64,000 bases of DNA, from positions 11,853 to 75,852 of the forward strand of contig DATJLR010000003.1 of assembly GCA_035509435.1 (NCBI GenBank). The letters run 5' to 3'. Below are positions 1-64,000 of the stretch, piece by piece; position 1 is the stretch's first letter; every line of letters starts with the position of its first letter. The notes beneath the pieces were generated by a model. That model made no database searches, was not told the DNA's origin, and was given only the letters and a program-made list of their open reading frames with translations. The DNA comes from Minisyncoccota bacterium (GTDB taxonomy: Bacteria; Patescibacteriota; Minisyncoccia; UBA6257; 2-01-FULL-56-20). Position numbers and translations under genes: made by a program.

Positions 1-95
1 CCGCGACGGTAAAGTTCAAGAACGGCATCCTCACGGTCACGCTGCCCAAAGCGAACAAGAAGAAGACCCGCAAGCTCAAGGTTCGCCTGGAATAA
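1..95 (+). CDS. Hsp20/alpha-crystallin family small heat-shock protein, 3' end (partial; start upstream of window)
   Basis: In-frame translation ...TVKFKNGILTVTLPKANKKKTRKLKVRLE* matches the conserved Hsp20 C-terminal 'NGVLTVTLPK' motif; stop TAA at 93-95. Confidence 0.55.
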   Translation, partial: ATVKFKNGILTVTLPKANKKKTRKLKVRLE

Positions 96-171
96 ACGCC
101 AAGCGCCGGTTCGCTTGCATAAATCGCCCCTTTCGCCTATAATAGGGTGAACAAAGCCAATCACTACTCCC

Positions 172-402
172 ATGAGGAAATGCGCACGATGCGGAAAAAC
201 TTCACAGATGCAGGGCGCGCGCAAACTTTTGCGCGGCCACTATAACCCCGTCAACTGGTCCCGCAAGTACCCCAACTTGCAGTACGCCACGGTGGACGGC
301 AAGCGCATGCTTGTGTGCACCACCTGCCTGCGCACGATCCACAAAGCCCCGCGCAAGGCGCTGAAGGCAAAAGCGCCCGTAGCGATGGCCGAGGCAAAAT
401 AA
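172..402 (+). CDS. rpmB: 50S ribosomal protein bL28
   Basis: 76 aa; 'C-x2-C ... NPNLQ ... VCTTCLRT' zinc-ribbon pattern typical of bL28; basic composition. Confidence 0.85.
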   Translation: MRKCARCGKTSQMQGARKLLRGHYNPVNWSRKYPNLQYATVDGKRMLVCTTCLRTIHKAPRKALKAKAPVAMAEAK

Positions 403-414
403 TATAATCCTCCC

Positions 415-777
415 ATGGCATCACCGGAAACATTTCGCCCCCAAGAGAACCTTCCTCCGGAATTGCCAAAATCTGGTCATTTAAAAAGCCAGCTGGGAAA
501 GTATGTCTCGTCATCCGAGACGAAGGTTCCTCAGGATAAAATGGCTTGGGCACGCATCCTTATTCAAAAACTTCCCGACAACTATAAAGGGATGGTCACT
601 GAGTTCATCGTCGGACTCCCCTTTGAAGATCGTCAAAAGGCAGCCGAACACCTTTCGGGATTGATCGAAGGAATGGGAGATCAAATCTGGCGATCCAAGT
701 ATCCCAAAGTAGAGATCCAGCGATGCCTTGAGGAAACTGACCGCTGGTTGCGGGTGGACGACAAGGAGGCAGCGTAA
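415..777 (+). CDS. hypothetical protein (inside low-GC insertion)
   Basis: 120-aa ORF with ~50% GC, lower than flanking core genes; no recognisable motif. Confidence 0.35.
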   Translation: MASPETFRPQENLPPELPKSGHLKSQLGKYVSSSETKVPQDKMAWARILIQKLPDNYKGMVTEFIVGLPFEDRQKAAEHLSGLIEGMGDQIWRSKYPKVEIQRCLEETDRWLRVDDKEAA

Positions 778-782
778 AAAAA

Positions 783-1556
783 TCAGCGAAAATTTTTCCG
801 ATCAAGCGTACTTGTCGGATAGATATCTTTTGGATAAATTTCGATAAGCCGAAGGTTTCTTTCCGCGCAAAATCTTCGCTTTTTCTCAAGCCTGCCGTCG
901 TATTTATTTTGTACGCCCGCCAACCCAAAAAATTCTACGACGATATTTGGCTGGATAAAGAAATCTGCGGTCATCTTAGTATCGCCATAGCGCCAGTGCC
1001 GCTCGTGCATAATATGCTTTTTCAGAAGCCAATCATCGATAACCTTCTCTGTAAATGAATCACATGGATGGCCATCGTCCGCAATGAACTTCCTTGCAAA
1101 TTGAACAGGATTTGCGTCGAATCCCGCGGCAATGATCGCCTGATTCCAGCCGCCAAACTCCCTTTTGAAAACCTTAAAGGAATTAAATTCGCGCTTGAGA
1201 GGTATGCGCCCATTCTTGCGATGAAATTCCTTAATTTTTTCAAGGAGGTCTTGGCGTGTATATCTTATAGGAGACCAAAACTCCTTTAGTTTGCGCCTCG
1301 CTCGCTCTTTTTCTTCGTCAGTCCACTCGTGCTGATGCCGCCTTTTTTGAATTTCGATATGTTGCTGTAATGACAACACTATTCCTTGGACCCAAATATT
1401 TACCGTACTCACGCTAACGTTTAATTCTCTGGCTATTTCGCGGTGAGTGCTTCCTCCCGATCGTAATTCTCGTGCTTTTTCCCGGATTGAAGAAGGGTAC
1501 CGCATTCCATTTCTTTTTTTTGCTATTTTCATGGATCCATTATAGAATTCATACAT
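783..1556 (-). CDS. stand-alone homing-endonuclease-like protein (N-terminal HTH + homing-endonuclease-associated repeat + C-terminal PD-(D/E)XK/Vsr-like nuclease)
   Basis: 257 aa, low GC. N-terminal 'GGSTHREIARELNVSVSTVNIW' HTH. 'LLEKIKEFHRKNGRIPLKREF...FKREFGGWNQAIIAAGF' fits the HE-associated repeat. C-terminal 'ADFFIQPNIVVEFFG...KKRRFCAERNLRLIEIY' is endonuclease-like. Confidence 0.55.
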   Translation of the reverse strand: MYEFYNGSMKIAKKRNGMRYPSSIREKARELRSGGSTHREIARELNVSVSTVNIWVQGIVLSLQQHIEIQKRRHQHEWTDEEKERARRKLKEFWSPIRYTRQDLLEKIKEFHRKNGRIPLKREFNSFKVFKREFGGWNQAIIAAGFDANPVQFARKFIADDGHPCDSFTEKVIDDWLLKKHIMHERHWRYGDTKMTADFFIQPNIVVEFFGLAGVQNKYDGRLEKKRRFCAERNLRLIEIYPKDIYPTSTLDRKNFR

Positions 1557-1571
1557 TAAAAATATATTAAG

Positions 1572-1642
1572 CGGGCTGTGGCGTAGTGGTAGCGCACGTC
1601 CATGGGGTGGATGAGGCCCGGATCCGATTTCCGGCAGCCCGA
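1572..1642 (+). tRNA. tRNA-Pro (anticodon GGG)
   Basis: Manual cloverleaf: acceptor CGGGCTG/CAGCCCG; D-arm GCGT-AGTGGTA-GCGC; anticodon arm CGTCC-AUGGGGU-GGATG (GGG at 1604-1606); variable AGGC; T-arm CCGGA-TCCGATT-TCCGG; discriminator A; no encoded CCA. The T-loop has C at position 55 instead of the near-universal U. Confidence 0.75.
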
Positions 1643-1646
1643 CAAG

Positions 1647-1709
1647 AAAACAAAAGCAGCCCTTCGCCTCCAGGCAAATGACCGTTCGGCGAAGGGCTGC
1701 TTTTGTTTT
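1647..1709. terminator. perfect 22-bp inverted repeat (A-run/hairpin/T-run), bidirectional terminator downstream of tRNA-Pro
   Basis: AAAACAAAAGCAGCCCTTCGCC-(19 nt loop)-GGCGAAGGGCTGCTTTTGTTTT. Confidence 0.6.
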
Positions 1710-1720
1710 AATGCGGTATA

Positions 1721-2617
1721 ATGGAGGATATGGAACAGGAATTCATTCTGAACGCGCAGAACGAGCTCACGGAGAACATCATCTATCACCGGCTCGCGCT
1801 CATGGAGCGGAACCCGGCCAACCGTGCGGCGCTTGAACGGCTTTCGGCACAGGAAAAAACGCATTACGAGTTCTGGAAATCGCTCCTGCCGGAAGCCGAG
1901 GGGGCGCGCATCCGCGCCCGGTGGCGCACCGTCTCGTGGATATGGATCATGCGCACCCTGTTCGGCGTGACGTTCATCACCAAGCTTCTTGAGACGCACG
2001 AGAACGATGCGGTGCAAAAATATGAGAGCATCATGGGATCGATCCCTGCGGACCGCAAGCAGCGGTTTGCCGAGATCATCGAGGATGAACGCTCGCACGA
2101 GCGGGCGCTGATCGCCCAGCTCAAAGAGAAGCGCGTGAGCTATATGGGATTCATCGTGCTCGGCCTCGCGGACGCGATCGTGGAGATCACGGGGGTCCAT
2201 GCCGGATTCCTGGGCGTCACCGGCTCCACGCTCATCGCGGGCGTCGCGGGCGTGATCGTCGGATTCGCCGCCGCGATCTCGATGGGCTCGGCAGGATACC
2301 TGCAGGCCAAGCAGGACCCGGAAAAATCCGCACTCCTCTCCGGCTTCATCACGTGGGCTTCGTACTTCTGTTCCGTCATCCTCCTTGCGCTCCCCTACTT
2401 CTTGATCCGCGTGATGGTCCCCGCCTTCATCATTTCCACGTCGGTGGGCATCGTGCTCGTGGCGGGGTTCACGTTCTACGGCGCCATCGTCTTCGACCGC
2501 AAATTCTGGCGCGAGTTCGGCGAAACGGTCGGCCTGATGCTCGCGACCGCGCTTGCCACATTCCTTCTCGGCACCGTCGTCGGCAATATCTTTCACGTCC
2601 ACCCGTCGAGCTTTTAA
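1721..2617 (+). CDS. membrane-bound ferritin-like protein (erythrin/ferritin-like N-domain fused to VIT1/CCC1 iron-transporter domain; MbfA-like)
   Basis: 298 aa; N-terminal rubrerythrin-like 'ER...EKTHYEFW...EDERSHE' pairs; C-terminal multi-TM VIT1-like region. TATAAT at 1714-1719 and GGAGGA directly upstream. Confidence 0.75.
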   Translation: MEDMEQEFILNAQNELTENIIYHRLALMERNPANRAALERLSAQEKTHYEFWKSLLPEAEGARIRARWRTVSWIWIMRTLFGVTFITKLLETHENDAVQKYESIMGSIPADRKQRFAEIIEDERSHERALIAQLKEKRVSYMGFIVLGLADAIVEITGVHAGFLGVTGSTLIAGVAGVIVGFAAAISMGSAGYLQAKQDPEKSALLSGFITWASYFCSVILLALPYFLIRVMVPAFIISTSVGIVLVAGFTFYGAIVFDRKFWREFGETVGLMLATALATFLLGTVVGNIFHVHPSSF

Positions 2618-2637
2618 AATAATTTAACACGCCCACT

Positions 2638-2979
2638 ATGATCATCGATAATCTCTCCAAAGGCCATTGCGTCCCCTGCGAAGGCGGCATGCCGCCGCTC
2701 GACCACGAGTATGTGCAAAAATATTCCGCACAAGTGCCTGAGTGGAACGTGTCCGGCGACGAAAAGAAGCTCTCGCGCGAATTCACGTTCAAGGATTTCG
2801 TGCAAGCGATGAAATTCGTGAATGCCGTGGCGGACGTCGCGCAAGCCGAAGGCCACCATCCCGACATTTATATCTTTTACAACAAGGTCCGTTTCGACCT
2901 GACCACCCACGCAATGGGCGGCCTCTCCGAAAACGACTTCATCCTTGCGGCGAAGATCGATCAGATAAAACCTTTGTAA
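2638..2979 (+). CDS. pterin-4a-carbinolamine dehydratase (PCD/DCoH)
   Basis: 113 aa; 'EGHHPDIYIFYNKVRFDLTTH...GLSENDF' matches the PCD signature. Confidence 0.85.
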   Translation: MIIDNLSKGHCVPCEGGMPPLDHEYVQKYSAQVPEWNVSGDEKKLSREFTFKDFVQAMKFVNAVADVAQAEGHHPDIYIFYNKVRFDLTTHAMGGLSENDFILAAKIDQIKPL

Positions 2980-3002
2980 AATAGGACCTACTAGAACATA
3001 AC

Positions 3003-3031
3003 TTGACAAATATATATAGTCATCATATAAT
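3003..3031 (+). promoter_or_regulatory. sigma70-type promoter with perfect consensus elements
   Basis: TTGACA (3003-3008), 17-nt spacer, TATAAT (3026-3031); followed by RBS AAGGAGG (3092-3098) and ATG at 3107. Confidence 0.5.
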
Positions 3032-3106
3032 ATACCCAGCCATTTATCACGTAAGGGCTTTATCAATCTGCAGTTCAGTTTAGTTCAGCCCAAGGAGGGC
3101 AAAACC

Positions 3107-3853
3107 ATGATGCAGGCTCGCGTGCAGTCGCTTTTTGTCGTGCGGGGAAATGAAAATATCCCCTCCCCAAAGAATTCCACCCTCAAGCACAGCTCCATGA
3201 CGCCGGGGCGTACGCGGTACCTGAGGCCCTGCCGGACCACGATGGACCTTGCCAGAACTTTCGGCGGAACCTTCGTTACCGGGGGCGAGCGCGGGCGCAA
3301 AGCCTGCCTCATTCCGGAGAACGAGGACACCGTATTCGATCAGGAATTCCTCACCGCCAATGACCCCTTCAGCCGGCCTGCCGTTTCTCTTGACGAACTG
3401 GCAGGACTGCAGGCTTCGATGGAACTTGGCTACGACGATGAGGACGAAGACACCCTCGCGCGGCGCCTCTCGGATCCCGATGTCCAGCTGAACCAGGCCC
3501 AGATCGACCGGGTGGTGGACGTCGTCCGGGAAGATCCGGCGGTCCTGATCGCTCTGTACCACATGGGAATCCACGCCGACGGCGTGGACGACCGGAAGGC
3601 CAAACAGCTGGCCCGCCTCAAGACCTTCGGTCTTTTCATGCGGGTCTGCGCGACCATGATGGCGGCCGACGGGAAAGAGAGCGTGAACCGGATGCTCTCA
3701 ATGCACCGGGACCCGATCAGCGGCAAAACACTGCTCTCGTGCCTCGCGGCCCTCGCTCGCAAAGAGAAGAAGGAAGACCATCGCCATTTCACGGCGGCGA
3801 ACATCATGACGGCCCTGGGGCACACCAACCCCTTTGCGTCGTACCTCCGGTAA
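3107..3853 (+). CDS. hypothetical protein
   Basis: 248-aa ORF with strong SD AAGGAGG 8 nt upstream; acidic central region; no recognisable domain. Confidence 0.55.
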   Translation: MMQARVQSLFVVRGNENIPSPKNSTLKHSSMTPGRTRYLRPCRTTMDLARTFGGTFVTGGERGRKACLIPENEDTVFDQEFLTANDPFSRPAVSLDELAGLQASMELGYDDEDEDTLARRLSDPDVQLNQAQIDRVVDVVREDPAVLIALYHMGIHADGVDDRKAKQLARLKTFGLFMRVCATMMAADGKESVNRMLSMHRDPISGKTLLSCLAALARKEKKEDHRHFTAANIMTALGHTNPFASYLR

Positions 3854-3874
3854 AGCCAGCCAGATACACAACTT

Positions 3875-3920
3875 AAAACGGCCTCGCGCAAACCAGCGCC
3901 CGGCCGTTTTTTCTTTTTAC
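3875..3920 (+). terminator. intrinsic terminator after 3107..3853
   Basis: AAAACGGCC-tcGCGCaaaccaGCGCc-GGCCGTTTTTTCTTTTT; hairpin plus T-tract. Confidence 0.5.
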
Positions 3921-4331
3921 AAAACCCGAGTGTTTAAAAATGTCGGCGAGGCGAAGAGTGCCGACGAAAGCGTACCTCGCGTACGCTGAGGAGGCACGAT
4001 GAAGCCGCAGCCACATTTTAAAGCAGGAGCTATCCAGCAATACGCTCGTGCCAAACAAAAACACCCTGCGCTGGCTTCCCGTTTGAGAAAAAGCCAATGC
4101 AGGGTGTTTTTGTTGAATCCCGTCAGATTTCTGGCGTAACAGCCAGGTGGGTGAGCTCAACTGCGGCCCACGGGCGGCAGAGATAATCGCTCTCCCTCTT
4201 AATATTGTTTGATCCGAAATCTGTGCGGGATCTATTTCCATTATACCACCCCTCCGCTGAAAGATATCAAGTGCATAATCCGCGTCAGAAAACTGGAAAA
4301 GAAGGCCAAATTGGACTAGAATCCAAGGGCT

Positions 4332-5693
4332 ATGAAACTCCAAACGCGGAGGCGCATATTCTATGTGTTCATCCTTTTGTTCGTGGTGATCGGCGCGGCC
4401 GTCGTGCTCTACGCGGAGGGCTGGCGCCTTGACCTTTCTACGCTGCAGGCCGAAAAGGCCGGCGGGGTTTACGTGCGCTCGTATCCCTCAAGCGCGACGA
4501 TCACGCTGGGCGGCAAGCCGATCCAGAACCAGTCGGCGTTCCTGAGCAGCGGGACGTTCATCTCCGGACTCCTCCCGAAGACCTATACGCTCAAACTCTC
4601 GGCGCCAGGCTATGACGCATGGATCGAGGCCGTGCCCGTCACGCCCACACTTGTCACGGAAATGAAGTATGCCGTGCTTGTTCCCGCATCATCCACCGCG
4701 ATCACAACGAGCAGTCCGGTAAGCGATTACTTCCAGGCGGACGGCGGCGTAGTGACGGAAAGCGGCGGTGCGATCACGTGGCTCGGCAAAACGATCGGGC
4801 ATGGCACGATCATAAGCCACAGCACCGACCTCAAGACCGCCGTCATCCGATCCGTGAACGCCAAGACCGGCGCAGCATCATACTCGCTCTATAACTTTAC
4901 GAACAACACCAGCACTCCCCTTTCCGCGGCGCTCGCCGGCGCGGGCATCCGGCTGACGGCGACGACCAACCTATTCATCGATCCATATGACGACACGGCA
5001 GTCTTCGCGCAGACCGCGGCGAGGATCGTGCGGATCGATGCCGGAACCCTCCGCGCAACGACGGTCACGACGGCGCCGGCCGGCGAGACGATCGAAACCC
5101 CCATCGCCGTCTCGCCGTCCGTTATGGCGTGGGCGCTTTTCTCGGCGCCTTCTCCCTCCACGGGTACAACGGGGTCTTCGCGCATCGTGGTCTATGATAA
5201 ATTCTCCGGCAACACCGTGGACAGCTCGCTCACGGTGCCCGGCGCCGTCAAGCAGCTCGCCTGGGTCCGGAACAACGCGCTCGGCGTGCTCGAGAACACC
5301 AACGCGCTGTACCTTTATAACGTGTCGGCCGAACATCTCTCGGTGCTCGCGGATGACGTAAAGCAGTTCTACCCCGCGGCGGACGGCAATGCGGTGGCGG
5401 CGCTCGAATACGATAGCTTGGAAATATTCTCGTTCGTGAGCGGGCAGCCCAGCTATTATCGCTTTACCCTTCCGGAGACCGCGAATGTGCAGGGTCTCGC
5501 GTGGTACAAAGATGACGCGCACCTTTTTGTGGAATATCAGAACCACGTTTCGTTCCTTGACCTTGCCGACACGGCGCTCAAGAACCTTACGACCATTTCG
5601 GACGGCACCGACGCGTCGTATGACGCGCAGGAAAACTCTCTTTATATCATCGATCCGGCGCAGGAACTGATCCGATTCGACTTCCCTCAATAG
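4332..5693 (+). CDS. membrane-anchored PEGA-domain protein with beta-rich extracellular region
   Basis: 453 aa; N-terminal TM helix; 'VYVRSYPSSATITLGGKPI...YTLKLSAPGYDAW' is a PEGA motif. Confidence 0.65.
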   Translation: MKLQTRRRIFYVFILLFVVIGAAVVLYAEGWRLDLSTLQAEKAGGVYVRSYPSSATITLGGKPIQNQSAFLSSGTFISGLLPKTYTLKLSAPGYDAWIEAVPVTPTLVTEMKYAVLVPASSTAITTSSPVSDYFQADGGVVTESGGAITWLGKTIGHGTIISHSTDLKTAVIRSVNAKTGAASYSLYNFTNNTSTPLSAALAGAGIRLTATTNLFIDPYDDTAVFAQTAARIVRIDAGTLRATTVTTAPAGETIETPIAVSPSVMAWALFSAPSPSTGTTGSSRIVVYDKFSGNTVDSSLTVPGAVKQLAWVRNNALGVLENTNALYLYNVSAEHLSVLADDVKQFYPAADGNAVAALEYDSLEIFSFVSGQPSYYRFTLPETANVQGLAWYKDDAHLFVEYQNHVSFLDLADTALKNLTTISDGTDASYDAQENSLYIIDPAQELIRFDFPQ

Positions 5694-6250
5694 TTGCCAC
5701 GACGGCCCTCCTCCCGCACTGCTTCCGGATAATTATCGCCCATCACATGACGGCGCGCGCGCATAAGGAGTTCCTTCTGCACGAGCCGCGCCTTCGTCTT
5801 CCCTACCGCCGGCAGAATGATCTTATTATGCGCCGCATCGCGCTCCGACCCGTTCATAAAGATGACCACCTGGCTCACGCCGGCGATTCGATCAAGCGGT
5901 CCGCGCTGGATGCTCACGTTCTGGATCTGGTGATAAAGCGCCGCGAGCTCGGTGCGCATGACATATCCGTAGGTCATCACAAAGGCCTCGTCGGTAAAGG
6001 TATACGTATAAAAACGATACTCCATCCAGGTCCACAAAAGCACCACCAAAAGATAGAGCACGCTAAAGAGCGCGAGGAGATCCACTGCATACTGAACGAA
6101 CGGTAGGTAATCGGGTGGCACCCACCGCTCGCTGTACCAGGCGGCGATGGTCAGGACAAAGAAAAAAATCGCGAGCTTTATCCGCTTCGACAGAAACAGG
6201 AGGAATGCGCGCTTGCCAAGCGAATGTTTTTGGTGGTTCTCAATCCCCAT
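5687..6250 (-). CDS. bacterial PH-domain (YdbS/YdbT-like, DUF304) membrane protein
   Basis: 187 aa; two TM helices followed by 'YTFTDEAFVMTYGYVMRTELAALYHQIQNVSIQRGPLDRIAGVSQVVIF', typical of membrane-flanked bPH_2 domains. Confidence 0.6.
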   Translation of the reverse strand: MGIENHQKHSLGKRAFLLFLSKRIKLAIFFFVLTIAAWYSERWVPPDYLPFVQYAVDLLALFSVLYLLVVLLWTWMEYRFYTYTFTDEAFVMTYGYVMRTELAALYHQIQNVSIQRGPLDRIAGVSQVVIFMNGSERDAAHNKIILPAVGKTKARLVQKELLMRARRHVMGDNYPEAVREEGRRGNY

Positions 6251-6300
6251 AACAATATCCCATAGATATATTATAATACATCTATAGCTACCCCGCTCTT

Positions 6301-6753
6301 ATGAAACTTTCCCACTCCCTGCGCGTCATCATATTTCTGCTCCGCCTCGCGCTCGGGATCGACCTTTTTTACCTCGGATTTGGCACTCTTTTCAGCCCTA
6401 CGCTCGGAATGGCCATCCGTGCGCAATCATTCGGCAACATCTATTCCTGGCTTGCGGCGCCCGCGGCGCAGGGCGGCTGGATACAGCCGGTGGCGCAGTG
6501 GGCATTCCTGATCATCGGCATCTGCCTGATCGTCGGCCTTCTCACGCGCATCGCATCCGTTGCGGGCATCGTGCTTGTGCTTCTAAGCTACCTTCCCACC
6601 GTCAGCTTTTCCGCGTTCAGCGCCGCGCAATTCATCAATGATGAGGTGATCGTCGTCATCTGCCTGCTCATCCTCATCTTCGCGAACGCCGGCAAGTATC
6701 TTGGCCTCGACTCGTTCATCCACATCGGCTCTTCAAAACACTCCGGAAAATAA
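6301..6753 (+). CDS. DoxX-family membrane protein
   Basis: 150 aa, four TM segments, 'RLALGIDLFYLGFGTLF' DoxX-like N-terminus. Confidence 0.65.
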   Translation: MKLSHSLRVIIFLLRLALGIDLFYLGFGTLFSPTLGMAIRAQSFGNIYSWLAAPAAQGGWIQPVAQWAFLIIGICLIVGLLTRIASVAGIVLVLLSYLPTVSFSAFSAAQFINDEVIVVICLLILIFANAGKYLGLDSFIHIGSSKHSGK

Positions 6754-6815
6754 AAGTGTCGCCCTGTTGAGCGAGTGGGCATTCCGACGCCGGAGCGAAA
6801 CAGGGCGACACTTTT
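6752..6815. terminator. bidirectional hairpin between convergent DoxX gene and eno
   Basis: AAAAGTGTCGCCCTGTT-(30 nt)-AACAGGGCGACACTTTT, 17-bp stem flanked by A/T runs. Confidence 0.5.
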
Positions 6816-8019
6816 ATTTTCCGGCCTCCACTTCGATCGCCAACAGCCGGTTATATTTTGCGATGCGCTCGCCCCGCGCGGGAGCGCCGAGCTTGAAGCC
6901 GTCTGCGGCAACGCCATAAGCGAAGTCCGCTATGAAGTCGTCGTTCGTCTCCCCGCTGCGGTGCGATACGACGACCGCCCAGCGGTATGCGCGCGCCAGG
7001 CGCACCGCGTTCAGCGCTTCGGTGACCGTCCCTATCTGGTTCGGCTTTATGATGACGGCGTTCACGCTACCCTTCGCTCGCGCCATTTCCATCCGGTCGG
7101 TGTTCGTCGTCGTCAGATCGTCGCCCGCGATCCAGAGCTTGCCATCGCCGCGTGCGCCATTGTTCGCCGCGGTGATCGCTGCAAAATTCTTGAAATCGTT
7201 CTCCGGGAACGGATCTTCAATATAGAGCGGCGAAAATTCTTTGATCAATTTTTTGTACGCATTGCCGAGCTGCTGGCGCGACAGCCCTTTGATGTCAGTC
7301 GCCGCGGCATCCATGCCAAGGTCGATCTTTTTATCAAGTTTTATTTTTCGCGCGGCGGCGCGGATCAGCTGGAACGGCTCGAGGTCGCTCTTGAAGTTCG
7401 GCGCAAAGCCGCCTTCGTCGCCCAGATTTGCCGCATCGCTCCCCTTCGCGCGCACAAGCGCCGCGCCGAGCGCGTGGTAGACGCGCGTGCCGATACCGAT
7501 TGAGTCGCTGATCGTCCGCGCCCGCGGAATTATTAAATATTCCTGAAAATGCAGGTTGTTGCCGGCATGCAGGCCGCCGTTCACGACGTTCATAAAGAGG
7601 CGCGGGCGCAGCGTCTTTGCTATCGGATCCACCCAGATGCCGTACACGTCGCGGATGTGGCGCCACAGCCACACTTTGCGTGAAAGCGCGTTCGCGCGCA
7701 GGAACGCGATCGATACCGCAAGCATCGCGTTCGCGCCAAGATGCGACTTCGTCTTCGTGCCGTCCAGGCGCACCAGGAACTCGTCCACCGCGGCCTGGTC
7801 CAAAAAATCTTTGTGGATGATGCGCGTCGCGATCGTGGTGTTCACGTTCCGCACTGCCGCGGCGATGGGCAATGCGCGCGCTTCCGTCGCGCCCGTGCTC
7901 TTTCCCTGCGGCACCGACGCCACGGCGCGCGCGCCGTTCTGCAGCGTGAGCGCCGCCTGCACGGTCCACTGCCCGCGGGAATCGAGGATGGGATATGCTT
8001 TGACGGAGCTTATTTTCAT
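6814..8019 (-). CDS. eno: enolase (phosphopyruvate hydratase)
   Basis: 401 aa; 'SHRSGETNDDFIADFAYG' enolase signature and an N-terminal region typical of enolase. Confidence 0.95.
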   Translation of the reverse strand: MKISSVKAYPILDSRGQWTVQAALTLQNGARAVASVPQGKSTGATEARALPIAAAVRNVNTTIATRIIHKDFLDQAAVDEFLVRLDGTKTKSHLGANAMLAVSIAFLRANALSRKVWLWRHIRDVYGIWVDPIAKTLRPRLFMNVVNGGLHAGNNLHFQEYLIIPRARTISDSIGIGTRVYHALGAALVRAKGSDAANLGDEGGFAPNFKSDLEPFQLIRAAARKIKLDKKIDLGMDAAATDIKGLSRQQLGNAYKKLIKEFSPLYIEDPFPENDFKNFAAITAANNGARGDGKLWIAGDDLTTTNTDRMEMARAKGSVNAVIIKPNQIGTVTEALNAVRLARAYRWAVVVSHRSGETNDDFIADFAYGVAADGFKLGAPARGERIAKYNRLLAIEVEAGK

Positions 8020-9014
8020 GCCGGTTTCACCAGATTGATCGGCGCGCCGTTCACGAACGCCACAATATTATCGATCGTCGTATCAAGGATGCGCAGGAAC
8101 GCCTCGCGCGTGTTGAACGCGTTGTGCGGCGTCACGATGACGTTCGGCAGCTGGATAAGGTCCGCGTCGAGCGACATATCCCCCGCCTTCATCGCTGCCT
8201 CTTCTTCCAGCACGTCGAGCCCGGCGCCCGCGAGCGTGCCATCCTTCAACGCCTCCACCACCGCCTTCGTCTCCACGATCGCGCCGCGCGCGGTGTTCAC
8301 GAGGATCGCGCCGCGCTTGATGAGCCGCGCATTGTCCATGTTGATGAGGTGATGCGTTGACGGAAGATACGGCGCGTGGATCGTAATGACGTCGCTCTTC
8401 TTGAGCAGATCCTCGAGCGAGAGGTATGGGAAGCCCATCTCCTTCGCGAACGCATCATCGTGATACACATCGTACGCGACGATGTTCATCCCGAACCCTT
8501 TCGCCATGCGGATCGCGTGCTTGCCGATGCGGCCGGTGCCGACGACGCCGATCGTTTTCCCCGCAAGGTCAAATCCGGTCAGGCCGTCCGTCGTGAACTT
8601 TCCTTCCACGCGCACGCGCGCGTTGGCCTTGATGATCTTGCGCGAGAGCGCGAGGATCAGCGCGAACGCGAATTCGGCGACGGTGTTCTCGCCGTACGCG
8701 GGTACGGACGACACCGGGATCCCGCGCGCGGCGGCCGCGGCGAGGTCGATATGATCAAAGCCCGTGGAAAGCGTCGCGATGAACTTGAGCTCGGGCAGCG
8801 CCGCGATCGTCGCCGCGTCCACCGGCGAGTCCATGAACACGCCCGCGATGTCAAAGCCGCCCGCATCGCCCTGGGGGATCCTGTCCTTGCTCAACGCCGC
8901 ATCCACAAAATCCACCGCCACATCCGCCGCCTTCAGTTTCGCGCTTCCCTCCAGGTACGACTTCGCCTCGTCGCCCCACCGCCCGCAGTTAAAGAAGGTC
9001 GCTTTGTGTGCCAT
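8016..9014 (-). CDS. D-isomer-specific 2-hydroxyacid dehydrogenase (D-lactate/glycerate/phosphoglycerate dehydrogenase family)
   Basis: 332 aa; 'GKTIGVVGTGRIGKHAIRMAKGFGMNIVAYD' Rossmann motif and catalytic 'R...E...H' arrangement; 4-nt overlap (ATGA) with eno. Confidence 0.85.
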   Translation of the reverse strand: MAHKATFFNCGRWGDEAKSYLEGSAKLKAADVAVDFVDAALSKDRIPQGDAGGFDIAGVFMDSPVDAATIAALPELKFIATLSTGFDHIDLAAAAARGIPVSSVPAYGENTVAEFAFALILALSRKIIKANARVRVEGKFTTDGLTGFDLAGKTIGVVGTGRIGKHAIRMAKGFGMNIVAYDVYHDDAFAKEMGFPYLSLEDLLKKSDVITIHAPYLPSTHHLINMDNARLIKRGAILVNTARGAIVETKAVVEALKDGTLAGAGLDVLEEEAAMKAGDMSLDADLIQLPNVIVTPHNAFNTREAFLRILDTTIDNIVAFVNGAPINLVKPA

Positions 9015-9096
9015 AGGGGTATTATAGCACTACCAGATGCTATTTTCTCGTGGAAAGCCGCGGCCTCATCCAAAGGTTTTTATTAAGATGCTGAGC

Positions 9097-9618
9097 TTAG
9101 ATGGGTCCGTAAGATATACCCGCAAACTGCTTATCAATATTACCCTGCGAACGTCTCCCCGGCATTACATCTGGCTTAAAGATTGCTTTCATCCAATATT
9201 TTTTGCCCCAAATATCTTGATAGGTTATATAAAGTTCTCCATTATTAAAAAGAGGGTTATTCCCTTCTGAGAAAGGGATCGTCGCCGAGCTTTCTAAAAA
9301 TTGAAAGCTGTCTGAGTATTTTTTAGGCAATATATCAAAGCTAAGATTCAAAATTCTGCCTATTGGTTTGATTTCCACTCTAATATTCTTAGCTAGCCCA
9401 TTTCCAGCATTTTCAAGACCAAAGTTTAATACTTGGGGATTTGAAACATCAGTGATAATAGGAACTAATATAGGGATCTGGCCTTCTCTATTTTGTCTTA
9501 GCGCCTTGAATGCATAATAGGCCGATAGACCGGCGACAATGACGGATAAAAGTGGCAGTAAGATTCCAATCCAGTTTAGAAATATAGGGCTCTGATGAAT
9601 TAAAAGATGATGGTGCAT
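9097..9618 (-). CDS. hypothetical membrane-anchored protein (low-GC islet)
   Basis: 173-aa ORF, AT-rich, N-terminal TM helix. Confidence 0.45.
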   Translation of the reverse strand: MHHHLLIHQSPIFLNWIGILLPLLSVIVAGLSAYYAFKALRQNREGQIPILVPIITDVSNPQVLNFGLENAGNGLAKNIRVEIKPIGRILNLSFDILPKKYSDSFQFLESSATIPFSEGNNPLFNNGELYITYQDIWGKKYWMKAIFKPDVMPGRRSQGNIDKQFAGISYGPI

Positions 9619-9634
9619 TGATGCGTTACTTTTA

Positions 9635-10093
9635 CTAATTACTCCACTCCGAACAAGATTGAGCCGCCTGTTGTGCTATAACCCTGTATTGAGGAGAAGC
9701 AGCACCATTAACATTGATGTAGGCGTTAGCGTCTATAAGCCATACCACGCCATAATTTTCTATGAGGTAATCGAAATCACAATTACATTTGCCCCATGTT
9801 CCCCCAGAAGATGTACAACCATTAACAAAAGAATTTCGTTGACTCTCGGCGGCAGGTGAAAAAGTCATAGGCGTGTAATTGTGGGGATAATCATAAGATG
9901 GTTGAACGGTTGCGTTTTGAACCTGGGGCTGAATTTGAACTGCCGATGACGTCTGGGTGAGTTGTTGAATTGAGTTGTTCGCGGAAGTATTTGTTAATTG
10001 CTCTTGATTGTTTAAATTTTGCCCCAATAAATAGGCTCCTATGGTTAGGGCTACAACCAAGACACCTACAACAAACCATTTCCCTCCACTCAT
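9635..10093 (-). CDS. hypothetical secreted/membrane-anchored protein (low-GC islet)
   Basis: 152 aa; N-terminal TM/signal; Q/N/T-rich linker; Cys-containing C-domain 'GCTSSGGTWGKCNCDFDYL'. Confidence 0.45.
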   Translation of the reverse strand: MSGGKWFVVGVLVVALTIGAYLLGQNLNNQEQLTNTSANNSIQQLTQTSSAVQIQPQVQNATVQPSYDYPHNYTPMTFSPAAESQRNSFVNGCTSSGGTWGKCNCDFDYLIENYGVVWLIDANAYINVNGAASPQYRVIAQQAAQSCSEWSN

Positions 10094-10185
10094 ATTTTTG
10101 TACTAAAATTATCAAACAAAAGTATCGTTTTAGCAATAGACGACCGACTCACGCTAGAACGAACTAGAAACAATCATGACTATTC

Positions 10186-10225
10186 CAAACGCAAACACCC
10201 GCCAAATGGCGGATGTTTGCGTTTG
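10186..10225. other. strong 17-18 bp stem-loop in ppsA 3' region / islet boundary
   Basis: CAAACGCAAACAcCCGCC-aaat-GGCGGaTGTTTGCGTTTG; no adjacent T-run on either strand. Confidence 0.4.
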
Positions 10226-10314
10226 CCAAGCAGGGGCATTCTTATCGTAACTGCTGCATATCCACAGTCAAATAAGATTTAATGATTTTTTAATCTTCTT
10301 TTTGAGGGGCAATA

Positions 10315-12795
10315 TTATTTCCCACGCCGCTTCCCTTTCATCTTTGCCTCTTCCTTTGCGATCGCGATCGTCGTCGCGACGACGGTGTCGGGGTTCAGCG
10401 AGATGCTCTCAATGCCGCGCGTCACGAGGAACTGCGCGAAGTCCGGATAGTCGGACGGCGCCTGGCCGCAGATGCCGATATATTTTTTGCGCGCGCGGCA
10501 TTTTGCGATGACATCCGCGATCAGGATCTTTACCGCCTCGTTGTTCTCGTTCGCGATCTTTGTGACGATGCCCGAGTCGCGGTCCAGGCCGAGCGTGAGC
10601 TGAGTGAGGTCGTTCGAGCCGATCGAAAAGCCGTCAAAGATGTCCAGGAACTTGTCTGCGAGCAGCACGTTTGACGGAATCTCGCACATCACGTAGATCG
10701 GCGTCACGGTCTTGAATTTCTTTGCTGCCACAGCCACCCGGCCGCCGCGCTTTGCCATGTAATTCGTAACGAGCCCAGCTTCTGCCATCGTCTCCTGCAC
10801 CTTCACGCCTTCGTCCACCGTGCGGCAGAATGGCACCATCGGGATCACGTTCGTGAGGCCCATCTCCTCGCGCACCATTTTGATCGCGGCCGCCTCCAGC
10901 ATGAACGCCGGCTTGAACTTGGGGTCGTAATAGCGCGACGCGCCACGCCAACCGATCATCGGGTTCTCCTCACGAGGCTCATACGCCTCGCCGCCAAGCA
11001 AGGTGCGATACTCGTTCGTCTTGAAGTCGCTGAAGCGCACGATCACGTGGTTCGGCCAGAACGCCGCGCCGATCTTCGCGATGCCGAACGCCAGGTTGTC
11101 TATATAATACTGCTTCGGGTCCTTCCAGCCGCGCATCTTCTCCTCGATCGCCGCGCGCACTGCGGGCTTCTGGTCCTTAAGGTTGAGCAGCGCCATCGGG
11201 TGCAATCCCATCTTTGACGCGATGATGAACTCCTCACGCGCGAGTCCCACGCCCTGGTTCGGCAGGAACGACACCTCGAACGCGCTGTCCGAGACCGCCA
11301 CGTTCACCATCACTTTCGTCTTCGGCTTCGGCACTTTTTTGAGGTCGTGCTCCACCACTTTGAACTTCATGGCACCGTGCGAGATGTTCCCGCCGCTGCC
11401 CGTCGTGTCCACCGTGATGACGTCGCCCGTCTTGATGAGCTTCGTCGCGCGCTCCGTTCCCACGACCGCGGGAATGCCAAGCTCGCGGCTCACGATCGCC
11501 GCGTGCGACGTGCGGCCGCCCTTATCCGTGACGATCGCCGCTGCCATCTTCATGATCGGCTCCCAATCGGGATCGGTCATCGTCGTCACGAGGATCTCTC
11601 CACGCTTGAAGTCGTTGATGTGCTTGGCCTCGAGGATGACGTGCGCCTTGCCCGTCGCGATCTTGGAACCGACGGACGCGCCCGTGAGGAACGGCGTCTT
11701 CTTTTCCTGCGGAATGTATTCCTTGAGCTTGGAAAAGTCGCGGCCGGCCTGGATGGTCTCGGGGCGCGCCTGTACGATGTAGATCTCGCCCGTCTCGCCA
11801 TCCTTGGCCCACTCCATATCCATCGGCGTCCACTTCTTGTAGTGGTCGGTGTAATGCTTCTCTATGATAGTCCCCCACGTGGCGAGCTGTGCCACCTCTT
11901 TATCGGTCAGCACGAACCCGTCGCGCTCGGCTGGAGATGTCGCCACGATCTTTGTCTGCTGGATGCTCGCCACGCCGCTTCCGGTGCGCGGGTGGTAAAT
12001 CATCTTGCGCAGCTTCACGCCCAGCTTCTTTTCGATGATCGGCTTCTTTGTTTTCGCCTTTAAGCCGTTCTTCCACACGATGAACTCGTCCGGCGTCACC
12101 TCTCCCTTCACGATCATCTCGCCGAGACCCCACGAGCCGTTGATGATCACGATGTCCTTGAAGCCGGATTCGGTGTCCACCGAGAACATGACGCCCGAGC
12201 ACGCCTTGTCGGAACGCACCATCTTCTGCACGCCGGCGGAGAGCGCGATCTTCAGGTGATCGAAGCCGCGGTCCGCGCGGTACGAGATCGCGCGGTCGGT
12301 AAAGAGCGATGCCATGGTCGCGCGGACCGCGACGGCAACCTCGTGCGCGCCGCGAATGCCAAGGTAGCTCTCCTGCTCGCCGGCAAAGCTCGCACCCGGC
12401 AGATCCTCCGCGGTCGCGGACGACCGCACCGCCACGTCCGCATTCCTGCCGTAGCGCTTCTCTATATAATTGCGGTAGGCCGCCACGATGTCATCGTTCA
12501 GGTCCTTCGGGAACTCGGTCGCAACGATCTTTTCGCGGATCAGTTTGCCGCGGCGCTCAAGCTCCTTTAAATTCTTGGTGTTGAGGCCTTTTAATGTTTC
12601 TTTAATGAACCTGTCGAGGCCGGTGCTTTGTAAGAAATAATAGTAGGCGTCAGCCGTGACGGTGAATCCTGACGGCACGGGCACACCTTTCGCGCCGAGC
12701 GTGCGGATCATCTCGCCGAGCGACGCATTCTTTCCTCCCACCATCCCGACGTCTTTGATCCCGACCTGCTCGAACTTCAATATATATTTTTTCAT
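10315..12795 (-). CDS. ppsA: phosphoenolpyruvate synthase (pyruvate, water dikinase)
   Basis: 826 aa; ATP-grasp N-domain, phospho-His swivel domain 'GGRTSHAAIVSRELGIPAVVG', PEP-utilising C-domain with 'ICGQAPSDYPDF'. Confidence 0.9.
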   Translation of the reverse strand: MKKYILKFEQVGIKDVGMVGGKNASLGEMIRTLGAKGVPVPSGFTVTADAYYYFLQSTGLDRFIKETLKGLNTKNLKELERRGKLIREKIVATEFPKDLNDDIVAAYRNYIEKRYGRNADVAVRSSATAEDLPGASFAGEQESYLGIRGAHEVAVAVRATMASLFTDRAISYRADRGFDHLKIALSAGVQKMVRSDKACSGVMFSVDTESGFKDIVIINGSWGLGEMIVKGEVTPDEFIVWKNGLKAKTKKPIIEKKLGVKLRKMIYHPRTGSGVASIQQTKIVATSPAERDGFVLTDKEVAQLATWGTIIEKHYTDHYKKWTPMDMEWAKDGETGEIYIVQARPETIQAGRDFSKLKEYIPQEKKTPFLTGASVGSKIATGKAHVILEAKHINDFKRGEILVTTMTDPDWEPIMKMAAAIVTDKGGRTSHAAIVSRELGIPAVVGTERATKLIKTGDVITVDTTGSGGNISHGAMKFKVVEHDLKKVPKPKTKVMVNVAVSDSAFEVSFLPNQGVGLAREEFIIASKMGLHPMALLNLKDQKPAVRAAIEEKMRGWKDPKQYYIDNLAFGIAKIGAAFWPNHVIVRFSDFKTNEYRTLLGGEAYEPREENPMIGWRGASRYYDPKFKPAFMLEAAAIKMVREEMGLTNVIPMVPFCRTVDEGVKVQETMAEAGLVTNYMAKRGGRVAVAAKKFKTVTPIYVMCEIPSNVLLADKFLDIFDGFSIGSNDLTQLTLGLDRDSGIVTKIANENNEAVKILIADVIAKCRARKKYIGICGQAPSDYPDFAQFLVTRGIESISLNPDTVVATTIAIAKEEAKMKGKRRGK

Positions 12796-12814
12796 TATTT
12801 TTTAATTTTAAAAT

Positions 12815-14110
12815 TCACATTTTTAATCCTATCATGAGATCCGACACGTTCGACCCGGTGTCGCCGGTCATCACATAGTTTCCTATCTTTTCAAACAGCG
12901 CATACGTGTTGTCGGCAACGCGGAACGTCTCCGGATCTATGCCCGCTGCGAGTGCGGCATTTTTTGTCATTATATCGCAAATGGCGCCGGCGAACGGCCC
13001 ATGATCGCGGCCATCCGAGGCAAATGACAGGATCTCCTCGTTATCCTCTATAAATCGGAGCGCAGAAGCGCACAGCTGCAGATTTCTCCCTCCCCGGGCA
13101 GCGGTGCTATGGACCTTTACGGTCGTCTCCCCCGCCCAAAGAAGCACCGAACGCGGGCGGGCGGCATGGACCGCATCCGCGATCATCTTGCCCACATCGT
13201 CGGCCTCTCCGGTAAGCTCGCTCGTACGGATCTCTGCCTTGAAGCCAAGCCCCGCCGCCGAGACCGCCATCGCGTCAAGAGCATGCCGGCTCGAGACCAC
13301 AAGGACGTTCGAAACACGTTCGAAGTAGATATCTTCCTTCGGCGTCTCCATCAGGCCGCACTGCTCGATATTGCACGTCTCAAGCACGCGATACTTCTCA
13401 AGGACGCGCGCGGCGTCATCCATCGTGGTAGTGTCCTTCACGGTCGGCCCGGAAGCGATCGACGAAAGATCGTCGCCCACCACATCCGAAAAAATAAGCG
13501 ACACCACGCGCGCGGGATATGCGGCCTTCGCCAGGTTGCCGCCGCGCGCGTGGGAAAGGTGCTTTCGGATCACATTGATCTCCTGAATGGTCGCGCCGGC
13601 GCCAATGAGCGTTTCCATGATGGGGATCTCCTCGTTGCTTGCGGGATCCTCGGGAAGGAACAGCAGCGTGGATCCCCCGCCGGAAACGACGAATATGACG
13701 AGGTCGGCCTTGGTAAGGCCGGCGAGCACGGCGACGATCGCCTGGGCGGCCTGCTTATTGTCGTCCGATGGGAGCGGATGCGTCCCGCAGAATGTCCGCA
13801 AGTGCGGAAGTTCGGGGCAGACCTTTACGTCAACCACGACGCCGTCCGCAATCCGGGCGCCAAGAACGCGCTCCGCAAATGCGCCGGCCTCCGCGGCGCA
13901 TTTTCCGATCGCAATAAAGATCACCTTCCCCACAGCGCGAAGATCTATTGCCTCTCCTCCGACAAGAAGCGTATCCCCTTCAAGAGACAACTTATTGCTG
14001 AGCACCCCTTCCGTGTCGATCGTTTCATACCCCGCTTCGGCGATCGCAAGGAGCGTGCGGCGCGCATCCGTCACTGCAAGTTCGTCGAAGTTCTTGATCT
14101 TCATCGTCAT
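12815..14110 (-). CDS. glycerate kinase (MOFRL family, glycerate 2-kinase/TtuD-like)
   Basis: 431 aa; 'VVSGGGSTLL', 'LWAGETTVKV...ARGGRNLQL', 'FASDGRDHGPFAGA' are MOFRL-family motifs. Confidence 0.8.
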   Translation of the reverse strand: MTMKIKNFDELAVTDARRTLLAIAEAGYETIDTEGVLSNKLSLEGDTLLVGGEAIDLRAVGKVIFIAIGKCAAEAGAFAERVLGARIADGVVVDVKVCPELPHLRTFCGTHPLPSDDNKQAAQAIVAVLAGLTKADLVIFVVSGGGSTLLFLPEDPASNEEIPIMETLIGAGATIQEINVIRKHLSHARGGNLAKAAYPARVVSLIFSDVVGDDLSSIASGPTVKDTTTMDDAARVLEKYRVLETCNIEQCGLMETPKEDIYFERVSNVLVVSSRHALDAMAVSAAGLGFKAEIRTSELTGEADDVGKMIADAVHAARPRSVLLWAGETTVKVHSTAARGGRNLQLCASALRFIEDNEEILSFASDGRDHGPFAGAICDIMTKNAALAAGIDPETFRVADNTYALFEKIGNYVMTGDTGSNVSDLMIGLKM

Positions 14111-14129
14111 GGTATTTGTTATAAGTGTA

Positions 14130-15224
14130 TCATGCCATTTCCACGCCCTTTCCCACCGCGGCGGCGATCGTCGCGTAGCCGTCGCGCGCCAATAATTTCA
14201 CGAGTCCGCGGTTGATGCGCCTGACCGCCGTTGGTCCGCCGTAGACGAGGCCGGTCACCATCTGAACGAGCGATGCGCCCGCCCTGATCTTCTCGTACGC
14301 GTCCTCCGCGGTGAACACGCCGCCAAGCCCGATCAAGATGTATTTGCCCTCCGTCACGCGGTAGATATGGCGGATCATATCGGTGGACAGCCGCCGCATC
14401 GGCGCGCCGGATATGCCGCCTGCCGGTATGACATCCAGTGCCTCCGGCGATGAGCGCAATCGCAGCATGCTGCGATCCTTCGCCAGGTTCGCCACCACGA
14501 AGCCGTCGATAAAATGATATTTGCCCGCGACCGCGAGGATCGCGTCCACCTCGTCGCGCAGAAGATGGGCGGAGATCTTGAGGAACACCGGGCGCGGCTT
14601 CTCTTCTTTTGCGAGCGCGTGGAGCAGCGCGTTGAGCATCACAGGGTCCTGGAACGTGCATCCGTCCTGCGCGTTCGGGCACGAGATGTTGATCGTCACG
14701 TACGCAAATCGCCGCACGAGCATCCGGTAGGTCGCCACATAATCCGCGATGGACGCCTCCCCTTTTATGTCCGCGCGGTTCGTCTTTGCGATGTTCAATC
14801 CGACCGGAAAATGGAATGTGAGCGTCTTCAGCTTTTGCGCCGCCACCTCCGCGCCGTTGTTCTTCAGCCCGTAATAGACGATGAGCGCCTTGTCGTCGGG
14901 CAGCCGCGCGAGGCGCAGGCCGTCGTTGCCCGCGTACGGAAAGCGCGTGATCGCGCCCACCTCCATAAAGCCGAATCCCACCGCGGGCATGATCTTTGTC
15001 AGGCGCATGTCCTTGTCGAATCCGGCGCCGAGCCCGATCGGGTTTTTGAAGCGGATCCCCGCCACGGTGGTCTCGAGCGACGGATGCCGGTAATCGCACG
15101 CGAGCGCCACGATCCGCCGCGTGAAGAAATTGCTCCCCAAACATTCGCCGAACGGCGTAAAAAAGTCGTGCACGCGCTCGGGGTCAAAGTGAAAGAGGAT
15201 CGGCTTTAGGATCTTTTCATACAT
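14130..15224 (-). CDS. pyrD: dihydroorotate dehydrogenase (quinone), class 2
   Basis: 364 aa; 'NPIGLGAGFDKD', 'NISCPNAQDG', 'IIGLGGVFTAEDAYEKIRAGASLVQ' DHOD class-2 motifs. Confidence 0.85.
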   Translation of the reverse strand: MYEKILKPILFHFDPERVHDFFTPFGECLGSNFFTRRIVALACDYRHPSLETTVAGIRFKNPIGLGAGFDKDMRLTKIMPAVGFGFMEVGAITRFPYAGNDGLRLARLPDDKALIVYYGLKNNGAEVAAQKLKTLTFHFPVGLNIAKTNRADIKGEASIADYVATYRMLVRRFAYVTINISCPNAQDGCTFQDPVMLNALLHALAKEEKPRPVFLKISAHLLRDEVDAILAVAGKYHFIDGFVVANLAKDRSMLRLRSSPEALDVIPAGGISGAPMRRLSTDMIRHIYRVTEGKYILIGLGGVFTAEDAYEKIRAGASLVQMVTGLVYGGPTAVRRINRGLVKLLARDGYATIAAAVGKGVEMA

Positions 15225-15229
15225 CGGGA

Positions 15230-17530
15230 TCAGTGCGTTACCGCCGCCGGATCCACCGCCGACCCTTCCGCGACGGCGTCATCGATCTCGCACACGCCGC
15301 TCGCGCACGCGAGCTCCTTTTTGACGTCGGTGGAATCCTCCTTCTCGTAAAGCAAGATCTGCGAGAAATCGATCGGCGGGAGCGCGGCCACCATCTCCTC
15401 ATACCGCTCCTTCGTGATCTCCTCGTAGGGCGCGAGCATATATGCATGGTTCTCGCGCGGCAGGAACGAAAGGCCGCCCAGCATGTCCCAGTGCTCGTAG
15501 AGCCAGTTCGCCACCGCGATCCATTCGTTGTCGCCGATCGACACCGTCACCGATGGGTTGTGCTCCGTAAAGATCACCTTTACCTTGCGCCAATACTCAA
15601 GCTGGTCGATCGCCGAGAGATCATCCTTGAGCACCGCGCCTTCCGGCGCCTTCACGGGAAACTCGAACACGTACGTGGACGCCGACGAAACCGACTGCCC
15701 CACTTCCGGAAAGTACGGCACCTTCTGGTCCTTCATCATATGGAAGAGCGCGTCCGTCGCCGAGATGCGCACGCGGCGAATATAATATTGCGCGTGCCGT
15801 GCGTGGAGGCCCGACGCCGCATCCACCGTCTGCGACACGGTGCCCGACGGCTTCACGCAGGTCACCGATGTGGACGGCGCGACGCCGAACCGCTTTGCAT
15901 ATTCTTTGTTCACTTCGAGCGCGCGCTCGCGGAGCGCCGAGAGCACCGCTTCGTTGCGCACCGCGGGACAATCCCACTGCCCCGTGATCGAAACACCGAG
16001 CAGCCGCTCCTTCTCGCAATTGCGCTTCCATTCTTTTGAAAGATACGGGAAGTTCGTCAGCATTGACTGGTACGTGCCGAGGATCGCCGCAATGCGGATC
16101 TTTTTCATCAGCGTCTCTTCGGTGTCATCCGCGCGAGCGACCACTTCCGAAAGATTGCAGAACTGTTTCGGCTGGAGCAGGATCTCCCCGCACGGATTGG
16201 TGCCCACCTTCATTATCTTCTGGCCAAGCACGCGCTTGCGCCGCGTGGGGATCTGGTAGACCAGGCTGCCGCGATTGAATATCCCCCGCTCGCCGGTGTG
16301 GCTTTTGGCGAGCGCGAGCCATTCGTCCATGAACTGTTCCGCATCGGGCTTGCGCGCATAGACGGCCGAGTTGTTCGCCATCGAACGCTGCGGGTCGGCA
16401 AAATAGAACTGGCCGGTCTTTGCGGCGCGCATCTCCGTATCGTCCAGGTCGGAGAGCGAGATCATCGCGCTGCGGCGCACGCCGCCCGCCACCACCACCT
16501 CCCCGATCTTGCAGCAGATGTCATGCACATCGATGTTCGCCAACCGCCGCCCCTGCTTGTTCAGGATCTTCGCGCGGGCGAACGCAAGGAGCGAGCGCAG
16601 CGGCTCGGGGCCGGAGCTCTTGCCGCCCATTGTCGCCAGGCGCGCGCCGGCCGGGCGCAGCTGCGAGAGGTCGAACTCTATGTCCTTGCCGTCGTACCAC
16701 GTGCGAAGGCCGAGGGTGAGCGCGTCCGCCCATCCCTCCTTGCTGTCGCCCACCACATGCGTCTTCAGTTTCTTTCCCGTCTGGCGCTTGATCTGCGGCA
16801 GCTTCTGCACGTTCTGGCTCTCAACGGAAAATCCCACGCCCGTGCCGCACATGGACACATACATGATCTCCGCAAAATCCTCCAGTTTCTGCGGCGCGAT
16901 GAACGAGCAGTTGTACGCGCAAACGTTCGTGGCGCGTGCCGCCTTCCCCGCAAACTGCAGAAGCCGCATGGACGGCATCGCCTCCTGATGCAGGATCGCG
17001 TCCTGGACCTCCGCATACTCCGCCTCCGTCAATTTGTCGCCAAGATTCTCCTTCATGAACGAAACGTACCGCTCCACCGTCTCGATCCACGTCTCGCGCC
17101 GCCCTTCCTCCGGGATCCAATTGGCATAAGTGCGATAATAGACGAATTCCGCAAGCTGATTCCGGAAATAATGCTTGCTCGCCGCCGCCAGCTTGCGGAC
17201 GTAGTCGGGGATCTCCTTTTTGTTCTCGCGCAGCTGGGCGCGTTCGTTGCGGTATAAAATATATGCCTTCGCCGTCTTTTGGAAATCCATCAAAATGAGC
17301 TGGGTCTCCACCACGTCCTGGATCTCTTCGATCGTCGGCACATGCCCAGCCGGATATTTCTTCATGAGAGACACCACTACCTGCTCCGACACCTTTTGCG
17401 CGCTCTCGCCCGACCCCTCCTTTGTTGCCGCCATCGCCCGCGCGATCGCGCTCGTGATCCGGTCCTGGTCCCACGGCACGATCCGCCCATCCCGCTTCCG
17501 CACTTCCGCAAAGCTGTTATTTTTTGTCAT
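15230..17530 (-). CDS. nrdJ: adenosylcobalamin-dependent ribonucleotide reductase (class II, NrdJ) with N-terminal ATP-cone
   Basis: About 766 aa from the ATG at 17528-17530 (GGAAG SD upstream). The ORF track's earlier start (17572) lacks an RBS. ATP-cone 'VRKRDGRIVPWDQDRITSAIARAM'; RNR active site 'NPCGEI'; C-terminal Cys pair. Confidence 0.85.
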   Translation of the reverse strand: MTKNNSFAEVRKRDGRIVPWDQDRITSAIARAMAATKEGSGESAQKVSEQVVVSLMKKYPAGHVPTIEEIQDVVETQLILMDFQKTAKAYILYRNERAQLRENKKEIPDYVRKLAAASKHYFRNQLAEFVYYRTYANWIPEEGRRETWIETVERYVSFMKENLGDKLTEAEYAEVQDAILHQEAMPSMRLLQFAGKAARATNVCAYNCSFIAPQKLEDFAEIMYVSMCGTGVGFSVESQNVQKLPQIKRQTGKKLKTHVVGDSKEGWADALTLGLRTWYDGKDIEFDLSQLRPAGARLATMGGKSSGPEPLRSLLAFARAKILNKQGRRLANIDVHDICCKIGEVVVAGGVRRSAMISLSDLDDTEMRAAKTGQFYFADPQRSMANNSAVYARKPDAEQFMDEWLALAKSHTGERGIFNRGSLVYQIPTRRKRVLGQKIMKVGTNPCGEILLQPKQFCNLSEVVARADDTEETLMKKIRIAAILGTYQSMLTNFPYLSKEWKRNCEKERLLGVSITGQWDCPAVRNEAVLSALRERALEVNKEYAKRFGVAPSTSVTCVKPSGTVSQTVDAASGLHARHAQYYIRRVRISATDALFHMMKDQKVPYFPEVGQSVSSASTYVFEFPVKAPEGAVLKDDLSAIDQLEYWRKVKVIFTEHNPSVTVSIGDNEWIAVANWLYEHWDMLGGLSFLPRENHAYMLAPYEEITKERYEEMVAALPPIDFSQILLYEKEDSTDVKKELACASGVCEIDDAVAEGSAVDPAAVTH

Positions 17531-17663
17531 AATACTTCCATTCTTCTGCCGAAGGGCGGAACCGCATAGCACACCGCCCTGTGCATAACCGCACGGGCGT
17601 TGTCAGAAGACGCAGGCATATCGGAAAATCCTTTATTTTTACTTAATGAACGAGGGTAAAAAT

Positions 17664-17682
17664 ATGACAACATTTTTGTCAT
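17664..17682. promoter_or_regulatory. 19-bp palindrome ATGACAA-N5-TTGTCAT in the nrdJ / trmB-like divergent region (candidate operator)
   Basis: Perfect 7-bp half-sites; the right half overlaps the -35-like TTGTCA of the TrmB-like gene promoter (extended -10 TGcTATACT at 17698-17706). Confidence 0.3.
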
Positions 17683-17723
17683 CTATTTCGCAAAATGTGC
17701 TATACTCGGAATGAACAAACGCC

Positions 17724-18476
17724 ATGCATATAAAAGCGGTCATCGAACAGCTCGGATACAGCCCACAGGAGGCGGCGGTCTATCTTGCCGCGCTCGAGCT
17801 CGGCGGCAGCACCGCCACGGACATCGCCGCAAAGGCGAGGCTCCCGCGCACCACCGTCAACCTGCTCATCAGATCGCTCAACAAGAAGGGATTGATGAAC
17901 GCGTACATCCACCGCAAGCGCAAGATCTGGGCGGCGGAGAACCCCGAGCGCATGATGATCACCATCAAAGAGCGCGAGGCCGCGCTCAAGCTCGTGCTCC
18001 CCGAGCTGCAATCGCTCCGCCACGACACTGGCGTGAAGCCGACCGTGCGCACCTACGGCGGCGCCGACGAGATCAAGCAGATCATGAACGACATTCTGGA
18101 ATCCAAGCATCACATCTCCGCGATCCTTTCGTGGGACGAATGGATCAACCTGCTCGGCCGCGCATATATGGAGGATTTCATAGAGACGCGCTACCGGCAG
18201 TATCTGCGCATCCGCCTGCTCACGCCAAAATCTAAGACCGCGATGGCGCTCAAAGCGCGCGACGGCGAAGAGCTGCGCGTCACGCAATTTCTCCCTTCTT
18301 CCATCGCCATCAACAATTGCAATTTCATCTACGCCAACAAGGTGGCGATCATCTCGCTCAACAAAAAACGCCCGGTGGGCATTTTAATAGAAGATGAGGA
18401 CATCCATCACACCATGGAAGTCATGTTCGAGTCGCTCTGGAGCCAGAGCGGGCCGGGCGGCAGCGCTGCCAAGTAA
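17724..18476 (+). CDS. TrmB-family transcriptional regulator
   Basis: 250 aa; N-terminal wHTH 'LGYSPQEAAVYLAALELGGSTATDIAAKARLPRTTVNLLIRSLNKKGLM', typical of TrmB. Confidence 0.7.
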   Translation: MHIKAVIEQLGYSPQEAAVYLAALELGGSTATDIAAKARLPRTTVNLLIRSLNKKGLMNAYIHRKRKIWAAENPERMMITIKEREAALKLVLPELQSLRHDTGVKPTVRTYGGADEIKQIMNDILESKHHISAILSWDEWINLLGRAYMEDFIETRYRQYLRIRLLTPKSKTAMALKARDGEELRVTQFLPSSIAINNCNFIYANKVAIISLNKKRPVGILIEDEDIHHTMEVMFESLWSQSGPGGSAAK

Positions 18477-18494
18477 CGGACAGAAATGCTCCGC

Positions 18495-18535
18495 AAAAGG
18501 CGGCACAGGAAACCACATCCTGTGCCGCCTTTTTA
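18495..18535. terminator. bidirectional intrinsic terminator
   Basis: AAAAGGCGGCACAGG-aaaccacat-CCTGTGCCGCCTTTTT; 11-bp GC stem. Confidence 0.7.
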
Positions 18536-18557
18536 TCCACAGGTCGCCTTGTGCCTA

Positions 18558-18680
18558 TTCCTGCGCGTCGCCGTTGTCGTCCGTCGGCGAATCATCGGTG
18601 TTCTTTTCGATGTCCTCCGCGTCGATATCGCTCTCCAGGCTGTCATCCTTCGCCTCTATGTCTTCGTCGTCTTGTGCCAT
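18558..18680 (-). CDS. 40-aa hyper-acidic small protein (putative; last gene of helicase operon)
   Basis: MAQDDEDIEAKDDSLESDIDAEDIEKNTDDSPTDDNGDAQE*; 23 of 40 residues are D/E; GC-rich third positions; stop 20 nt before the terminator. Not in the ORF track (under 60 aa). Confidence 0.35.
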
Positions 18681-18752
18681 ATCATTGGTTTATATTTCGG
18701 CGACCTTTTCGGACTGCTTACATAATACCCTATCTGGGATTAAATCTTTCAG

Positions 18753-20303
18753 TTAAAAATCCGCCACGGGCATCTCGTCGATGTCGGTATAGTCAATGCG
18801 TAGGTCGTCGAATACTGTGCCTGCGGTGTTATGGCCGCCGAGAGCGCCGGGTGCGACGCCGCCCGCGCCGCCCGATTCCTCACCTGCGCGACGGATGAAG
18901 TCGCCCTGCGCGGCGCGGAGCTCGTCTTCGCCAAAGCTCGCCAGATACTGCTCGGTGCGCGCGGAATCGGCGCGGAAGCCGGCGTCGAGCGCCCGAACGC
19001 GCGGCGACACTTGCAGGGCAAGCGCGTTGAAACCGATGAGCGAAATGTTGCGCAGCTCGCGCACGCGGGAGAGCGCCACGTAACCCATCCCGCGGTCGAA
19101 CGCGCGGCCAAGATCGATCACGGCGGCATCGAGCGTCATCCCCTGGCTTTTGTGGATCGTGATCGCCCACGCGAGCTTGAGCGGCAGCTGCGAGACGCTC
19201 GCCATGCGGTCGCGGCTCTTGCCGTCCTTGCCGCGGCCGCCGTCGCTGTCTCCCACGCGCCACTGGAAGCGGCCAAGCGTGATGCGCTTCTTGTCGAAAG
19301 TCATAATGACGGGATTCGCCTCGATGGCGCTCGCTGCCGCACCGCTCGCGCTGGCAGAATCGCCGTCGCCGCCCATCTCAAAGTCCACGACTTCGCCGAG
19401 CGTGCCGTTCACATATCCAACGCCCATGTTGTTTTTGGTGAACATCACGCGCGCGCCGATCTTGAGCGTCAGCTTGTCCGGCACGTCGTTGTCCTTCTTG
19501 AGCTTGTCCACCAGCACCGCGGGGCCGTTCGTGTACGCTTCGTAGATCACGTCCGGCGTTGCAAGCTTACGCAGTTCCGCGGCGTTGATCTCGTCCACGT
19601 TCTCGCGATGCGTGTAGAGCCGCGCGATGCCGATCGGCGCGGCGACCGTGGCGCCAATGCGGGCGTTCAGCTTTGCCGTGATGTCCGGCGTCACTTCGCC
19701 CGCGCGGATGGCGTCCAGGATCTCGAGCAGGTCATCGCCACTGCTGCTGCCCCTACCCGCAGCGCTTCCGCCCACCTGGCGATGCTGCTCCGTCAAATAG
19801 CACACGCGCATCTGCGCATTCTTCCACGCGGCGGAATCGATCACAAACTTCTCGGACTCGCCGTTCACTGGTGGAATCTGGAAGAAGTCACCGCAGCACA
19901 CGATCTGCAATCCGCCGAATGGCTCGCTGGAATTCCGCGCGGTGCGGCAGATCAGGTCCACGCGATCGAACTGCTCGGGATGCAGCATGGAGATCTCGTC
20001 TATAATAAGCACCCGTGCGCGGCGGATGCGGTCGGTCAGGTACTCGTTCGCGCGCACGCGGTCGCGCTCCTGCTTCTCGTCGGGGATCGGCCCGCGCGTC
20101 AGCCCCGCCCACGAATGGAGCGTGCGCCCGGAAAGGTGCGATGCGGCGATGCCGGTGTAGGCCGTCACGGCCACCTCCACCTCGTGGTCCTCAAGGAACC
20201 GGATGTACTCGTTCAGCAGGTACGTCTTCCCCGCCCCGGGCGCGCCGGTCAGGAACACGTTCTCGCCCGTCTTAAGGATGGCCAAAGCGGTGGATTGGAG
20301 CAT
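18753..20303 (-). CDS. Pif1/RecD-family (AAA_30/UvrD_C_2) ATP-dependent DNA helicase
   Basis: 516 aa; Walker A 'GAPGAGKTYLL', Walker B 'IIDEISML', motif V/VI 'WAITIHKSQGMTLD'. Confidence 0.8.
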   Translation of the reverse strand: MLQSTALAILKTGENVFLTGAPGAGKTYLLNEYIRFLEDHEVEVAVTAYTGIAASHLSGRTLHSWAGLTRGPIPDEKQERDRVRANEYLTDRIRRARVLIIDEISMLHPEQFDRVDLICRTARNSSEPFGGLQIVCCGDFFQIPPVNGESEKFVIDSAAWKNAQMRVCYLTEQHRQVGGSAAGRGSSSGDDLLEILDAIRAGEVTPDITAKLNARIGATVAAPIGIARLYTHRENVDEINAAELRKLATPDVIYEAYTNGPAVLVDKLKKDNDVPDKLTLKIGARVMFTKNNMGVGYVNGTLGEVVDFEMGGDGDSASASGAAASAIEANPVIMTFDKKRITLGRFQWRVGDSDGGRGKDGKSRDRMASVSQLPLKLAWAITIHKSQGMTLDAAVIDLGRAFDRGMGYVALSRVRELRNISLIGFNALALQVSPRVRALDAGFRADSARTEQYLASFGEDELRAAQGDFIRRAGEESGGAGGVAPGALGGHNTAGTVFDDLRIDYTDIDEMPVADF

Positions 20304-20306
20304 GTT

Positions 20307-20672
20307 CTAAAATTTTTCAATGTCCTTTGCTAGTTCTCGAAAGATGAAGACCCCTAATACAAGAACCGCTACGACATACAAGATTCCAACCGCCCAATGC
20401 GAAGAGAATTCAACTTCAAACAAAAATTGATATATACCAATGATTACTTGCACCAGCGCGAAGGCGATTAAAACCAACGAATATTTTCTGGTCGATTTAT
20501 CGAGTTCGTGAGCCGTTTTTCGATTCCTCAAAGCGGCCTTAATTTGAAGGATCGTTAATTTATGCATTTTCTGTTCCTCGACCATACCACTACTTGGAGG
20601 CCCTATGGTCTCAATTTCCCCTAGAAGATCTTGATCTTCAGATAGATATAGCTCCATGTTCTTATTATCCAT
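20307..20672 (-). CDS. small membrane protein, hypothetical (AT-rich, 3 nt upstream of helicase start)
   Basis: 121 aa, about 40% GC, two C-terminal TM helices. Confidence 0.45.
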   Translation of the reverse strand: MDNKNMELYLSEDQDLLGEIETIGPPSSGMVEEQKMHKLTILQIKAALRNRKTAHELDKSTRKYSLVLIAFALVQVIIGIYQFLFEVEFSSHWAVGILYVVAVLVLGVFIFRELAKDIEKF

Positions 20673-20752
20673 GCAAAAAGTTTACGCCACATCATAAAAT
20701 ACACAAGATTGACGAATTCGAAAGAATATATAAGATTGAGGGACGTACTAAA

Positions 20753-21709
20753 ATGGAACTCTTCTCGAAAAGATACTCGGCAAAAGGGCCTCGCAATGAC
20801 GTTATTCTTTCCGATACACTTAGAAAGCGTCTGGAACAGGAGTTAAAGTTCATAACTTCAAGTAAAGATTATATTGAAGCCTTTCTTTTGGTTGATAATG
20901 AAAAAGAGAATAAGATTTATTTGCATTCTCTTACCCTACGAGATTTAAGTTCTCGGGAGTTGGGTTATGATTTAACGTCCTTGGTTTACTGTAAAACTAT
21001 GGATTTCAATGCGAACCCCGATGATAATCAACTTCTAGACCTTATAGAACTATTAATCATTTTTTGTAAAGAAATAAACCGTAAAGAATTAATTGAGAGG
21101 TTACAAAACATCTTCAAGGAAGAGGGAGATCAATTTATAATTCACAATTTCATAATTTTTAAGAAGGATGAAACTGGGCTGAAATCTCTCGTGCCCTTAA
21201 TTAAAGATAAGAACCTCCAAGTCAAATTAGAGGAATACTTTACTGAAGCATCGAGAGGTAGTAAACCAAATTATGAGATGCTAGCCCGTATTGCTGCGGA
21301 TATTGTACAGATACTCTTTAGTGCTCCAAAGCAAAAAGAAACAAAAAAATATTCTGAACAATTATGTAGCGATATTGCATATAAATGGACGGATAAAAAG
21401 AATGCCCAAGCGTTGGCAATTCTCCTTAGTGAAACCGTTAAAAATGCTAAGGAACTAAGTAATCAGATTAGTAATATTCGACATACAGACAGAAGCACTA
21501 TACCAGTTAGAACGCCTAGCCTATATAGATTAATTGCCTTAAAAAATTCTTCAATTGCTGAAGTGGTTATACTTTCCTTGCCAGAAAATTATATTTTAGA
21601 CCAAAATCCGGAAGAGATTAAAAATCACTATCTCGGTAAATACAACCTCAAAGCTGATAATGGCTGGTTGGTTGAAGATGAAATAAAGCCGGAAGATATA
21701 CCTTTCTAA
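20753..21709 (+). CDS. hypothetical protein (AT-rich island)
   Basis: About 318 aa from the ATG at 20753, preceded by GAGGGA 9 nt upstream. The ORF track's 20594 start overlaps the opposite-strand gene. No recognisable motif. Confidence 0.45.
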   Translation: MELFSKRYSAKGPRNDVILSDTLRKRLEQELKFITSSKDYIEAFLLVDNEKENKIYLHSLTLRDLSSRELGYDLTSLVYCKTMDFNANPDDNQLLDLIELLIIFCKEINRKELIERLQNIFKEEGDQFIIHNFIIFKKDETGLKSLVPLIKDKNLQVKLEEYFTEASRGSKPNYEMLARIAADIVQILFSAPKQKETKKYSEQLCSDIAYKWTDKKNAQALAILLSETVKNAKELSNQISNIRHTDRSTIPVRTPSLYRLIALKNSSIAEVVILSLPENYILDQNPEEIKNHYLGKYNLKADNGWLVEDEIKPEDIPF

Positions 21710-21739
21710 AGCAAGACCAGATAGGCAACGACTCAATCT

Positions 21740-22927
21740 CTAAAAATTCTTAACAATAAGATGCTGCACGGCCCTATCATTCCTACCTTTCATATTGTAA
21801 GTGTATTTCTTATCGAACGAAGAGATGTTTATATTCTGCTTGCCTTTGTATAAGCCGTAGATGAACGACGTCCTTTTTATCACCAAAATAAATTTGGCCT
21901 TAGTGGTATATAAATAACGCGCAAGCCGAAATTGGTCATCACGATCAAAGCTTTTCTTTTCGTAATCACTGAAATCGGTATCGTATGGAGGGTCGAGGAA
22001 AATAAAATCTTTTGAAGAAAGCTTCAGTTTATTGAGAAATGTTTCAAAATCCTCGTTGTAAATTACCGCTCCTGCCAAGAGATTATGGGCCTCCAAAGAA
22101 AAGAGCCGGTCGACTTTCTTTCTAAAATTTTTAGTGTTGTACCCTATCCCTCCATATGGGATATTAAATTCTCCGTTGGCGTTAAATCGGAACATGGATC
22201 CATAGCAAAACTCTCGGATGAAATAATAGTTTGCGATGGCTTTTGCGCGGCTGATATGGTTCATTCCCCTTTTTTCATTCATAACATCCCTAAAATGCAT
22301 ATAAAATCCACTGCGAAATGCAGTCTCAATGTTCTTATGAAGATCCTCAATTGAGATCCTGCCGCTACTGAACTCAAGCTTTTTGACACGTGTGATCTTA
22401 TCAATGAGATTGTCAATGATGCGCTTTTCAAGATTATTCCTGTCTATACAAAAGTCCGCCCTGAACAGCCCATTGAATGCCTGAATTTGTCCGTGTATGT
22501 AATCTTCCGTAAGGCGACGCAGATCGTTTTTGCTAATAGAATCGGCAGCATAACGGGCGTACAAAGAGATGAACTGCCTCTGGAAAAGAAGGATGTAATT
22601 CGGAATTTTCTCCCAATTGAAGACATACTCATAGATTTCCTTAGAAAATTCTTTTGTATTATATTTCCCACCTACGAAGCGGTAAAAATCCATCAGCTCT
22701 ACGGCAATATCGTTGATGGCGGCTCTTTCTGGTTGTAACTCAAAAAATATCGCACCACCACCAAAGAACGGCTCAATATAGCGATCAAACGCAGGAATGT
22801 GATGCTTAATAAAAGAGAATTCCCGTTTTTTTCCGCCAGGCCACTTGATCAATGCCTGTGTATTAGGTGTGGATATCTCCCGATTGGAAGGTCGCAAGAG
22901 GTTCAAATCAATGTGCTGTTTTTGCAT
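21740..22927 (-). CDS. Dam-like (D12 class) N6-adenine DNA methyltransferase
   Basis: 395 aa; 'IKWPGGKK', 'EPFFGGGAIFFEL' (SAM binding), catalytic 'FLDPPYD'. Confidence 0.85.
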   Translation of the reverse strand: MQKQHIDLNLLRPSNREISTPNTQALIKWPGGKKREFSFIKHHIPAFDRYIEPFFGGGAIFFELQPERAAINDIAVELMDFYRFVGGKYNTKEFSKEIYEYVFNWEKIPNYILLFQRQFISLYARYAADSISKNDLRRLTEDYIHGQIQAFNGLFRADFCIDRNNLEKRIIDNLIDKITRVKKLEFSSGRISIEDLHKNIETAFRSGFYMHFRDVMNEKRGMNHISRAKAIANYYFIREFCYGSMFRFNANGEFNIPYGGIGYNTKNFRKKVDRLFSLEAHNLLAGAVIYNEDFETFLNKLKLSSKDFIFLDPPYDTDFSDYEKKSFDRDDQFRLARYLYTTKAKFILVIKRTSFIYGLYKGKQNINISSFDKKYTYNMKGRNDRAVQHLIVKNF

Positions 22928-23630
22928 TTTCTATAATTTTCTTTAGTTGTGAAATTTTTAAAATGTTATTGCGCTGTCGATGAACCATCCGATGGCAGTT
23001 TGAACACAGAGGAACGACTTTCTTCAACGCTTCATCCGCCGCCATCTTTTCTCCGGACGCTTCATGCTGATGAATAGGATGCGTGTGATGAATCTCGATA
23101 TAATCGCGGCCGCGTTCGCCGTAGAATTTCAAGAAATCGAACTCGCACGCTATGCAAGGAATTTTTCCGCCCTTCTTAAAGTGCGCCCTGGCAAGCTGGA
23201 TCAGTTTTCGCGACCGCTCTCTGAACGCAACATTTTTTGTCGAGAGAAATCCTTCTTCAACGATGATGTCTTTGTAGTCATCTTTGAATTCTTGCTCTCT
23301 TATCTCTTCACTGAAGCCCTGCTCCTGAAGCGCTTCAACAACTTCTTCATAACCAGCATTCAAATATCTTCTACCCTCGTCCGTAATGAAGAAAAGTTTG
23401 TCCTTATATATCGCAAGATTCTTCTTCTCTAAGGTATCGTGCGATTTTAGGTTGCGCACTTTTTGGCTGAACTTTGTATCGGTGCGGCCGCTGAGTATTT
23501 CAGCATCTTCCCCTTCGGGCTTCAGTGTGTCAGTTAATTCCTTGATAAGATACTCGGTCGGAACGCCTTCCGGATGGCGCTCGATGATCTTAAGGGCGGG
23601 AATTACGAGGTCCGATTCGGCGTAAATCAT
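22908..23630 (-). CDS. HNH-family endonuclease (probable restriction endonuclease partner of the Dam-like MTase)
   Basis: 240 aa; 'CIACEFDF...IEIHHTHPIH...PLCSNCHRMVH' HNH/zinc motif; 20-nt overlap with the MTase gene; AT-rich. Confidence 0.75.
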   Translation of the reverse strand: MIYAESDLVIPALKIIERHPEGVPTEYLIKELTDTLKPEGEDAEILSGRTDTKFSQKVRNLKSHDTLEKKNLAIYKDKLFFITDEGRRYLNAGYEEVVEALQEQGFSEEIREQEFKDDYKDIIVEEGFLSTKNVAFRERSRKLIQLARAHFKKGGKIPCIACEFDFLKFYGERGRDYIEIHHTHPIHQHEASGEKMAADEALKKVVPLCSNCHRMVHRQRNNILKISQLKKIIENAKTAH

Positions 23631-23735
23631 ACTCTAAGTTTAGCATATAGCCCCGAGAGGTGAATCTACTTGATATCCCCATGTCGATGAGGATATCCAC
23701 ATAGTATCTTATGCACTAGAACTGTCAAAAAATTT

Positions 23736-24190
23736 TTAATCCTTTTTTAACGAATCCCCCCATCCCCACTCGCTGTACCCCACGCCTTCGCGGTAGCAAC
23801 GGATCGCCTCGCGGATATAGGGAATGGTGTTTGCGGGCAAGGCGTCGAGCGGGAACCAGCGCAGGTCGTCGCACTTGCCGGGCTCCATGTTGGCCGCTCG
23901 CCGCTCCACGCCGCGGGCTCAAAGAAGAAGTCCAGCCGCTCGTCGTCGGCGCGGCGGTGCATCACAACCTTGAGCCGCAGGTCCGCAGCCCCGATCGTGA
24001 CGCCCGACTCCTCCATCGCCTCCCGCGCGGTGGCCGCCGTGAGCGCCTCGCCGCCATCGGCGTGACCGGCCACCAGGCTGTAATTGCCATCCTCGTAGCC
24101 GGTGTTTGCGCGGCGGAGCATCAGGATCTTTCCGTCCTTCACGAAAAGCACGTAGACGGAGGCGATAAGCTTGAAGCGATCGGCGGTCAT
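23736..24190 (-). pseudogene. Nudix hydrolase with apparent 1-nt frameshift near 23895-23905
   Basis: From ATG 24188-24190 the frame reads a Nudix fold ('MTADRF...LVAGHADGGEALTAATAREAMEESGV') up to '...[11 protein letters not shown]'. The conserved C-terminus '[42 protein letters not shown]' continues in the adjacent frame (stop at 23736-23738). Confidence 0.6.
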
Positions 24191-24210
24191 GAAAACATTG
24201 TAGCACCTTA

Positions 24211-24246
24211 TAAAAAAGAAAAGGCGCATCCCCGGAGGAATGCGCC
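24211..24246 (-). terminator. intrinsic terminator of gene 24269..25192 (copy 1 of GGCGCA...TGCGCC hairpin repeat)
   Basis: Minus-strand GGCGCATTCC-TCCGG-GGATGCGCC followed by TTTTCTTTTTTAT. Confidence 0.6.
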
Positions 24247-24268
24247 ATGTTTTTCACTTTGTGCCAAG

Positions 24269-25192
24269 CTAGATGACCATGTCGGCTTCGATCCGTGCGC
24301 GCACCGCCTGCACGGCGAGAGGAGCAACGTTCGCTCCTTTGAATATCGCCTTCTGGTCTTTTTCCTTCTTCGGCCAGTAGCGGATGACGTCTTCGATCAT
24401 GGCGAGGCCCGTGGAAAGGCTTGCATGGGTGGATTCGATCCCGGCTCCGAGCGCAAGACAATCATTGTCCGAGGTCATGAACCTGACATTCACCTCGTCA
24501 CCCCGCTTCTTGGGACGGGCAAAGGTGAATATCGTGCTTCCCGCAAAGATCCCCACCCGAAGCACCGTCGCCCCGAATTTCCCTTCCATTTCCCGATCGG
24601 GCTCTGCCCGGATGAGAGTGAAAAGTCCCCGCTGATAGACGAGACGAAGGAATTTGTCGAACTGCAGGTGCAGCGCGTGACGCTGGGCATTGAAGTAGAC
24701 GTCCATCTTTGCGTCCAGATGATCGTCTTGGACAATGGCCCTGATCACATTCTTGAGCAGATGAACTCCGACAATCTGATAGACGATATCTCCCGCTCCA
24801 AGCTCCACGAGATTGATCATTTGTTCGTCCCGCTCTTTCTCGTAAAGTTTCCGGAACCATACAACTGCGGGGTCTTCGCTTGTCCGCACCACTTCGTACG
24901 CGTCCAGGATAAGCTGCGGCAGGTGGAGGGTGAGGTCGTAAAATTCGTTCTTTTCGTCGGCGAGTATGGTAAGACCCTGGAGCCATCTGCTAAAGAACAG
25001 GGCAAATAATGCCTCACCTTTCTCGCTTGCGTTGGTGGAAGCGGCATGCATCCCTAACCGGAATATTACATCTGCTTTTTTCACTTTTGCTCCTTTATCC
25101 TTCATAAGAGGATTTACTGCTGACGAAATTGTACATTTAAATTCCAATTTCGTCAAAAGACAACGAGCCCATTCCTGGCGCTGGTCCTTCAT
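24269..25192 (-). CDS. hypothetical protein
   Basis: 307-aa ORF; GAGG 4 nt upstream of ATG; no recognisable domain; bracketed by near-identical 36-nt repeat copies. Confidence 0.5.
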   Translation of the reverse strand: MKDQRQEWARCLLTKLEFKCTISSAVNPLMKDKGAKVKKADVIFRLGMHAASTNASEKGEALFALFFSRWLQGLTILADEKNEFYDLTLHLPQLILDAYEVVRTSEDPAVVWFRKLYEKERDEQMINLVELGAGDIVYQIVGVHLLKNVIRAIVQDDHLDAKMDVYFNAQRHALHLQFDKFLRLVYQRGLFTLIRAEPDREMEGKFGATVLRVGIFAGSTIFTFARPKKRGDEVNVRFMTSDNDCLALGAGIESTHASLSTGLAMIEDVIRYWPKKEKDQKAIFKGANVAPLAVQAVRARIEADMVI

Positions 25193-25198
25193 CGCCTC

Positions 25199-25234
25199 AT
25201 AAAAAGAAAAGGCGCACTCCCGGAGGAATGCGCC
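25199..25234 (-). repeat. copy 2 of the 36-nt hairpin+T-run repeat, immediately 5' of gene 24269..25192
   Basis: ATAAAAAGAAAAGGCGCACTCCCGGAGGAATGCGCC, 2 mismatches versus copy 1 at 24211-24246; terminator-like hairpin ends 16 nt before the start codon. Confidence 0.6.
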
Positions 25235-25353
25235 CTTTGGTCAGGCCACTTCCGTCTCGATGTAGTGTGCCCACGAAAGCCAGATCTCCATCAGGACGGA
25301 TTGGTCCACGGCGTGGGCCGACGTTGATGGTATTTCTGTCATGCCCATTTCCC

Positions 25354-25382
25354 TTGACCACACCCTTCCGATGGCCTATCCT
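25354..25382 (+). promoter_or_regulatory. candidate sigma70 promoter for 25411..25950
   Basis: TTGACC (25354-25359), 17-nt spacer, TATCCT (25377-25382); RBS AAAGGAGAGGG; ATG 25411. Confidence 0.4.
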
Positions 25383-25410
25383 ATCCGGTGGAAAGGAGAG
25401 GGCACTCTCT

Positions 25411-25950
25411 ATGACATTCACAATTCAAAACCCTGAGGCTGATCCGGTGATCGCTAAACAGGCCACCGACGCGTTCGATCTGCTGACCCCGCATTGGAGG
25501 GAACTGCTTCCTCCGATCACCGCCATCATCGTAAATGAACGGTTCGACCGCATCGCGGATCTCCGGCCCATGATCGACGCCCGGTTCTCCAACTGGGGAG
25601 ACCATGAGTGGGAGCAGGTCTACGCTTTTTCACCCAAATACAGTTTGAATGAGGCCGAAGTGTGGCTCCGTCCGTACTATTCGTTCGATTCTTTTGCGCG
25701 AGAGGTGTATTGCCTCTTGGCACAGATCGTATGGACCACAACCCCGGACATTCGCGCCGAGGTCGCAGCGGCCACCCACAAATCATTTCACACGGCCAAT
25801 GCGGCTCTGTTGTATTTCAGCGTTTCCTTTGGACGCTTTTTTCTCAACCGAAAGCTTCTTCGTGAACGGAACCTGGCGGCATGGTTCCTCATGGAGCGCC
25901 TCGATGACCTGGTGGAAACCAAGCAGCTTCAGCGACTTCAGGTGACGTGA
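25411..25950 (+). CDS. hypothetical protein
   Basis: 179 aa from the ATG at 25411 with strong SD. The ORF track's 25228 start lacks an RBS. No recognisable domain. Confidence 0.5.
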   Translation: MTFTIQNPEADPVIAKQATDAFDLLTPHWRELLPPITAIIVNERFDRIADLRPMIDARFSNWGDHEWEQVYAFSPKYSLNEAEVWLRPYYSFDSFAREVYCLLAQIVWTTTPDIRAEVAAATHKSFHTANAALLYFSVSFGRFFLNRKLLRERNLAAWFLMERLDDLVETKQLQRLQVT

Positions 25951-26030
25951 TGGCGAACGATCGCCGTCTTCCGCAAAACTCGCGAGGCCCCGGCGCAATG
26001 TCGGGGCCTCTTTCTTTATTACGATGAATT

Positions 26031-26237
26031 TTATGCTGAAAGCTTCTTTACGATCTCGTCCCATGAATGCACGCGCTCGATCCCCGGCGGAAGCTCGCCC
26101 TGGTTCCATGGCTGATCAAAAAGGAACACCTTGATGCCGGCCTCGGCGCAGACCGTCGCGTTGGTCATGTGGTCCTCGATCATGATCGTGGCCCCAGAGT
26201 CCGCCACCACCTCGTCAAAATCAATGCCGATGCGCAT
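26031..26237 (-). pseudogene. HAD-superfamily 5'(3')-deoxyribonucleotidase-like remnant (internal deletion of core/cap)
   Basis: 68 aa: HAD motif I 'MRIGIDFDEVVADSG' joined directly to the C-terminal motif III/IV region 'IMIEDHMTNATVCAEAGIKVFLFDQPWNQ...RVHSWDEIVKKL'. Intact family members are about 180-200 aa. Confidence 0.5.
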
Positions 26238-26314
26238 GGGTTAATGATACCGTAAATAAGAAAGGGCGCCACCGTTTTAGTGACGCCCCTTGATCCACTG
26301 TAACCCTTCCCGGC

Positions 26315-26581
26315 CTATTTCATCGGCCATATTGCGGCCACGAAGATCCCCTGGCTTTCCTCGCGGCTGACGACGCGAGCGAAGGTCATTTCGTGGCCGC
26401 CCTCCAGACAGACCAAAAGCTTGCAATGCTTGCCCATGGCGAGCAACTGAAGAAAGCAGTCCATGCCCTCGACAAGCGCTCGCGGCCCTGTGAAGTCGCC
26501 GAATTTTTGGACCACTTTTTCGGCGCTCACACCATTCGCGTCACACCCTTCAACGCTCGTCCTGATTACCTTTTCGATCAT
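26315..26581 (-). CDS. hypothetical small protein
   Basis: 88-aa ORF between the HAD remnant and HIT gene; no recognisable motif. Confidence 0.35.
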   Translation of the reverse strand: MIEKVIRTSVEGCDANGVSAEKVVQKFGDFTGPRALVEGMDCFLQLLAMGKHCKLLVCLEGGHEMTFARVVSREESQGIFVAAIWPMK

Positions 26582-26666
26582 GTAAAGCCTCCTCTTCTTT
26601 TCGCAGCTGCAAATCTGCCAACAATATACATCCGGGCAGGAATGGAGTCAATCGCAATCCGCGCGT

Positions 26667-27110
26667 TTACATCGCTGCGGCGATCTCCTTTGCCACCGCA
26701 TCGAGCTCCGCTTCCGGCGTCGTCTCGCGCGAGCCGGGCCGGTACAGGAACTTGCGCGGCTCGTATTCGGTGATGCCCTCGTCCCCTGCCGTGCGCGGCA
26801 CGATGTGCAGATGGAAGTGCGGGATGGATTGCCCGGCCACGGCGCCTTCGTTCCAGGCATGATTGAAGCCCGTGGCGCCGAACGCTTTCCAGAGCGCGGC
26901 CTTCACCTCCGCCGCGAGCGCAAAGATCGCGCGGCGCTCGTCGTCCTTCAGTTCATCGAACGTCGCCACGTGCCGCGCCGGGATCACAAGCGTGTGCCCG
27001 GGCGTGATCGGGATGTTCGTCAGGAACGCGATCGCAAGCTCGTTGCGCTTGACCGTGCGCGCCGGAATGTCCGGCAATGTGCAATAGATGCAAGAGGAAG
27101 ATGCGGCCAT
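26667..27110 (-). CDS. HIT-family (histidine triad) nucleotide hydrolase
   Basis: 147 aa; 'HFHLHIVPR' histidine triad; N-terminal 'CIYC' zinc-like motif. Confidence 0.85.
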   Translation of the reverse strand: MAASSSCIYCTLPDIPARTVKRNELAIAFLTNIPITPGHTLVIPARHVATFDELKDDERRAIFALAAEVKAALWKAFGATGFNHAWNEGAVAGQSIPHFHLHIVPRTAGDEGITEYEPRKFLYRPGSRETTPEAELDAVAKEIAAAM

Positions 27111-27111
27111 A

Positions 27112-27675
27112 TTATTTGTGGCCGAAGATCTTCTCTTTCAGCTCCTTTTTGAATTCAGGGTCGAATTGCGTGCGCAATAAATATAATGCCAGCTCTTTAT
27201 CGCGAAAATCCGGCCGTTGGGAAAGTTCCAGAAATTCATCGAACGAAACGGGCTTTATAGTGATCCTCTCACCCGCATCAAGATGCGGGTCCTGGATATG
27301 CTTACAGTCACGTGCGATGAAAGTATAAACGGTCCATTCAAGAGAATTGAATGGCTTCCGCTCCCTGAACATGGTCCAATCATCCGAAACGTATCCGGTC
27401 TCTTCCAAAAGCTCACGTTTGGCTCCCGTCGACGCTTCCTCTCCTTCATTACATCGGCCGCCCGGAATAGAAACAAACGGCGCCCGATGTGGTTGCTCCT
27501 GTTCCTCGATCAAAATTTTATCTCCCACGACCGCGATCACATCCGCGCTGTCCGGCCGGCTGATCTTCTCGTATATCTCGGTCGTCCCATCGAACACTTT
27601 CTGTTCCCATTGCCACACCTCGAACACCTGCCCTTTGAACATCCGTTTTGCGTTCGGTGGAATTCCTTTTTTCAT
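27112..27675 (-). CDS. Nudix hydrolase (ADP-ribose pyrophosphatase-like)
   Basis: 187 aa; Nudix box 'GGRCNEGEEASTGAKRELLEETGY'; separated from the HIT gene by 1 nt. Confidence 0.85.
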   Translation of the reverse strand: MKKGIPPNAKRMFKGQVFEVWQWEQKVFDGTTEIYEKISRPDSADVIAVVGDKILIEEQEQPHRAPFVSIPGGRCNEGEEASTGAKRELLEETGYVSDDWTMFRERKPFNSLEWTVYTFIARDCKHIQDPHLDAGERITIKPVSFDEFLELSQRPDFRDKELALYLLRTQFDPEFKKELKEKIFGHK

Positions 27676-27930
27676 ATCATTTATTTTTGAGTGCTAAATA
27701 TTCCTGAACGCCCTTCAGCCATCCTCCTTTAAAATAATTTTCTTGTTTGAAATCTTTCGGGGCCACCCACAAGAGTTCCGATGGCGCTCGTTCATACCAC
27801 CTATTAAAGCATCCTTGGCAGTCTTTCGTCTATTATGTGCCAATAACGGCCGTTTTTCCACTTTTAAAATAGTTTTAATCGCTTATTTGTTATAGTCCCG
27901 TCAGTTGTTTAAAAACTGAAAGGGGTTTTT

Positions 27931-28674
27931 GTGAAGCTATCAAAAATGCAATTCGCAACCGTGGGTCTCGAGCTCCTGACCCTCACCATCTTCGCGTCCA
28001 CAGCAATCGGACAGGCACGGCAAAATGTTGTGCATCAGGCATTCTATGCCTTAAGCACATCCGCCAATGGAACCTCCACCCAAACCATCAACGGTAATTA
28101 TGTCGGCAACTGGAACTGGCTCAACAGCAATTACAGCTCCTACAATGTCGTCAAAAATTGGTACAACTATTACCAAAACGGCAGCTGGACATGCTATCCG
28201 TCAGATTTTGCCGCAGCTGGCGACGTGTGCCCAAATCTCACCGGCCATCCCGTCGCGAGTTTCTATTCCAATCCTGGCGGCTATGGCTATAGCCCGATTA
28301 TCCCTGAGGTTGCCTATGGCCGCGGCGGTCAATGCACTTATTTTGCGAACCTTGTCGTCTATCGCTCGGGAGTCTACACCGGAAGTTTCCCGAGCCTATC
28401 CAATATGTGGGCTGCTGGAAACTCCAATATGCAACAGGTCCAGATCGGGGACGTGATCCTGAGGTACAACGTCGCTGGCTATGTCAATCATATCGCCATT
28501 GTGGTACAGGTCTATACGAATGGCGGTTCCGTGACAAGCGTTGACGTCGTCGATTCGGATTACTTCCCTGATTATCTTTCGGGCGTAAGTTACCCGGAAG
28601 TGATCACACGGCACAATTTCCCCATCGCCAACCTGCAGGGATATTTCAGGATATGGAAGGTGCCCGGCTACTAA
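27931..28674 (+). CDS. secreted CHAP-domain peptidoglycan amidase/peptidase
   Basis: 247 aa; GTG start 5 nt after GAAAGGGG; signal/TM; catalytic Cys in 'GGQCTYFANLVVY' and His in 'VNHIAIVV', typical CHAP spacing. Confidence 0.65.
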   Translation: MKLSKMQFATVGLELLTLTIFASTAIGQARQNVVHQAFYALSTSANGTSTQTINGNYVGNWNWLNSNYSSYNVVKNWYNYYQNGSWTCYPSDFAAAGDVCPNLTGHPVASFYSNPGGYGYSPIIPEVAYGRGGQCTYFANLVVYRSGVYTGSFPSLSNMWAAGNSNMQQVQIGDVILRYNVAGYVNHIAIVVQVYTNGGSVTSVDVVDSDYFPDYLSGVSYPEVITRHNFPIANLQGYFRIWKVPGY

Positions 28675-28751
28675 AAACCAAGTTCTGGAGGGGTAAAACA
28701 ACCCCTCCATTTTTTAATCTTTTTTTAATGTTAATATGCTATGCTCATCTT

Positions 28752-29348
28752 ATGAAAAAATTATTAAACAGAAAATATATCGCTTTTGCTTGCATGGTCA
28801 CGGTCACAATCGTTGCCATCGGATGCATTTTCCTGTGGCGATATCACTTTAGCCCCGTTCAATCCCGCACCTCAACGATGGCTCTCCCCGAAATTCAAAC
28901 ACCTTCAGGCTGGTATTTGTGGGGAAAAGATCATCTTCCTGCGGGCACTAACGGCCCCGTCAATAACATTACCTTCGGAAATAAGCCAATGGCATCAGCG
29001 GACGATGCGGCGACCATGATAGTTGTTAACGCGCAAGATCCCTTTGGAAGAACCGATGAGCAATGGATTGCTGATGTCCTCTCCTCTTCCCTGGAAGAGC
29101 TGGGAAGTCCTACATCCACGCGGCTGTGGAGTGCGATCAATGGGAGGCTCGTACTAAGGGCGGTAACGCAAACACCTGCGGGTGGCTATGATCTTAATTA
29201 CTATATCCTTAATGATGGGGTGGAATATATATTCCAACTTGATCCGACACATGCCGATGATAATATATCATCCAGCTCCGACGCACAGACGCTGCACACC
29301 ATGGTTCAGAATTTTGCCGAGAGCCTGCCGCCCATCGTTTCTCAATAA
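28752..29348 (+). CDS. membrane-anchored hypothetical protein downstream of CHAP gene
   Basis: About 198 aa from the ATG at 28752 (MKKLLNRK...), N-terminal TM helix. Confidence 0.45.
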   Translation: MKKLLNRKYIAFACMVTVTIVAIGCIFLWRYHFSPVQSRTSTMALPEIQTPSGWYLWGKDHLPAGTNGPVNNITFGNKPMASADDAATMIVVNAQDPFGRTDEQWIADVLSSSLEELGSPTSTRLWSAINGRLVLRAVTQTPAGGYDLNYYILNDGVEYIFQLDPTHADDNISSSSDAQTLHTMVQNFAESLPPIVSQ

Positions 29349-29359
29349 ATAATAGGGTT

Positions 29360-29397
29360 AAAAAAAGCCCTAACAGTTCCGTTGGGGCTTTTTTTCT
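29360..29397. terminator. bidirectional intrinsic terminator
   Basis: AAAAAAAGCCCTAAC-agttcc-GTTGGGGCTTTTTTTC. Confidence 0.7.
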
Positions 29398-29403
29398 TTC
29401 ATT

Positions 29404-29637
29404 CTACGCCGCAGGCAACTCCTTTTCGTCCGGCAACGCCGCGAACTTGGCCTTAAAATCTTCGAACCACTTCGTGGTCTCTTCCGGCTTCATCGCCTTC
29501 ACCTGCGCCGCAAGGTCGGGATGCGCCGCTTCGACGTGCTTCATCGCCTCCGCCACCACTTCCTCCGGCGCAGTGCCGGTGAACACCGTCGTGCACGTTG
29601 CCGGGCCGCCCATCGAAGGGCATGTCACCTGTTTCAT
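29404..29637 (-). CDS. DUF1059-family small protein
   Basis: 77 aa; 'MKQVTCPSMGGPATC...' resembles DUF1059 small Cys-containing proteins. Confidence 0.55.
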   Translation of the reverse strand: MKQVTCPSMGGPATCTTVFTGTAPEEVVAEAMKHVEAAHPDLAAQVKAMKPEETTKWFEDFKAKFAALPDEKELPAA

Positions 29638-29689
29638 GTTGCTTATATATAGATTAGATTTATTTTTTATCGACCGATCTGAATGATCA

Positions 29690-32600
29690 TTATAGCATGG
29701 ACCCTATCCCTTTCCGTAGCTCGCAGTACCGGCAATCCGGATCATGGCAGCCCTTGTTCCAGAACGAGAGGTCCAGTATCTCGCGCGCGACGTCCATCAC
29801 AAGTTTTTCAAGCACTTTCACCTCGCCGGGCGCGATCGCGAACTCCTCGCGATGCATCTTGCCGCGGTCGTCCGGTTCCACGAACTGGATGATGCCGTCG
29901 CGCATGTCGCGCTTCCCCTCCTTGTCGAGCAGCAGTTTATAGAACACGAGCTGGCGCTTGTAATTGCCGTCGCTCGATTTGGTGAGCCCCTCGATCTCGT
30001 TGCGCGTCTTGGGCTTGCCGGTCTTGTAGTCCACGACCCGCACCCGCTCGCCGTCCAAAAATTCCACGCGGTCCAGCTTGCCGTTGATCGGCGTGCCGTC
30101 CTCGAGCGTGATGCCGTCAATGCGCGCCTCGGCAAGCGCCCGCGGCGACCACGTCGCGTGATACTCGTCATAGAAAAGCGGCAGTGCACGCCGGCCCTTT
30201 TCGAGCGCCTCCTCGTACTCGCTCTCTTTTATCGGCTCGTGCGCGAGGGCTTCCTCAAAACGGCGGACAAGATATTCCTTTCCGCGATCCACGCCCGGCG
30301 CGCCGTCAGCGCCGCCGCTCAACGCGTCAAAATAACTTTTGAGCGCGGCGTGCACCGCGTTGCCGAACGACAGATTTTTGTTCGGTGCTTCCGGGATGCG
30401 CACAAGGTTGCGGTAGAAATATATCCATGGGCATTCAAGGTAATTGTTGAGCGCCGTCACGGAAATGCCTTGCGCGCGGAAAAGTTCGTTCAAAAATTCT
30501 TTGTCTTTGAGCTCGGGCACCCGCGCGGGCGCTGGCGCGAACTCGATCTCCTCGCGCCGCGCGGCAAAATCCTTCTCGTACGGCGCGACATCGAGCGGCG
30601 CCAGGATATTTTCCTTGAGCTCCGCGATGAACTGCGTCGGCAGCTGCTCCTTGCCGTCACGATCCGCCTTTGCAAGCGTCACGAACAGTTCCTTTCGCGC
30701 GCGCGTGAGGGCGACATAGAAGACGTTGCGTTCGTCCGCGTCATCGATCGCGCTCGCATCGTCATCATTCGCACCATCAGCATCCGCGGCAGCGCCCGTC
30801 GCCGCGCCTTCCGCCATCGCTCTATATATTCGTGTCGGCAGCTTGATCGCTTCGCGGCGGCGGCGCGATCCCCACTTGCCGTCCACGGCGTTCATGATGA
30901 AGACCACGTCGAACTCCAGTCCCTTCGCGCGGTGCGCGGTCATGAGCCGCACACGGCCGGGCAAGCGCACGGTGTCGGCGCTGCGGATCGCAAGGCCATG
31001 CTCTTCCATCAGGTCCAGATAGCGGAAAAAATCGTCCAGCGTGTAATTTTTCTGGCGTTCAACGAACGATTTCAAGATGTCAAAAAGCGCGTGGAGCTTT
31101 GCCAGTTTTTCCGTCGCGGACGGATGGTTCAGCGCCGTTGTCAGGAATCCCGACTCGTAGACGATCTTTTCAAAAGCCTCCGCCGCGCCGCGGTTTTTTG
31201 CCGCCCGAGACCAGGCCGAAAGCCCCTCAAAAAGCCGCCCATAGGCCATTTTTGAGCCATTATCCATGCCTGCCGCCTCAAGCAGGGCCGGCGACCGCAC
31301 CACCTCATAGAGCCGCCTGTGCTCACGGGCGGCATAGGCCGTCAGCTTATAGACATCGATCGGCGCGATGCCCAGAAAATCCACGTGCAGCGCCTCCGCG
31401 AGCGCCACGTCATTGCCGAACCGCTGGACCGCCCGCAGGATCCGCACCAGTTTTTTTATTTCTTCATCCCCCAACACGTCCTGATCCGACTCGATGCTGA
31501 ACGGCACCTTTTCCTTTTCAAGCATTCGCGCGAGCGGCACGACGTCGCGATTGTCGCGATAGAGCACCGCGACCTCCTCCGCCGGGGTCCGGTCATCCAC
31601 GTCCGACGCGGTTGCGATCAGCTCTTTTATTTTTTGTGCGATGAAATAATATTCCACGTCGGGTGACGCGAGCGCGGCGAGATGCGCGGGACTTTCCTTG
31701 CGCCCCGCGCGCGCCGCATGCCGTGCGTGCGCCACGAGCGCGGCATCGCGCGGCGACACGCCTTGCGCCGCGTCGAGGATCGCTTGCGTGGATCGGTAAT
31801 TGTTGCGTAATGTGATAAGCACAACATCTTTGTAGCGATCGCGGAAGTAGTGGAAGTTCTCGAGCGACGCGCCCTGAAAACGGAATATCGCCTGCTTCTC
31901 GTCGCCGACGACGAAAAGGTTCGGGCGCGGCGCGGCGCCTGCCACAAGTTCCACGATCCGGTTCTGCGCGTCATTCGTATCCTGATGTTCGTCCACCAAA
32001 AAATATTCGTATGAGCCCTGCAAAACACGGAGCAGTTCATCGCTCGCTTCGAGCGCGAGCGCGACGTACATGATCATATCGCTGTAGTCGTACTGTTTGG
32101 CCGCAACGAGCGCTTTCTGATACGCCGCGTACACTTCCGCGAGCTCGAGGTTGCGCTCGGCGTGCTTCGCCGCGCTCACATATTTTGTTTTTATCTTCCC
32201 TTCATATTTGCCGGACCGGTTCACAAGGTCCGGATCGGCATACAGGTCGCGCTTCGCGTCCGCGGCGATCGCGGCGAACGTCCCGGGCGACACGCCCTGG
32301 CGCTTCAGCTCATTGATCGCGCCGAGGATCGCGCGCAGATAATAGTAGCGGTCACCGAACGGACGCATGTCCCGCAAGCCGGGCAGCGTGTCGATCAGCC
32401 GCCGCAGGATGTCCACCTGCTCTATCTCGGTGATGCTCGTCGCGCCCACGATCGTCGGAAAATAGTCCGGATAGTCGCGGATGATGCGGTTCGCAAAGCC
32501 GTGGAACGTGGAGATCTCCACGCGATAGGCCTCCGCGCCCGCAAGCTCCACCAGGCGTCGGCGCATGGAGACGGCACCGGACTCGGTGAAGGTGAGCGCG

Positions 32601-32785
32601 AGGATCTTCTCCGGTGCCGCGGCGGAGCGCCGCAAAATATTCGCAATGCGCATCGCAAGCACCTCCGTCTTTCCCGTCCCCGGTCCCGCGATCACCATTA
32701 CCGGGCCATCAAGTGTGTCCACCGCGCGGCGCTGTTCGTCGTTCAGCGCCCCATATCGTTCCTCAAAAGCATCCGTGATCGGCAT
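29690..32785 (-). CDS. UvrD/Rep-family helicase fused to C-terminal PD-(D/E)XK (RecB/Cas4-like) nuclease domain with 4-Cys cluster
   Basis: 1031 aa; Walker A 'IAGPGTGKTEVL', 'DEHQDTN', 'FRFQGAS', 'VYVALTRARKELFV'; C-terminal 'C...VDYKTGK...CHDPDCRYC' nuclease/Fe-S signature. Confidence 0.8.
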   Translation of the reverse strand: MPITDAFEERYGALNDEQRRAVDTLDGPVMVIAGPGTGKTEVLAMRIANILRRSAAAPEKILALTFTESGAVSMRRRLVELAGAEAYRVEISTFHGFANRIIRDYPDYFPTIVGATSITEIEQVDILRRLIDTLPGLRDMRPFGDRYYYLRAILGAINELKRQGVSPGTFAAIAADAKRDLYADPDLVNRSGKYEGKIKTKYVSAAKHAERNLELAEVYAAYQKALVAAKQYDYSDMIMYVALALEASDELLRVLQGSYEYFLVDEHQDTNDAQNRIVELVAGAAPRPNLFVVGDEKQAIFRFQGASLENFHYFRDRYKDVVLITLRNNYRSTQAILDAAQGVSPRDAALVAHARHAARAGRKESPAHLAALASPDVEYYFIAQKIKELIATASDVDDRTPAEEVAVLYRDNRDVVPLARMLEKEKVPFSIESDQDVLGDEEIKKLVRILRAVQRFGNDVALAEALHVDFLGIAPIDVYKLTAYAAREHRRLYEVVRSPALLEAAGMDNGSKMAYGRLFEGLSAWSRAAKNRGAAEAFEKIVYESGFLTTALNHPSATEKLAKLHALFDILKSFVERQKNYTLDDFFRYLDLMEEHGLAIRSADTVRLPGRVRLMTAHRAKGLEFDVVFIMNAVDGKWGSRRRREAIKLPTRIYRAMAEGAATGAAADADGANDDDASAIDDADERNVFYVALTRARKELFVTLAKADRDGKEQLPTQFIAELKENILAPLDVAPYEKDFAARREEIEFAPAPARVPELKDKEFLNELFRAQGISVTALNNYLECPWIYFYRNLVRIPEAPNKNLSFGNAVHAALKSYFDALSGGADGAPGVDRGKEYLVRRFEEALAHEPIKESEYEEALEKGRRALPLFYDEYHATWSPRALAEARIDGITLEDGTPINGKLDRVEFLDGERVRVVDYKTGKPKTRNEIEGLTKSSDGNYKRQLVFYKLLLDKEGKRDMRDGIIQFVEPDDRGKMHREEFAIAPGEVKVLEKLVMDVAREILDLSFWNKGCHDPDCRYCELRKGIGSML

Positions 32786-32871
32786 GACAAAAGCTTACTC
32801 TCAAAATCTCCGTAACTCAATAAAAGAAAACAACCCCTCCTATATCAGGAAGGGTTGTTTTCTTTTGCGCC

Positions 32872-33741
32872 TTAGAAGCCGAAGAGGTGGGCAAAGAATC
32901 CTCCGATCATTCCGAAGAATCCGCCGAAGCCGCCTCCGAAGCCGCCTTTTACGGTCGAGCTGCCTGTCGAGGAACCGTTCGACGGCTTTGCGCCCTGGTC
33001 AAGGATGGACGATGCCGTTATGGACGTGCCGTTGACCGTGCCCTGCACCACAACATTGTCGCCGATGGCAAGATCGGTGGCCGCCGTTGTCGTGCCGTTC
33101 TTTACGATCGTGGCATTCGTGACATCGATCGTGTACGTGACATTGCTCGCGTTCGTCACGGTCAGCGTGTCGCCGTTGATCTGGGCAATGCTACCGCCGA
33201 CGACCGGCTCACCGTTGCCCTGGATGGGCGAAACCGGGGGCGTGGAGGTCGGATGTCCGGGGCCGCCTTTGCCGCCCCACATGCCCGGGCCGCCGGCCGC
33301 GGGACCCATCACTCCGTCGCGGATCACGGTTGCCGCCACGTCGGTGCCGCTCACCGTGCCCTGCACCATCACTTTATCTCCTATCGCGATGCTCGAGACC
33401 GGAACGGTCGTTGTCGCGCTGCCTTTATAGACCGTCGCGTTGGTCGCATCGACCGTAAAGACGGTGGAGGTCGCGCCCGACGGCGCGCCCGGGGCGCTCT
33501 TGAACGGACGCAGCATAGCGGTCACGCTCAGCGTATCGCCATTCACCGCCGTCACATCGCCGAAGACCCCTGGCGGCATCCCGCCCCGCATTCCGCCGCG
33601 GAACTGGCCCTGCGCCGCTCCCCCGCCCGTCTGGGCAAACACCGGAAGCGCGATCAGCATGCTGGCCGCGAGCGCCACCGCGGTCGCTATGGGAACATAT
33701 TTTTCTTTCGTCATTTTTTTATTTTTCTTTAATTTCCGCAT
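32872..33741 (-). CDS. secreted protein with two tandem beta-rich repeats (DUF5666-like) and Gly/Phe-rich C-terminal tail
   Basis: 289 aa; AAGGA SD; signal peptide; repeated 'INGDTL(S/T)VT...Y(T)VD(A/V)TNAT...IAIGD.V.VQGTV.GT'; C-terminal 'GGFGGGFGGFFGMIGGFFAHLFGF'. Confidence 0.6.
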   Translation of the reverse strand: MRKLKKNKKMTKEKYVPIATAVALAASMLIALPVFAQTGGGAAQGQFRGGMRGGMPPGVFGDVTAVNGDTLSVTAMLRPFKSAPGAPSGATSTVFTVDATNATVYKGSATTTVPVSSIAIGDKVMVQGTVSGTDVAATVIRDGVMGPAAGGPGMWGGKGGPGHPTSTPPVSPIQGNGEPVVGGSIAQINGDTLTVTNASNVTYTIDVTNATIVKNGTTTAATDLAIGDNVVVQGTVNGTSITASSILDQGAKPSNGSSTGSSTVKGGFGGGFGGFFGMIGGFFAHLFGF

Positions 33742-33923
33742 TTATCCTTCTGCATATGCCGGGCCGATTCGACCATCACCCCATGCCTATGGTGCCACAG
33801 AACAATACGCTTTTCCTTTATAAAAGGTTGCAGAAGGGGTGGAATAAAACAGTCCCCTTGGCCGTATTATCCTTTGTTACGCTTAAAAAAGGTCGGCAAC
33901 GTAAATTAATATCGTTACATTCC

Positions 33924-34070
33924 ATGTGGCAAGACTGGGTAAACTTCATTCTCGGTATCGTGCTGATCGTCATAGCATACTCTGCGGCAAGCACGACGTG
34001 GATAGCGATCGTAGGCGTCCTCATCATCATCTTCTCGCTATGGGGCGCTTTAGGGGGTAGGAAGGCGTAA
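33924..34070 (+). CDS. small two-TM membrane protein (SPW-repeat-like), putative
   Basis: MWQDWVNFILGIVLIVIAYSAASTTWIAIVGVLIIIFSLWGALGGRKA; the longer track ORF (33756) starts in the upstream gene's terminator region; no SD. Confidence 0.3.
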   Translation: MWQDWVNFILGIVLIVIAYSAASTTWIAIVGVLIIIFSLWGALGGRKA

Positions 34071-34086
34071 AGAAACAGACAGCATC

Positions 34087-34114
34087 AAAAAGCCCCGCGC
34101 GCGCGGGGCTTTTT
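34087..34114. terminator. bidirectional intrinsic terminator
   Basis: AAAAAGCCCCGCGC/GCGCGGGGCTTTTT. Confidence 0.65.
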
Positions 34115-34136
34115 GATGCATCGCAATGCGCATCCG

Positions 34137-34406
34137 TCACGCGATCCGGAACCCCGTGAACGTTCCGCGCGATGCGGACCACACGGCTTCCACGCGATTC
34201 ACCTTTGCCGTGACGGGTCCCTTTTGGCACCACACCAGGAATTTTTTGAGGTCATCCTCCTCGCCCTCCGCCTCTATATACACCGTCCCCTCGGGCTCGT
34301 TCATCACGAATCCCGCAATATGCATCGCGCGTGCCGTCCAATACGCGGCGTCGCGGAACCCGACGCCCTGCACATCGCCATAGATCTTCATTGTAAGATT
34401 TTTCAT
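34137..34406 (-). CDS. acyP: acylphosphatase
   Basis: 89 aa; 'IYGDVQGVGFRDAAYWTARAMHIAGFVMNEPEGTVYIEAEG' acylphosphatase signature. Confidence 0.85.
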   Translation of the reverse strand: MKNLTMKIYGDVQGVGFRDAAYWTARAMHIAGFVMNEPEGTVYIEAEGEEDDLKKFLVWCQKGPVTAKVNRVEAVWSASRGTFTGFRIA

Positions 34407-34420
34407 ATCATCATGATATC

Positions 34421-34454
34421 AAAAACAGCCCCCGAAGCGAGGGCTGTTTTTATT
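34421..34454. terminator. intrinsic terminator
   Basis: AAAAACAGCCC-ccgaagcga-GGGCTGTTTTTATT. Confidence 0.6.
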
Positions 34455-34463
34455 GCCGACAGC

Positions 34464-35174
34464 CTATTGCACCGACACGCTGGTCGTTGCGGATGCCTGG
34501 GCCTCCGTCTGGATCGCGGCAGTGATCGCGTTCACGAGCATTGCCTTATCCTGAAGCTGTGCCTGAGTGCTTGCCGTCACGCTCGCGTCGGCCTGTGTGC
34601 CGAGCGCCGCGCCTGACTGCTGGATCGCCGCTGCCACCGCTGCCTGTACCGGCGTCGTATCCTTCGCGTACAGGAAGCCATACCACGGCGTGCTTACCTT
34701 TACGTTCCCCTGCGCGTCAACGTTCACGTTTCCCGCAATGGATGTCTGGAAGAGGCCGAGGAACTTCGCGGGCTGGGCATACGTGACGTCCATGCTGCCG
34801 TCACTCTGTACATTGATGTTCTTTACCGCCGGGCGCGCCTGGATGACCAGGGAGTTGTACGCCGACAGGTCATCGTTCGTCTGGATGAGTCCGAGCGTAT
34901 TGCCCTGCAACTGCACGACCGCATCATCCGAAGATGTCGCGATGGTGCCGGATTGCACTTCTGCCTGCAACCCCGCGTTCACCTGCAATCCAGCGCTGCC
35001 TGCCGTCGCCGTGCCGCTTGCCTGCACGTCCGTCTGGGCGGTCGCCGTCGCCGTGCCGCCAAGCGCGGCATTCACATCACCGGTGACATTGCCCGTCACA
35101 CCCAACGCATAGGCATTCGCACCCAAAAGGAGCGTCGTGCCGACCACAAAAACGCCGAAAACTTTTTTGTCCAT
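34464..35174 (-). CDS. secreted hypothetical protein (signal peptide; Gly/Thr/Ala/Gln-rich)
   Basis: 236-aa ORF; N-terminal 'KKVFGVFVVGTTLLLGANAYA' signal peptide. Confidence 0.5.
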   Translation of the reverse strand: MDKKVFGVFVVGTTLLLGANAYALGVTGNVTGDVNAALGGTATATAQTDVQASGTATAGSAGLQVNAGLQAEVQSGTIATSSDDAVVQLQGNTLGLIQTNDDLSAYNSLVIQARPAVKNINVQSDGSMDVTYAQPAKFLGLFQTSIAGNVNVDAQGNVKVSTPWYGFLYAKDTTPVQAAVAAAIQQSGAALGTQADASVTASTQAQLQDKAMLVNAITAAIQTEAQASATTSVSVQ

Positions 35175-35291
35175 GCTAAATAGTTTTATGTTAATTTAAT
35201 GACCGACCGATGAACAGATTCGACCTTTCATCGAGTATCGCAATATCATACGCTCGCGGCGCTGATGCCGTTACAGCAGTCTATATATCTA

Positions 35292-35564
35292 TTAATAACT
35301 TCCTTGCACCTGCACCGCCACGCAGACCCCTCCCACGTCCCCGAACGGGGCGGTGGAACTCGGATTCGGTTCACACTGATAGCCGGTAGCGCAGACAGGG
35401 GCGTTCACTATGTTGCCCCCGCACCGCTGTCCTGCTCCCGCGACGGGAGCTGACGGCGAAGCATTGCCGGCCGGACCGGCGCCCGTCATTGCGTAGTAAT
35501 ACCAGATCGCCGCGCCGAGCAGCACTATCACGATCGCCAATATGATCCACGATGTTTTGCTCAT
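35292..35564 (-). CDS. small membrane-anchored Cys-containing protein, hypothetical
   Basis: Likely start MSKTSWIILAIVIVLL; C-terminal 'CGGNIVNAPVCATGYQCEP...GGVC' four-Cys module. Confidence 0.4.
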   Translation of the reverse strand: MSKTSWIILAIVIVLLGAAIWYYYAMTGAGPAGNASPSAPVAGAGQRCGGNIVNAPVCATGYQCEPNPSSTAPFGDVGGVCVAVQVQGSY

Positions 35565-35673
35565 ATTACTATAATACACCCGCCAGCCGTTTTTTAAAGC
35601 AAAAAAAACGGGCAGGGGCGGATGACGAGGCCGTCTTCGTCGCCCACCCCTGCCCGCGCGGATATTACAGGAT

Positions 35674-38600
35674 CTAATGCGATCCGTGTCCCTGCAGTGT
35701 CCCTAAGTACTGCTCGAGCAGGAGAAGCAATTGCTGCTGCAACGCGGCGATCTCCTGTTCAAGGGCATCTTGCCCCGTCGTGCTTGCGCCCAGCACCTCC
35801 CCTCCATGGCCGCCGAAGGGACCGCTCCCCACTATCACGATGAACGGCGAGGAGAAGAAGCTGTTGCCATCGGCATGGTACGTTTCCGTGACCACGCAGT
35901 TCCCTATATCTCCCGCCATCACGCCGTCCACGCTGTCGCACTGCCCATTGGTCGTTTCGTTATAATGCGACGGCCCGGAGACGTTCACGTAGTACGGCGT
36001 GTTCGGATCGATCGTGAGCGTCGTGCCGGACGCGCTGCCCGGGAATGTCGACGTCGGGCTCGGATGCGTCGCGAGCACGTTCACGGTAAAGTCGGACGAG
36101 GTTGCGGTGCCGCTTGCGGAGTTATCCACGTTGACCACCACGTTGAGGAAGCTCGTGGTCGCCGGAGCAAGCGAGAATGTCACCGTGTAATCCTGGGTCG
36201 TTGAGCTGTCCTGCGCCGTTACCGCCACCGTCGCGGTTCCCGTCGTGCTCGTGGCCTGCGTGATCACCTCGGTCGCGTTCGGATCCGTCGTTGTCGCCGT
36301 TACCGTGGGAACCGTGTTCGTGTTGAACGGAAGAATGACGTCGTACGCGGTCGTACCCGGATCGAATGACGGGTCAAGCGCTCCCGCGGAGACGCCGAGC
36401 GCGCTCAACGTGTCGTCGGTGTTGAGGCACAGCGTGGTGAACGATTCAACCGCGCCCGGATACCACTCACCGCCGATCTCGGACCATGCCACGAAGTAGT
36501 ATGTGGTATCCGGAGCGAGATTGCTCAGCGATTCGCTGAACGCGCCGCCGGCCCCTGCGGCGCCGAGGCCGCTGTCATGCGACCAGCCGGTCGCCGGGAA
36601 TTCGGTGGCGTTCTGGCCGGCATCGAACGGACCCGCCGGGGTCGTCCCCCACCAGAACGAAGTGTTCTCTGCAGTGGTCGAACCGTTCGTACCGTTCACC
36701 GTCGCGCCGAACTGGCCGACGTTCGTGGCTGGATCGGTCGTCACGTACGTAGGCAAAGCGGTGGTGAATGACTGCATCGCACCCGGATACCACGTCCCAT
36801 CAACATCAGACCATGCCACGTAGTAATAGGTGACGCCGGGTTGGATCGCGGGCATCGTGCCGGCGACCTGGCCGTGCACGACCGCGTCGGTCGTGAGCGA
36901 CGAGAGCGATGCGGAGAACGGCGTGCCGGAAGCGATCGCGCCGAGGTCAGGCGTGGAATATACGCCGACGGGGATCACCGGCGTCGAGGTGCTGAACGTG
37001 GACGTCGACACCCAGAACGAATGGCCGGCCGCGTCATAATCATCGTTCGTGCCGTTCAGCATCGCGTCGGACATCGTGATGCCGGTCGGCGCATCGGTCG
37101 TCACGTACACGGGCGCGCCGCACGCGTACACGTCAACCGACAGCGTTCCGGTATTGTCGCCGTAGAACGACGCGTCCGGCGCGGGCGATGCCGCGGTGGC
37201 GTCGCCGTCGAACACCAGGAGGTTGATCGGATTTCCGGTTCCAGTGTAGAGATAGGAATATGCATGCGACGGCTGATATGATCCCCAATTGACGAACTGG
37301 CCGTCCAGCTGGAGCTTGAACTCGTTCGATCCCAAAAGATATGGAGCGATGTTGTATCCCTGCATGTATGTCGTCCAGCTATCCACGCTCGCGTACGCCG
37401 GATCCACAAAGTTGAAACCGCCGTTGTCCCATGTGCCGGACGCGACAAGGAGGTATTGCTGTCCGTTCGCCAGGCTGTTCGTGCCGACGGTCGGAACGTC
37501 CGATGCCGAATCAACCGTATCTGTTTCCACGAGCGAGGGGAAGGTTCCGGCCGGGCACGTCGTGAGCGCCGGCGTCGGTGCCGTATCGATCGTCATGGCC
37601 CAGACCGGGCTCCACGCGCTCATGGTGCCGCTCGCGTCTATGGCACGGACCTGCCAGTACCATGTACCATCCGGCGCGCCGGTGGAATGGATGGAAGACG
37701 TGGTAAGCGTTCCCGAATCCCAAAGGCCGGTCGTAAGAACACCGTCCGTCTCCGCCGGATTCATAGACGAATGGAACTCATACGTGATCGTGCTCGTCGG
37801 GGTTTCCGTGGACGGGTTCCACGTGAAATAGAAATCGTTCGTCGGCTCAATATCGCCGTTCACCGGACTGATCAATGTCGGCACCGAAGGCGACGGAGGG
37901 ACATTCTCTATATCATAGTTCTTGAAGTAATTATCGCCCGACCCGGAAGGATTGCCGGCCGCGTCAAAGACCTTGCCGACATCAAGGGTGGAACTGCCAT
38001 TATCGAGCAGGGTCGTATCGACGGTGAATGTTCCCGTACCGTTCGAAAGATCTACGTTTGCGCCCTTGCTCTTCTGCGCTCCCCCGTTGTTATAGAGGTA
38101 TACCCATACATTTTTGTTCTTGGTTGGATCGAGCGGATTGTTATCGGTCACGTTGATCGTGAACGTCGTTGTCCCGCTCAACGTGCTGCCGGGAGCCGGC
38201 GTAACGGTCACCACCGGAGCTATCGTGTCAGGGATCACCTCCGACGAAGTAAGGCTGATGTTATCAAAGAGGAATCCGTATCCCGCGTCCGCCGGATGCG
38301 CCGCACCGCGCGCCTGGATGATCATCGTCTTCACGATGCGCGGACTCTGCTCCGCCGACGCCTCACTGTCGTACCAATAATAATTCTCCCAGCTCGTGCC
38401 GGTGTGAACGAGGGTTCCGTCGATGTAAACTTTCACGATGTCGTTGGACACCCCATCCACGGCGTCGAACGTCAGCTTGATGGTGTGCGGGACCGTGCGA
38501 TCCAGATTGGTCGCGATCTGCGTCTCCACAAAAGTCGCGGGATTGGTCGTCCCCTCCACATCATCGAAGAACACATTAATGCCGCTCGCGCTATCCTCAA

Positions 38601-39069
38601 AGCGGAGATAGCTCATGCGCGAACCGTCGCCGCGATCCGGCGCCACCGAGACCTCAAGGCCGGGCTGCGGCGTGCTGCTTGCCACCGCGATATCGAACTG
38701 CATCTCAAAATGATTCTGTTTGGTGCCCGGCGAGAACGCTCCGTTCGTGGAGCTCGTTTCGCCGACAGAATCGGTCAGTGGCGACGCAAATATCCAATCA
38801 CCGAAAGAACCGCTCGTGACCGCGTCCGATACCCTGAGCGCCTGCTGGCCAAATCCCGCAGGCGATCCGAAATCGCTCGTGTTGACGATTGCCTCGTCGT
38901 ACGGGCCGGTCGCGCTCCATCCATTCTGGCCATTGACGCTCCCCAGTGAATACGTCGACGTGCTGAACGTGATGGGACCGACCGTGTCCGCATGCGCAAC
39001 GTTTATAACTGCCACCGACACAAAAAGCAAAACCGAACCGACCATCCCAACGGATAGGAATTTTTTCAT
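35674..39069 (-). CDS. giant secreted cell-surface protein with multiple Ig/FN3/cadherin-like beta-sandwich repeats
   Basis: 1131 aa; signal peptide; repeated 'W..G..YY(F)VAWS.(V/I)(D/G)G.WYPGA..SFTT' modules; 'TAYDVILPFNTNTVPTVTA' cadherin-like repeat; C-terminal coiled-coil 'EQEIAALQQQLLLLLEQ'. Confidence 0.7.
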   Translation of the reverse strand: MKKFLSVGMVGSVLLFVSVAVINVAHADTVGPITFSTSTYSLGSVNGQNGWSATGPYDEAIVNTSDFGSPAGFGQQALRVSDAVTSGSFGDWIFASPLTDSVGETSSTNGAFSPGTKQNHFEMQFDIAVASSTPQPGLEVSVAPDRGDGSRMSYLRFEDSASGINVFFDDVEGTTNPATFVETQIATNLDRTVPHTIKLTFDAVDGVSNDIVKVYIDGTLVHTGTSWENYYWYDSEASAEQSPRIVKTMIIQARGAAHPADAGYGFLFDNISLTSSEVIPDTIAPVVTVTPAPGSTLSGTTTFTINVTDNNPLDPTKNKNVWVYLYNNGGAQKSKGANVDLSNGTGTFTVDTTLLDNGSSTLDVGKVFDAAGNPSGSGDNYFKNYDIENVPPSPSVPTLISPVNGDIEPTNDFYFTWNPSTETPTSTITYEFHSSMNPAETDGVLTTGLWDSGTLTTSSIHSTGAPDGTWYWQVRAIDASGTMSAWSPVWAMTIDTAPTPALTTCPAGTFPSLVETDTVDSASDVPTVGTNSLANGQQYLLVASGTWDNGGFNFVDPAYASVDSWTTYMQGYNIAPYLLGSNEFKLQLDGQFVNWGSYQPSHAYSYLYTGTGNPINLLVFDGDATAASPAPDASFYGDNTGTLSVDVYACGAPVYVTTDAPTGITMSDAMLNGTNDDYDAAGHSFWVSTSTFSTSTPVIPVGVYSTPDLGAIASGTPFSASLSSLTTDAVVHGQVAGTMPAIQPGVTYYYVAWSDVDGTWYPGAMQSFTTALPTYVTTDPATNVGQFGATVNGTNGSTTAENTSFWWGTTPAGPFDAGQNATEFPATGWSHDSGLGAAGAGGAFSESLSNLAPDTTYYFVAWSEIGGEWYPGAVESFTTLCLNTDDTLSALGVSAGALDPSFDPGTTAYDVILPFNTNTVPTVTATTTDPNATEVITQATSTTGTATVAVTAQDSSTTQDYTVTFSLAPATTSFLNVVVNVDNSASGTATSSDFTVNVLATHPSPTSTFPGSASGTTLTIDPNTPYYVNVSGPSHYNETTNGQCDSVDGVMAGDIGNCVVTETYHADGNSFFSSPFIVIVGSGPFGGHGGEVLGASTTGQDALEQEIAALQQQLLLLLEQYLGTLQGHGSH

Positions 39070-39347
39070 ATTATTTTAATTTTTTCTATTGACAAGCCCT
39101 GACCTTTGGCCGTTTTATCAATAGCGACTAGTTGCGCCGACTTCCGGCACTCGCTGTGATACGTTCATAGTACGAAAACGGCGTCGGCTCTGTCAATAGC
39201 GCAATAGGCCGGATTTCCCGCCTGATTATGCACAGTTTTTTTAATAAAAAGAACACAGATGTTCTAAATTGGCAATGAAATATATCCTATTCCCTATCCG
39301 TACTATATGGGCGAAAGGTCGAGGCAGGTAATAATGCACTCCTTTCC

Positions 39348-39452
39348 ATGGCAGAAAAAACCTGTATGGCGTGCGGCCATCCGCACGAGAACGCCGACGG
39401 TTCGTGCAACTGCGGTTGCGCGGAATTCAAAGACGGTAAGGATAAGAAATAG
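39348..39452 (+). CDS. 34-aa Cys-rich peptide (putative metal-binding), not in ORF track
   Basis: MAEKTCMACGHPHENADGSCNCGCAEFKDGKDKK*; stop 10 nt before a strong terminator; GC-rich third positions; no obvious SD. Confidence 0.3.
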   Translation: MAEKTCMACGHPHENADGSCNCGCAEFKDGKDKK

Positions 39453-39461
39453 ATCTGAAAT

Positions 39462-39490
39462 AAAAATCCCCGCGCGCGCGGGGATTTTTA
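39462..39490. terminator. bidirectional intrinsic terminator shared by two convergent small ORFs
   Basis: AAAAATCCCCGCGCGCGCGGGGATTTTTA. Confidence 0.65.
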
Positions 39491-39511
39491 TTTCAGTGGC
39501 AGCACGGTCCT

Positions 39512-39715
39512 CTAGTGGATGAGGTTCGCGAGATGCAGCAACCACAAAAATATGCCGAGCGGAACAATGAGGAGCGTCCATGCAAGTCCCAACCCGACAG
39601 GCGAATCCCACGTGTACCAGTTGGGCCGTGACCGCAACGCCTTCTGGGTCCACATATCCTCCCAGTATTTTTGGGTATGCTCGCCGATCCTGTCTTCTTT
39701 CTTTTCTTCTTCCAT
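39512..39715 (-). CDS. small membrane protein, hypothetical
   Basis: 67 aa: MEEEKKEDRIGEHTQKYWEDMWTQKALRSRPNWYTWDSPVGLGLAWTLLIVPLGIFLWLLHLANLIH; C-terminal TM helix; ends at the shared terminator. Confidence 0.35.
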   Translation of the reverse strand: MEEEKKEDRIGEHTQKYWEDMWTQKALRSRPNWYTWDSPVGLGLAWTLLIVPLGIFLWLLHLANLIH

Positions 39716-39872
39716 AGCTTTTATAACTTGGTTTTTTGTTCGACCTTTGGATACCCCAAAGGTTGTGTGTGCCGGGCGTGGTCTTGCGGATCGGGGTCAC
39801 TGATCCAAGATTTGAAAAACGCCGCTTACGCCACGGTCTTATTCTATCATAAAAGCCGCGATTTATTCTTCT

Positions 39873-40070
39873 CTACTTCGGCTGCCAGTCGGTGGCCTGG
39901 AGCAGGCCGAACGTGTTGCCTTCGGTGTCGGTCGCTCGGGAGAACCAATCCATACCGACCCCGGGCATCGTCGCTCGTTCTATATCCCAGCCAAGCACGC
40001 TCTCATAGAACTTCTTCGCCCGCTCCGCGTCGTCCGCCTGCACCTCAAAATGTATTGGTCGGTTGTTCAT
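39873..40070 (-). CDS. glyoxalase/VOC-family single-module protein
   Basis: Probable start MNNRP (65 aa): 'IHFEVQADDAERAKKFYESVLGWDI...DTEGNTFGLLQ' is one beta-alpha-beta-beta-beta VOC module. Confidence 0.5.
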   Translation of the reverse strand: MNNRPIHFEVQADDAERAKKFYESVLGWDIERATMPGVGMDWFSRATDTEGNTFGLLQATDWQPK

Positions 40071-40130
40071 ATTACTATTATATAAAAAAGGGGCGCTCCA
40101 CAAAGGAACGTCCCTTAACGACCATCCCGC

Positions 40131-40829
40131 CTACCTTCTCTTTGCCTTTTTGGAATATCCCCAATAATGAACGAGTCCCGTGACGATCTCGATCTTGTCG
40201 GTAGGGCTCGAGCGATAGGTAATATCACTGAAGCGGGTCTGTTCAAGCCCCGCGACCGTCACATCGACCCGGATCCCCACTGCGTTCGACCACTTCCAGT
40301 CAAAGCCGGTGCCGGCAAGGATATCTTCCTGGCCGTTCAGCCCCGATCCTCTCTTGCGCGGATCCTGCTTGGATGTCGTGCCGCCGTTCAGCCAGATCGC
40401 TCCCTCGCCAAGCGCCAGATAGGGAAGAAGTCCTATCCGCGATCCGAGGTACCTCGTTCGCAAAGGGACTTTCAGCTTCAGGTTGAAGTCGGTGTCGGTC
40501 ACGGACCACTTGGTCACTCCGGTGGGTTCGATAAGCTTCGACTCCGTCGGCGTGCGAATGTACATCAGGCATCCGGCCGCGCCCCAGATCTCATGGCAAT
40601 ATTCCGCCGCGCGACTGGGACCCGTGCTGTCAAGCCGCTGTATGATGTGCAGGTTTTGATCCGGAAAGAATCCCGGAGCCGGTTTGACATACTGGCCTCC
40701 GCTAAAAAAACCGATGCTGTTGGTCTGCCCGTACGCGGCAGGAGAGGCCCCAATACCGACGATGATCAGGGCCGCGCTGATGCAGTGAAAGATATTTCTG
40801 GAAATCACAGATCCTCCCCTGGAGATCAA
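40131..40829 (-). CDS. secreted beta-rich hypothetical protein
   Basis: 232 aa; signal peptide 'ISAALIIVGIGASPAAYGQ'; alternating-hydrophobic beta-strand pattern. Confidence 0.45.
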   Translation of the reverse strand: MISRGGSVISRNIFHCISAALIIVGIGASPAAYGQTNSIGFFSGGQYVKPAPGFFPDQNLHIIQRLDSTGPSRAAEYCHEIWGAAGCLMYIRTPTESKLIEPTGVTKWSVTDTDFNLKLKVPLRTRYLGSRIGLLPYLALGEGAIWLNGGTTSKQDPRKRGSGLNGQEDILAGTGFDWKWSNAVGIRVDVTVAGLEQTRFSDITYRSSPTDKIEIVTGLVHYWGYSKKAKRR

Positions 40830-40963
40830 AAAGGGTGTGTACTGCTGCTGTTCTTTTATATCTTTTTTGCCAATTTGTCAAGCCTTCGCGGGAAGCGCGG
40901 TAAGCTTTTCGAACTGACGGGCGAAGCCGTCTGACTGATGGCTTCTATTGCTTTCCCCCGGCG

Positions 40964-41461
40964 CTACCAGCTCGCGTCGTCCCCCGACGGGCCGTAGATC
41001 TTGGGGATCGGAATGTTCTTTTCCCGCATGTACACGGTCATCTGGCCGCGATGGTGGACAAGGTGGCGTATGGTGGAGTCGATGGTATTTTTCTTGGTGT
41101 CGGTGATAAGTACCTTGCCGTTCATCCGCAGGGAAAACTCTTTCATCAGCTTTTCGTCCGATATCTTTTCCAGAGCTTTGCGCGCGGCGGCGAGGCATTC
41201 ATCGAAGTGCTTGGGCAGGTCGGCGGCGGAATTCATCTTGTAGCGTTCATAGGTCGCAAAATCGATGTGATCCCCTGTGGCGACGGACGATATCCATTTA
41301 GGGATCTCCGAGACCGTGATCGCCAAACTTTTGAACGACATGGATTTTCCCGTGGGCTTGTAATCCAGCACGTCGTCCGTGATCCGCTCCAGGCACTTGC
41401 GCGTGGGCTCTGCTTCGGCGTCGAGCTGTTCGAGGTAAATTTGTCCGAGTGGTTGGTCCAT
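40964..41461 (-). CDS. DinB/YfiT-like (DinB_2) family protein
   Basis: 165 aa; four-helix-bundle pattern with 'HLVHHRGQ' motif. Confidence 0.65.
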   Translation of the reverse strand: MDQPLGQIYLEQLDAEAEPTRKCLERITDDVLDYKPTGKSMSFKSLAITVSEIPKWISSVATGDHIDFATYERYKMNSAADLPKHFDECLAAARKALEKISDEKLMKEFSLRMNGKVLITDTKKNTIDSTIRHLVHHRGQMTVYMREKNIPIPKIYGPSGDDASW

Positions 41462-41533
41462 GATGTATATAACGTTAGTTTATTTGTGAATTACTACCAA
41501 ACCAGCCCCTCCATTATAACAAGCGCACGGCCA

Positions 41534-42865
41534 TCAATAAAGCCGGCCTGCCCGATGCCGCATGAGCGCAAACGAATCGGCGACCATCGCCGCCGCGCTC
41601 CAGGCCTGTTCCCTGCATGCCGGGTCACGGTAGGGAGGGTGAAATTCCCTGTACCCGTTGTCGTACACGAAAAGCTCTATCGGCGTTTTAAAGTGCTCGA
41701 ACGCCTTAAAGAGCGCCCTGCGCACTTCGGTTGCTTCTGTATGATATCCAAAATGATCGAATCCCTCCGCGACGATGCTCGTGTCGTGCGGCCAGATGCA
41801 GCCATTATGATAGGCATACGAAGAAAAATGCGTTGAGGCGGTGGAAAGAGTGCGGATGCCGGCATTTTTTTCAAAAAGGTCGGGACGCATCAGGCGCTTC
41901 ACTACCGGCGAAACGGAACGGCCGTCCAGAATGCAGTCCCGCACGCCATCTTTGTTTTTTTGCGCCGCCCATAACACATGCCCCATGGATGAACGCACTG
42001 CCACGATCGGCCTGCCCGATCCGTCTATGGCGCTCGCGAGAAAAAATTCTCCGTTCGCCGCTTTTGCGGGAAAACGCTCATTAAAGAGCGCCTTCAACGC
42101 GCTGGCGCGCTGGGCAAGCACGCGGGAAAACTCGGGGTCGCGGCCTTCCAATATCTCCGCCCATGCGCTGAGCGCGGCATATCCGTACGCCTGTACCTCA
42201 AGCGGCGCGACCGGAAGCGGCACCGGGGAACCATCCTCATGGAACAGCGTTTCGGGATGGTCCATCCAGTTCTGCACCGGCAGGCCGCCGTGCTTCCGCT
42301 CCGGGGAGATCTGATAATCAAAGAAGCCATCGCGATTCTTGTCCCCGTAATCCAGCAGCCAGCGAAGGGCGCTTCGAACGGAACCTTCAAACGCCGCGAA
42401 ACCCTCGTTGTCCCTGCTCGCGCGGAAGTAGCGCGCGGCGAGCATCAGATAAAGCGGGGTGCTGTCCAATGAATCGAAGTTCCTCATGGTGCCGTCAGGA
42501 TAGACATACCAGGGCGGCTGGAGCTCCACCGTCAGCAGCTCGTGCCCGTGCTCCCGATAATCGTGAATTATCTTTCCCGGCTCTTCGCCGCTCTCGATGT
42601 TCACCGCCTTTCCCTGCAGGCGCGAGAGGCCCAGAAGGATCTTCCGCGCGAGCGGAAAGAACTGCTGCGTGCCGGCCTCTTCGTCTGCGTCAAGAAGTAT
42701 GAGCGCGGTGATGCACGAATCTCTCCCAAATATGAATCCGAAAAGTTCCTTTCTTGAGGACGCCAAAATGCCATCCGCGGTTTCAAGATCCCGGATGGTA
42801 GCAACGCCACGCGTATGAAAATTGTTAAGTTCTTCTGTATTCATGGCCAAATATGATGCTCCCAC
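41534..42865 (-). CDS. glycoside hydrolase, amylo-alpha-1,6-glucosidase (GDE_C six-hairpin) family
   Basis: 443 aa; 'FGRDSCITALILLD', 'HVLWAAQ', 'NGCIWPHDT' are typical GDE_C/(alpha/alpha)6 motifs. Confidence 0.65.
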   Translation of the reverse strand: MGASYLAMNTEELNNFHTRGVATIRDLETADGILASSRKELFGFIFGRDSCITALILLDADEEAGTQQFFPLARKILLGLSRLQGKAVNIESGEEPGKIIHDYREHGHELLTVELQPPWYVYPDGTMRNFDSLDSTPLYLMLAARYFRASRDNEGFAAFEGSVRSALRWLLDYGDKNRDGFFDYQISPERKHGGLPVQNWMDHPETLFHEDGSPVPLPVAPLEVQAYGYAALSAWAEILEGRDPEFSRVLAQRASALKALFNERFPAKAANGEFFLASAIDGSGRPIVAVRSSMGHVLWAAQKNKDGVRDCILDGRSVSPVVKRLMRPDLFEKNAGIRTLSTASTHFSSYAYHNGCIWPHDTSIVAEGFDHFGYHTEATEVRRALFKAFEHFKTPIELFVYDNGYREFHPPYRDPACREQAWSAAAMVADSFALMRHRAGRLY

Positions 42866-42925
42866 AAAAAATAGGGCCCCACAAGTCTTGCCTGCGGGGC
42901 CGGGTATACAAAGAGCGATCCGGGG

Positions 42926-44128
42926 TTACCGGGCCGAAAGCTGTTCCATAACAGGCATTCGTTCAAATGTCCTTTCAAGGATCTGTTCATAGACGGATTC
43001 GTACTCGCTCACCATTCGTTCGACGGTAAAGCGCCTCTCCGCATCGCTTCGGGCCATTATTCTCATTTCCGGAGACCGCAAAACGTCTTCTGCGGCATCC
43101 GCAAACCGGGACACGAGCATTGCCTCGTTTCCGGACGGGTCCACCACCCGTCCAGTAACCCCGTTCCGCACGATCTCCGGTCCCGAGGCCTTATTGCCCA
43201 CGATGACCGGCGTTCCGCACGAAAGGGATTCCACGAGGACGTTCCCGAATGGCTCGAACCACTCGGTGCCGCCCGCTTCCACTCCTAAGGGACATATCGT
43301 AAAACGGGCGCCTCCGTAAAGACGGTTCTTTTGGGCATGCCCGACCTCTCCCACGTATTCGATAAGGTCGGGATATTCCTCGAGAAACGGCTTTACCATT
43401 GTGTCAAAATATTCCTGGGAGCCGAGCGATACGCCACCGGCGATCTTCAGCTTCAGGATGTATCCTCGCTGTGCCAACGCGAGCACCGTTTTGATGGCAA
43501 CCGAGACCCCTTTGGTCGGGGTCATTCGCCCGATACAAAATGCGTATGCGTCGGGATCCGGCTTCCGACGGAACGTGAATTGCCGGACGCCGATGCCGTT
43601 GTGCACATAGCCGAACCATCGTCGCCACGGAAGCGCCCGTTGCTGGGATCTGCTTACCGTAACGATGGGTGCATCCGGATATTTCAGGCATATGGCCCGA
43701 TCCGGCGTGGACACTGTCAGTGGATAGAGGCACGTGTGGAGCGTCGTCACGAGGTTATCGAGACGCCACCCCCCTTCGCGTATGATCCATGCATCATGCG
43801 CATGGATGATGTCGAAGTGTCCTGCTGCGCATCTCTGGACCGTGCACCGGGCGATGCATGCCCGGGTTTTGTCGGTGACGAACGGCCAGTTCGGATAGGG
43901 CCGAAAAGGTCGTTCACGAAGGGCCACGGGGACAGTGGAGTGCAACGTCGTGCCATGGCTCACCTTTGAGTCCCCTGACGCAAAAAGGTGCACGTCATGC
44001 CCTTTTCTTGCGAGAGTGCTCATTATTGATGACACAACAGTGCCGATACCGTCCGCATGCTCTCCGCCGGTTATGGCAAGAGGGACATCCGGCGGCACAA
44101 CAAAAGCGATTCGCATTCCCATCTCCAT
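42926..44128 (-). CDS. GT4-family (group 1) glycosyltransferase
   Basis: 400 aa; 'MRIAFVV...GGEHADGI' N-domain; C-domain 'EPFGNVLVESLSCGTPVIVGN' (E-x7-E motif). Confidence 0.75.
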   Translation of the reverse strand: MEMGMRIAFVVPPDVPLAITGGEHADGIGTVVSSIMSTLARKGHDVHLFASGDSKVSHGTTLHSTVPVALRERPFRPYPNWPFVTDKTRACIARCTVQRCAAGHFDIIHAHDAWIIREGGWRLDNLVTTLHTCLYPLTVSTPDRAICLKYPDAPIVTVSRSQQRALPWRRWFGYVHNGIGVRQFTFRRKPDPDAYAFCIGRMTPTKGVSVAIKTVLALAQRGYILKLKIAGGVSLGSQEYFDTMVKPFLEEYPDLIEYVGEVGHAQKNRLYGGARFTICPLGVEAGGTEWFEPFGNVLVESLSCGTPVIVGNKASGPEIVRNGVTGRVVDPSGNEAMLVSRFADAAEDVLRSPEMRIMARSDAERRFTVERMVSEYESVYEQILERTFERMPVMEQLSAR

Positions 44129-44296
44129 TCCTTTCCCTTCTCCCGTACTTCCCGGAAATCAGGGACCTACCTGTCTGCAGAGCGATCCGTTCAGTTGCAA
44201 GACGGGTGCCTAGAGGACCGGAAAGACCGGCGTGATCCGCTAAGCACTCGTCTCACGGCATGAACACTCGCATATACGTATCACGATGCGATTTCG

Positions 44297-45661
44297 TTAA
44301 AGCTGTTTCTCCAGAGCCGCAACTTGCGCTTCCAAGGCCTGGATTTCGGCGGCTAAATCTGGCGTAGAAGCTCCCGCGGAGACGGTTGAAGTAGTATTTC
44401 CCTCCAAGCTATTAAGGACGTTCCTCGTTTTCGGCCCTACAAGGCCCCACCCAGCCCCGCCGGTGCAGACGATATCCTCTGTGCATTGAAATTGCTGGAC
44501 AGCGGCAAGCGTAAGGCTCCCGAAGAATCCCGTCTCATATTGTGGCGAAAGGTATCCCTGCGCCGCAAGCACCGATTGCAGTGCCTGCACCTGATCGCTT
44601 CGCAATCCGTCGTACAGCGATTGCGTGAAAAGAGTGCTCAAGGCGGTAAGCGGAACAGATGTGGCGTTCGGCGCGGTCGCCAATGTCGGCGTCGGCACCG
44701 GCACCGGCACCGAAACGCTCGGGGCATAATCATCCTGCAGCGTTATCGCAGGCGATCCCGATGACAAGGCGGAAATATTTCCCGCGTTGTCATACGCGTC
44801 CATCTGGTAAACATACGGCGTGCCGGTCGCGAGTCCGGATTCCACGTACGGCGAACTGCTTACCGTCGCGATCTGCGTTCCATCTTGATAGATATCGTAT
44901 CCCGCCACACCGACGCCATCCGTCGAGCGTGCCCACGAAAGCGTTATTCCATCCGGCGCCGTTTGGGCCACCGATATGCCCGCGGGCACGGAAGGAGGGG
45001 TCATATACAGGCCGACCGTGATATCAAGCGTAGCCGATATCGGTGACGCGTCGAATGCTTCATCGTAGGCCGTCACGGTATAGCTATAATTCCCCGGCAA
45101 TAAGCTGTCGGTCATTGCATTGGCGGTGTATAACGACGAGGTCGAATTGACCGGTGTCCCGTTCCGCTGGACGACATATCCGGCCACGCCGAAAACGCCG
45201 GCCGAAGGGTTCCAGGAAATCGTGACCGATGCCGGCACGCTATAGCTATTCGTGTACAAGGTCCCTGTTGCCGCGAGGCCGGTCGGGGCTGACGGCGGAG
45301 GAACGGTGGAATATATGAGGACCGCCTGAGAAGCGGTTTCGCCCGGCGACAAAATCCCGTTTATGTCATACGCACCGACGCTATAGGTATAAAGGCCCGG
45401 AGCAAGGCCGGAGTCGACGTATGAATTTCCCGTCGTGGTCGCAACTTCCCGGCTGTTACGGTAGACCGTGTATCCCGCGATCTCCCCCGAGCTTTCCACG
45501 GAAGCGTCCCAGGTGAGAGTGACCTCCGAGATCCCGGTGGTCGTCGCGACAAAGTTTTGCGGAACGGAAGGGATCGTCACCCCCGCTGTCTGCGCATGGA
45601 CAGAAATGGAAAAAAACATGATGCCCGCACCCGCGAAGACAAGAAGGAGAAGCTTCTTCAT
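44297..45661 (-). CDS. secreted protein with four FN3-like domains and C-terminal peptidoglycan-binding (PG_binding_1) domain
   Basis: 454 aa; signal peptide; four repeats of '(P)SAPTGL..T....S(V/I)TLSW..S....GVAGY.V.RNG'; 'LYDGLRSDQVQALQSVLAAQGYL...GFFGSLTLAAVQQFQ'; C-terminal coiled coil. Confidence 0.7.
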   Translation of the reverse strand: MKKLLLLVFAGAGIMFFSISVHAQTAGVTIPSVPQNFVATTTGISEVTLTWDASVESSGEIAGYTVYRNSREVATTTGNSYVDSGLAPGLYTYSVGAYDINGILSPGETASQAVLIYSTVPPPSAPTGLAATGTLYTNSYSVPASVTISWNPSAGVFGVAGYVVQRNGTPVNSTSSLYTANAMTDSLLPGNYSYTVTAYDEAFDASPISATLDITVGLYMTPPSVPAGISVAQTAPDGITLSWARSTDGVGVAGYDIYQDGTQIATVSSSPYVESGLATGTPYVYQMDAYDNAGNISALSSGSPAITLQDDYAPSVSVPVPVPTPTLATAPNATSVPLTALSTLFTQSLYDGLRSDQVQALQSVLAAQGYLSPQYETGFFGSLTLAAVQQFQCTEDIVCTGGAGWGLVGPKTRNVLNSLEGNTTSTVSAGASTPDLAAEIQALEAQVAALEKQL

Positions 45662-45677
45662 TGTTTTGTTATTATAA

Positions 45678-46811
45678 TCATATCATATCGCTCCCCTTCG
45701 CATCCTTCGCCCTCATTTTTTTGCCGATCTTCTTATCGGGCGCCATCTCCACCCGCGTCCGCGGCAGGCTCTCCGGATAGTGCGCCTGCAGGAACGTGAT
45801 CAGGCCCTCGCGCACCGCGCACCGCAGGTCCCATGCCGCCGAGGATGACGCGGCGCTTACGAGCGCGCGCAGTTCCACCGTCCGGTCGGTCGCGTCGGTC
45901 ACCTGGATAAGCTGGACACGATGATCCCAGAGCGGCGACCCGTTCACGATCCGCTTCAGTTCCTCACGCAGCGGATCGACCGGGACGGTGTAGTCCGTGT
46001 AGATGAATACCGTGCCAAGCAGCTGCGCGCTCGTGCGCGTCCAGTTCTCGAACGGCGTATTGATGAAATAGCTTATTGGAAGCACCAGCCGCCGCTCGTC
46101 CCAGATCTTGACCACTACATACGTGAGCATGATCTCCTCGATCCTCCCCCAGTCCCCTTCGACGACCACCACATCGTCAAGCCGGATGGGTTGGGCGAAG
46201 GCCACCTGCAATCCCGCGAAAATATTGCCAAGCGACGTTTGCGCGGCAAATCCGAGCACGACGCCCACGATGCCCGCCGACGCAAGCAGTGAAAAGCCGA
46301 ACTGCCGCACCGCCTCGAACGTCATGAGCGCTGCCGCGACGGCGAAAAAAAGGATAGCGACCGACACCACCCGCTGGATCATGCGGACCTGCGTCAGCAC
46401 GTGCCGCGCGCGGAGATTATCGGCGATCGAGATGTCGTAGCGATGCAGCGCGACATCCTTCATTGCCGCCGTCGCCGCGAGCGCGAGCCACGCAATGCCT
46501 ACGATGAACCAGATGTCGAGCGCCTGGCTTATGCCGGACGCAACACCTGCGCTTACGCCCGGAAACGGGCGCGCAAGCTGGAATAGGATGCCTAATATAA
46601 GGAACCGGACCGGCCAGATATGCTTCTTCCACCAGAACATGGCTCCTTCGCGCTCTTTCCTTGGGAATGCCCAGCGCAAAATAAGAGAAACGATCCACGG
46701 AATGATGACCACCCCAAGCAGAATGTCCGCCACGCCAAGAATGATCCCGGTGACCGCCACTCCCTGCGGCACACCGTAGGATATTAAAAATGTATTAAGT
46801 TGTTGGAACAT
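45678..46811 (-). CDS. MscS-family small-conductance mechanosensitive channel
   Basis: 377 aa; TM region plus the conserved pore-helix/beta-domain region 'GNIFAGLQVAFAQPIRLDDVVVVEGDWGRIEEIMLTYVVVK'. Confidence 0.85.
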   Translation of the reverse strand: MFQQLNTFLISYGVPQGVAVTGIILGVADILLGVVIIPWIVSLILRWAFPRKEREGAMFWWKKHIWPVRFLILGILFQLARPFPGVSAGVASGISQALDIWFIVGIAWLALAATAAMKDVALHRYDISIADNLRARHVLTQVRMIQRVVSVAILFFAVAAALMTFEAVRQFGFSLLASAGIVGVVLGFAAQTSLGNIFAGLQVAFAQPIRLDDVVVVEGDWGRIEEIMLTYVVVKIWDERRLVLPISYFINTPFENWTRTSAQLLGTVFIYTDYTVPVDPLREELKRIVNGSPLWDHRVQLIQVTDATDRTVELRALVSAASSSAAWDLRCAVREGLITFLQAHYPESLPRTRVEMAPDKKIGKKMRAKDAKGSDMI

Positions 46812-46874
46812 GTGATCTTATTGTAACGCCGCCCACGGCATGCGTGAAGGGCGCCCGACGACAGTATGCGATCG

Positions 46875-47255
46875 CTAAAACACTCCCGGCACCAGGTGCC
46901 ACCGCACCTTCGCGCAATATTCTTTGTAGCCGGCCAAATTTTGCGCAAGAAATTTTTCCTCGTCATATAACCGCCACACGAGGCCGAGGCTCGCAAAGAT
47001 GTCAGGGATGGATCGATAGCACCGAGAAAGAAAAAGGCGCACCACGTGGATGCGCCTTGCACTCAAACGGCCGCCGGCTTATTTCCCGATCTTCCGAAAT
47101 TGCCGGATACCCAACACAAGGAGAACAGCAAGATACAATCCGCAAAAAACAAGGATCCACCGCACCGCCACCAGCTGGGCCGAAGTCAGGGAATAATCCG
47201 GCTCCGCGTGAAGGACGGCGTGGGGCATCAAAGTCATGAGAAACGCCATTGCCAT
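46875..47255 (-). pseudogene. ICMT/PEMT-family methyltransferase remnant interrupted by in-frame TAA (47079-47081) and carrying an embedded terminator-like hairpin
   Basis: Track ORFs 47079..47495 and 46875..47066 are in the same frame, separated by one stop. The C-terminal part 'VWRLYDEEKFLAQNLAGYKEYCAKVRWHLVPGVF' matches the ICMT/PEMT C-terminal motif. The central 'RHPxY' region is missing. Confidence 0.4.
47026..47056 (-). repeat. copy 3 (diverged) of GGCGCA...TGCGCC hairpin+T-run element, inside ICMT remnant
   Basis: Minus strand GGCGCATCCACGTGGTGCGCC + TTTTTCTTTC; shares the AAAGAAAAAGGCGCA...TGCGCC architecture with copies at 24211 and 25199. Confidence 0.5.
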
Positions 47256-47533
47256 AACGCCTCCGCTGGAATCTTTATAGTACAGGCCGGGGTAAAAGGA
47301 AAGGGCGCGGTCCGGGAAGGAACGCGCCCCATGTCGTTTTCGCCTGTCACCCCAAATGTGGAAATGGACGCTGCGGCCTCGACGAGCTTCTTGTGGACCG
47401 AGTTCAGTTGCGGCTCGTTGAGCTTGGGCAAACACCACGCTTTGACCACCAGCATATCCTATCCTCCTAAAATGGAACTGGGCATACGATAGCACTTTTT
47501 TATAATCCGGGCAAATATGGGGAGCACTGCTTC

Positions 47534-48061
47534 TTAATATAAACCCTCGTTTTTAAATGGGATCAGGGAAAATATCACCGCCTCTATATAATATTTTGTC
47601 CTATCGATCACATCATCCGTCAAAATGCCGATCGCGCCATTGCCGTGTCCGGATTTGCTCCTCTTGAACACGATGTCGTCCGCCTCCGCGAGCTCTTTGC
47701 CCTGCTTGACAAGCTCCGCGATCTGTTTCGGCAAAAAGAACGTGCCGGTCCTCCCCTTCCCGTACCTGCCATCCTTCGATCTGACCACCACCCACGCGAA
47801 GACCTCCATTTCCGAACCCTTTTCCTCCACGCCGCCCTCGATCCCCACCCAAAAATCCGCGGGCGTTCCCTTTGAAACATTTTCCACGCGATTCCAGGCG
47901 CCCTGATACGCCTCGGCATCGCTCATGGGCTGGTCGCCCACTCCCGACGCCGCGGCGACGCCTTCCACCTCAAATTGTTCGGAGGGAAATATCTTGCGAA
48001 ATCCCTCAAGGGCAGCGTTCAGCTTGACGGGATTTTTTGAGGCGACGATGATCTTTTTCAT
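47534..48061 (-). CDS. inosine/xanthosine triphosphatase (YjjX/DUF84 non-canonical NTP phosphatase)
   Basis: 175 aa; 'IIVASKNPVKLNAA' N-terminus and 'FWVGIEGGV' are typical of YjjX-family ITPases. Confidence 0.75.
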   Translation of the reverse strand: MKKIIVASKNPVKLNAALEGFRKIFPSEQFEVEGVAAASGVGDQPMSDAEAYQGAWNRVENVSKGTPADFWVGIEGGVEEKGSEMEVFAWVVVRSKDGRYGKGRTGTFFLPKQIAELVKQGKELAEADDIVFKRSKSGHGNGAIGILTDDVIDRTKYYIEAVIFSLIPFKNEGLY

Positions 48062-48351
48062 TCTTCCTTCTTTTTATCGGCAGAATTCGGATTATTCCTT
48101 TGATAAATGAATATTCCTGCGATGGTCGCTAACGGGCCTAAAGTGAAAATGCCAGCCGCTACTGGCTGCCCATTCAGTGCAAGATAAACAGCGCACCCGA
48201 ATCCGGCCAAAACGATCAAGGATGCGGGATGGGGCAACGGACCCTCAAAGCTCTCTTCGATTATGCGCTCCCGAGGGCGTCGGATCGCCGGAGCGCCAGC
48301 TGGATGGGCATCCGGAGGCGTGCTAGGCGCGGGCGTGAGCGGCGGGGGCAT
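48058..48351 (-). CDS. small Pro-rich membrane protein, hypothetical
   Basis: 97 aa; 4-nt overlap with the downstream ITPase gene; two TM helices. Confidence 0.4.
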   Translation of the reverse strand: MPPPLTPAPSTPPDAHPAGAPAIRRPRERIIEESFEGPLPHPASLIVLAGFGCAVYLALNGQPVAAGIFTLGPLATIAGIFIYQRNNPNSADKKKEE

Positions 48352-48574
48352 TTTCTGTGATAGCTGATCTTAGATCATCGCCAACCGCTTTCCAATCAGA
48401 TTTTAAAGAATTGAGATCGGCCTCTTTCGTGGTCTTGTCAGTATGATACAGATCAATGATTTCCCTAAAATCAAAGAGGCTGGTAAATCCTTTTAAAAAA
48501 GTGGGTTCGTCAAATAACCGGAAGGTATATTTCCCGGCGGCGTTTTCTTTGAAATTTTCGATATAAGATCCCAT
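48323..48574 (-). CDS. hypothetical small protein (AT-rich islet)
   Basis: 83-aa ORF overlapping the 48058..48351 ORF by 29 nt; no motif. Confidence 0.3.
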   Translation of the reverse strand: MGSYIENFKENAAGKYTFRLFDEPTFLKGFTSLFDFREIIDLYHTDKTTKEADLNSLKSDWKAVGDDLRSAITENAPAAHARA

Positions 48575-48718
48575 AGCAATATTAGTATACTATCCCAATT
48601 CACAAATTGTTTCAAATTGCTTTTAATGGTTTTTTAATCTATTTCCTTAGTTCTACTCCATCCATTCTGATGACGGAAAACTGGTCGTCTGTCCGTGGCG
48701 GATAAGGTAGATGTTCAT

Positions 48719-49009
48719 CTATTGGAACTTCTTAAACCACCTTACCGTCGCCGCATAGAGCTCTTCTTGCCTCCCCTCTTCCCAGAAGGTGTGCGTAGCG
48801 CCCTTGATCACGACGAGCTCCTTTTTGACCTTCGCCGCCTTGTGCATCTTTTTGTTGTTGTTCCAGTTGCGACTCTGGTCAAAATGGCACTGGATACCGC
48901 TAAATGCCGTGTTCATGTTTGGAACAATCACAACATACGGGTCATTGAGGATGCCTTCGTTCACCGACTGGACCAAGCCTGATACCTCAAGCGTCTGATT
49001 CGGCTCCAT
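48719..49009 (-). pseudogene. alpha/beta-hydrolase C-terminal fragment (remnant)
   Basis: 96 aa; 'PYVVIVPNMNTAF...KKELVVIKGATHTFWEEGRQEELYAATVRWFKKF' resembles only the last ~90 residues (catalytic His region) of dienelactone-hydrolase/peptidase S9-type alpha/beta hydrolases. Confidence 0.4.
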
Positions 49010-49259
49010 CTATAAGGTGTGGCTTGATGAGGTCAAGGCTTCCAATAATAAAATCCTTGTGGGCAACTACTCTTTCAAGCTTCGCGAGTTCATGCGCCTT
49101 CCTCCTTGCTTCAAGGTCGTTTTCTTTGAGCGCGAATGAGCCATCTTTTTTTACAGTATAGCCCTGCTGCCTTAACGCAGTAATCACTTGTCTTTTTAGA
49201 TTTATAGCTGAGAATGTAGTGGCCATTTGTTCACTCTCATTATATAACTTTCCAATCAA
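48987..49259 (-). CDS. hypothetical small protein
   Basis: 90-aa ORF in the AT-rich islet; overlaps the upstream fragment by 23 nt. Confidence 0.3.
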   Translation of the reverse strand: MIGKLYNESEQMATTFSAINLKRQVITALRQQGYTVKKDGSFALKENDLEARRKAHELAKLERVVAHKDFIIGSLDLIKPHLIDGAESDA

Positions 49260-49287
49260 AAAGCCCCGACTCCTCGGGGCTCATTGT

Positions 49288-49476
49288 TTATTCTCTACAT
49301 TTTGCCTCTAGATTCCTCACTTTCTGCTCGAGAACATCAACCTTCCCTACTAGCCTATCACGCTCTTCAACTAAGAACTCAATTTCCTTTAAGCGCTTCT
49401 CGAGATTCTTCCATACATCGCTTTCAAACTGAGGTAACGTCCTTTTAAGGAATTGGATATAATCAACGTCAGTCAT
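49288..49476 (-). CDS. small coiled-coil protein, hypothetical
   Basis: 62 aa; heptad-like 'LVEERDRLVGKVDVLEQKVRNLEAKCRE'. Confidence 0.3.
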   Translation of the reverse strand: MTDVDYIQFLKRTLPQFESDVWKNLEKRLKEIEFLVEERDRLVGKVDVLEQKVRNLEAKCRE

Positions 49477-49511
49477 TGTTTTAAAATAAATTACTTCGAC
49501 CTTTATTGAAT

Positions 49512-49540
49512 AAAAACAGCCCCTTTCAGAGCTGTTTTGT
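49512..49540 (-). terminator. intrinsic terminator downstream of rpsI
   Basis: Minus strand AAAACAGC-tctgaaaggg-GCTGTTTTTATT. Confidence 0.6.
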
Positions 49541-49551
49541 GCGGTGTCAGC

Positions 49552-49983
49552 CTAGCGCTTCGCCCACTGCGGGGCCCGCCTGGCCTTGTTCAAGCCATAC
49601 TTCTTGCGCTCCACCATGCGGGAGTCGCGGGTGAGGTAGCCCATGGTGCGGAGGCGGGGCTTCCAGTCCGGTTCCTTGGCGATGATCGCACGGGAGATGC
49701 CGAGGCGCACGGCGCCAGCCTGCGCGTGGATGCCGCCGCCCGTCACGTTCACGGACACGTCGTACGTGTCGAGCTTGAGCTGATCGAGCGGAGAGCGCGC
49801 GTCCGCAACGAGGCGCGGGAGCGTAAAGTAATCCTTGGGCGTCTTGCCGTTCACCGTCATCTTGCCGGTGCCGCCCGGCGTGATGCGCACGCGCGCGATC
49901 GCCGTCTTGCGGCGGCCGACCGCCTCCGTGTAGCGGTGCGAGGACGAAGAATGCTTTGTGGTATGAGGAGTGGTTGTTGCCAT
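49552..49983 (-). CDS. rpsI: 30S ribosomal protein uS9
   Basis: 143 aa; '...GRRKTAIARVRI...GGG..AQAGA...GISRA...', C-terminal 'KKYGLNKARRAPQWAKR'. Confidence 0.9.
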   Translation of the reverse strand: MATTTPHTTKHSSSSHRYTEAVGRRKTAIARVRITPGGTGKMTVNGKTPKDYFTLPRLVADARSPLDQLKLDTYDVSVNVTGGGIHAQAGAVRLGISRAIIAKEPDWKPRLRTMGYLTRDSRMVERKKYGLNKARRAPQWAKR

Positions 49984-50003
49984 GATGCTATTTCGCTTTG
50001 GTG

Positions 50004-50408
50004 TTACTTTGCTTTAACGGCTTTTACCGGACGGACGCGCTTGCCCGCGTTCTTCGGCAGGCCTTCCGGCTCTACGAATATCAAATTCTTGATGCGCTTC
50101 TGCGTGAGGAAGTTGCGCGGAAGCATCTTGCGCACCGCGTGGCGGAGCACGAAGCGCGGATCCTTCTCCATGTGCTGCTCGAACGACTTCTCTTTAAGAT
50201 GGCCGACGTAGCCGGTGTGCTTGTAGTAGACCTTGTCCGTGGCCTTCTTGCCCGTAACGATGATGGAGTCGTAGTTCGACACGTACACTTTGTCGTCGCT
50301 CACGCGATTGGTCTCGAAGGTCGCCGACTTCTTGCCCTGCAGGATGAGGGAAATTTCGGAGGCCAGACGACCTAGTACTTTGTTTTTGGCATCTATATGA
50401 TAGTCCAT
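50004..50408 (-). CDS. rplM: 50S ribosomal protein uL13
   Basis: 134 aa; 'LGRLASEI...LQGK' uL13 N-terminal signature; directly upstream of rpsI. Confidence 0.9.
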   Translation of the reverse strand: MDYHIDAKNKVLGRLASEISLILQGKKSATFETNRVSDDKVYVSNYDSIIVTGKKATDKVYYKHTGYVGHLKEKSFEQHMEKDPRFVLRHAVRKMLPRNFLTQKRIKNLIFVEPEGLPKNAGKRVRPVKAVKAK

Positions 50409-50452
50409 GGCTTGTTGCTGATTACCGGTAAGCAGGGAGTATAAACGATATG

Positions 50453-50806
50453 TTAAACAAATTCAATGCGGGCCATGCTCGTGCCGTCGCGCTTGCGTGC
50501 GCGGCTGAGCTTTGTGATGCGCAGATAGCCCCCGCTCCGCTCCGCGTACTTGGGGCCGTACTCGCTGAAAAGCTTCTTGACGATCTTCTCGTTGCCGACG
50601 CGGCTCGCCACAAGCCGGCGGTTGGCCACGGTCGGCTTCTTGGCGAAGCTCACCAGGCGCTCCACCTTGGGGCGGATCTCCTTCGCGCGCGCTTCCGTCG
50701 TCTCTATCTTTCCCGCGCGGATCAGGTCGTTGCCCAAATTACGCACGAACGAGATGCGTTCGCCTTTGAGCCGTCCAAATTTTCTTCCCCGATGCGCGTG
50801 GTTCAT
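50453..50806 (-). CDS. rplQ: 50S ribosomal protein bL17
   Basis: 117 aa; 'HRGRKFGR...SLVRNL...LIRAGKIETTEARAKE' bL17 signature. Confidence 0.9.
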   Translation of the reverse strand: MNHAHRGRKFGRLKGERISFVRNLGNDLIRAGKIETTEARAKEIRPKVERLVSFAKKPTVANRRLVASRVGNEKIVKKLFSEYGPKYAERSGGYLRITKLSRARKRDGTSMARIEFV

Positions 50807-50827
50807 GGTTCGTTAAATGCTGCCGGA

Positions 50828-51604
50828 TTATTTCTCCTTCTTTTTTGCGGCCGCTTTCTTCTTCGTGCCGCCCTCCGTCTTTGAGTTTTGGGGCGCATCG
50901 AATTCCTTTACCTCCACGCCGCCCACCTTCTCGAAGTGATCCTGAAGGATCTTTGCCGCCTTGTGCAGCGCCGACGACGGGCTGACCGTGCCGTTCGTCG
51001 TGATCTCCAGGCGAAGCCGGTTGTAGTCAGTGCGGTCGCCCACGCGCATGTCCTCGATCGTATAGTTTACCTTTATGACCGGCGTAAAGATCGAGTCGAT
51101 CGCGATCGTGCCGATCGGAAGGCGTCCCTCCGACTTGCGCGCGTCGACCGGTACGTAGCCGAGCCCACGCTCCACTTTGACCTCGATGTCGATCTCGGCG
51201 TCCTTCGCCGTCAGATGGCCGAGCACGACCTCCGGATTGATGATCTCCACGTCCGAATTGAGCTCGATGTCGCCGGCCGTAATCTCACGCTCCCCTTTCA
51301 GTTTGAGCGCAAGCACCTGCGGCTCGTCAACGTGCGAGCGGAAGTAGATCTTCTTGAAATTGAGCGCGAGCTCAACGATATCCTCTTTGAGTCCCGGCAA
51401 TGTGGAAAATTCGTGCGGGACGTTCTTTATCTTGATCTCGGTGACGGCCGCGCCCGGCAGGGACGAGAGCAGCGCGCGGCGAAGCGCGGTGCCGACGGTG
51501 AGCCCGTAACCCGCGTAAAGCCCTTCTATCTCGAACACGCCTTCCCGCGCGTCTTCGGAGATGGTCTTGATGGAAACACTGGAGCTTACATATGCGAATT
51601 CCAT
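50828..51604 (-). CDS. rpoA: DNA-directed RNA polymerase alpha subunit, N-terminal domain only (no alpha-CTD)
   Basis: 258 aa; 'GTALRRALLSSLPGAAVTEIKI' matches the alphaNTD. The protein ends in a Lys-rich tail 'EFDAPQNSKTEGGTKKKAAAKKKEK' where the ~80-aa HhH alpha-CTD would normally follow. Confidence 0.85.
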   Translation of the reverse strand: MEFAYVSSSVSIKTISEDAREGVFEIEGLYAGYGLTVGTALRRALLSSLPGAAVTEIKIKNVPHEFSTLPGLKEDIVELALNFKKIYFRSHVDEPQVLALKLKGEREITAGDIELNSDVEIINPEVVLGHLTAKDAEIDIEVKVERGLGYVPVDARKSEGRLPIGTIAIDSIFTPVIKVNYTIEDMRVGDRTDYNRLRLEITTNGTVSPSSALHKAAKILQDHFEKVGGVEVKEFDAPQNSKTEGGTKKKAAAKKKEK

Positions 51605-51631
51605 TGGTAAATTGTTAAAAATGATTAAGGT

Positions 51632-52252
51632 TTATTTGGAGAACGAATCGACCAGGAGGTTTATTTCGAAAGGGGGGTTGAGGTCCGTCGGCGCGGAGAG
51701 CAGCTCGCCTTCCAGCTTTTCCGGATCCATGCGGAGCCACGACGGCGCCTCGTATTTTTTGATCAGTTCGGCGCGCTCGGTGAAGGTCTTCTTTGCCTTT
51801 GATTCGGTGCGCACGCCGACCACATCGCCTTTGCGCAAACTGTAGCCCGGAGATGTCACCTTTTTCTTGTTGACCGTGATGTGGCCCTGCACGACGAGCT
51901 GCCGTGCGCCGGCGCGGGAAACGGCCCAGCCAAGCAGGAACACGACGGAGTCAAGGCGCGACTCGAGCAACTCCACGAGCTTTGCGCCCGTCGCGCCCTT
52001 GGTGGCCGTCGCGATCGTAAAGAGACGCTTCATGTTGTTCTCGTTCACGCCGTACGCGATCTTGAACTTCGCCTTCTCGCGAAGCTGGAGGCCGAACTCG
52101 GAAAGCGCGCGGGGGCGCGAAACCGGCCCGTGCGCCCCGGGCTTGTACGGCTTGCGCGTGAGCGCGGACTTCGGCGAGGTCGCGCGATCGCCCTTCAGGC
52201 CGAGGCGCACTCCCAATGCCCGCTCTTTTTTCTCTTTAGCTCCTCTTATCAT
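51632..52252 (-). CDS. rpsD: 30S ribosomal protein uS4
   Basis: 206 aa; S4 RNA-binding domain 'RLDSVVFLLGWAVSRAGARQLVVQGHITVN'. Confidence 0.9.
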   Translation of the reverse strand: MIRGAKEKKERALGVRLGLKGDRATSPKSALTRKPYKPGAHGPVSRPRALSEFGLQLREKAKFKIAYGVNENNMKRLFTIATATKGATGAKLVELLESRLDSVVFLLGWAVSRAGARQLVVQGHITVNKKKVTSPGYSLRKGDVVGVRTESKAKKTFTERAELIKKYEAPSWLRMDPEKLEGELLSAPTDLNPPFEINLLVDSFSK

Positions 52253-52284
52253 GGTGATTTAACAGTAGTTGATATGATAACACA

Positions 52285-52749
52285 TTATACGCGGCGTGTC
52301 TTTGCGGGGCGCGGGCCGTTGTGCGGGACGGGCGTGGCGTCTTTGATGGAAAGGATATTGAAGCCGTTATTGATGAGCGAACGGATGGCCGAGTCGCGGC
52401 CGGAGCCGATCCCTTTTACGATCACCGAGATGTCCTTGGGGCCGCTCGCCTGGATCTTTTCCGTGATCGCCGCGATCACCTTGGACGACGCGAACGGCGT
52501 CGCCTTCTTGGGGCCGGCAAAACCAAGCGAACCGGCGCTCGCCCACGCGAGCACATTGCCGGAATTGTCCGTGACGGTGACGACGGTGTTGTTATACGTG
52601 GCATTCACGTACACCTTGCCTTCCTGCACGTGCTTTGCCTTGCGCTTCGCCGCGGTCGCGGACTTGGTGACGGCATTTTCCCCCGCCGCGGCTTTGGTGT
52701 CCTTCGCCGCTGCGTCACCCTCCTGAGTTTTTACGGTTTTCTTTCCCAT
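52285..52749 (-). CDS. rpsK: 30S ribosomal protein uS11
   Basis: 154 aa; 'NATYNNTVVTVTDNSGNVLAWASAG', 'ISVIVKGIGSGRDSAIRSL' uS11 signature. Confidence 0.9.
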   Translation of the reverse strand: MGKKTVKTQEGDAAAKDTKAAAGENAVTKSATAAKRKAKHVQEGKVYVNATYNNTVVTVTDNSGNVLAWASAGSLGFAGPKKATPFASSKVIAAITEKIQASGPKDISVIVKGIGSGRDSAIRSLINNGFNILSIKDATPVPHNGPRPAKTRRV

Positions 52750-52771
52750 AGTGTTAGGTCTTTTGTCGTGA

Positions 52772-53155
52772 TTACTTCAGGTCAACTTTTCTCTTGCCGG
52801 AACCCGCGGTCTTGCGGACATTGCCACGCACGGTGCGGGAGTTGGTCCGGGTGCGCTGTCCGCGCGCCGGAAGGCGCCGGGCGTGGCGCGAACCGCGATA
52901 CGTGCCCAGGTCTTTCAGCCGGCCGATGTTACGCTTGATAAGCTGGCGCAATTCGCCTTCCACCGGATAGCTCTTTTCCAAAAAGTTCTGGATGCGGAGC
53001 ACTTCGTCGGCGGTAAGATCCTTTGCCTTCTTATCCACGCCCACTTTTGCCGCCGCAAGCGCGCGCTTGCTGACCGCAGGGCCGACGCCATACAGATAGG
53101 TGAGCGAGGTCTCGATCCTCTTATTGTCCGGAATGTTCACACCGAAAATACGCAT
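52772..53155 (-). CDS. rpsM: 30S ribosomal protein uS13
   Basis: 127 aa; 'MRIFGVNIPDNKRIETSLTYLYGVG' uS13 N-terminus. Confidence 0.9.
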   Translation of the reverse strand: MRIFGVNIPDNKRIETSLTYLYGVGPAVSKRALAAAKVGVDKKAKDLTADEVLRIQNFLEKSYPVEGELRQLIKRNIGRLKDLGTYRGSRHARRLPARGQRTRTNSRTVRGNVRKTAGSGKRKVDLK

Positions 53156-53173
53156 GGTAGTGGTCGTTGATGA

Positions 53174-53287
53174 TTAGCCCTGGCGCTGTTTATGTTTGGG
53201 ATTCTTGCAGCGAACAAAAAGTTTGCCATTTCGCTTTACGATCTGGCAGCTTGAACATATCTTCTTTATCGAACTTCGTACTTTCAT
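53174..53287 (-). CDS. rpmJ: 50S ribosomal protein bL36
   Basis: Manual translation of the minus strand gives [37 protein letters not shown] (37 aa; C-x2-C...C...H zinc ribbon). Not in the ORF track (under 60 aa). Confidence 0.85.
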
Positions 53288-53328
53288 ATCTTTATATATA
53301 GTGGCCGCGTTCCCGCGGCGCCGAAATA

Positions 53329-53541
53329 CTACAACCTTCGCACGATCCTGCCTTTTTCGCCGTCAGGGCTCAGTTCAACAAGCACCCGGTCGCCGGGCAG
53401 GACCCGGATGTTGTGCATCTTCATTTTTCCCGCAAGATGCGCGAGGATCTCGGTCTCCAAGCCGTTGATCTTGACCCGAAACAGCAAACCCGGCAGGGCC
53501 TCGTACACCTTGCCCTCCTTCGCGGCGTCAGTTTCCATCAC
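53329..53541 (-). CDS. infA: translation initiation factor IF-1
   Basis: 70 aa; S1-like OB fold '[58 protein letters not shown]'. Confidence 0.85.
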
Positions 53542-53614
53542 GTAAAATCAAGCTCTGGCTCATAAACCAATGAGAGGATTATATACGAGGAGCGGCCGAC
53601 TTGTCAAACATCCC

Positions 53615-55354
53615 CTAATTTACGGTCACGTGGATCTTGTTCGGGTTCGAAGGGATGGTGAATATCCAGGAGGGCCACATGGAGATCTCGCCGTCCTGAA
53701 GCTGAGGCAATGCCGCGATCGTGCTGCGCGCGCTCCCGATGCTCTGGCCTTCGATGCTCGTCGTAAACTCCGCCACGGAGAATGCCGGCTCGAGCGAACC
53801 CTGCGCGGAAAGCGCGAATGTCACCTGGCCCGTCTTGAAGTTCGGCACCACATTGGTATAGGTGGGATCGATCGTCTTGAATGTGGAGCTCACCTCCGTT
53901 GCCTGCGCGAGCGAGAGCAGATAGTTCTCGAGCGCGGACTGGTCGAACCCGATCGCCTCGAGCGTCGCGGCGCCGAAGACGGTAAAGTTGCCGTTCGCGT
54001 CGGTGGAGGTATTTACGGTAAGCGTGGTGATCGTGGTGGTCGCGGCGCCGTCCGGGATCTCGAAGTTGTTCGGATACGTTCCGGCAAAGCCGCTCGTGAG
54101 TTCGGCATCGAGGAGCGCCGTGGTCGACGCTTTCGCCGCAGCGATGTCCGCCGCGGTAGGCGTCGCGCGCTGGCCGATGAAACCGCCCGTCGTGGATGCG
54201 GTGATCGTGCCGTAGAATCCCGCTTCGCGGCCCGGATCGCTGTCGAATCCCGGGATGGTCAGCTTCGCGACCGGTCCGATGTTGTAATCCGGCCCTGCCT
54301 GATCCGCCACGATGGGCGCGTTGATCGACGACGGCGTAAGCGTACCGTCGGCGGCCTTCGCCTCGCCGGGCACCGTGACGTTCGTCGTGATACGGAAGAT
54401 CTGGCCGGCAGGCGTGAGGAAGCGTGTCGTCGCAACCAATTCCTGTGGCGCGGCGCTGTAATCGTTATAGATAGTGATCGTCCCCTGCGCTTTCTGCGAG
54501 ACCTGCTGGACGGACGAGCCGGGGAATGATTCCGTCAGGTTCTTCGTGGTAGTGAACACCTGGGCGGGAATGATATTCGTCGTCGGATCGATGCCCACCG
54601 CGTTCTTGCTCGCGGTGAAATTATTGGAATAGCTCCACGGCGTCTGCTTGAAGTTGATCGTGATGTTCGCGTGATCGAAGAACGCGCTCGCGACCCACGC
54701 GCCGAGCGCTATGAGCACGATGACGCCGACAGTGATCCAGACAGCCTTCTTTGGAAAACGGCGGGGTCCGCGGTCATCATCATCAAGGTCCGGCTGGCCG
54801 TCAAAGAACCGGCTGCGCAGCGAGCGCGTTTTTTCCTTATCGGCATCGTCATCGTCATCATTGAACGATGATCCGCCTCCGAAGGTTTCCGCCGGCTCCT
54901 CATCGTCAATTCCGCCGTCATCCGTGACATCGATATCCTCATCCGCCGCCTGCGACGCTTTCTTTCCTTTTTTTCCAACCGCGAGATGCACCACTTTTTT
55001 GGTGCGCCCTTCCGCCTCGCCGCGCTCACGATCGCTCTCGGGCACCCCGTCACTGTCGCGGCGCGAAACAATGTCGGAAAATCCTCCGGCGCCCCGGACT
55101 CCCTTCCACAATGGATGGCTCGCCTCGATCCCGCTCTCTTTCGCAAATGCGAGAATGCCTTCGTCCACGGATTCCACAACCACAGTGCGGCCTGCCGAAT
55201 CGGTTTCGCGCTTTAAAAGATGGAAATTGCTGACGGATCGCCCAAGCGCCGACCCCTTCGGGACGACGATCGATACCTCGTCATCCGGCTCGTTCAAGAT
55301 GCGGTCAATGACCTCCGCAATGCCTTCGTTCTTGTCTACGATGATCTTTTTCAT
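53615..55354 (-). CDS. hypothetical bitopic membrane protein (N-terminal cytoplasmic domain, acidic linker, TM, large Thr/Ala-rich extracellular domain)
   Basis: 579-aa ORF; strongly acidic low-complexity region 'NDDDDDADKEK...DLDDDDRG'; single TM 'AVWITVGVIVLIALGAWVASAFF'. Confidence 0.5.
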   Translation of the reverse strand: MKKIIVDKNEGIAEVIDRILNEPDDEVSIVVPKGSALGRSVSNFHLLKRETDSAGRTVVVESVDEGILAFAKESGIEASHPLWKGVRGAGGFSDIVSRRDSDGVPESDRERGEAEGRTKKVVHLAVGKKGKKASQAADEDIDVTDDGGIDDEEPAETFGGGSSFNDDDDDADKEKTRSLRSRFFDGQPDLDDDDRGPRRFPKKAVWITVGVIVLIALGAWVASAFFDHANITINFKQTPWSYSNNFTASKNAVGIDPTTNIIPAQVFTTTKNLTESFPGSSVQQVSQKAQGTITIYNDYSAAPQELVATTRFLTPAGQIFRITTNVTVPGEAKAADGTLTPSSINAPIVADQAGPDYNIGPVAKLTIPGFDSDPGREAGFYGTITASTTGGFIGQRATPTAADIAAAKASTTALLDAELTSGFAGTYPNNFEIPDGAATTTITTLTVNTSTDANGNFTVFGAATLEAIGFDQSALENYLLSLAQATEVSSTFKTIDPTYTNVVPNFKTGQVTFALSAQGSLEPAFSVAEFTTSIEGQSIGSARSTIAALPQLQDGEISMWPSWIFTIPSNPNKIHVTVN

Positions 55355-55407
55355 ATAAAGTTGCCTTTATAAAGTAGTATATCACATTCGTTTTCTTTCG
55401 CACGGCG

Positions 55408-56586
55408 TCAATCCGCCAGCCAATGCAGGCGCCGCCGCAACTTGCGGTTGATCTCCGAATTGCTCTTGTCGAAATATGCCTCCAGGAAGGGCAGAAGGTG
55501 CCGTGAGAGCGCCGCATCGGAGCCATAGCTCCCCTGTCGCTCCGCAAAACCCAGCTGCGTTAAAATTTCTTCCATCGGAAAACGGTCGAATGACGCCCCG
55601 CCGTGTTTATACGGCAACGCGAACGGCAGCTCGTGCTCCGCGTCCATATATACATGCCCTTTCAGCTTTCCTTTGCCTACTTCCTTCAAAAACTGTTCCG
55701 TCACCGGATCAATGATCCGCTTGAACGCGCGGGCAACGCTTTCGGACATCGCGCCCGCGAGATACGAGCGGTACATCTCCTTCGCCGCCCCCTCGGATAC
55801 GCCGAGCTCGGCGGCGATCCGCAAAAAGAGCAGGCCGAAGTTCCATTGCAGGCGCTCGCGATAGAGCACCGGATGGCCATCCTTTGTTTTCTGGAGCACA
55901 AAGAGCGCCGCGCCGCGCGGGCCTTCATCCACGATAAGGTTCAGCGGCAGTTTCCGGGCGCGCGCGAGGGAGGCCAGGCGCGCCTGTGCCGACTCGGCAA
56001 AAAAGAAATCGTCCGGCGCGTTGAAAAATTGCCGGAGGTCGCGGAAAAGGTCTCGCCCGGTAAATGTGAGCTCGAGCAGGAGCGATATTTTTTTTCCGGT
56101 GAACCCGACGGGGTTCACCACCAGATTACCGTCCACTGTGAAGTTGCGCGCTTTCGCGCCGACCATGATCGTGTCGAGCTCGTGGATGCGCAGCCGGGCC
56201 GCCGCCTCCGCGCGACACTGGTTGAAGATCTTTCCCATCGCCTGCGCGATCATGTTCTCGAGTTCCGGCAGGACGATCTCGCTTTTTTCGGTGCCGTGCT
56301 CGCGCGCGAGGTCGAGCGGGATCGGGATCGTCGTCGCGAGCGACGAGTCAGCGACGGCGATCACCTTGCGGTGCGATTTGAAAAGATACGCGCCCTCCCA
56401 TGATTTCTGCGCCACGCTCCGCATGGGCGATGCGAAGAACTTCTTGAGGTCCAGATTGCGCGCCAGTTTTTCGAAGATGATGTTCCGGTCCTCGTCCACG
56501 GAGAGGAACAGTCCGTCGGTTCCCGCCGGCCCGATCGCCAGAACCAAAAATTTCTCGCGGGGTTTGAAGAGAGTGGGCTTCTTCAT
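55408..56586 (-). CDS. hypothetical protein, possibly actin-like ATPase fold (FtsA/PilM-like N-terminus)
   Basis: 392 aa; N-terminal 'FLVLAIGPAGTDGLFLSVDEDRNIIFEK' resembles the phosphate-1 loop of FtsA/PilM; remainder unassigned. Confidence 0.4.
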   Translation of the reverse strand: MKKPTLFKPREKFLVLAIGPAGTDGLFLSVDEDRNIIFEKLARNLDLKKFFASPMRSVAQKSWEGAYLFKSHRKVIAVADSSLATTIPIPLDLAREHGTEKSEIVLPELENMIAQAMGKIFNQCRAEAAARLRIHELDTIMVGAKARNFTVDGNLVVNPVGFTGKKISLLLELTFTGRDLFRDLRQFFNAPDDFFFAESAQARLASLARARKLPLNLIVDEGPRGAALFVLQKTKDGHPVLYRERLQWNFGLLFLRIAAELGVSEGAAKEMYRSYLAGAMSESVARAFKRIIDPVTEQFLKEVGKGKLKGHVYMDAEHELPFALPYKHGGASFDRFPMEEILTQLGFAERQGSYGSDAALSRHLLPFLEAYFDKSNSEINRKLRRRLHWLAD

Positions 56587-56618
56587 ACCCTCAGTTTAGC
56601 ACAGAAACAAAACGGCTT

Positions 56619-56945
56619 TTACCGGAGTCCCGCCTTCTTTTCCAGTTTGCTTACCCGAAAATCAAGGCTCGCGATATCGCCCTGTGTTTTGAGCTTAGCG
56701 ACATCAAGCTCCTTGCGGATCTCCTTCAGCTCCGCAAACACCGCATCGAAGCGTGCATTGACGCTTTTCTCAAATTTATCGAACCGCGCCTCGAGGCGGT
56801 CTACGCGCTTTGCCAACGCGAGGAGGTCGGTTTGTCTTGCCGTCGCCGCAAAACCTTTCTCTATCATGATCGCCAATCCGCCGATGGCACTGTCCAGCAT
56901 TCCTTTCGTTACCGGAAGGTCACTATCGTTTGTGTTATCTATCAT
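56619..56945 (-). CDS. hypothetical coiled-coil protein
   Basis: 108 aa; heptad-rich 'LAKRVDRLEARFDKFEKSVNARFDAVFAELKEIRKELDVAKLK'. Confidence 0.4.
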   Translation of the reverse strand: MIDNTNDSDLPVTKGMLDSAIGGLAIMIEKGFAATARQTDLLALAKRVDRLEARFDKFEKSVNARFDAVFAELKEIRKELDVAKLKTQGDIASLDFRVSKLEKKAGLR

Positions 56946-56997
56946 CCCACCATCATACGGCGCACAAAAACAAAGTCAAAAACTTTTTAATGGAAAT

Positions 56998-57669
56998 TTA
57001 ATGTTGTTGATCAACCAGATTTTTATCATACCCCATCACAACCAATCTTTCGTACGCATCCCAAACTTCGGACGGGATATCTTGCGGAATTGAATATCCT
57101 TTTTCTCCATAGATCTTTATGCGCTGGAAATCACCGACGAGACTATTGATGACCGCTTCCCTTGGCTTCAACGCATAGGGATATTCCTCATACGAAATAG
57201 GCGGGGAAGTGACGATGGCATCTTTCCCTGGCCATCTTTTTTGAAAAGTAGCATATGTACGCCGCTCCATATACGGCTTTTGAACAAGAATGAACTTCTG
57301 GATATTAAGCTTCTTTTCTTCCAAAAGCTTTCGGGTAAATAATATATTTTCGCCCGTATTCGTCGATCGATTTTCCACTAAGATTTTTTCTTTAGGCACG
57401 CCTGCTTTTATAGCCACATCGGCAAACGCTTCCGCCTCTGTTTTTCCACCCCAAAGCTCTGAAGTCAACTGCCCAGTATTGGATACAACACCCTCTTTAC
57501 CGGAGAAAATGATGAGTGGTGCATAACCGTCAAGAAAAAGCTTCGCTGCATATGACGCCACCCGGAGGTCATAACTACCGAGAACAAAAATCGCATCAGC
57601 CTTCTCAAGTTTCTGATGCATAAGCATATAATCCCAAATTTTCTTGGCGAGAATATCTGCTTCGTCCAT
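56998..57669 (-). CDS. DUF218 (YdcF/ElyC-like) domain protein
   Basis: 223 aa; 'ADAIFVLGSYDLRVASYAAKLFLDGYAPLIIFSGKEG' is the DUF218 core motif. Confidence 0.65.
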   Translation of the reverse strand: MDEADILAKKIWDYMLMHQKLEKADAIFVLGSYDLRVASYAAKLFLDGYAPLIIFSGKEGVVSNTGQLTSELWGGKTEAEAFADVAIKAGVPKEKILVENRSTNTGENILFTRKLLEEKKLNIQKFILVQKPYMERRTYATFQKRWPGKDAIVTSPPISYEEYPYALKPREAVINSLVGDFQRIKIYGEKGYSIPQDIPSEVWDAYERLVVMGYDKNLVDQQH

Positions 57670-57679
57670 TTAATGGGTT

Positions 57680-59590
57680 TTATTCGATCACGCCGCGGAT
57701 GCGCCGTATCCCTGCCGCCACCGCTTCCTCTTTTGCGATCCTGAAGCGTCCGATCTCGCCCGTGTGCGAGACGTGCGGGCCGCCGCAGAACTCTATGGAA
57801 AATGCCTTGTCGAACTGCGGATCCGCGAGCGTGGCGCCTTTCGGCCCGATGGAGTACACCGACACGCGTTCCGGATACTTCTGTCCGAACTCGTGTTCGG
57901 CACCGAGCTTTTCCGCGTCCTCGCGCGCCATCTCGTTCCGCAGCACCGGCAGGTCCTCCGCGATCTTCTCGTTCACGATGCGCTCCACTTCCGCTTTCTG
58001 TTCGTCGGTCAGCTTCGCGTCGTGCAGATAATCCAGGCGCAGGCGTTCGCTCGTGATATTGCTCCCCCTCTGCTTGACCGTCGGGCCGAGCACCTGCTGG
58101 AGTGCACGCAATAACAGATGGTGCGCGGTGTGCAACCGCACCGTCTTCTCCGACGTGTCGGCGAGGCCGCCCTTGAACGTGCCCGCGGACGCGGTGCGGG
58201 AAAGGTCGCGATGCTTCGTGAACTCGCGCTCGAACTCCTCTTCGTTGACCTTGATCCCTTTTTCCGTCGCCATCTCCTGCGTAAGCTCCCACGGGAATCC
58301 GTAGCTTTGATAGAGGTCGAACGCGTCTTTACCCGTGACCATCCCGGCCTCCGCGCGCTTTTTAAATTCTTTTAATCCTTCGTCCACTGCCGCCATGAAC
58401 TTTGCGAACTCTTCGGCGATGGTCTTTATGATGCTATCCGCATCCTCGGAAATATTCGGATAGCTGTCTTTATATAGAGCGGCCAGAACGCCGACCATCT
58501 TTGTTACCCAGCCATATTCCGGCCGTATCGACATCCCGAACAGCGCAGTGCGACGGAGCAAGCGGCGCAGCACATATCCTTGTCCTTTGTTGGACGGCAA
58601 CACGCCGTCACCGATCAAAAATACGGACGCGCGCATGTGGTCCAAAATGACCCGGACCTTGCGCACGTCTTCTTCGGTCCGCCCGAATGCGGGATCAACT
58701 TCCACCATCTTCCTGAACACGTCGATGTGAAACACATCCGGGTCTCCATTCGTCGCCGCGGTGATGCGCTCCAGGCCGCCGCCGAAGTCCACGTTTTGCT
58801 GGGATAGCTTTTCAAAACGGCCGTCCTCGCGCTTTTTGTATTCCATGAACACGCTGTTGCCGATCTCGAGGAACCGGCCGCAGTCGCAGTTCGGATGGCA
58901 CTGTGCGCCGAACTTCGGATCGTGCCGCGGGACGCCCTGCTCATTTGTAGCGCCAAAGTCATAGAATACCTCCGAGTCTGGGCCGCCCGGCTCGCCCGCG
59001 GGCATCTTGGCGGGCACGCCCGCGCGCGACCACCAGTTTTTCTTTACATCATACGAAAATATCCGGCCGCCCTGCATGCCTACGGCGCTCGCATTCTCTT
59101 CGGAACCGAGCGCGACGTACTTCGCCTCAATATCTTTGGAGTGGAACAGTTCCGTCCAGATCTTTACCGATTCATCGTCCGCGGGGATCTCCATTTCCGA
59201 GTCGCCGGCAAAGACCGTGACGTACAGGTTCATCGGATCCAGGCCGACGCCGACATTCTTGTCCGTCAAAAATTCAAAGATCCATTTGAGCTGGTCGGCT
59301 TTAAAATAGTCGCCGAGCGACCAGTTGCCGAGCATCTCGAAGAACGTCGTGTGGCGGTTGTCGCCCACCTCGTCAATGTCGTCCGCGCGGAAACTCTTTT
59401 GCGAGTCGACAAGACGGCGGCCTTCCGGATGCGGCTGGCCGAGCAGATACGGCACGAGCGGCTGCATGCCCGAACTCGTGAAGAGCGTCGTCGGATCGTT
59501 CTCCGGCACGAGCGCTGCGGACGGGATCACTGTGTGCCCGCGCGCGGCGAAGAAATCCAGATATTTTTTTCTGACCTCGGCCAATTCCAT
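57680..59590 (-). CDS. alaS: alanine--tRNA ligase, short form (catalytic + tRNA-recognition + editing domains; no C-Ala domain)
   Basis: 636 aa; class II motifs 'FFEMLGNWSLGDYFK', editing-domain 'HTAHHLLLRALQQVLG' and 'CGGPHVSHTGEIG'; about 230 aa shorter than E. coli AlaRS. Confidence 0.85.
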   Translation of the reverse strand: MELAEVRKKYLDFFAARGHTVIPSAALVPENDPTTLFTSSGMQPLVPYLLGQPHPEGRRLVDSQKSFRADDIDEVGDNRHTTFFEMLGNWSLGDYFKADQLKWIFEFLTDKNVGVGLDPMNLYVTVFAGDSEMEIPADDESVKIWTELFHSKDIEAKYVALGSEENASAVGMQGGRIFSYDVKKNWWSRAGVPAKMPAGEPGGPDSEVFYDFGATNEQGVPRHDPKFGAQCHPNCDCGRFLEIGNSVFMEYKKREDGRFEKLSQQNVDFGGGLERITAATNGDPDVFHIDVFRKMVEVDPAFGRTEEDVRKVRVILDHMRASVFLIGDGVLPSNKGQGYVLRRLLRRTALFGMSIRPEYGWVTKMVGVLAALYKDSYPNISEDADSIIKTIAEEFAKFMAAVDEGLKEFKKRAEAGMVTGKDAFDLYQSYGFPWELTQEMATEKGIKVNEEEFEREFTKHRDLSRTASAGTFKGGLADTSEKTVRLHTAHHLLLRALQQVLGPTVKQRGSNITSERLRLDYLHDAKLTDEQKAEVERIVNEKIAEDLPVLRNEMAREDAEKLGAEHEFGQKYPERVSVYSIGPKGATLADPQFDKAFSIEFCGGPHVSHTGEIGRFRIAKEEAVAAGIRRIRGVIE

Positions 59591-59635
59591 GTAAGGATAT
59601 ACTACCTTTGCGTCCGGCTTTTTTCCAGTGTCATT

Positions 59636-59676
59636 GATAAAAGAAGGGCCGGCAGCGCGTGCGCACTGTCGGCCCC
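59636..59676 (-). terminator. intrinsic terminator downstream of 59690..59983
   Basis: Minus strand GGGCCGACAG-tgcgcacgcg-CTGCCGGCCC followed by TTCTTTTAT. Confidence 0.5.
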
Positions 59677-59689
59677 ATGGAGGTCGGAA

Positions 59690-59983
59690 TCATCCGATAA
59701 AAAGAAATTCTTCGCTGGGAGCAGCCGGCGTCTTGGCCCGAAAATATCCGTATCGCCGGGCGAGCAGGCGCATCAGCCGCAATTCCCACATTGCCCCCTC
59801 GCTCTCCAGTTTGTAAAGCGCCAATCTAATATTCTCTTCCACCTCTTCCGGTGGATCGTTGATGGGATCTTTCCGAAAAGCCCTGCGAAATTCATCCCGC
59901 ACGAGCTTTCCCTGGACCAAATAGATCCCCGCGATGACAGGCACCGCGAGGATCCCGACGGTCGCTGCCTTTTTGCCGCTCAT
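59690..59983 (-). CDS. small membrane protein, hypothetical
   Basis: Likely start MSGKKAATVGILAVPVIAGIYLV (TM helix); the track ORF extends to 60031 without support. Confidence 0.4.
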   Translation of the reverse strand: MSGKKAATVGILAVPVIAGIYLVQGKLVRDEFRRAFRKDPINDPPEEVEENIRLALYKLESEGAMWELRLMRLLARRYGYFRAKTPAAPSEEFLFIG

Positions 59984-60049
59984 GGCCTTTTCCCTCCGAA
60001 AATTCCTGAAGTCTTGTGGTACTGATCGCAATATACCTTGTACGCGCGC

Positions 60050-61372
<1,323 letters not shown>

Positions 61373-61419
61373 GAGATATATACGATATTATCCTCTATTT
61401 CTTACGATTTTGCAAGGGA

Positions 61420-63234
61420 TCACTCTTCCCCTCCCGGCAGCTTCGCGAGTTCCGCGAGCGCCGCGGCAAGCTCTGCGTCGTTGCCGCGCGCTTCGGCGTT
61501 CTTTATGGCAAGCGAAAGGATGTGGCGGCGCTCTTTATAGTATTCGCGCGCGAGGCCTTCTTTTAATGCGGCGACATCTTCTTCCTTTAATTCGCTCATG
61601 GCCGTCGGATCGCGCAGGACGATGAGCCCCACGACGGCGTCGAGCGCGGCGTCGTCGCTCTTGCGGGCGCCGCCTTTTAATAGAGCGAATATTTCCTTTT
61701 GTGGCGGCGTAAGAAACGTCTCGCAATCTTCCATAAATGAAAAATCGTCGCGCGCGAGCGCGAGCGCGAGGAGGTCTTCCACGATGAGCTCCTGGCGCGA
61801 GACCTGGCGCTTCGGCGCCGAGCCATCCTCCGCCGCGGCGTTGCGATCCGCAACCGACGGCTGTGTCGGCCCGTACTGCGCGGTGGCGCTTTTCTCCGCC
61901 TCTTCCTCTAGTGTCTTCTCGGCGACGCCGGTGCGCTTGGCGAGCTCTTTCATCCAGTGATCGCGCTCCACCGGACTTGCGATGTGGCGCAGTTTGGCGA
62001 GTACCGTGCGCAGCTTGCCGAGCCCTTCGCGCGTGGTGAGTGCGGCGGGATCGGACGACGCAGCGCCGGGTGCGAGCGGCGGTAAATATTTCTCAAAGTA
62101 AAACACCGGCGCCGTGACCGCGGCGGCCACGGTCTTCCGCACATTTTCCGGATCCGCTTTTGCCGCCTCGGCGGCATCCTTGAACCCGCGGTATGTAGCC
62201 ACCTTCACCGCAAAGTCGTTCGCTTCGGCGAGGTCGATCGCGCGTTCGGCGGCGTCGGAGCCGGCGGCGTCGGAGTCGAAGCACAATATCACCTCATCGG
62301 CCAGGCGCCGCACCGAGCGCAAGTGGTCCGCGGTGAGGGCCGTGCCCGACGACGCGATCACGTTGCGCACGCCGCTCTGATAGCTCATCAAAAAATCCAT
62401 CTGGCCCTCCACGAGCACGGCGGACTTGGCCTCGCGGATCGCGTCCTTCGACTTCCAAAATCCGTAGAGCAGGCGCGACTTCTGGAAGATCGGCGTCTCC
62501 GGACTGTTCACGTACTTTGCCGTCACGTACGTTGCCTTCGGATCGTTCGACGTGTCGAACTGCGGAAGGATGCGTCCGGTGAAGCCGACCACTTTGCCGA
62601 GATGATTGTGGATCGGGAACATCACGCGGCCGCGGAACCGGTCGAACATCATCCCCTTCTCCGATTTGATAGAGAGCCCCGCCTGCAGAAGGTCCTGCGG
62701 CGCGGCGCCGCCGTTCAGCAGATGCATGGAAAGATTCTCCGGCTCGTTCGCGGCCCAGCCGAGCTCGAACTCCTCTATAATAGACGGCGCGAGCCCGCGC
62801 TCCGCGAGATACTGCTTGACGATCGGCGCGGCGGCGAGCGCGCGCTTATAAAAATTCTTCGCCTGGTCGTTCAGGTCGTAGAGCAAGCCGGTGTAGCGAT
62901 ACTCGGCGGGATTCTCGTGCCGCAGTTCCACGCCGGCTTTTTCCGCAAGCATGCGCAGCGCCTCGCCGAACTCCATGTTCTCGTACTTCATCACGAAGCC
63001 GAAGATGTCGCCGTCCGCGCCGCAGCCAAAACAGTGCCACCGCTGCCGCTCCGGCGACACGCTGAACGACGGCGACTTCTCGTGATGGAACGGGCAGAGC
63101 GCCTTGAAGTTCTTTCCTGCGGGCGTGAGCGTGAGGTACCCGCGCAGAAAATCCACGATGTCCAGCTTGCTCTTTATTAACTCGGTGGTGGAGGATGGCA
63201 TGATGGTAATGGCGTGCGCCGTGCGGCAGCACAC
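61420..63234 (-). CDS. dnaG: DNA primase
   Basis: 604 aa. Zinc-ribbon 'CPFHHEKSPSFSVS...WHCFGCG', TOPRIM 'VLVEGQMDFL...CFDSDAAG'. True start is probably MPSSTTEL at 63201; neither start has a clear SD. Sits directly upstream of rpoD (classic dnaG-rpoD operon). Confidence 0.85.
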   Translation of the reverse strand: MCCRTAHAITIMPSSTTELIKSKLDIVDFLRGYLTLTPAGKNFKALCPFHHEKSPSFSVSPERQRWHCFGCGADGDIFGFVMKYENMEFGEALRMLAEKAGVELRHENPAEYRYTGLLYDLNDQAKNFYKRALAAAPIVKQYLAERGLAPSIIEEFELGWAANEPENLSMHLLNGGAAPQDLLQAGLSIKSEKGMMFDRFRGRVMFPIHNHLGKVVGFTGRILPQFDTSNDPKATYVTAKYVNSPETPIFQKSRLLYGFWKSKDAIREAKSAVLVEGQMDFLMSYQSGVRNVIASSGTALTADHLRSVRRLADEVILCFDSDAAGSDAAERAIDLAEANDFAVKVATYRGFKDAAEAAKADPENVRKTVAAAVTAPVFYFEKYLPPLAPGAASSDPAALTTREGLGKLRTVLAKLRHIASPVERDHWMKELAKRTGVAEKTLEEEAEKSATAQYGPTQPSVADRNAAAEDGSAPKRQVSRQELIVEDLLALALARDDFSFMEDCETFLTPPQKEIFALLKGGARKSDDAALDAVVGLIVLRDPTAMSELKEEDVAALKEGLAREYYKERRHILSLAIKNAEARGNDAELAAALAELAKLPGGEE

Positions 63235-63339
63235 GCGGCGATTATTGTCTGAATCTTACGGCAAAGGCCACCACCCCGCAACTATTTTCAAATTGAGCGC
63301 GATACAGTATAGTAAAATTTGAAAGTGAAAGGAGAAGCC

Positions 63340-63528
63340 ATGGTTCTGTACGTTGATAGCACCCTCGCCCAGCTCCGCAAAACAGAAGGCGTGGTCCAAC
63401 GCCACCACTGCTGCGGCGGCTTGAGCACCAAAACGGATGAAGTTCCGGAATCGCCCACGGCACCCGCCCCACAGACCCCCATTCGCGATTTCTGCACGGA
63501 CAATGAGATCGCGCCGCACACGGATTAG
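63340..63528 (+). CDS. small hypothetical protein
   Basis: 62 aa from the ATG at 63340, preceded by AAAGGAGAAG; contains a 'HHCCGG' motif; followed by a terminator. Confidence 0.45.
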   Translation: MVLYVDSTLAQLRKTEGVVQRHHCCGGLSTKTDEVPESPTAPAPQTPIRDFCTDNEIAPHTD

Positions 63529-63544
63529 CCGTCCCCTTTCCACC

Positions 63545-63578
63545 AAAAAGCCCTCGCACTTGCGAGGGCCTTCTTTAT
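63545..63578. terminator. bidirectional intrinsic terminator
   Basis: AAAAAGCCCTCGCA-ct-TGCGAGGGCCTTCTTTAT. Confidence 0.6.
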
Positions 63579-64000
63579 ATCACCGTCACATGGAGGAACC
63601 CGATGTTCTGGTTGAGCATGATGCAGAGCCCCGCCACCACGATGACGAGCAGGCCGCCGGCGATGAGCCGCGGATATTGCAGGCGGATGTTCACAAAGAT
63701 GTTCAGCACGAGCGCGACGAAGAAAAGGATCATCACGAAGAAGTAGAAGTCGTCCGCCATGGTCTTTGGATTGGAGAAAAGCCGCTGAATGAGACTGCTC
63801 TGCGGGACAGGAACGGCAGCGGTGTCCGCTACCGGCGCCGCGACTGGTTGCGCGCTGGACGTCACGACGATCGGGGTTGTCGCAGGGACCGGCGCGGCCG
63901 CTGATACCGTCTCCGTCGATGCTCCCTCAACCGCCACGAACGTCTGCTGCGCTGCCGGCGCGGAAGAGCTCTGTATAGCGACCACCGCGGGCACCGATGC
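63575..64000 (-). CDS. membrane protein with Ala/Pro/Val-rich N-terminal region, hypothetical (5' end may lie beyond window)
   Basis: The ORF reaches the window edge; C-terminal TM helices 'FYFFVMILFFVALVLNIFV...GGLLVIVVAGLCIML'. Confidence 0.4.
   Translation of the reverse strand, partial: ASVPAVVAIQSSSAPAAQQTFVAVEGASTETVSAAAPVPATTPIVVTSSAQPVAAPVADTAAVPVPQSSLIQRLFSNPKTMADDFYFFVMILFFVALVLNIFVNIRLQYPRLIAGGLLVIVVAGLCIMLNQNIGFLHVTVI

Follow-up and report, generated by a model that had tools for sequence, protein, structure and literature searches.

The segment lies in a metagenome-assembled genome of Candidatus Paceibacterota, an organism of groundwater or soil with a tiny genome, and its features are collected in table 1. 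In a motif scan of the window (the whole stretch of 64 kb that was analysed), two Nudix boxes and one HIT motif were detected, all of them in this segment. Since these are the only such motifs in 64 kb, and since the order Nudix1-HIT-Nudix2 recurs in relatives, the clustering of the hydrolase genes is not a product of chance. Three decayed genes are present in the window: a remnant of an NT5C-type nucleotidase, the stump of a 138-aa gene and the frameshifted Nudix2.

Table 1. Features of the hydrolase segment and its immediate flanks (positions within the window).
Feature	Position	Strand	Remarks
Low-GC island	20307-23630	.	HNH endonuclease-like (240 aa), overlapping Dam-like methyltransferase (395 aa), two ORFs of 371 and 121 aa
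Nudix2, MutT-like small Nudix	23736-24190	-	Nudix box intact; frame broken 3' of it by a 1-bp deletion at about 23892/23893
Terminator 3' of o271	24223-24246	-	
o271 (o278), 271 aa	24269-25084	-	Patescibacteria-restricted family
3' stump of 138-aa gene with terminator	25207-25315	-	last 23 codons, 25247-25315; terminator, 25207-25238
o179, 179 aa	25411-25950	+	predicted ATLF-like (anthrax LF-N/EF-N/PPEP) zincin fold without HExxH
Bidirectional terminator hairpin	25984-26010	.	boundary of HAD remnant and o179; kept in relative L093
NT5C-type HAD 5'-nucleotidase remnant, 68 aa	26031-26237	-	motif I and C-terminal part left; about 115 internal residues apparently gone
Intrinsic terminator 3' of o88	26261-26291	-	
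o88, 88 aa	26315-26581	-	singleton; strong GAGGAGG ribosome-binding site, own promoter-like site, own terminator
Promoter-like site upstream of o88	26623-26651	-	TTGACT-17-TATATT
HIT hydrolase, 147 aa	26667-27110	-	Pfam HIT, motif HFHLHIV
Nudix1, 187 aa, ADP-ribose-pyrophosphatase-like Nudix hydrolase	27112-27675	-	Pfam NUDIX, Nudix box; first gene of two-gene operon
CHAP-like (247 aa) and 231-aa ORF	27931-29348	+	secreted or membrane type; an insertion separating o77 from Nudix1, not present in L007

Membership of the Nudix superfamily was judged by the box GX5EX7REUXEEXGU together with a PF00293 score over the gathering threshold, and Nudix1 belongs to it, with a complete box (GRCNEGEEASTGAKRELLEETGY) and 45.7 bits against a threshold of 21.1. 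Its nearest solved structures are NudF (5c7q, E 6e-15) and then ADP-ribose pyrophosphatases; it shares the complete box and a length of about 185 aa with NudF 5C7Q, the Thermus ADPRase 1V8I and E. coli NudE, and the alignments with NudF and the ADPRases span the full length (E 6e-15 to 1e-6). Unlike these enzymes, Nudix1 falls in a Patescibacteria-specific orthologue group (more than 1360 homologues, of which the 120 listed are 53-73% identical, excluding the 100% self-match) and scores far below every equivalog cut-off, the best NCBIfam model being NudE with 41.1 bits where 169 are required. 'ADP-ribose pyrophosphatase' is therefore the nearest label rather than an assignment. The HIT protein is likewise a clear superfamily member (PF01230, 83 bits, threshold 21.5), in which the triad HxHxHxx is present as HFHLHIV, and its nearest solved structures are B. 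subtilis Hit (1y23, E 1e-18) and Fhit (E 7e-16); NCBIfam models gave no equivalog-level assignment. Triad and single-domain size are those of the Hint and Fhit branches (1Y23, human Fhit, Ap4A phosphorylase), and the tail HIVPRTAGDEG resembles what we take to be the Fhit-type motif 'VLPRKAGD'. What sets it apart from known members of these branches is the tight coupling to a Nudix gene, which is found in this small clade only.

The direct coupling of the intact Nudix gene to HIT, claimed in the original prediction, is present: the HIT ATG lies 1 nt past the Nudix1 stop. This spacing suggests that the two genes are co-transcribed and probably translationally coupled. To judge from the nearest characterised relatives, Nudix1 would split ADP-ribose or ADP-sugars into AMP and sugar phosphate, and a Fhit/Hint-like HIT enzyme would split dinucleoside polyphosphates or nucleoside phosphoramidates to give AMP. 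Both would thus return AMP to the nucleotide pool, and for a bacterium whose genome is reduced, a role in pool cleaning or salvage is plausible.

The other two hydrolase genes are damaged, as had also been proposed. The deletion in Nudix2 was placed by DNA alignment with the intact orthologues in two relatives, L007 and L006; it is known from assemblies rather than from reads, and shifts the frame over the last 50 residues or so, so that no intact full-length frame is left. The two halves match L007 with 87% and 86% identity (tblastn). For the HAD family, motifs I (DxDxT/V), II (S/T), III (K) and IV (DD/ED) in one chain were expected together with an NT5C score over threshold, but the 68-aa remnant keeps only the regions of motifs I and IV and reaches 16.6 bits, under the cut-off of 24.8, over positions 128-171 of the 180 in the profile. 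Only its C-terminal part matches phrog_420 (E 1.9e-11). Residues 1-15 pair with residues 5-19 of a full-length 204-aa phage NT5C phosphatase (motif I, DxDxV), and BLASTP aligns residues 3-64 with 121-187, the convincing stretch being about 16-64 against 134-187; it is on reading this as a two-segment alignment that the middle of the protein appears to be missing. The N-terminal DxDxV and the C-terminal motif-IV region align with NT5C 5'(3')-deoxyribonucleotidases such as the 'phosphatase' gp144 of Gordonia phage ClubL. Unlike those enzymes, however, the remnant retains 68 of about 180-200 residues, without the cap or motifs II and III, and it is therefore not an enzyme and cannot be active. 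The third decayed gene, the stump, matches a 138-aa gene of L093 with 78% identity in tblastn (E 3e-7) and 83% over 77 nt in blastn.

Three unannotated ORFs do lie between the hydrolase genes, but the description of them as orphans of 307, 179 and 88 aa holds only in part. The 307 aa are those of the maximal ORF; homologues and the ribosome-binding site set the start of o271 at a GTG at 25084. Only o88 is a true singleton, alone in its 90%-identity cluster, with no match in Pfam, NCBIfam, PHROG or PADLOC and no relatives in scans of metagenome and viral contigs, whereas o179 and o271 belong to small families. The o271 family is found in Patescibacteria only and has more than 40 members; comparison of the predicted structure revealed no recognisable fold. 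The terminator 3' of o271 is 94% identical over 34 nt to the one at 25201-25234.

The o179 family is smaller (about 12 representatives), and none of its members has a Pfam match. Structure prediction confidently assigns to o179 a zincin fold of the anthrax-LF-N/PPEP type (ATLF), although no sequence similarity is detectable to the ATLF-like zincins (the N-terminal PA-binding domains of anthrax LF and oedema factor, the Certhrax N-domain, PPEP-2/3). The HExxH motif is absent from o179, and the alignment of the 12 family sequences contains no conserved His or Cys; in lacking HExxH it is closer to the inactive LF-N and EF-N domains than to the PPEP proteases. Unlike the ATLF toxin domains, it is a stand-alone 179-aa protein of Patescibacteria, in which no signal peptide was seen by eye.

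Four related genomes were compared. In L006 the order is AddA-...-Nudix1-HIT-Nudix2-...-TrmB-RNR-DHOdh-GlyK-PPDK; here the three hydrolase genes stand side by side, and there is no HAD gene. In L007 it is o77-Nudix1-HIT-ASCH/HAD-ASCH-Nudix2-AAA ATPase-PIF1, the ASCH-HAD fusion beginning 1-2 nt after HIT. In L005 Nudix1 and HIT are separated by an alpha/beta-hydrolase gene, and Nudix2 is missing. In the closest relative (L093/L094; RNR 93%, TrmB 96%, AddA 86%), Nudix1, HIT, Nudix2 and PIF1 are all absent at this locus, and TrmB and o77 are only about 2.8 kb apart; the gap between them holds the 138-aa gene and the closest homologue of o179, which occupies the same chromosomal slot as o179 does here. 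None of o88, o179 and o271 was found by tblastn in L005-L007. Around the o271 family at 18 other loci neighbours are not conserved: a Nudix box occurs at one locus and the HIT motif at none. The orphan families are thus independent of Nudix and HIT. Different genes between the same anchors in syntenic relatives, together with three decayed genes and a low-GC island, bear out the recent turnover that had been proposed.

We therefore read the segment, with a probability of roughly three in four, as a mosaic and not a module, in which housekeeping genes of the clade stand with accessory genes and gene wrecks between them. The synteny and the variability among relatives are direct observations, and the direction of events is deduced from comparing them. 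The ancestral core would be o77(DUF1059)-Nudix1-HIT-...-Nudix2, a clade-specific housekeeping arrangement of Paceibacterota flanked by an AddA-like helicase-nuclease on one side and a PIF1/TrmB-RNR-DHOdh-glycerate kinase-PPDK block on the other. The intervals HIT-Nudix2, Nudix2-PIF1 and o77-Nudix1 would be hot spots of insertion and deletion, filled here by unrelated accessory genes, namely o88, o179, o271, the CHAP-like gene and the restriction-modification (R-M) island, and by the three decayed genes. In the possible type II R-M part (21740-23630) one ORF is clearly a methyltransferase (PADLOC MTase_II, E 4e-53; MethyltransfD12), and the matches of the overlapping 240-aa ORF to HNH (Pfam) and mREase_IV are both weak. 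The GC3 of o88, o179 and o271 (0.65-0.72) lies between that of the core genes (0.76-0.84) and that of the R-M island (0.31-0.49).

The original prediction saw in the same genes a defence or anti-defence module, whose Nudix, HIT and HAD enzymes would break down a nucleotide signal of immunity and whose sensor or effector would be found among the orphans. The segment does adjoin the low-GC R-M island, an AAA_15/AAA_21 ATPase takes that slot in L007, Nudix1 weakly matches PADLOC PDC-S07, the fold of o179 is otherwise known from toxin-associated domains, and Nudix-type modules are present in phage NAD+-reconstitution enzymes, including some NARP enzymes (PMC13464706). HIT also matches the PADLOC model of ThsC2, a HIT family protein (E 2.5e-13), but at 48 bits against 83 for the generic Pfam HIT model, so this match reflects the shared domain only. 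Neither Pfam nor PADLOC detected a cyclase, TIR, SMODS, NADase or effector in the segment, and with no synthase, cyclase or TIR there it does not qualify as CBASS, Pycsar, Thoeris, type III CRISPR or an anti-defence system; the predicted structures of o271 and o179 contain no CD-NTase, SMODS or TIR fold, and no orphan has a meaningful PADLOC defence match. Nudix1 is, moreover, a near-universal gene of Patescibacteria, o179 lacks any catalytic motif, and only two of the four hydrolase genes are still intact. With Acb1, Apyc1 and the NARP NAD+-reconstitution enzymes the hydrolases share only the general chemistry of phosphohydrolases acting on nucleotides; they differ in being chromosomal core genes of the clade without partner synthase, NADase or effector, next to orphans without conserved linkage. 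It is synteny that decides, since in relatives hydrolases and orphans are each found without the other: the o179 homologue stands at a locus without Nudix or HIT, and the Nudix-HIT pair is conserved without the orphans in L006 and L007, the very outcome named beforehand as speaking against a module. The idea is largely refuted on these grounds, and we regard it as very improbable. Also improbable, if a little less so, is that o179, an ATLF-like zincin that is catalytically dead, and o271 are lineage-specific accessory proteins of the hot spot acting in host-cell or phage interaction of episymbionts, perhaps by binding or as decoys in the manner of LF-N/EF-N; if this were true, a small island for defence or interaction, stretching from TrmB to AddA, would happen to have formed around the Nudix-HIT genes.

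A working cluster for nucleotide catabolism or salvage, in which NMPs from Nudix1 and HIT would be turned into nucleosides by a HAD nucleotidase encoded downstream, the version here having been recently inactivated with the loss of HAD and Nudix2, is unlikely, though it explains several observations. RNR and DHOdh genes lie nearby, and a HAD-type gene follows HIT both in L007 and, two genes further on, here. At 53 more distant loci of Nudix1 orthologues, NUDIX occurs in 4 and HAD in 3 of the 102 downstream ORFs (the two nearest at each). A functional linkage of phosphohydrolases beyond shared ancestry may therefore exist. Downstream neighbours at the distant loci are very diverse (140 Pfam families), and HIT is not among the 25 commonest families listed, which fits the mosaic. 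Against the cluster, L006 has no HAD gene, all of these genes are missing from the locus in the closest relative, and the HAD remnant here is inactive. The HAD domain of L007 (PF00702/PF13419) and NT5C represent different subfamilies that are barely alignable, so the two genes are not orthologues. That a chimeric or erroneous assembly produced the juxtaposition as well as the frameshift and the deletion might be suspected of a metagenome-assembled genome, particularly as the related long-read genome L005 has many split genes. However, an independent MEGAHIT contig (L065) is 100% identical over the 16.4 kb compared, Nudix2 included, three contigs, 20-460 kb in length, have this same HIT gene, relatives show synteny on either side, and terminators and promoters agree with gene boundaries across the segment, all of which leaves such an artefact little chance.

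The mosaic reading carries a caution, namely that a pile-up of phosphohydrolases and orphans can mimic a signalling-defence locus, and that comparison of four genomes reveals instead an ancestral housekeeping order that has been eroded and interrupted. Pseudogenes are usually thought rare in reduced Paceibacterota genomes; here one of them is shown to contain a hot spot where genes are gained, are lost and decay. Two small uncharacterised families are defined, one with a confident prediction of an inactive ATLF-like zincin and one without a fold match. The coupling of Nudix and HIT, confined as it is to one clade, could guide the testing of substrates.

The nucleotide hydrolase genes at 23736-27675 form an ordinary housekeeping cluster within a variable chromosomal segment. 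The original prediction of a Nudix/HIT/HAD cluster with frameshifted and deleted members is borne out by Pfam, by alignments and by a motif search, which finds two Nudix boxes in the 64 kb (Nudix1 and Nudix2) and one HIT triad. Exact protein look-ups lead to the annotation of a metagenome-assembled Candidatus Paceibacterota genome (Patescibacteria/CPR; locus tags VMA75_0333x-0340x), in which HIT, NUDIX, a PIF1 helicase and a DNA adenine methylase are named and the small ORFs are labelled hypothetical. Rfam, run at gathering thresholds on the entire window and with E values up to 1 on 23.5-28 kb, returns only a tRNA-Pro and a sub-threshold, terminator-like BjrC68 match.

Hydrolase genes and small ORFs of the region, in window coordinates
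Feature	Coordinates	Strand	Product	Source
Nudix1	27675-27112	-	187 aa	ORF listing, Pfam and NCBIfam scans
HIT	27110-26667	-	147 aa	ORF listing, Pfam and NCBIfam scans
o88	26581-26315	-	88 aa	ORF listing
NT5C-like ORF (HAD remnant)	26237-26031	-	68 aa	ORF listing, Pfam scan
o179	25411-25950	+	179 aa	ORF listing
o271 ('307-aa' ORF)	24269-25192 (maximal)	-	271 aa after start correction	
Nudix2	24190-23736	-	two frames	

When Nudix2 is aligned codon for codon with its intact orthologues (144-146 aa) from two related contigs, one base proves to be missing at ~23892/23893, past the Nudix box, which is intact; the intact orthologue resembles small MutT/NUDT1-type enzymes. Over 16.4 kb the window and an independent MEGAHIT contig show 100% identity, the deletion included, and therefore the frameshift is reproducible at the assembly level. 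The HAD remnant matches Pfam NT5C below threshold (profile positions 128-171 of 180) and phrog_420 in the C-terminal part only (E 1.9e-11). Gordonia phage ClubL has a full-length phosphatase of the NT5C family (204 aa; 33.8 bits to Pfam NT5C). In a comparison with it, residues 1-15 of the remnant correspond to 5-19 of the phage protein, where HAD motif I (DxDxV) lies, and the main BLASTP alignment pairs residues 3-64 with 121-187, the convincing part being ~16-64 against 134-187. Because of this two-segment alignment, the best reading of the ORF is a putative NT5C gene with an internal in-frame deletion of ~115 residues. Its only matches among PDB sequences, to repeat proteins ('Pizza'), were judged spurious, and the viral scan gave no relatives. 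At 25207-25315 (-) the last 23 codons of another gene are found with their own terminator; this gene is intact (138 aa) in contig L093 at 5192-5608 (78% identity, E 3e-7), divergent from an o179 homologue, and the stump is a fourth decayed gene of the region. Over 34 nt its terminator (25201-25234) shares 94% identity with that downstream of o271 (24213-24246). A 77-nt conserved block (25250-25326) was rejected as a small RNA, its in-frame translation being the C-terminus of the 138-aa protein.

Gene order was compared in related contigs. In L006 and L008 (Nudix1 70% identical) the AddA-like helicase is followed further on by Nudix1, HIT and Nudix2, which are directly adjacent, and these by TrmB, RNR, DHOdh, glycerate kinase and PPDK as in the window. 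L007 has the order o77 (a DUF1059 ORF), Nudix1 (76%), HIT, an ASCH-HAD fusion, an ASCH protein, Nudix2 (~87%), a 508-aa AAA_15/AAA_21 ATPase (GC 35%) and PIF1 (79%); in L005 an alpha/beta-hydrolase gene stands between Nudix1 and HIT, and Nudix2 is absent. No match to o88, o179 or o271 was obtained by tblastn in L005-L007. The closest relative (L093/L094; RNR 93%, TrmB 96%, AddA 86%, o77 79%) has a TrmB-o77 gap of only ~2.8 kb, which holds the 138-aa gene, an o179 homologue (40% identical, same orientation) and a 181-aa ORF, and from which Nudix1, HIT, Nudix2, PIF1, o88 and o271 are all absent. The intervals between anchor genes are turnover hot spots, and codon-position GC is in agreement, with GC3 of 0.76-0.84 in core genes including HIT and Nudix2, 0.65-0.72 in the orphans and 0.31-0.49 in the restriction-modification island at 20.3-23.6 kb. 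The original prediction was thus right about recent turnover.

This low-GC island (20307-23630; core genes have GC3 of ~0.8) lies between Nudix2 and PIF1 and contains a 240-aa HNH-like ORF that shares 20 nt with the gene of a Dam-like methyltransferase, a 371-aa ORF and a membrane-like 121-aa ORF. Since the same slot is occupied in L007 by the ATPase, it looks like a small insertion hot spot for defence genes. At 27931-29348 (+) two ORFs with hydrophobic N-termini, one CHAP-like (247 aa, 24.1 bits, just below the Pfam threshold) and one of 231 aa, are inserted between o77 and Nudix1, two genes that lie side by side in L007. The ASCH-HAD fusion of L007 (304 aa; 2104-3606 together with the paralogous stand-alone ASCH protein of 139 aa that follows) begins 1-2 nt past HIT; it is an unusual domain fusion, which could act on modified nucleotides.

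Promoter and terminator scans match several separate units and not one operon. Nudix1-HIT is one predicted unit, o88 and o271 each have their own promoter-like site and terminator, and the HAD remnant and o179 face each other across one bidirectional terminator; a minus-strand terminator at 25207-25238, at first sight with no gene upstream, is preceded by the stump. Homologues of the '307-aa' ORF start with MKKA in 16/16 cases, and the matching start is the GTG at 25084, which is preceded by an AAGGAG site and, at a greater distance, by a promoter-like TTGACG-17-TACAAT; therefore, the protein has 271 aa.

The o271 family comprises 17 proteins from a word-indexed search and 26 further loci from a pattern scan, in Patescibacteria genomes and unclassified metagenome contigs. 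The flanks were usable at 18 loci; near-identical contigs apart, these share no recurring neighbour, with a HIT motif in 0/18 and a Nudix box nearby in 1/18. The AF2 model (17-sequence alignment, pLDDT 82.9) has a helical bundle and, after it, a sheet of five strands; a BFVD search gave no match. A distant homologue (32%) is located among many short same-strand ORFs in L085/L092 (3700-13000 of the 345-kb contig Ga0307375_10000004, listed in IMG/VR), near a UvrD helicase, DUF1937, an RF-1 domain protein, a nucleoside 2-deoxyribosyltransferase-like protein, a sulfotransferase, an NT5C nucleotidase and two tRNAs; a jumbo phage and a misclassified CPR genome are both possible identities of this contig. 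An o271-NT5C link from this locus was rejected, as it is a single case and its NT5C shows no sequence relation to the remnant in the window.

For o179 a word-indexed search found no relatives, and exhaustive HMMER searching gave a family of 12 representatives (26-40% identity) in varied contexts, none with a Pfam match. Its AF2 model is very confident (pLDDT 94.8, pTM 0.89). HExxH is missing from the family, as is any conserved His or Cys; in this respect it is nearer to the non-catalytic LF-N/EF-N binding domains than to PPEP proteases. In two of four other loci (L095 2894-5601; L093 3820-6513) the homologue adjoins a TrmB-family regulator gene or sits ~1.4 kb off, and the window's o179 would also be near TrmB if the 6.5-kb PIF1/R-M/Nudix2/o271 segment were removed; a weak association may exist. 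At 18558-18680 (-) lies an extremely acidic 41-codon ORF (MAQDDEDIEAKDDSLESD...), which is conserved (85% identity) in the closest relative (L093 4911-5036), where it stands beside TrmB and is called as a gene. For o88 no relatives were found in a 90%-identity cluster look-up or in metagenome and viral scans, and no family matches in Pfam, NCBIfam, PADLOC or PHROG. Profile searches with A1 and A3 gave no match among PDB sequences.

In the intact Nudix1-HIT pair one base separates the Nudix1 stop from the HIT ATG. Homologues of Nudix1 number more than 1360; identity is 53-73% among the 120 listed (a 100%-identical self-hit aside), and where a source is named these are mostly from Patescibacteria; therefore Nudix1 is a core gene of the group. 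At 53 more distant Nudix1 loci no HIT motif lies within 3 kb, and the two nearest downstream ORFs (102 ORFs) match 140 Pfam families, with NUDIX in 4/102, HAD in 3/102 and HIT absent from the 25 most frequent families shown. Therefore, the coupling is a trait of one clade. GC3 is 0.57 in Nudix1 (relatives 0.63-0.65) against 0.84 in HIT (relatives 0.76-0.79), a gap that holds across the L007 and L006 orthologues.

It had also been proposed that the cluster is a signalling module for defence or anti-defence, in which the orphans act as sensor or effector. This is not supported: in relatives the hydrolase genes and the orphans occur independently, no signal synthase or effector is present, and two of the four hydrolase genes are non-functional. 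The defence-model library PADLOC gives nothing of substance on the orphans. The matches of o271 to Csx16 (E 8e-4, 41 residues), of Nudix1 to PDC-S07 and of the ORF o121 to a SLATT model were judged noise or generic domain matches, and that of HIT to 'ThsC2' (48 bits) reflects the domain only, the generic Pfam HIT match being stronger (83 bits). A weaker functional link among the phosphohydrolases (Nudix-HIT-HAD) is possible.

Two minor uncharacterised protein families are by-products of this analysis. A 175-aa ORF at 47534-48061 (-) resembles, by eye only, inosine/xanthosine triphosphatase (YjjX-like); if the likeness is true, the window would hold one more enzyme of nucleotide house-cleaning outside this region. 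Among solved structures, Nudix1 is closest to NudF and ADP-ribose pyrophosphatases, and HIT to B. subtilis Hit and to Ap3A hydrolases of the Fhit type; no match reaches an NCBIfam equivalog threshold. The pair would probably serve nucleotide-pool cleaning or AMP recycling, a role plausible for a reduced genome.

Follow-up and report, generated by a model that had tools for sequence, protein, structure and literature searches.

A gene bracketed by two near-identical terminator-like hairpins in a variable island of a Paceibacterota genome

Rho-independent terminators ordinarily have structure in common, not sequence. Short palindromes of the REP/BIME, Correia/NEMIS and RUP/BOX (MITE-like) families frequently serve to terminate transcription or to stabilise mRNA; their copies number from tens to hundreds, have conserved ends and are often associated with a transposase (RAYT or IS). 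Single genes can also be bounded by repeated sites. Integron cassettes carry an attC site with R''/L''/L'/R' boxes and a GTTRRRY core, have IntI nearby and are usually promoterless, and dif-type modules use a 28-nt site in which two 11-nt arms surround a 6-8-nt central region, together with a Xer recombinase.

Here we describe a pair of near-identical hairpins that bracket one gene in the window, by which we mean the whole 64-kb stretch of DNA analysed. The feature is overall an ordinary one, and our analysis mainly corrects the gene model and the label "orphan" that had been attached to the bracketed gene. The locus would offer a clean, small case of gene gain or loss in a variable island of a reduced CPR genome (Paceibacterota), in which the island genes appear to be self-contained terminator-promoter-gene units and a terminator module appears to have been duplicated along the way.

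The hairpin pair and its terminator character

On the plus strand, AAAAGGCGCA followed by TC or CT and then CCCGGAGGAATGCGCC is present at 24219-24246 and at 25207-25234 and at no other site in the window, where the chance expectation for the repeat core is 0.00 matches (100 shuffles). The two hairpin and T-run copies lie 988 bp apart, and their 34-nt cores mismatch at two adjacent stem positions. Read on the minus strand, copy 1 (24211-24246) is GGCGCATTCC-TCCG-GGGATGCGCC, a 10-bp stem closed by a UCCG loop (24246-24223), followed by TTTTCTTTTTT, with the T-run at 24222-24212. Copy 2 (25199-25238) is GGCGCATTCC-TCCG-GGAGTGCGCC, with its core stem-loop at 25234-25211, followed by TTTTCTTTTT, and can be extended to 14 pairs (25238-25207) before the T-run. 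The 3' arm carries GA in copy 1 and AG in copy 2, which only shifts the one G-U wobble to the adjacent position and leaves the stem paired in both. The initial annotation had drawn the repeat as two 36-nt windows, 24211-24246 and 25199-25234; the sequence, the coordinates and the near-identity are as it described, except that the A/T-run is unequal by 1 nt and the register holds over the 34-nt core only. Beyond the repeat, downstream similarity is at chance level and that of the upstream flanks is not significant. A second look-alike pair of terminators in the window (34087 and 39462), whose flanks are unrelated, consists of a simple (CG)n palindrome and is probably convergent.

Both copies were called as terminator-like sites, with 10-14 pairs, 7 GC pairs, a 4-nt loop and a TTTTCTTTTT tail. 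Folding energies on the minus strand are -23.3 and -28.4 kcal/mol for copies 1 and 2 (z of -4.4 and -3.9), compared with -15.7 and -20.9 kcal/mol on the plus strand, so the minus strand folds better by 7.5 kcal/mol for both. Copy 1 begins 22 nt past the TAG stop codon (24271-24269) of the bracketed gene and copy 2 begins 2-6 nt past the TGA (25243-25241) of the remnant of a 140-aa gene; each thus has the proximity to a same-strand stop codon that is typical of intrinsic terminators. Stem, loop, T-run and strand-biased folding agree with the earlier description of each copy as a canonical intrinsic terminator on the minus strand, and the position of copy 1 bears out its assignment as the terminator of the bracketed gene itself. 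On these features both copies are strong minus-strand Rho-independent terminators, termination itself being what we infer from them. Copy 2 today appears to follow just a gene fragment (ORF of at most 33 codons).

The bracketed gene and its promoter

The bracketed gene had been read as a 307-aa orphan with an ATG 16 nt past the upstream hairpin, a description that is superseded on both counts. Re-annotation from homologues gives a gene of 271 aa on the minus strand (24269-25084), with a GTG start at 25084 and the Shine-Dalgarno sequence AAAGGAG (25096-25090) 5 nt before it. This GTG aligns with Met-1 in at least 90% of 80 homologues, and the start is supported by homologue P0002 (MKKADVIF...), by the gene of locus L002 and by Met-1 of the 80-sequence alignment. 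The NCBI annotation has 278 aa from ATG 25105. The 307-aa ORF from ATG 25192 was rejected as an over-extension: its first 36 codons have no counterpart in any homologue, GAGG stands only 2 nt before the ATG, and it is almost certain that translation does not start at this ATG.

Homologue searching returned 275 cluster representatives at E<=1e-3 and 70 at E<=1e-30, with 15 in a second search, so that the supposed orphan is one member of a family that comprises ~275 clusters at 50% identity. The family has been named so far only in Paceibacterota and Harrisonbacteria records and is without a Pfam domain. A dN/dS of 0.17 was obtained against the homologue in a second lineage, L001. Searches of Pfam, NCBIfam, PHROGs and PADLOC for a function of the protein gave only a weak match to Csx16 (E ~1e-3, 17.5 bits), which was taken as noise; a PDB sequence profile search gave no match, and no viral relatives were found. 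A first AF2 model, built from 3 sequences, was discarded as too poor (pLDDT 50). The family has a confident predicted fold, for which no structural relative was found, and possibly deserves a study of its own.

Between copy 2 and the GTG start, a sigma70-type promoter is predicted on the minus strand (25128-25156), consisting of a -35 box TTGACG (25156-25151), a 17-nt spacer and a -10 box TACAAT (25133-25128). At the corresponding position L001 carries TTGACG-17-TATACT, in which the spacer has diverged, and another locus with a family member, L039, has a comparable TTGACT-17-TATTTT. Hexamers and spacing that are retained while the spacer diverges are a classic sign of a functional promoter. 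In L001 the hairpin T-run abuts the -35 box, with the promoter 2 nt away; in the window, the two are separated by a spacer (25157-25198, minus strand) that contains ATG 25192 and is absent in L001. No similarity to this spacer (~45 nt) or to the L001 left flank was seen among the sequences compared here.

The 5' leader proper (25085-25122, minus strand) includes a 25-nt stretch, CAGCAGTAAATCCTCTTATGAAGGA (25122-25098), that is identical in L001; L039 shares its core, CCTCTTATGAAGGAG. The folding energy of a mini-hairpin that would sequester the Shine-Dalgarno sequence in this conserved leader is not significant (z ~-0.5), and Rfam, searched with 23500-26500 at E<=1, returned no leader family. 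Since the predicted promoter lies downstream of copy 2, copy 2 falls outside the leader and the idea of an attenuator loses its support. A promoter downstream of the upstream copy, if shown by transcripts, is part of what the initial annotation had named as telling against its own reading; the one found here is predicted and conserved. The appearance of a terminator in a leader arose from reading the longest ORF as the gene.

Neighbouring genes and a second lineage

The stretch between the UvrD/PDDEXK helicase gene and the PIF1 helicase gene is a variable island. Downstream of copy 1 stands a NUDIX hydrolase gene (23747-24190, minus strand), which is frameshifted near 23885-23895 and serves as the synteny anchor. 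An extended -10 promoter for it, TGCTACAAT (24197-24205, minus strand), was read from the sequence 6 nt before ATG 24190 and overlaps the tail of copy 1; the spacing from -10 to ATG is the same in L001 and in the related locus L029, and the NUDIX mRNA is probably leaderless. Genes upstream of NUDIX differ across three further related loci (L031-L033). An apparent synteny of L039 with the window, involving 88-aa and 68-aa genes upstream, was rejected as a coincidence of length, the genes not being homologous.

The closest relative of the NUDIX gene is the locus of the type seen in L029 and L030, in which an intact 140-aa gene is followed by a different terminator, TATAAT and NUDIX, and the bracketed gene is absent. 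In the window, the 3' remnant of this 140-aa gene stands directly before copy 2 (25241-25315, minus strand) and comprises its last 24 codons (HAVDQSVLMEIWLSWAHYIETEVA) and the TGA stop codon. It was recognised by tblastn (E=1e-5, 58% identity), and its DNA alignment score of 48 was reached by 0 of 3000 shuffles. Because the L029/L030 locus lacks the gene and the remnant precedes copy 2, the bracketed gene has the look of a unit that was either inserted here or lost in the relative, accompanied by a duplicated terminator module; in L029, the gene may have been lost by recombination between the repeats. The upstream copy is probably the terminator of the now-truncated 140-aa gene, not a regulatory switch.

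L001, whose protein has 67% amino acid identity to the bracketed one (gene dS 1.4), holds both hairpin copies, which are identical to each other. Copy 1 of the window matches them at 32 of 34 positions, and copy 2 is identical to both (34/34). That both copies are retained in L001 implies that both are maintained. Silent divergence between the window and L001 is uneven: four-fold sites differ at 49/86 in the gene and at 5/22 in NUDIX (Fisher p=0.008), and dS is 1.38 in the bracketed gene vs 0.37 in NUDIX, ~3.7 times higher in the gene, with the estimate for the flank taken from 47 codons only. The higher silent divergence in the gene suggests mosaic recombination. Complete identity of copy 2, despite four-fold divergence of 57% in the coding sequence, is more than structural selection alone would easily explain.

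Origin of the pair and comparison with described systems

The explanation that we consider probable is that both copies are Rho-independent terminators, with a U-run behind a stem closed by a stable C(UCCG)G tetraloop, serving tightly packed, co-directional, single-gene transcription units. Copy 2 would be the terminator of the 140-aa gene, of which the last 24 codons survive, and would now act as an insulator before the sigma70-type promoter of the bracketed gene; copy 1 would end the 271-aa gene, with the extended -10 promoter of the probably leaderless NUDIX gene directly after it. Their near-identity would derive from one duplication of a terminator module of ~36-45 nt, linked to the step by which promoter and gene came to stand between NUDIX and the 140-aa gene, no later than the common ancestor that the source genome shares with L001. 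Both copies would since have been retained by selection for termination, possibly aided by gene conversion between them. The mechanism of the duplication and the direction of the event, insertion or loss, are things that we infer from the arrangement of the loci compared.

Were copy 2 a leader attenuator, transcription from an upstream promoter would halt there unless antiterminated, and the gene would be expressed conditionally. The hairpin is indeed a strong terminator on the same strand upstream of the bracketed gene, and the longest ORF begins 18 nt past the stem. That ORF is not the gene, however; the order is copy 2, promoter (25156-25128) and start codon (25084), with no terminator between the latter two, and in L001 the promoter is only 2 nt from the T-run. 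What stands upstream of copy 2 is the 3' end of another gene, a coding remnant, with no alternative antiterminator pairing evident and no match to an Rfam family, and homologues elsewhere are without such an upstream hairpin. Attenuation is thus very unlikely. Independent convergence, in which unrelated terminators look alike because a UNCG loop on a GC-rich stem makes an optimal terminator, would fit the second look-alike pair of simple CG repeats in the window as well as the results of wider scans: an identical or near-identical 24-nt hairpin matched 23 times in genome contigs (596 Gb), in as many genomes and all in unrelated taxa, with two unrelated matches in metagenome contigs and one in viral contigs. 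One example is an alphaproteobacterial metagenome-assembled genome (L010), which has an identical GGCGCATTCCTCCGGGGATGCGCC with T7 at a terminator-like site. The recurrence of this hairpin in unrelated bacteria marks it as a generic strong terminator and not a lineage-specific signal. The 23 matches come from 596 Gb, however, not from 64 kb, whereas the pair here agrees over a 34-nt core that includes the interrupted T-run TTTTCTTTT, 988 bp apart and with 0.00 expected, and the same pair is found in L001; of all the accounts considered, convergence is the one to which we give the least credence.

Movement of the hairpins, or of the gene between them, is somewhat less improbable. A dispersed REP/MITE-like repeat that doubles as a terminator could have spread by transposition to these two sites and to a third on the minus strand, 47034-47058 (AAGGCGCATCC-ACGTG-GGTGCGCCTT, then TTTCTTTC), which lies 21 nt past the stop of an ORF (47079-47495, minus strand) within a stretch of broken reading frames. 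Three hairpins of the form GGCGCA-N8-14-TGCGCC with a T-run are then present in 64 kb, where ~0.12 such sites are expected by chance, and this stem is found in 3 of the 10 strongest terminator-like sites of the window. The initial annotation had taken the third site for a diverged copy in a broken ICMT gene and for a sign of a dispersed family. Its relatedness is not demonstrable: it is only ~75% alike and has in common with the pair no more than the outer GGCGCAT..TGCGCC part of the stem and a T-run that is interrupted. Its stem is shorter and its loop different, and neither Pfam at E<=10 nor PDB bore out an ICMT (isoprenylcysteine carboxyl methyltransferase) identity for the fragments around it. 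The 64-kb window, the part of the source genome covered here, holds two copies and a doubtful third, and none beyond chance were found in related loci (zero in ~30 kb of L029-L033) or in the genome, metagenome and viral collections, whose matches are in unrelated organisms only. The copies have unrelated flanks, no terminal inverted repeats beyond the stem and no target duplications, with no transposase within +/-10 kb and no RAYT/Y1 gene nearby, all of which make a dispersed family improbable. The other form of movement, an exchange in which terminator and promoter modules serve as short homology arms, or as the site of an unknown recombinase, and the gene is inserted, excised or exchanged for a divergent allele as a unit, has more in its favour. 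Direct repeats of 34-45 nt bracket a single gene that is present or absent across related loci of the variable island; homology between the window and L001 starts exactly at the upstream hairpin, the left flanks being unrelated; the jump in four-fold divergence between gene and NUDIX is located at copy 1; the two L001 copies are mutually identical; and an IS30-like transposase adjoins a family member in another organism. Against this, the called genes within +/-10 kb include no integrase, transposase or recombinase, the hairpin, with its 4-nt centre, shows nothing characteristic of attC or dif, the family members of L034, L035 and L039 each have a single terminator of the ordinary kind with no repeats on either side, the flank divergence rests on 47 codons, and the arrangement is seen in two genomes only. 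The leader inside the unit is also identical at 25/25 positions, which would move the left breakpoint away from hairpin 2 to the start codon. The earlier suggestion of a cassette or recombined unit therefore stands in part, through the absence of the gene in a relative, the 140-aa remnant, the variable island and the mosaic divergence, and is countered by the lack of a recombinase or transposase, of attC- or dif-like sites, and of flanking repeats around other family members; as a whole, exchange of a cassette is unlikely.

Duplication of a terminator module remains the account that we prefer. A broader proposal, that small CPR genomes use terminator and promoter modules as portable homology arms or recombinase sites for terminator-bounded single-gene cassettes that are gained, lost or replaced by divergent alleles in variable islands, with this pair as one example, would draw on the repeat, the presence or absence of the gene, the boundary of homology at the hairpin and the ~3.7 times higher silent divergence, and we regard it as slightly more doubtful still than exchange at this one locus. 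Should the mosaic divergence hold in more genomes, it would point to regulatory modules as recombination anchors for allele exchange, a result of moderate interest for how genomes of uncultured bacteria change. We found nothing directly relevant in the literature on terminator duplications flanking acquired genes.

Among described systems, attenuators and riboswitch or T-box leaders likewise have, on the coding strand, a terminator hairpin ahead of a gene; here, the hairpin is upstream of the promoter, with no alternative structure and no Rfam match. Integron cassettes, Acinetobacter pdif modules and Xer-exploiting elements resemble the locus in having one gene of variable presence between repeated hairpin-capable sites. 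This unit, in contrast, has its own promoter, its repeats are canonical terminators with T-runs, and there are no R''/L''/L'/R' boxes and no GTTRRRY or GTT/AAC core; the 10-nt arms enclose a 4-nt centre instead of one of 6-8 bp, no IntI (no integrase within +/-10 kb), Xer or other tyrosine recombinase is nearby, and GC skew shows no terminus at this place. IS200/IS605 elements and their non-autonomous derivatives also carry similar same-direction hairpins at both ends of a short segment, but neither the sequence nor the predicted fold of the cargo protein resembles TnpA (Y1) or TnpB, no target or cleavage motif is evident, and the hairpins have the form of perfect terminators. REP/BIME, Correia/NEMIS and RUP/BOX repeats are, like these hairpins, short palindromes repeated at the 3' ends of genes, with a possible effect on transcription, whereas here there are 2 (perhaps 3) copies in 64 kb and none in relatives, with conserved ends that consist of stem and T-run only. 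Compared with Rho-independent terminators, the pair is unusual in that two neighbours are near-identical in sequence and one stands behind a gene fragment only; it agrees with them in its GC-rich stem of 10-14 bp, its UNCG-type 4-nt loop, the U-run right after the stem, the position 2-22 nt past a same-strand stop codon and the better folding of the transcribed strand.

A probable terminator pair around a predicted promoter-gene unit

The near-identical repeat pair described in the initial annotation was borne out at its positions; a search with the 28-nt core returned exactly two sites in the window, where shuffled sequence gives an expectation of 0.00. The sole slip in that observation concerned the 36-nt windows, which overlooked that the A/T-runs of the two copies differ in length by 1 nt. 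On the minus strand, copy 1 (stem-loop 24246-24223) is GGCGCATTCC-TCCG-GGGATGCGCC followed by TTTTCTTTTTT, and copy 2 (stem-loop 25234-25211, extendable to 14 pairs) is GGCGCATTCC-TCCG-GGAGTGCGCC followed by TTTTCTTTTT. The two adjacent differences between the copies shift a single G-U wobble by one stem position, so that the structure is unchanged; the loop and closing pair of both, C(UCCG)G, belong to the stable UNCG class. Both copies were picked up by a terminator scan of the window and are among the 10 sites that a stricter scan returned in the whole 64 kb. Folding favors the minus strand in each case (-23.3 vs -15.7 kcal/mol on the plus strand for copy 1, -28.4 vs -20.9 for copy 2).

The gene between the copies had been modeled at 307 aa (24269..25192, minus strand), which is the longest ORF by mechanical call and proved too long. 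The closest homologue, P0002 (67% identity), begins MKKADVIF, a split homologue on contig L002 begins MHKKELIS, and the database record, from a Candidatus Paceibacterota MAG, is 278 aa. Furthermore, Met-1 is conserved in at least 90% of an 80-sequence alignment at the position of GTG 25084, which has AAAGGAG 5 nt before it and yields a 271-aa product (24269..25084). The ATG at 25192 has GAGG merely 2 nt before it, and no homologue has anything that corresponds to the next 36 codons.

A predicted promoter, TTGACG-17-TACAAT (25156-25128, minus strand), lies between copy 2 and this start. L001, a 1.2-kb ENA contig from a second lineage with a 67% homologue, has TTGACG-17-TATACT in the same place, with a completely different middle of the spacer and with the T-run of the upstream hairpin 2 nt from the -35 box; L039, with a 48% homologue, has TTGACT-17-TATTTT at the equivalent position. 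With the predicted promoter between it and GTG 25084, copy 2 would not be part of the unit in which the bracketed gene is transcribed. The proposal of a leader attenuator thus fails on its defining feature, copy 2 being upstream of the predicted promoter, and Rfam returned no leader-like match.

Two further elements were observed here. A 10/11-nt inverted repeat, TTGACGAAATT-N15-AATTTCGTCAg (25120-25156, minus strand), covers the -35 box together with the predicted start site and has an operator-like look; L001, in which other sequence replaces the middle of the spacer, does not conserve the repeat. Also, the leader stretch CAGCAGTAAATCCTCTTATGAAGGA (25098-25122, minus strand; L001 161-185) is identical at 25/25 positions despite a coding sequence saturated at silent sites, and its core, CCTCTTATGAAGGAG, recurs in L039 at about 2975-2992. 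A small leader stem could pair as AUCCU/AGGAU in the window and CUCCU/AGGAG in L039, which is energetically not significant.

The bracketed protein family

The label "orphan" was wrong, as a profile search yields 275 cluster representatives at 50% identity, 70 of them at E<=1e-30. The family is uncharacterised, with Paceibacterota and Harrisonbacteria as its named sources. The bracketed protein has no match in Pfam, NCBIfam, PHROG or PDB sequences, and its AF2 model, which is very confident (pLDDT 94), has a convincing fold relative in neither PDB nor BFVD. A dN/dS of 0.17 between the window and L001 indicates that the gene is functional.

Homologues in L034 (Harrisonbacteria), L035-L038 and L039 occupy differing neighborhoods, each with an ordinary single terminator and no word of at least 10 nt common to the upstream and downstream flanks; judged on these loci, repeat-bracketing is not a property of the gene family. 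The 42% homologue of L002 (282-2157), from a lower-GC organism, is split into ORFs of 66 and 168 aa, making it a probable pseudogene, and divergently adjoins an IS30-like (HTH_38) transposase gene.

Other copies of the hairpin

The initial annotation had suggested a dispersed repeat family. A pattern in which the loop and the wobble positions were left free matched 23 sites in reference genomes totaling 596 Gb, each of them in an unrelated taxon and most followed by a T-run, together with two unrelated sites in metagenomes and one in viral contigs. This marks the hairpin as a terminator design of a generic kind that arises by convergence. It is absent from all the related Paceibacterota loci fetched; in the sequences scanned, a REP/MITE-like family finds no support but keeps a small probability. 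One site, in the alphaproteobacterial MAG QBLX01000005.1 (L010, 2997-3020, minus strand), is a 24-nt hairpin identical to that of copy 1 (GGCGCATTCCTCCGGGGATGCGCC), followed by T7, and illustrates convergence in terminator sequence.

The proposed third copy (47034-47058) has the outer stem and an interrupted T-run in common with the pair; its stem is shorter, however, and its loop different. The chance expectation of an extra GGCGCA...TGCGCC site in the window is ~0.1, and this one stands 21 nt 3' of an ORF stop amid broken frames. The surrounding stretch (46812-47533), from an MscS-like gene to an NTPase (DUF84) gene, holds only overlapping, poor ORFs; by eye, one C-terminal fragment (...LVWRLYDEEKFLAQNLAGYKEYCAKVRWHLVPGVF) resembles ICMT/PEMT, though no profile confirms the ICMT label. 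Two bidirectional terminators that are perfect palindromes, AAAAA[G/T]CCCCGCGCGCGCGGGG[C/A]TTTTT, form a second near-identical (26/28) pair, 5.4 kb apart at 34087-34114 and 39462-39489, around genes that include a 1131-aa repeat-containing ORF; its unrelated flanks and simple sequence make convergence probable.

Origin of the pair and comparison with known systems

With the NUDIX gene that follows copy 1 (23747..24190, minus strand) as an anchor, we fetched the loci of its closest relatives. L029 and L030 (NUDIX 74% identical) have the order YbjQ-like gene, 140-aa gene, terminator, TATAAT, NUDIX; the bracketed gene is absent and the terminator differs in sequence (GCCGTCGAC-TAAGG-GTCGGCGGC TTTTT). 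Window 25315..25244 (minus strand) encodes a match to the final 24 residues of the 140-aa protein (58% identity, E=1e-5; DNA alignment score 48, reached by 0/3000 shuffles), and this remnant ends at TGA 25243-25241, directly before copy 2, which would make copy 2 the terminator of a since-truncated gene. Its other side is now occupied by a 179-aa gene in opposite orientation, which has a promoter and a terminator to itself. The order in the window is remnant, terminator, 45-nt spacer, promoter, 271-aa gene, terminator, extended -10 (TGCTACAAT), 6 nt and the NUDIX ATG. The same -10-to-ATG spacing in L001 and L029 suggests that the NUDIX mRNA may be leaderless.

The NUDIX gene itself is frameshifted around 23885-23895: residues 1-104 of its relatives match one frame (24190..23879) and their conserved 44-residue C-terminus the other (23891..23760; 93-95% identity). 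The sequence is the same on all three contigs carrying the gene, and the closest relative, L029, also shifts to that alternative frame, though at a different point; possible explanations are recent pseudogenization, recoding and a systematic error of assembly.

L001 carries both hairpins in the same positions, with no difference between them or from window copy 2, so the pair would predate the split of the lineages and have been kept since. Homology between window and L001 starts exactly at the upstream hairpin, the left flanks being unrelated. The hairpins, both promoters and the 25-nt leader stretch are 87-100% identical, the bracketed coding sequence is 70% identical (dN 0.23, dS 1.38), the 3' UTR is unalignable, and the first 47 NUDIX codons have dS 0.37. 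Across window 24050-25084, 49/86 four-fold degenerate sites differ in the bracketed gene and 5/22 in the NUDIX 5' end (Fisher p=0.008), a mosaic that, in one short flank of two genomes, hints at recombinational exchange of either gene with a breakpoint at copy 1.

The suggestion of a recombined unit was therefore partly right: absence of the gene from L029 and L030 and the mosaic divergence favor it, but bracketing is not family-wide. We consider it improbable that genes are exchanged like cassettes, with conserved modules of terminator and promoter as the anchors of recombination. The best-supported reading, which we hold to be probable, is that two working intrinsic terminators of shared duplication origin lie on either side of a promoter-gene unit that is self-contained and part of a variable island. 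No related locus fetched has the same gene content between the UvrD/PDDEXK and PIF1 helicase genes. In the window, this island (~18750-32800, from the PIF1-type gene at 18753..20303 to the UvrD/PDDEXK gene at 29690..32785, both minus strand) holds two NUDIX genes, a HIT gene and an NT5C fragment, along with restriction-modification genes of low GC (35-40%) at 21740-23630, which encode a D12-class adenine methyltransferase and an HNH/type IV restriction-like protein.

In the defining features checked at the locus, the arrangement differs from attenuators, integron cassettes, Xer/dif modules and IS200/IS605-type elements alike; the repeat pair is real, and its structure is ordinary.
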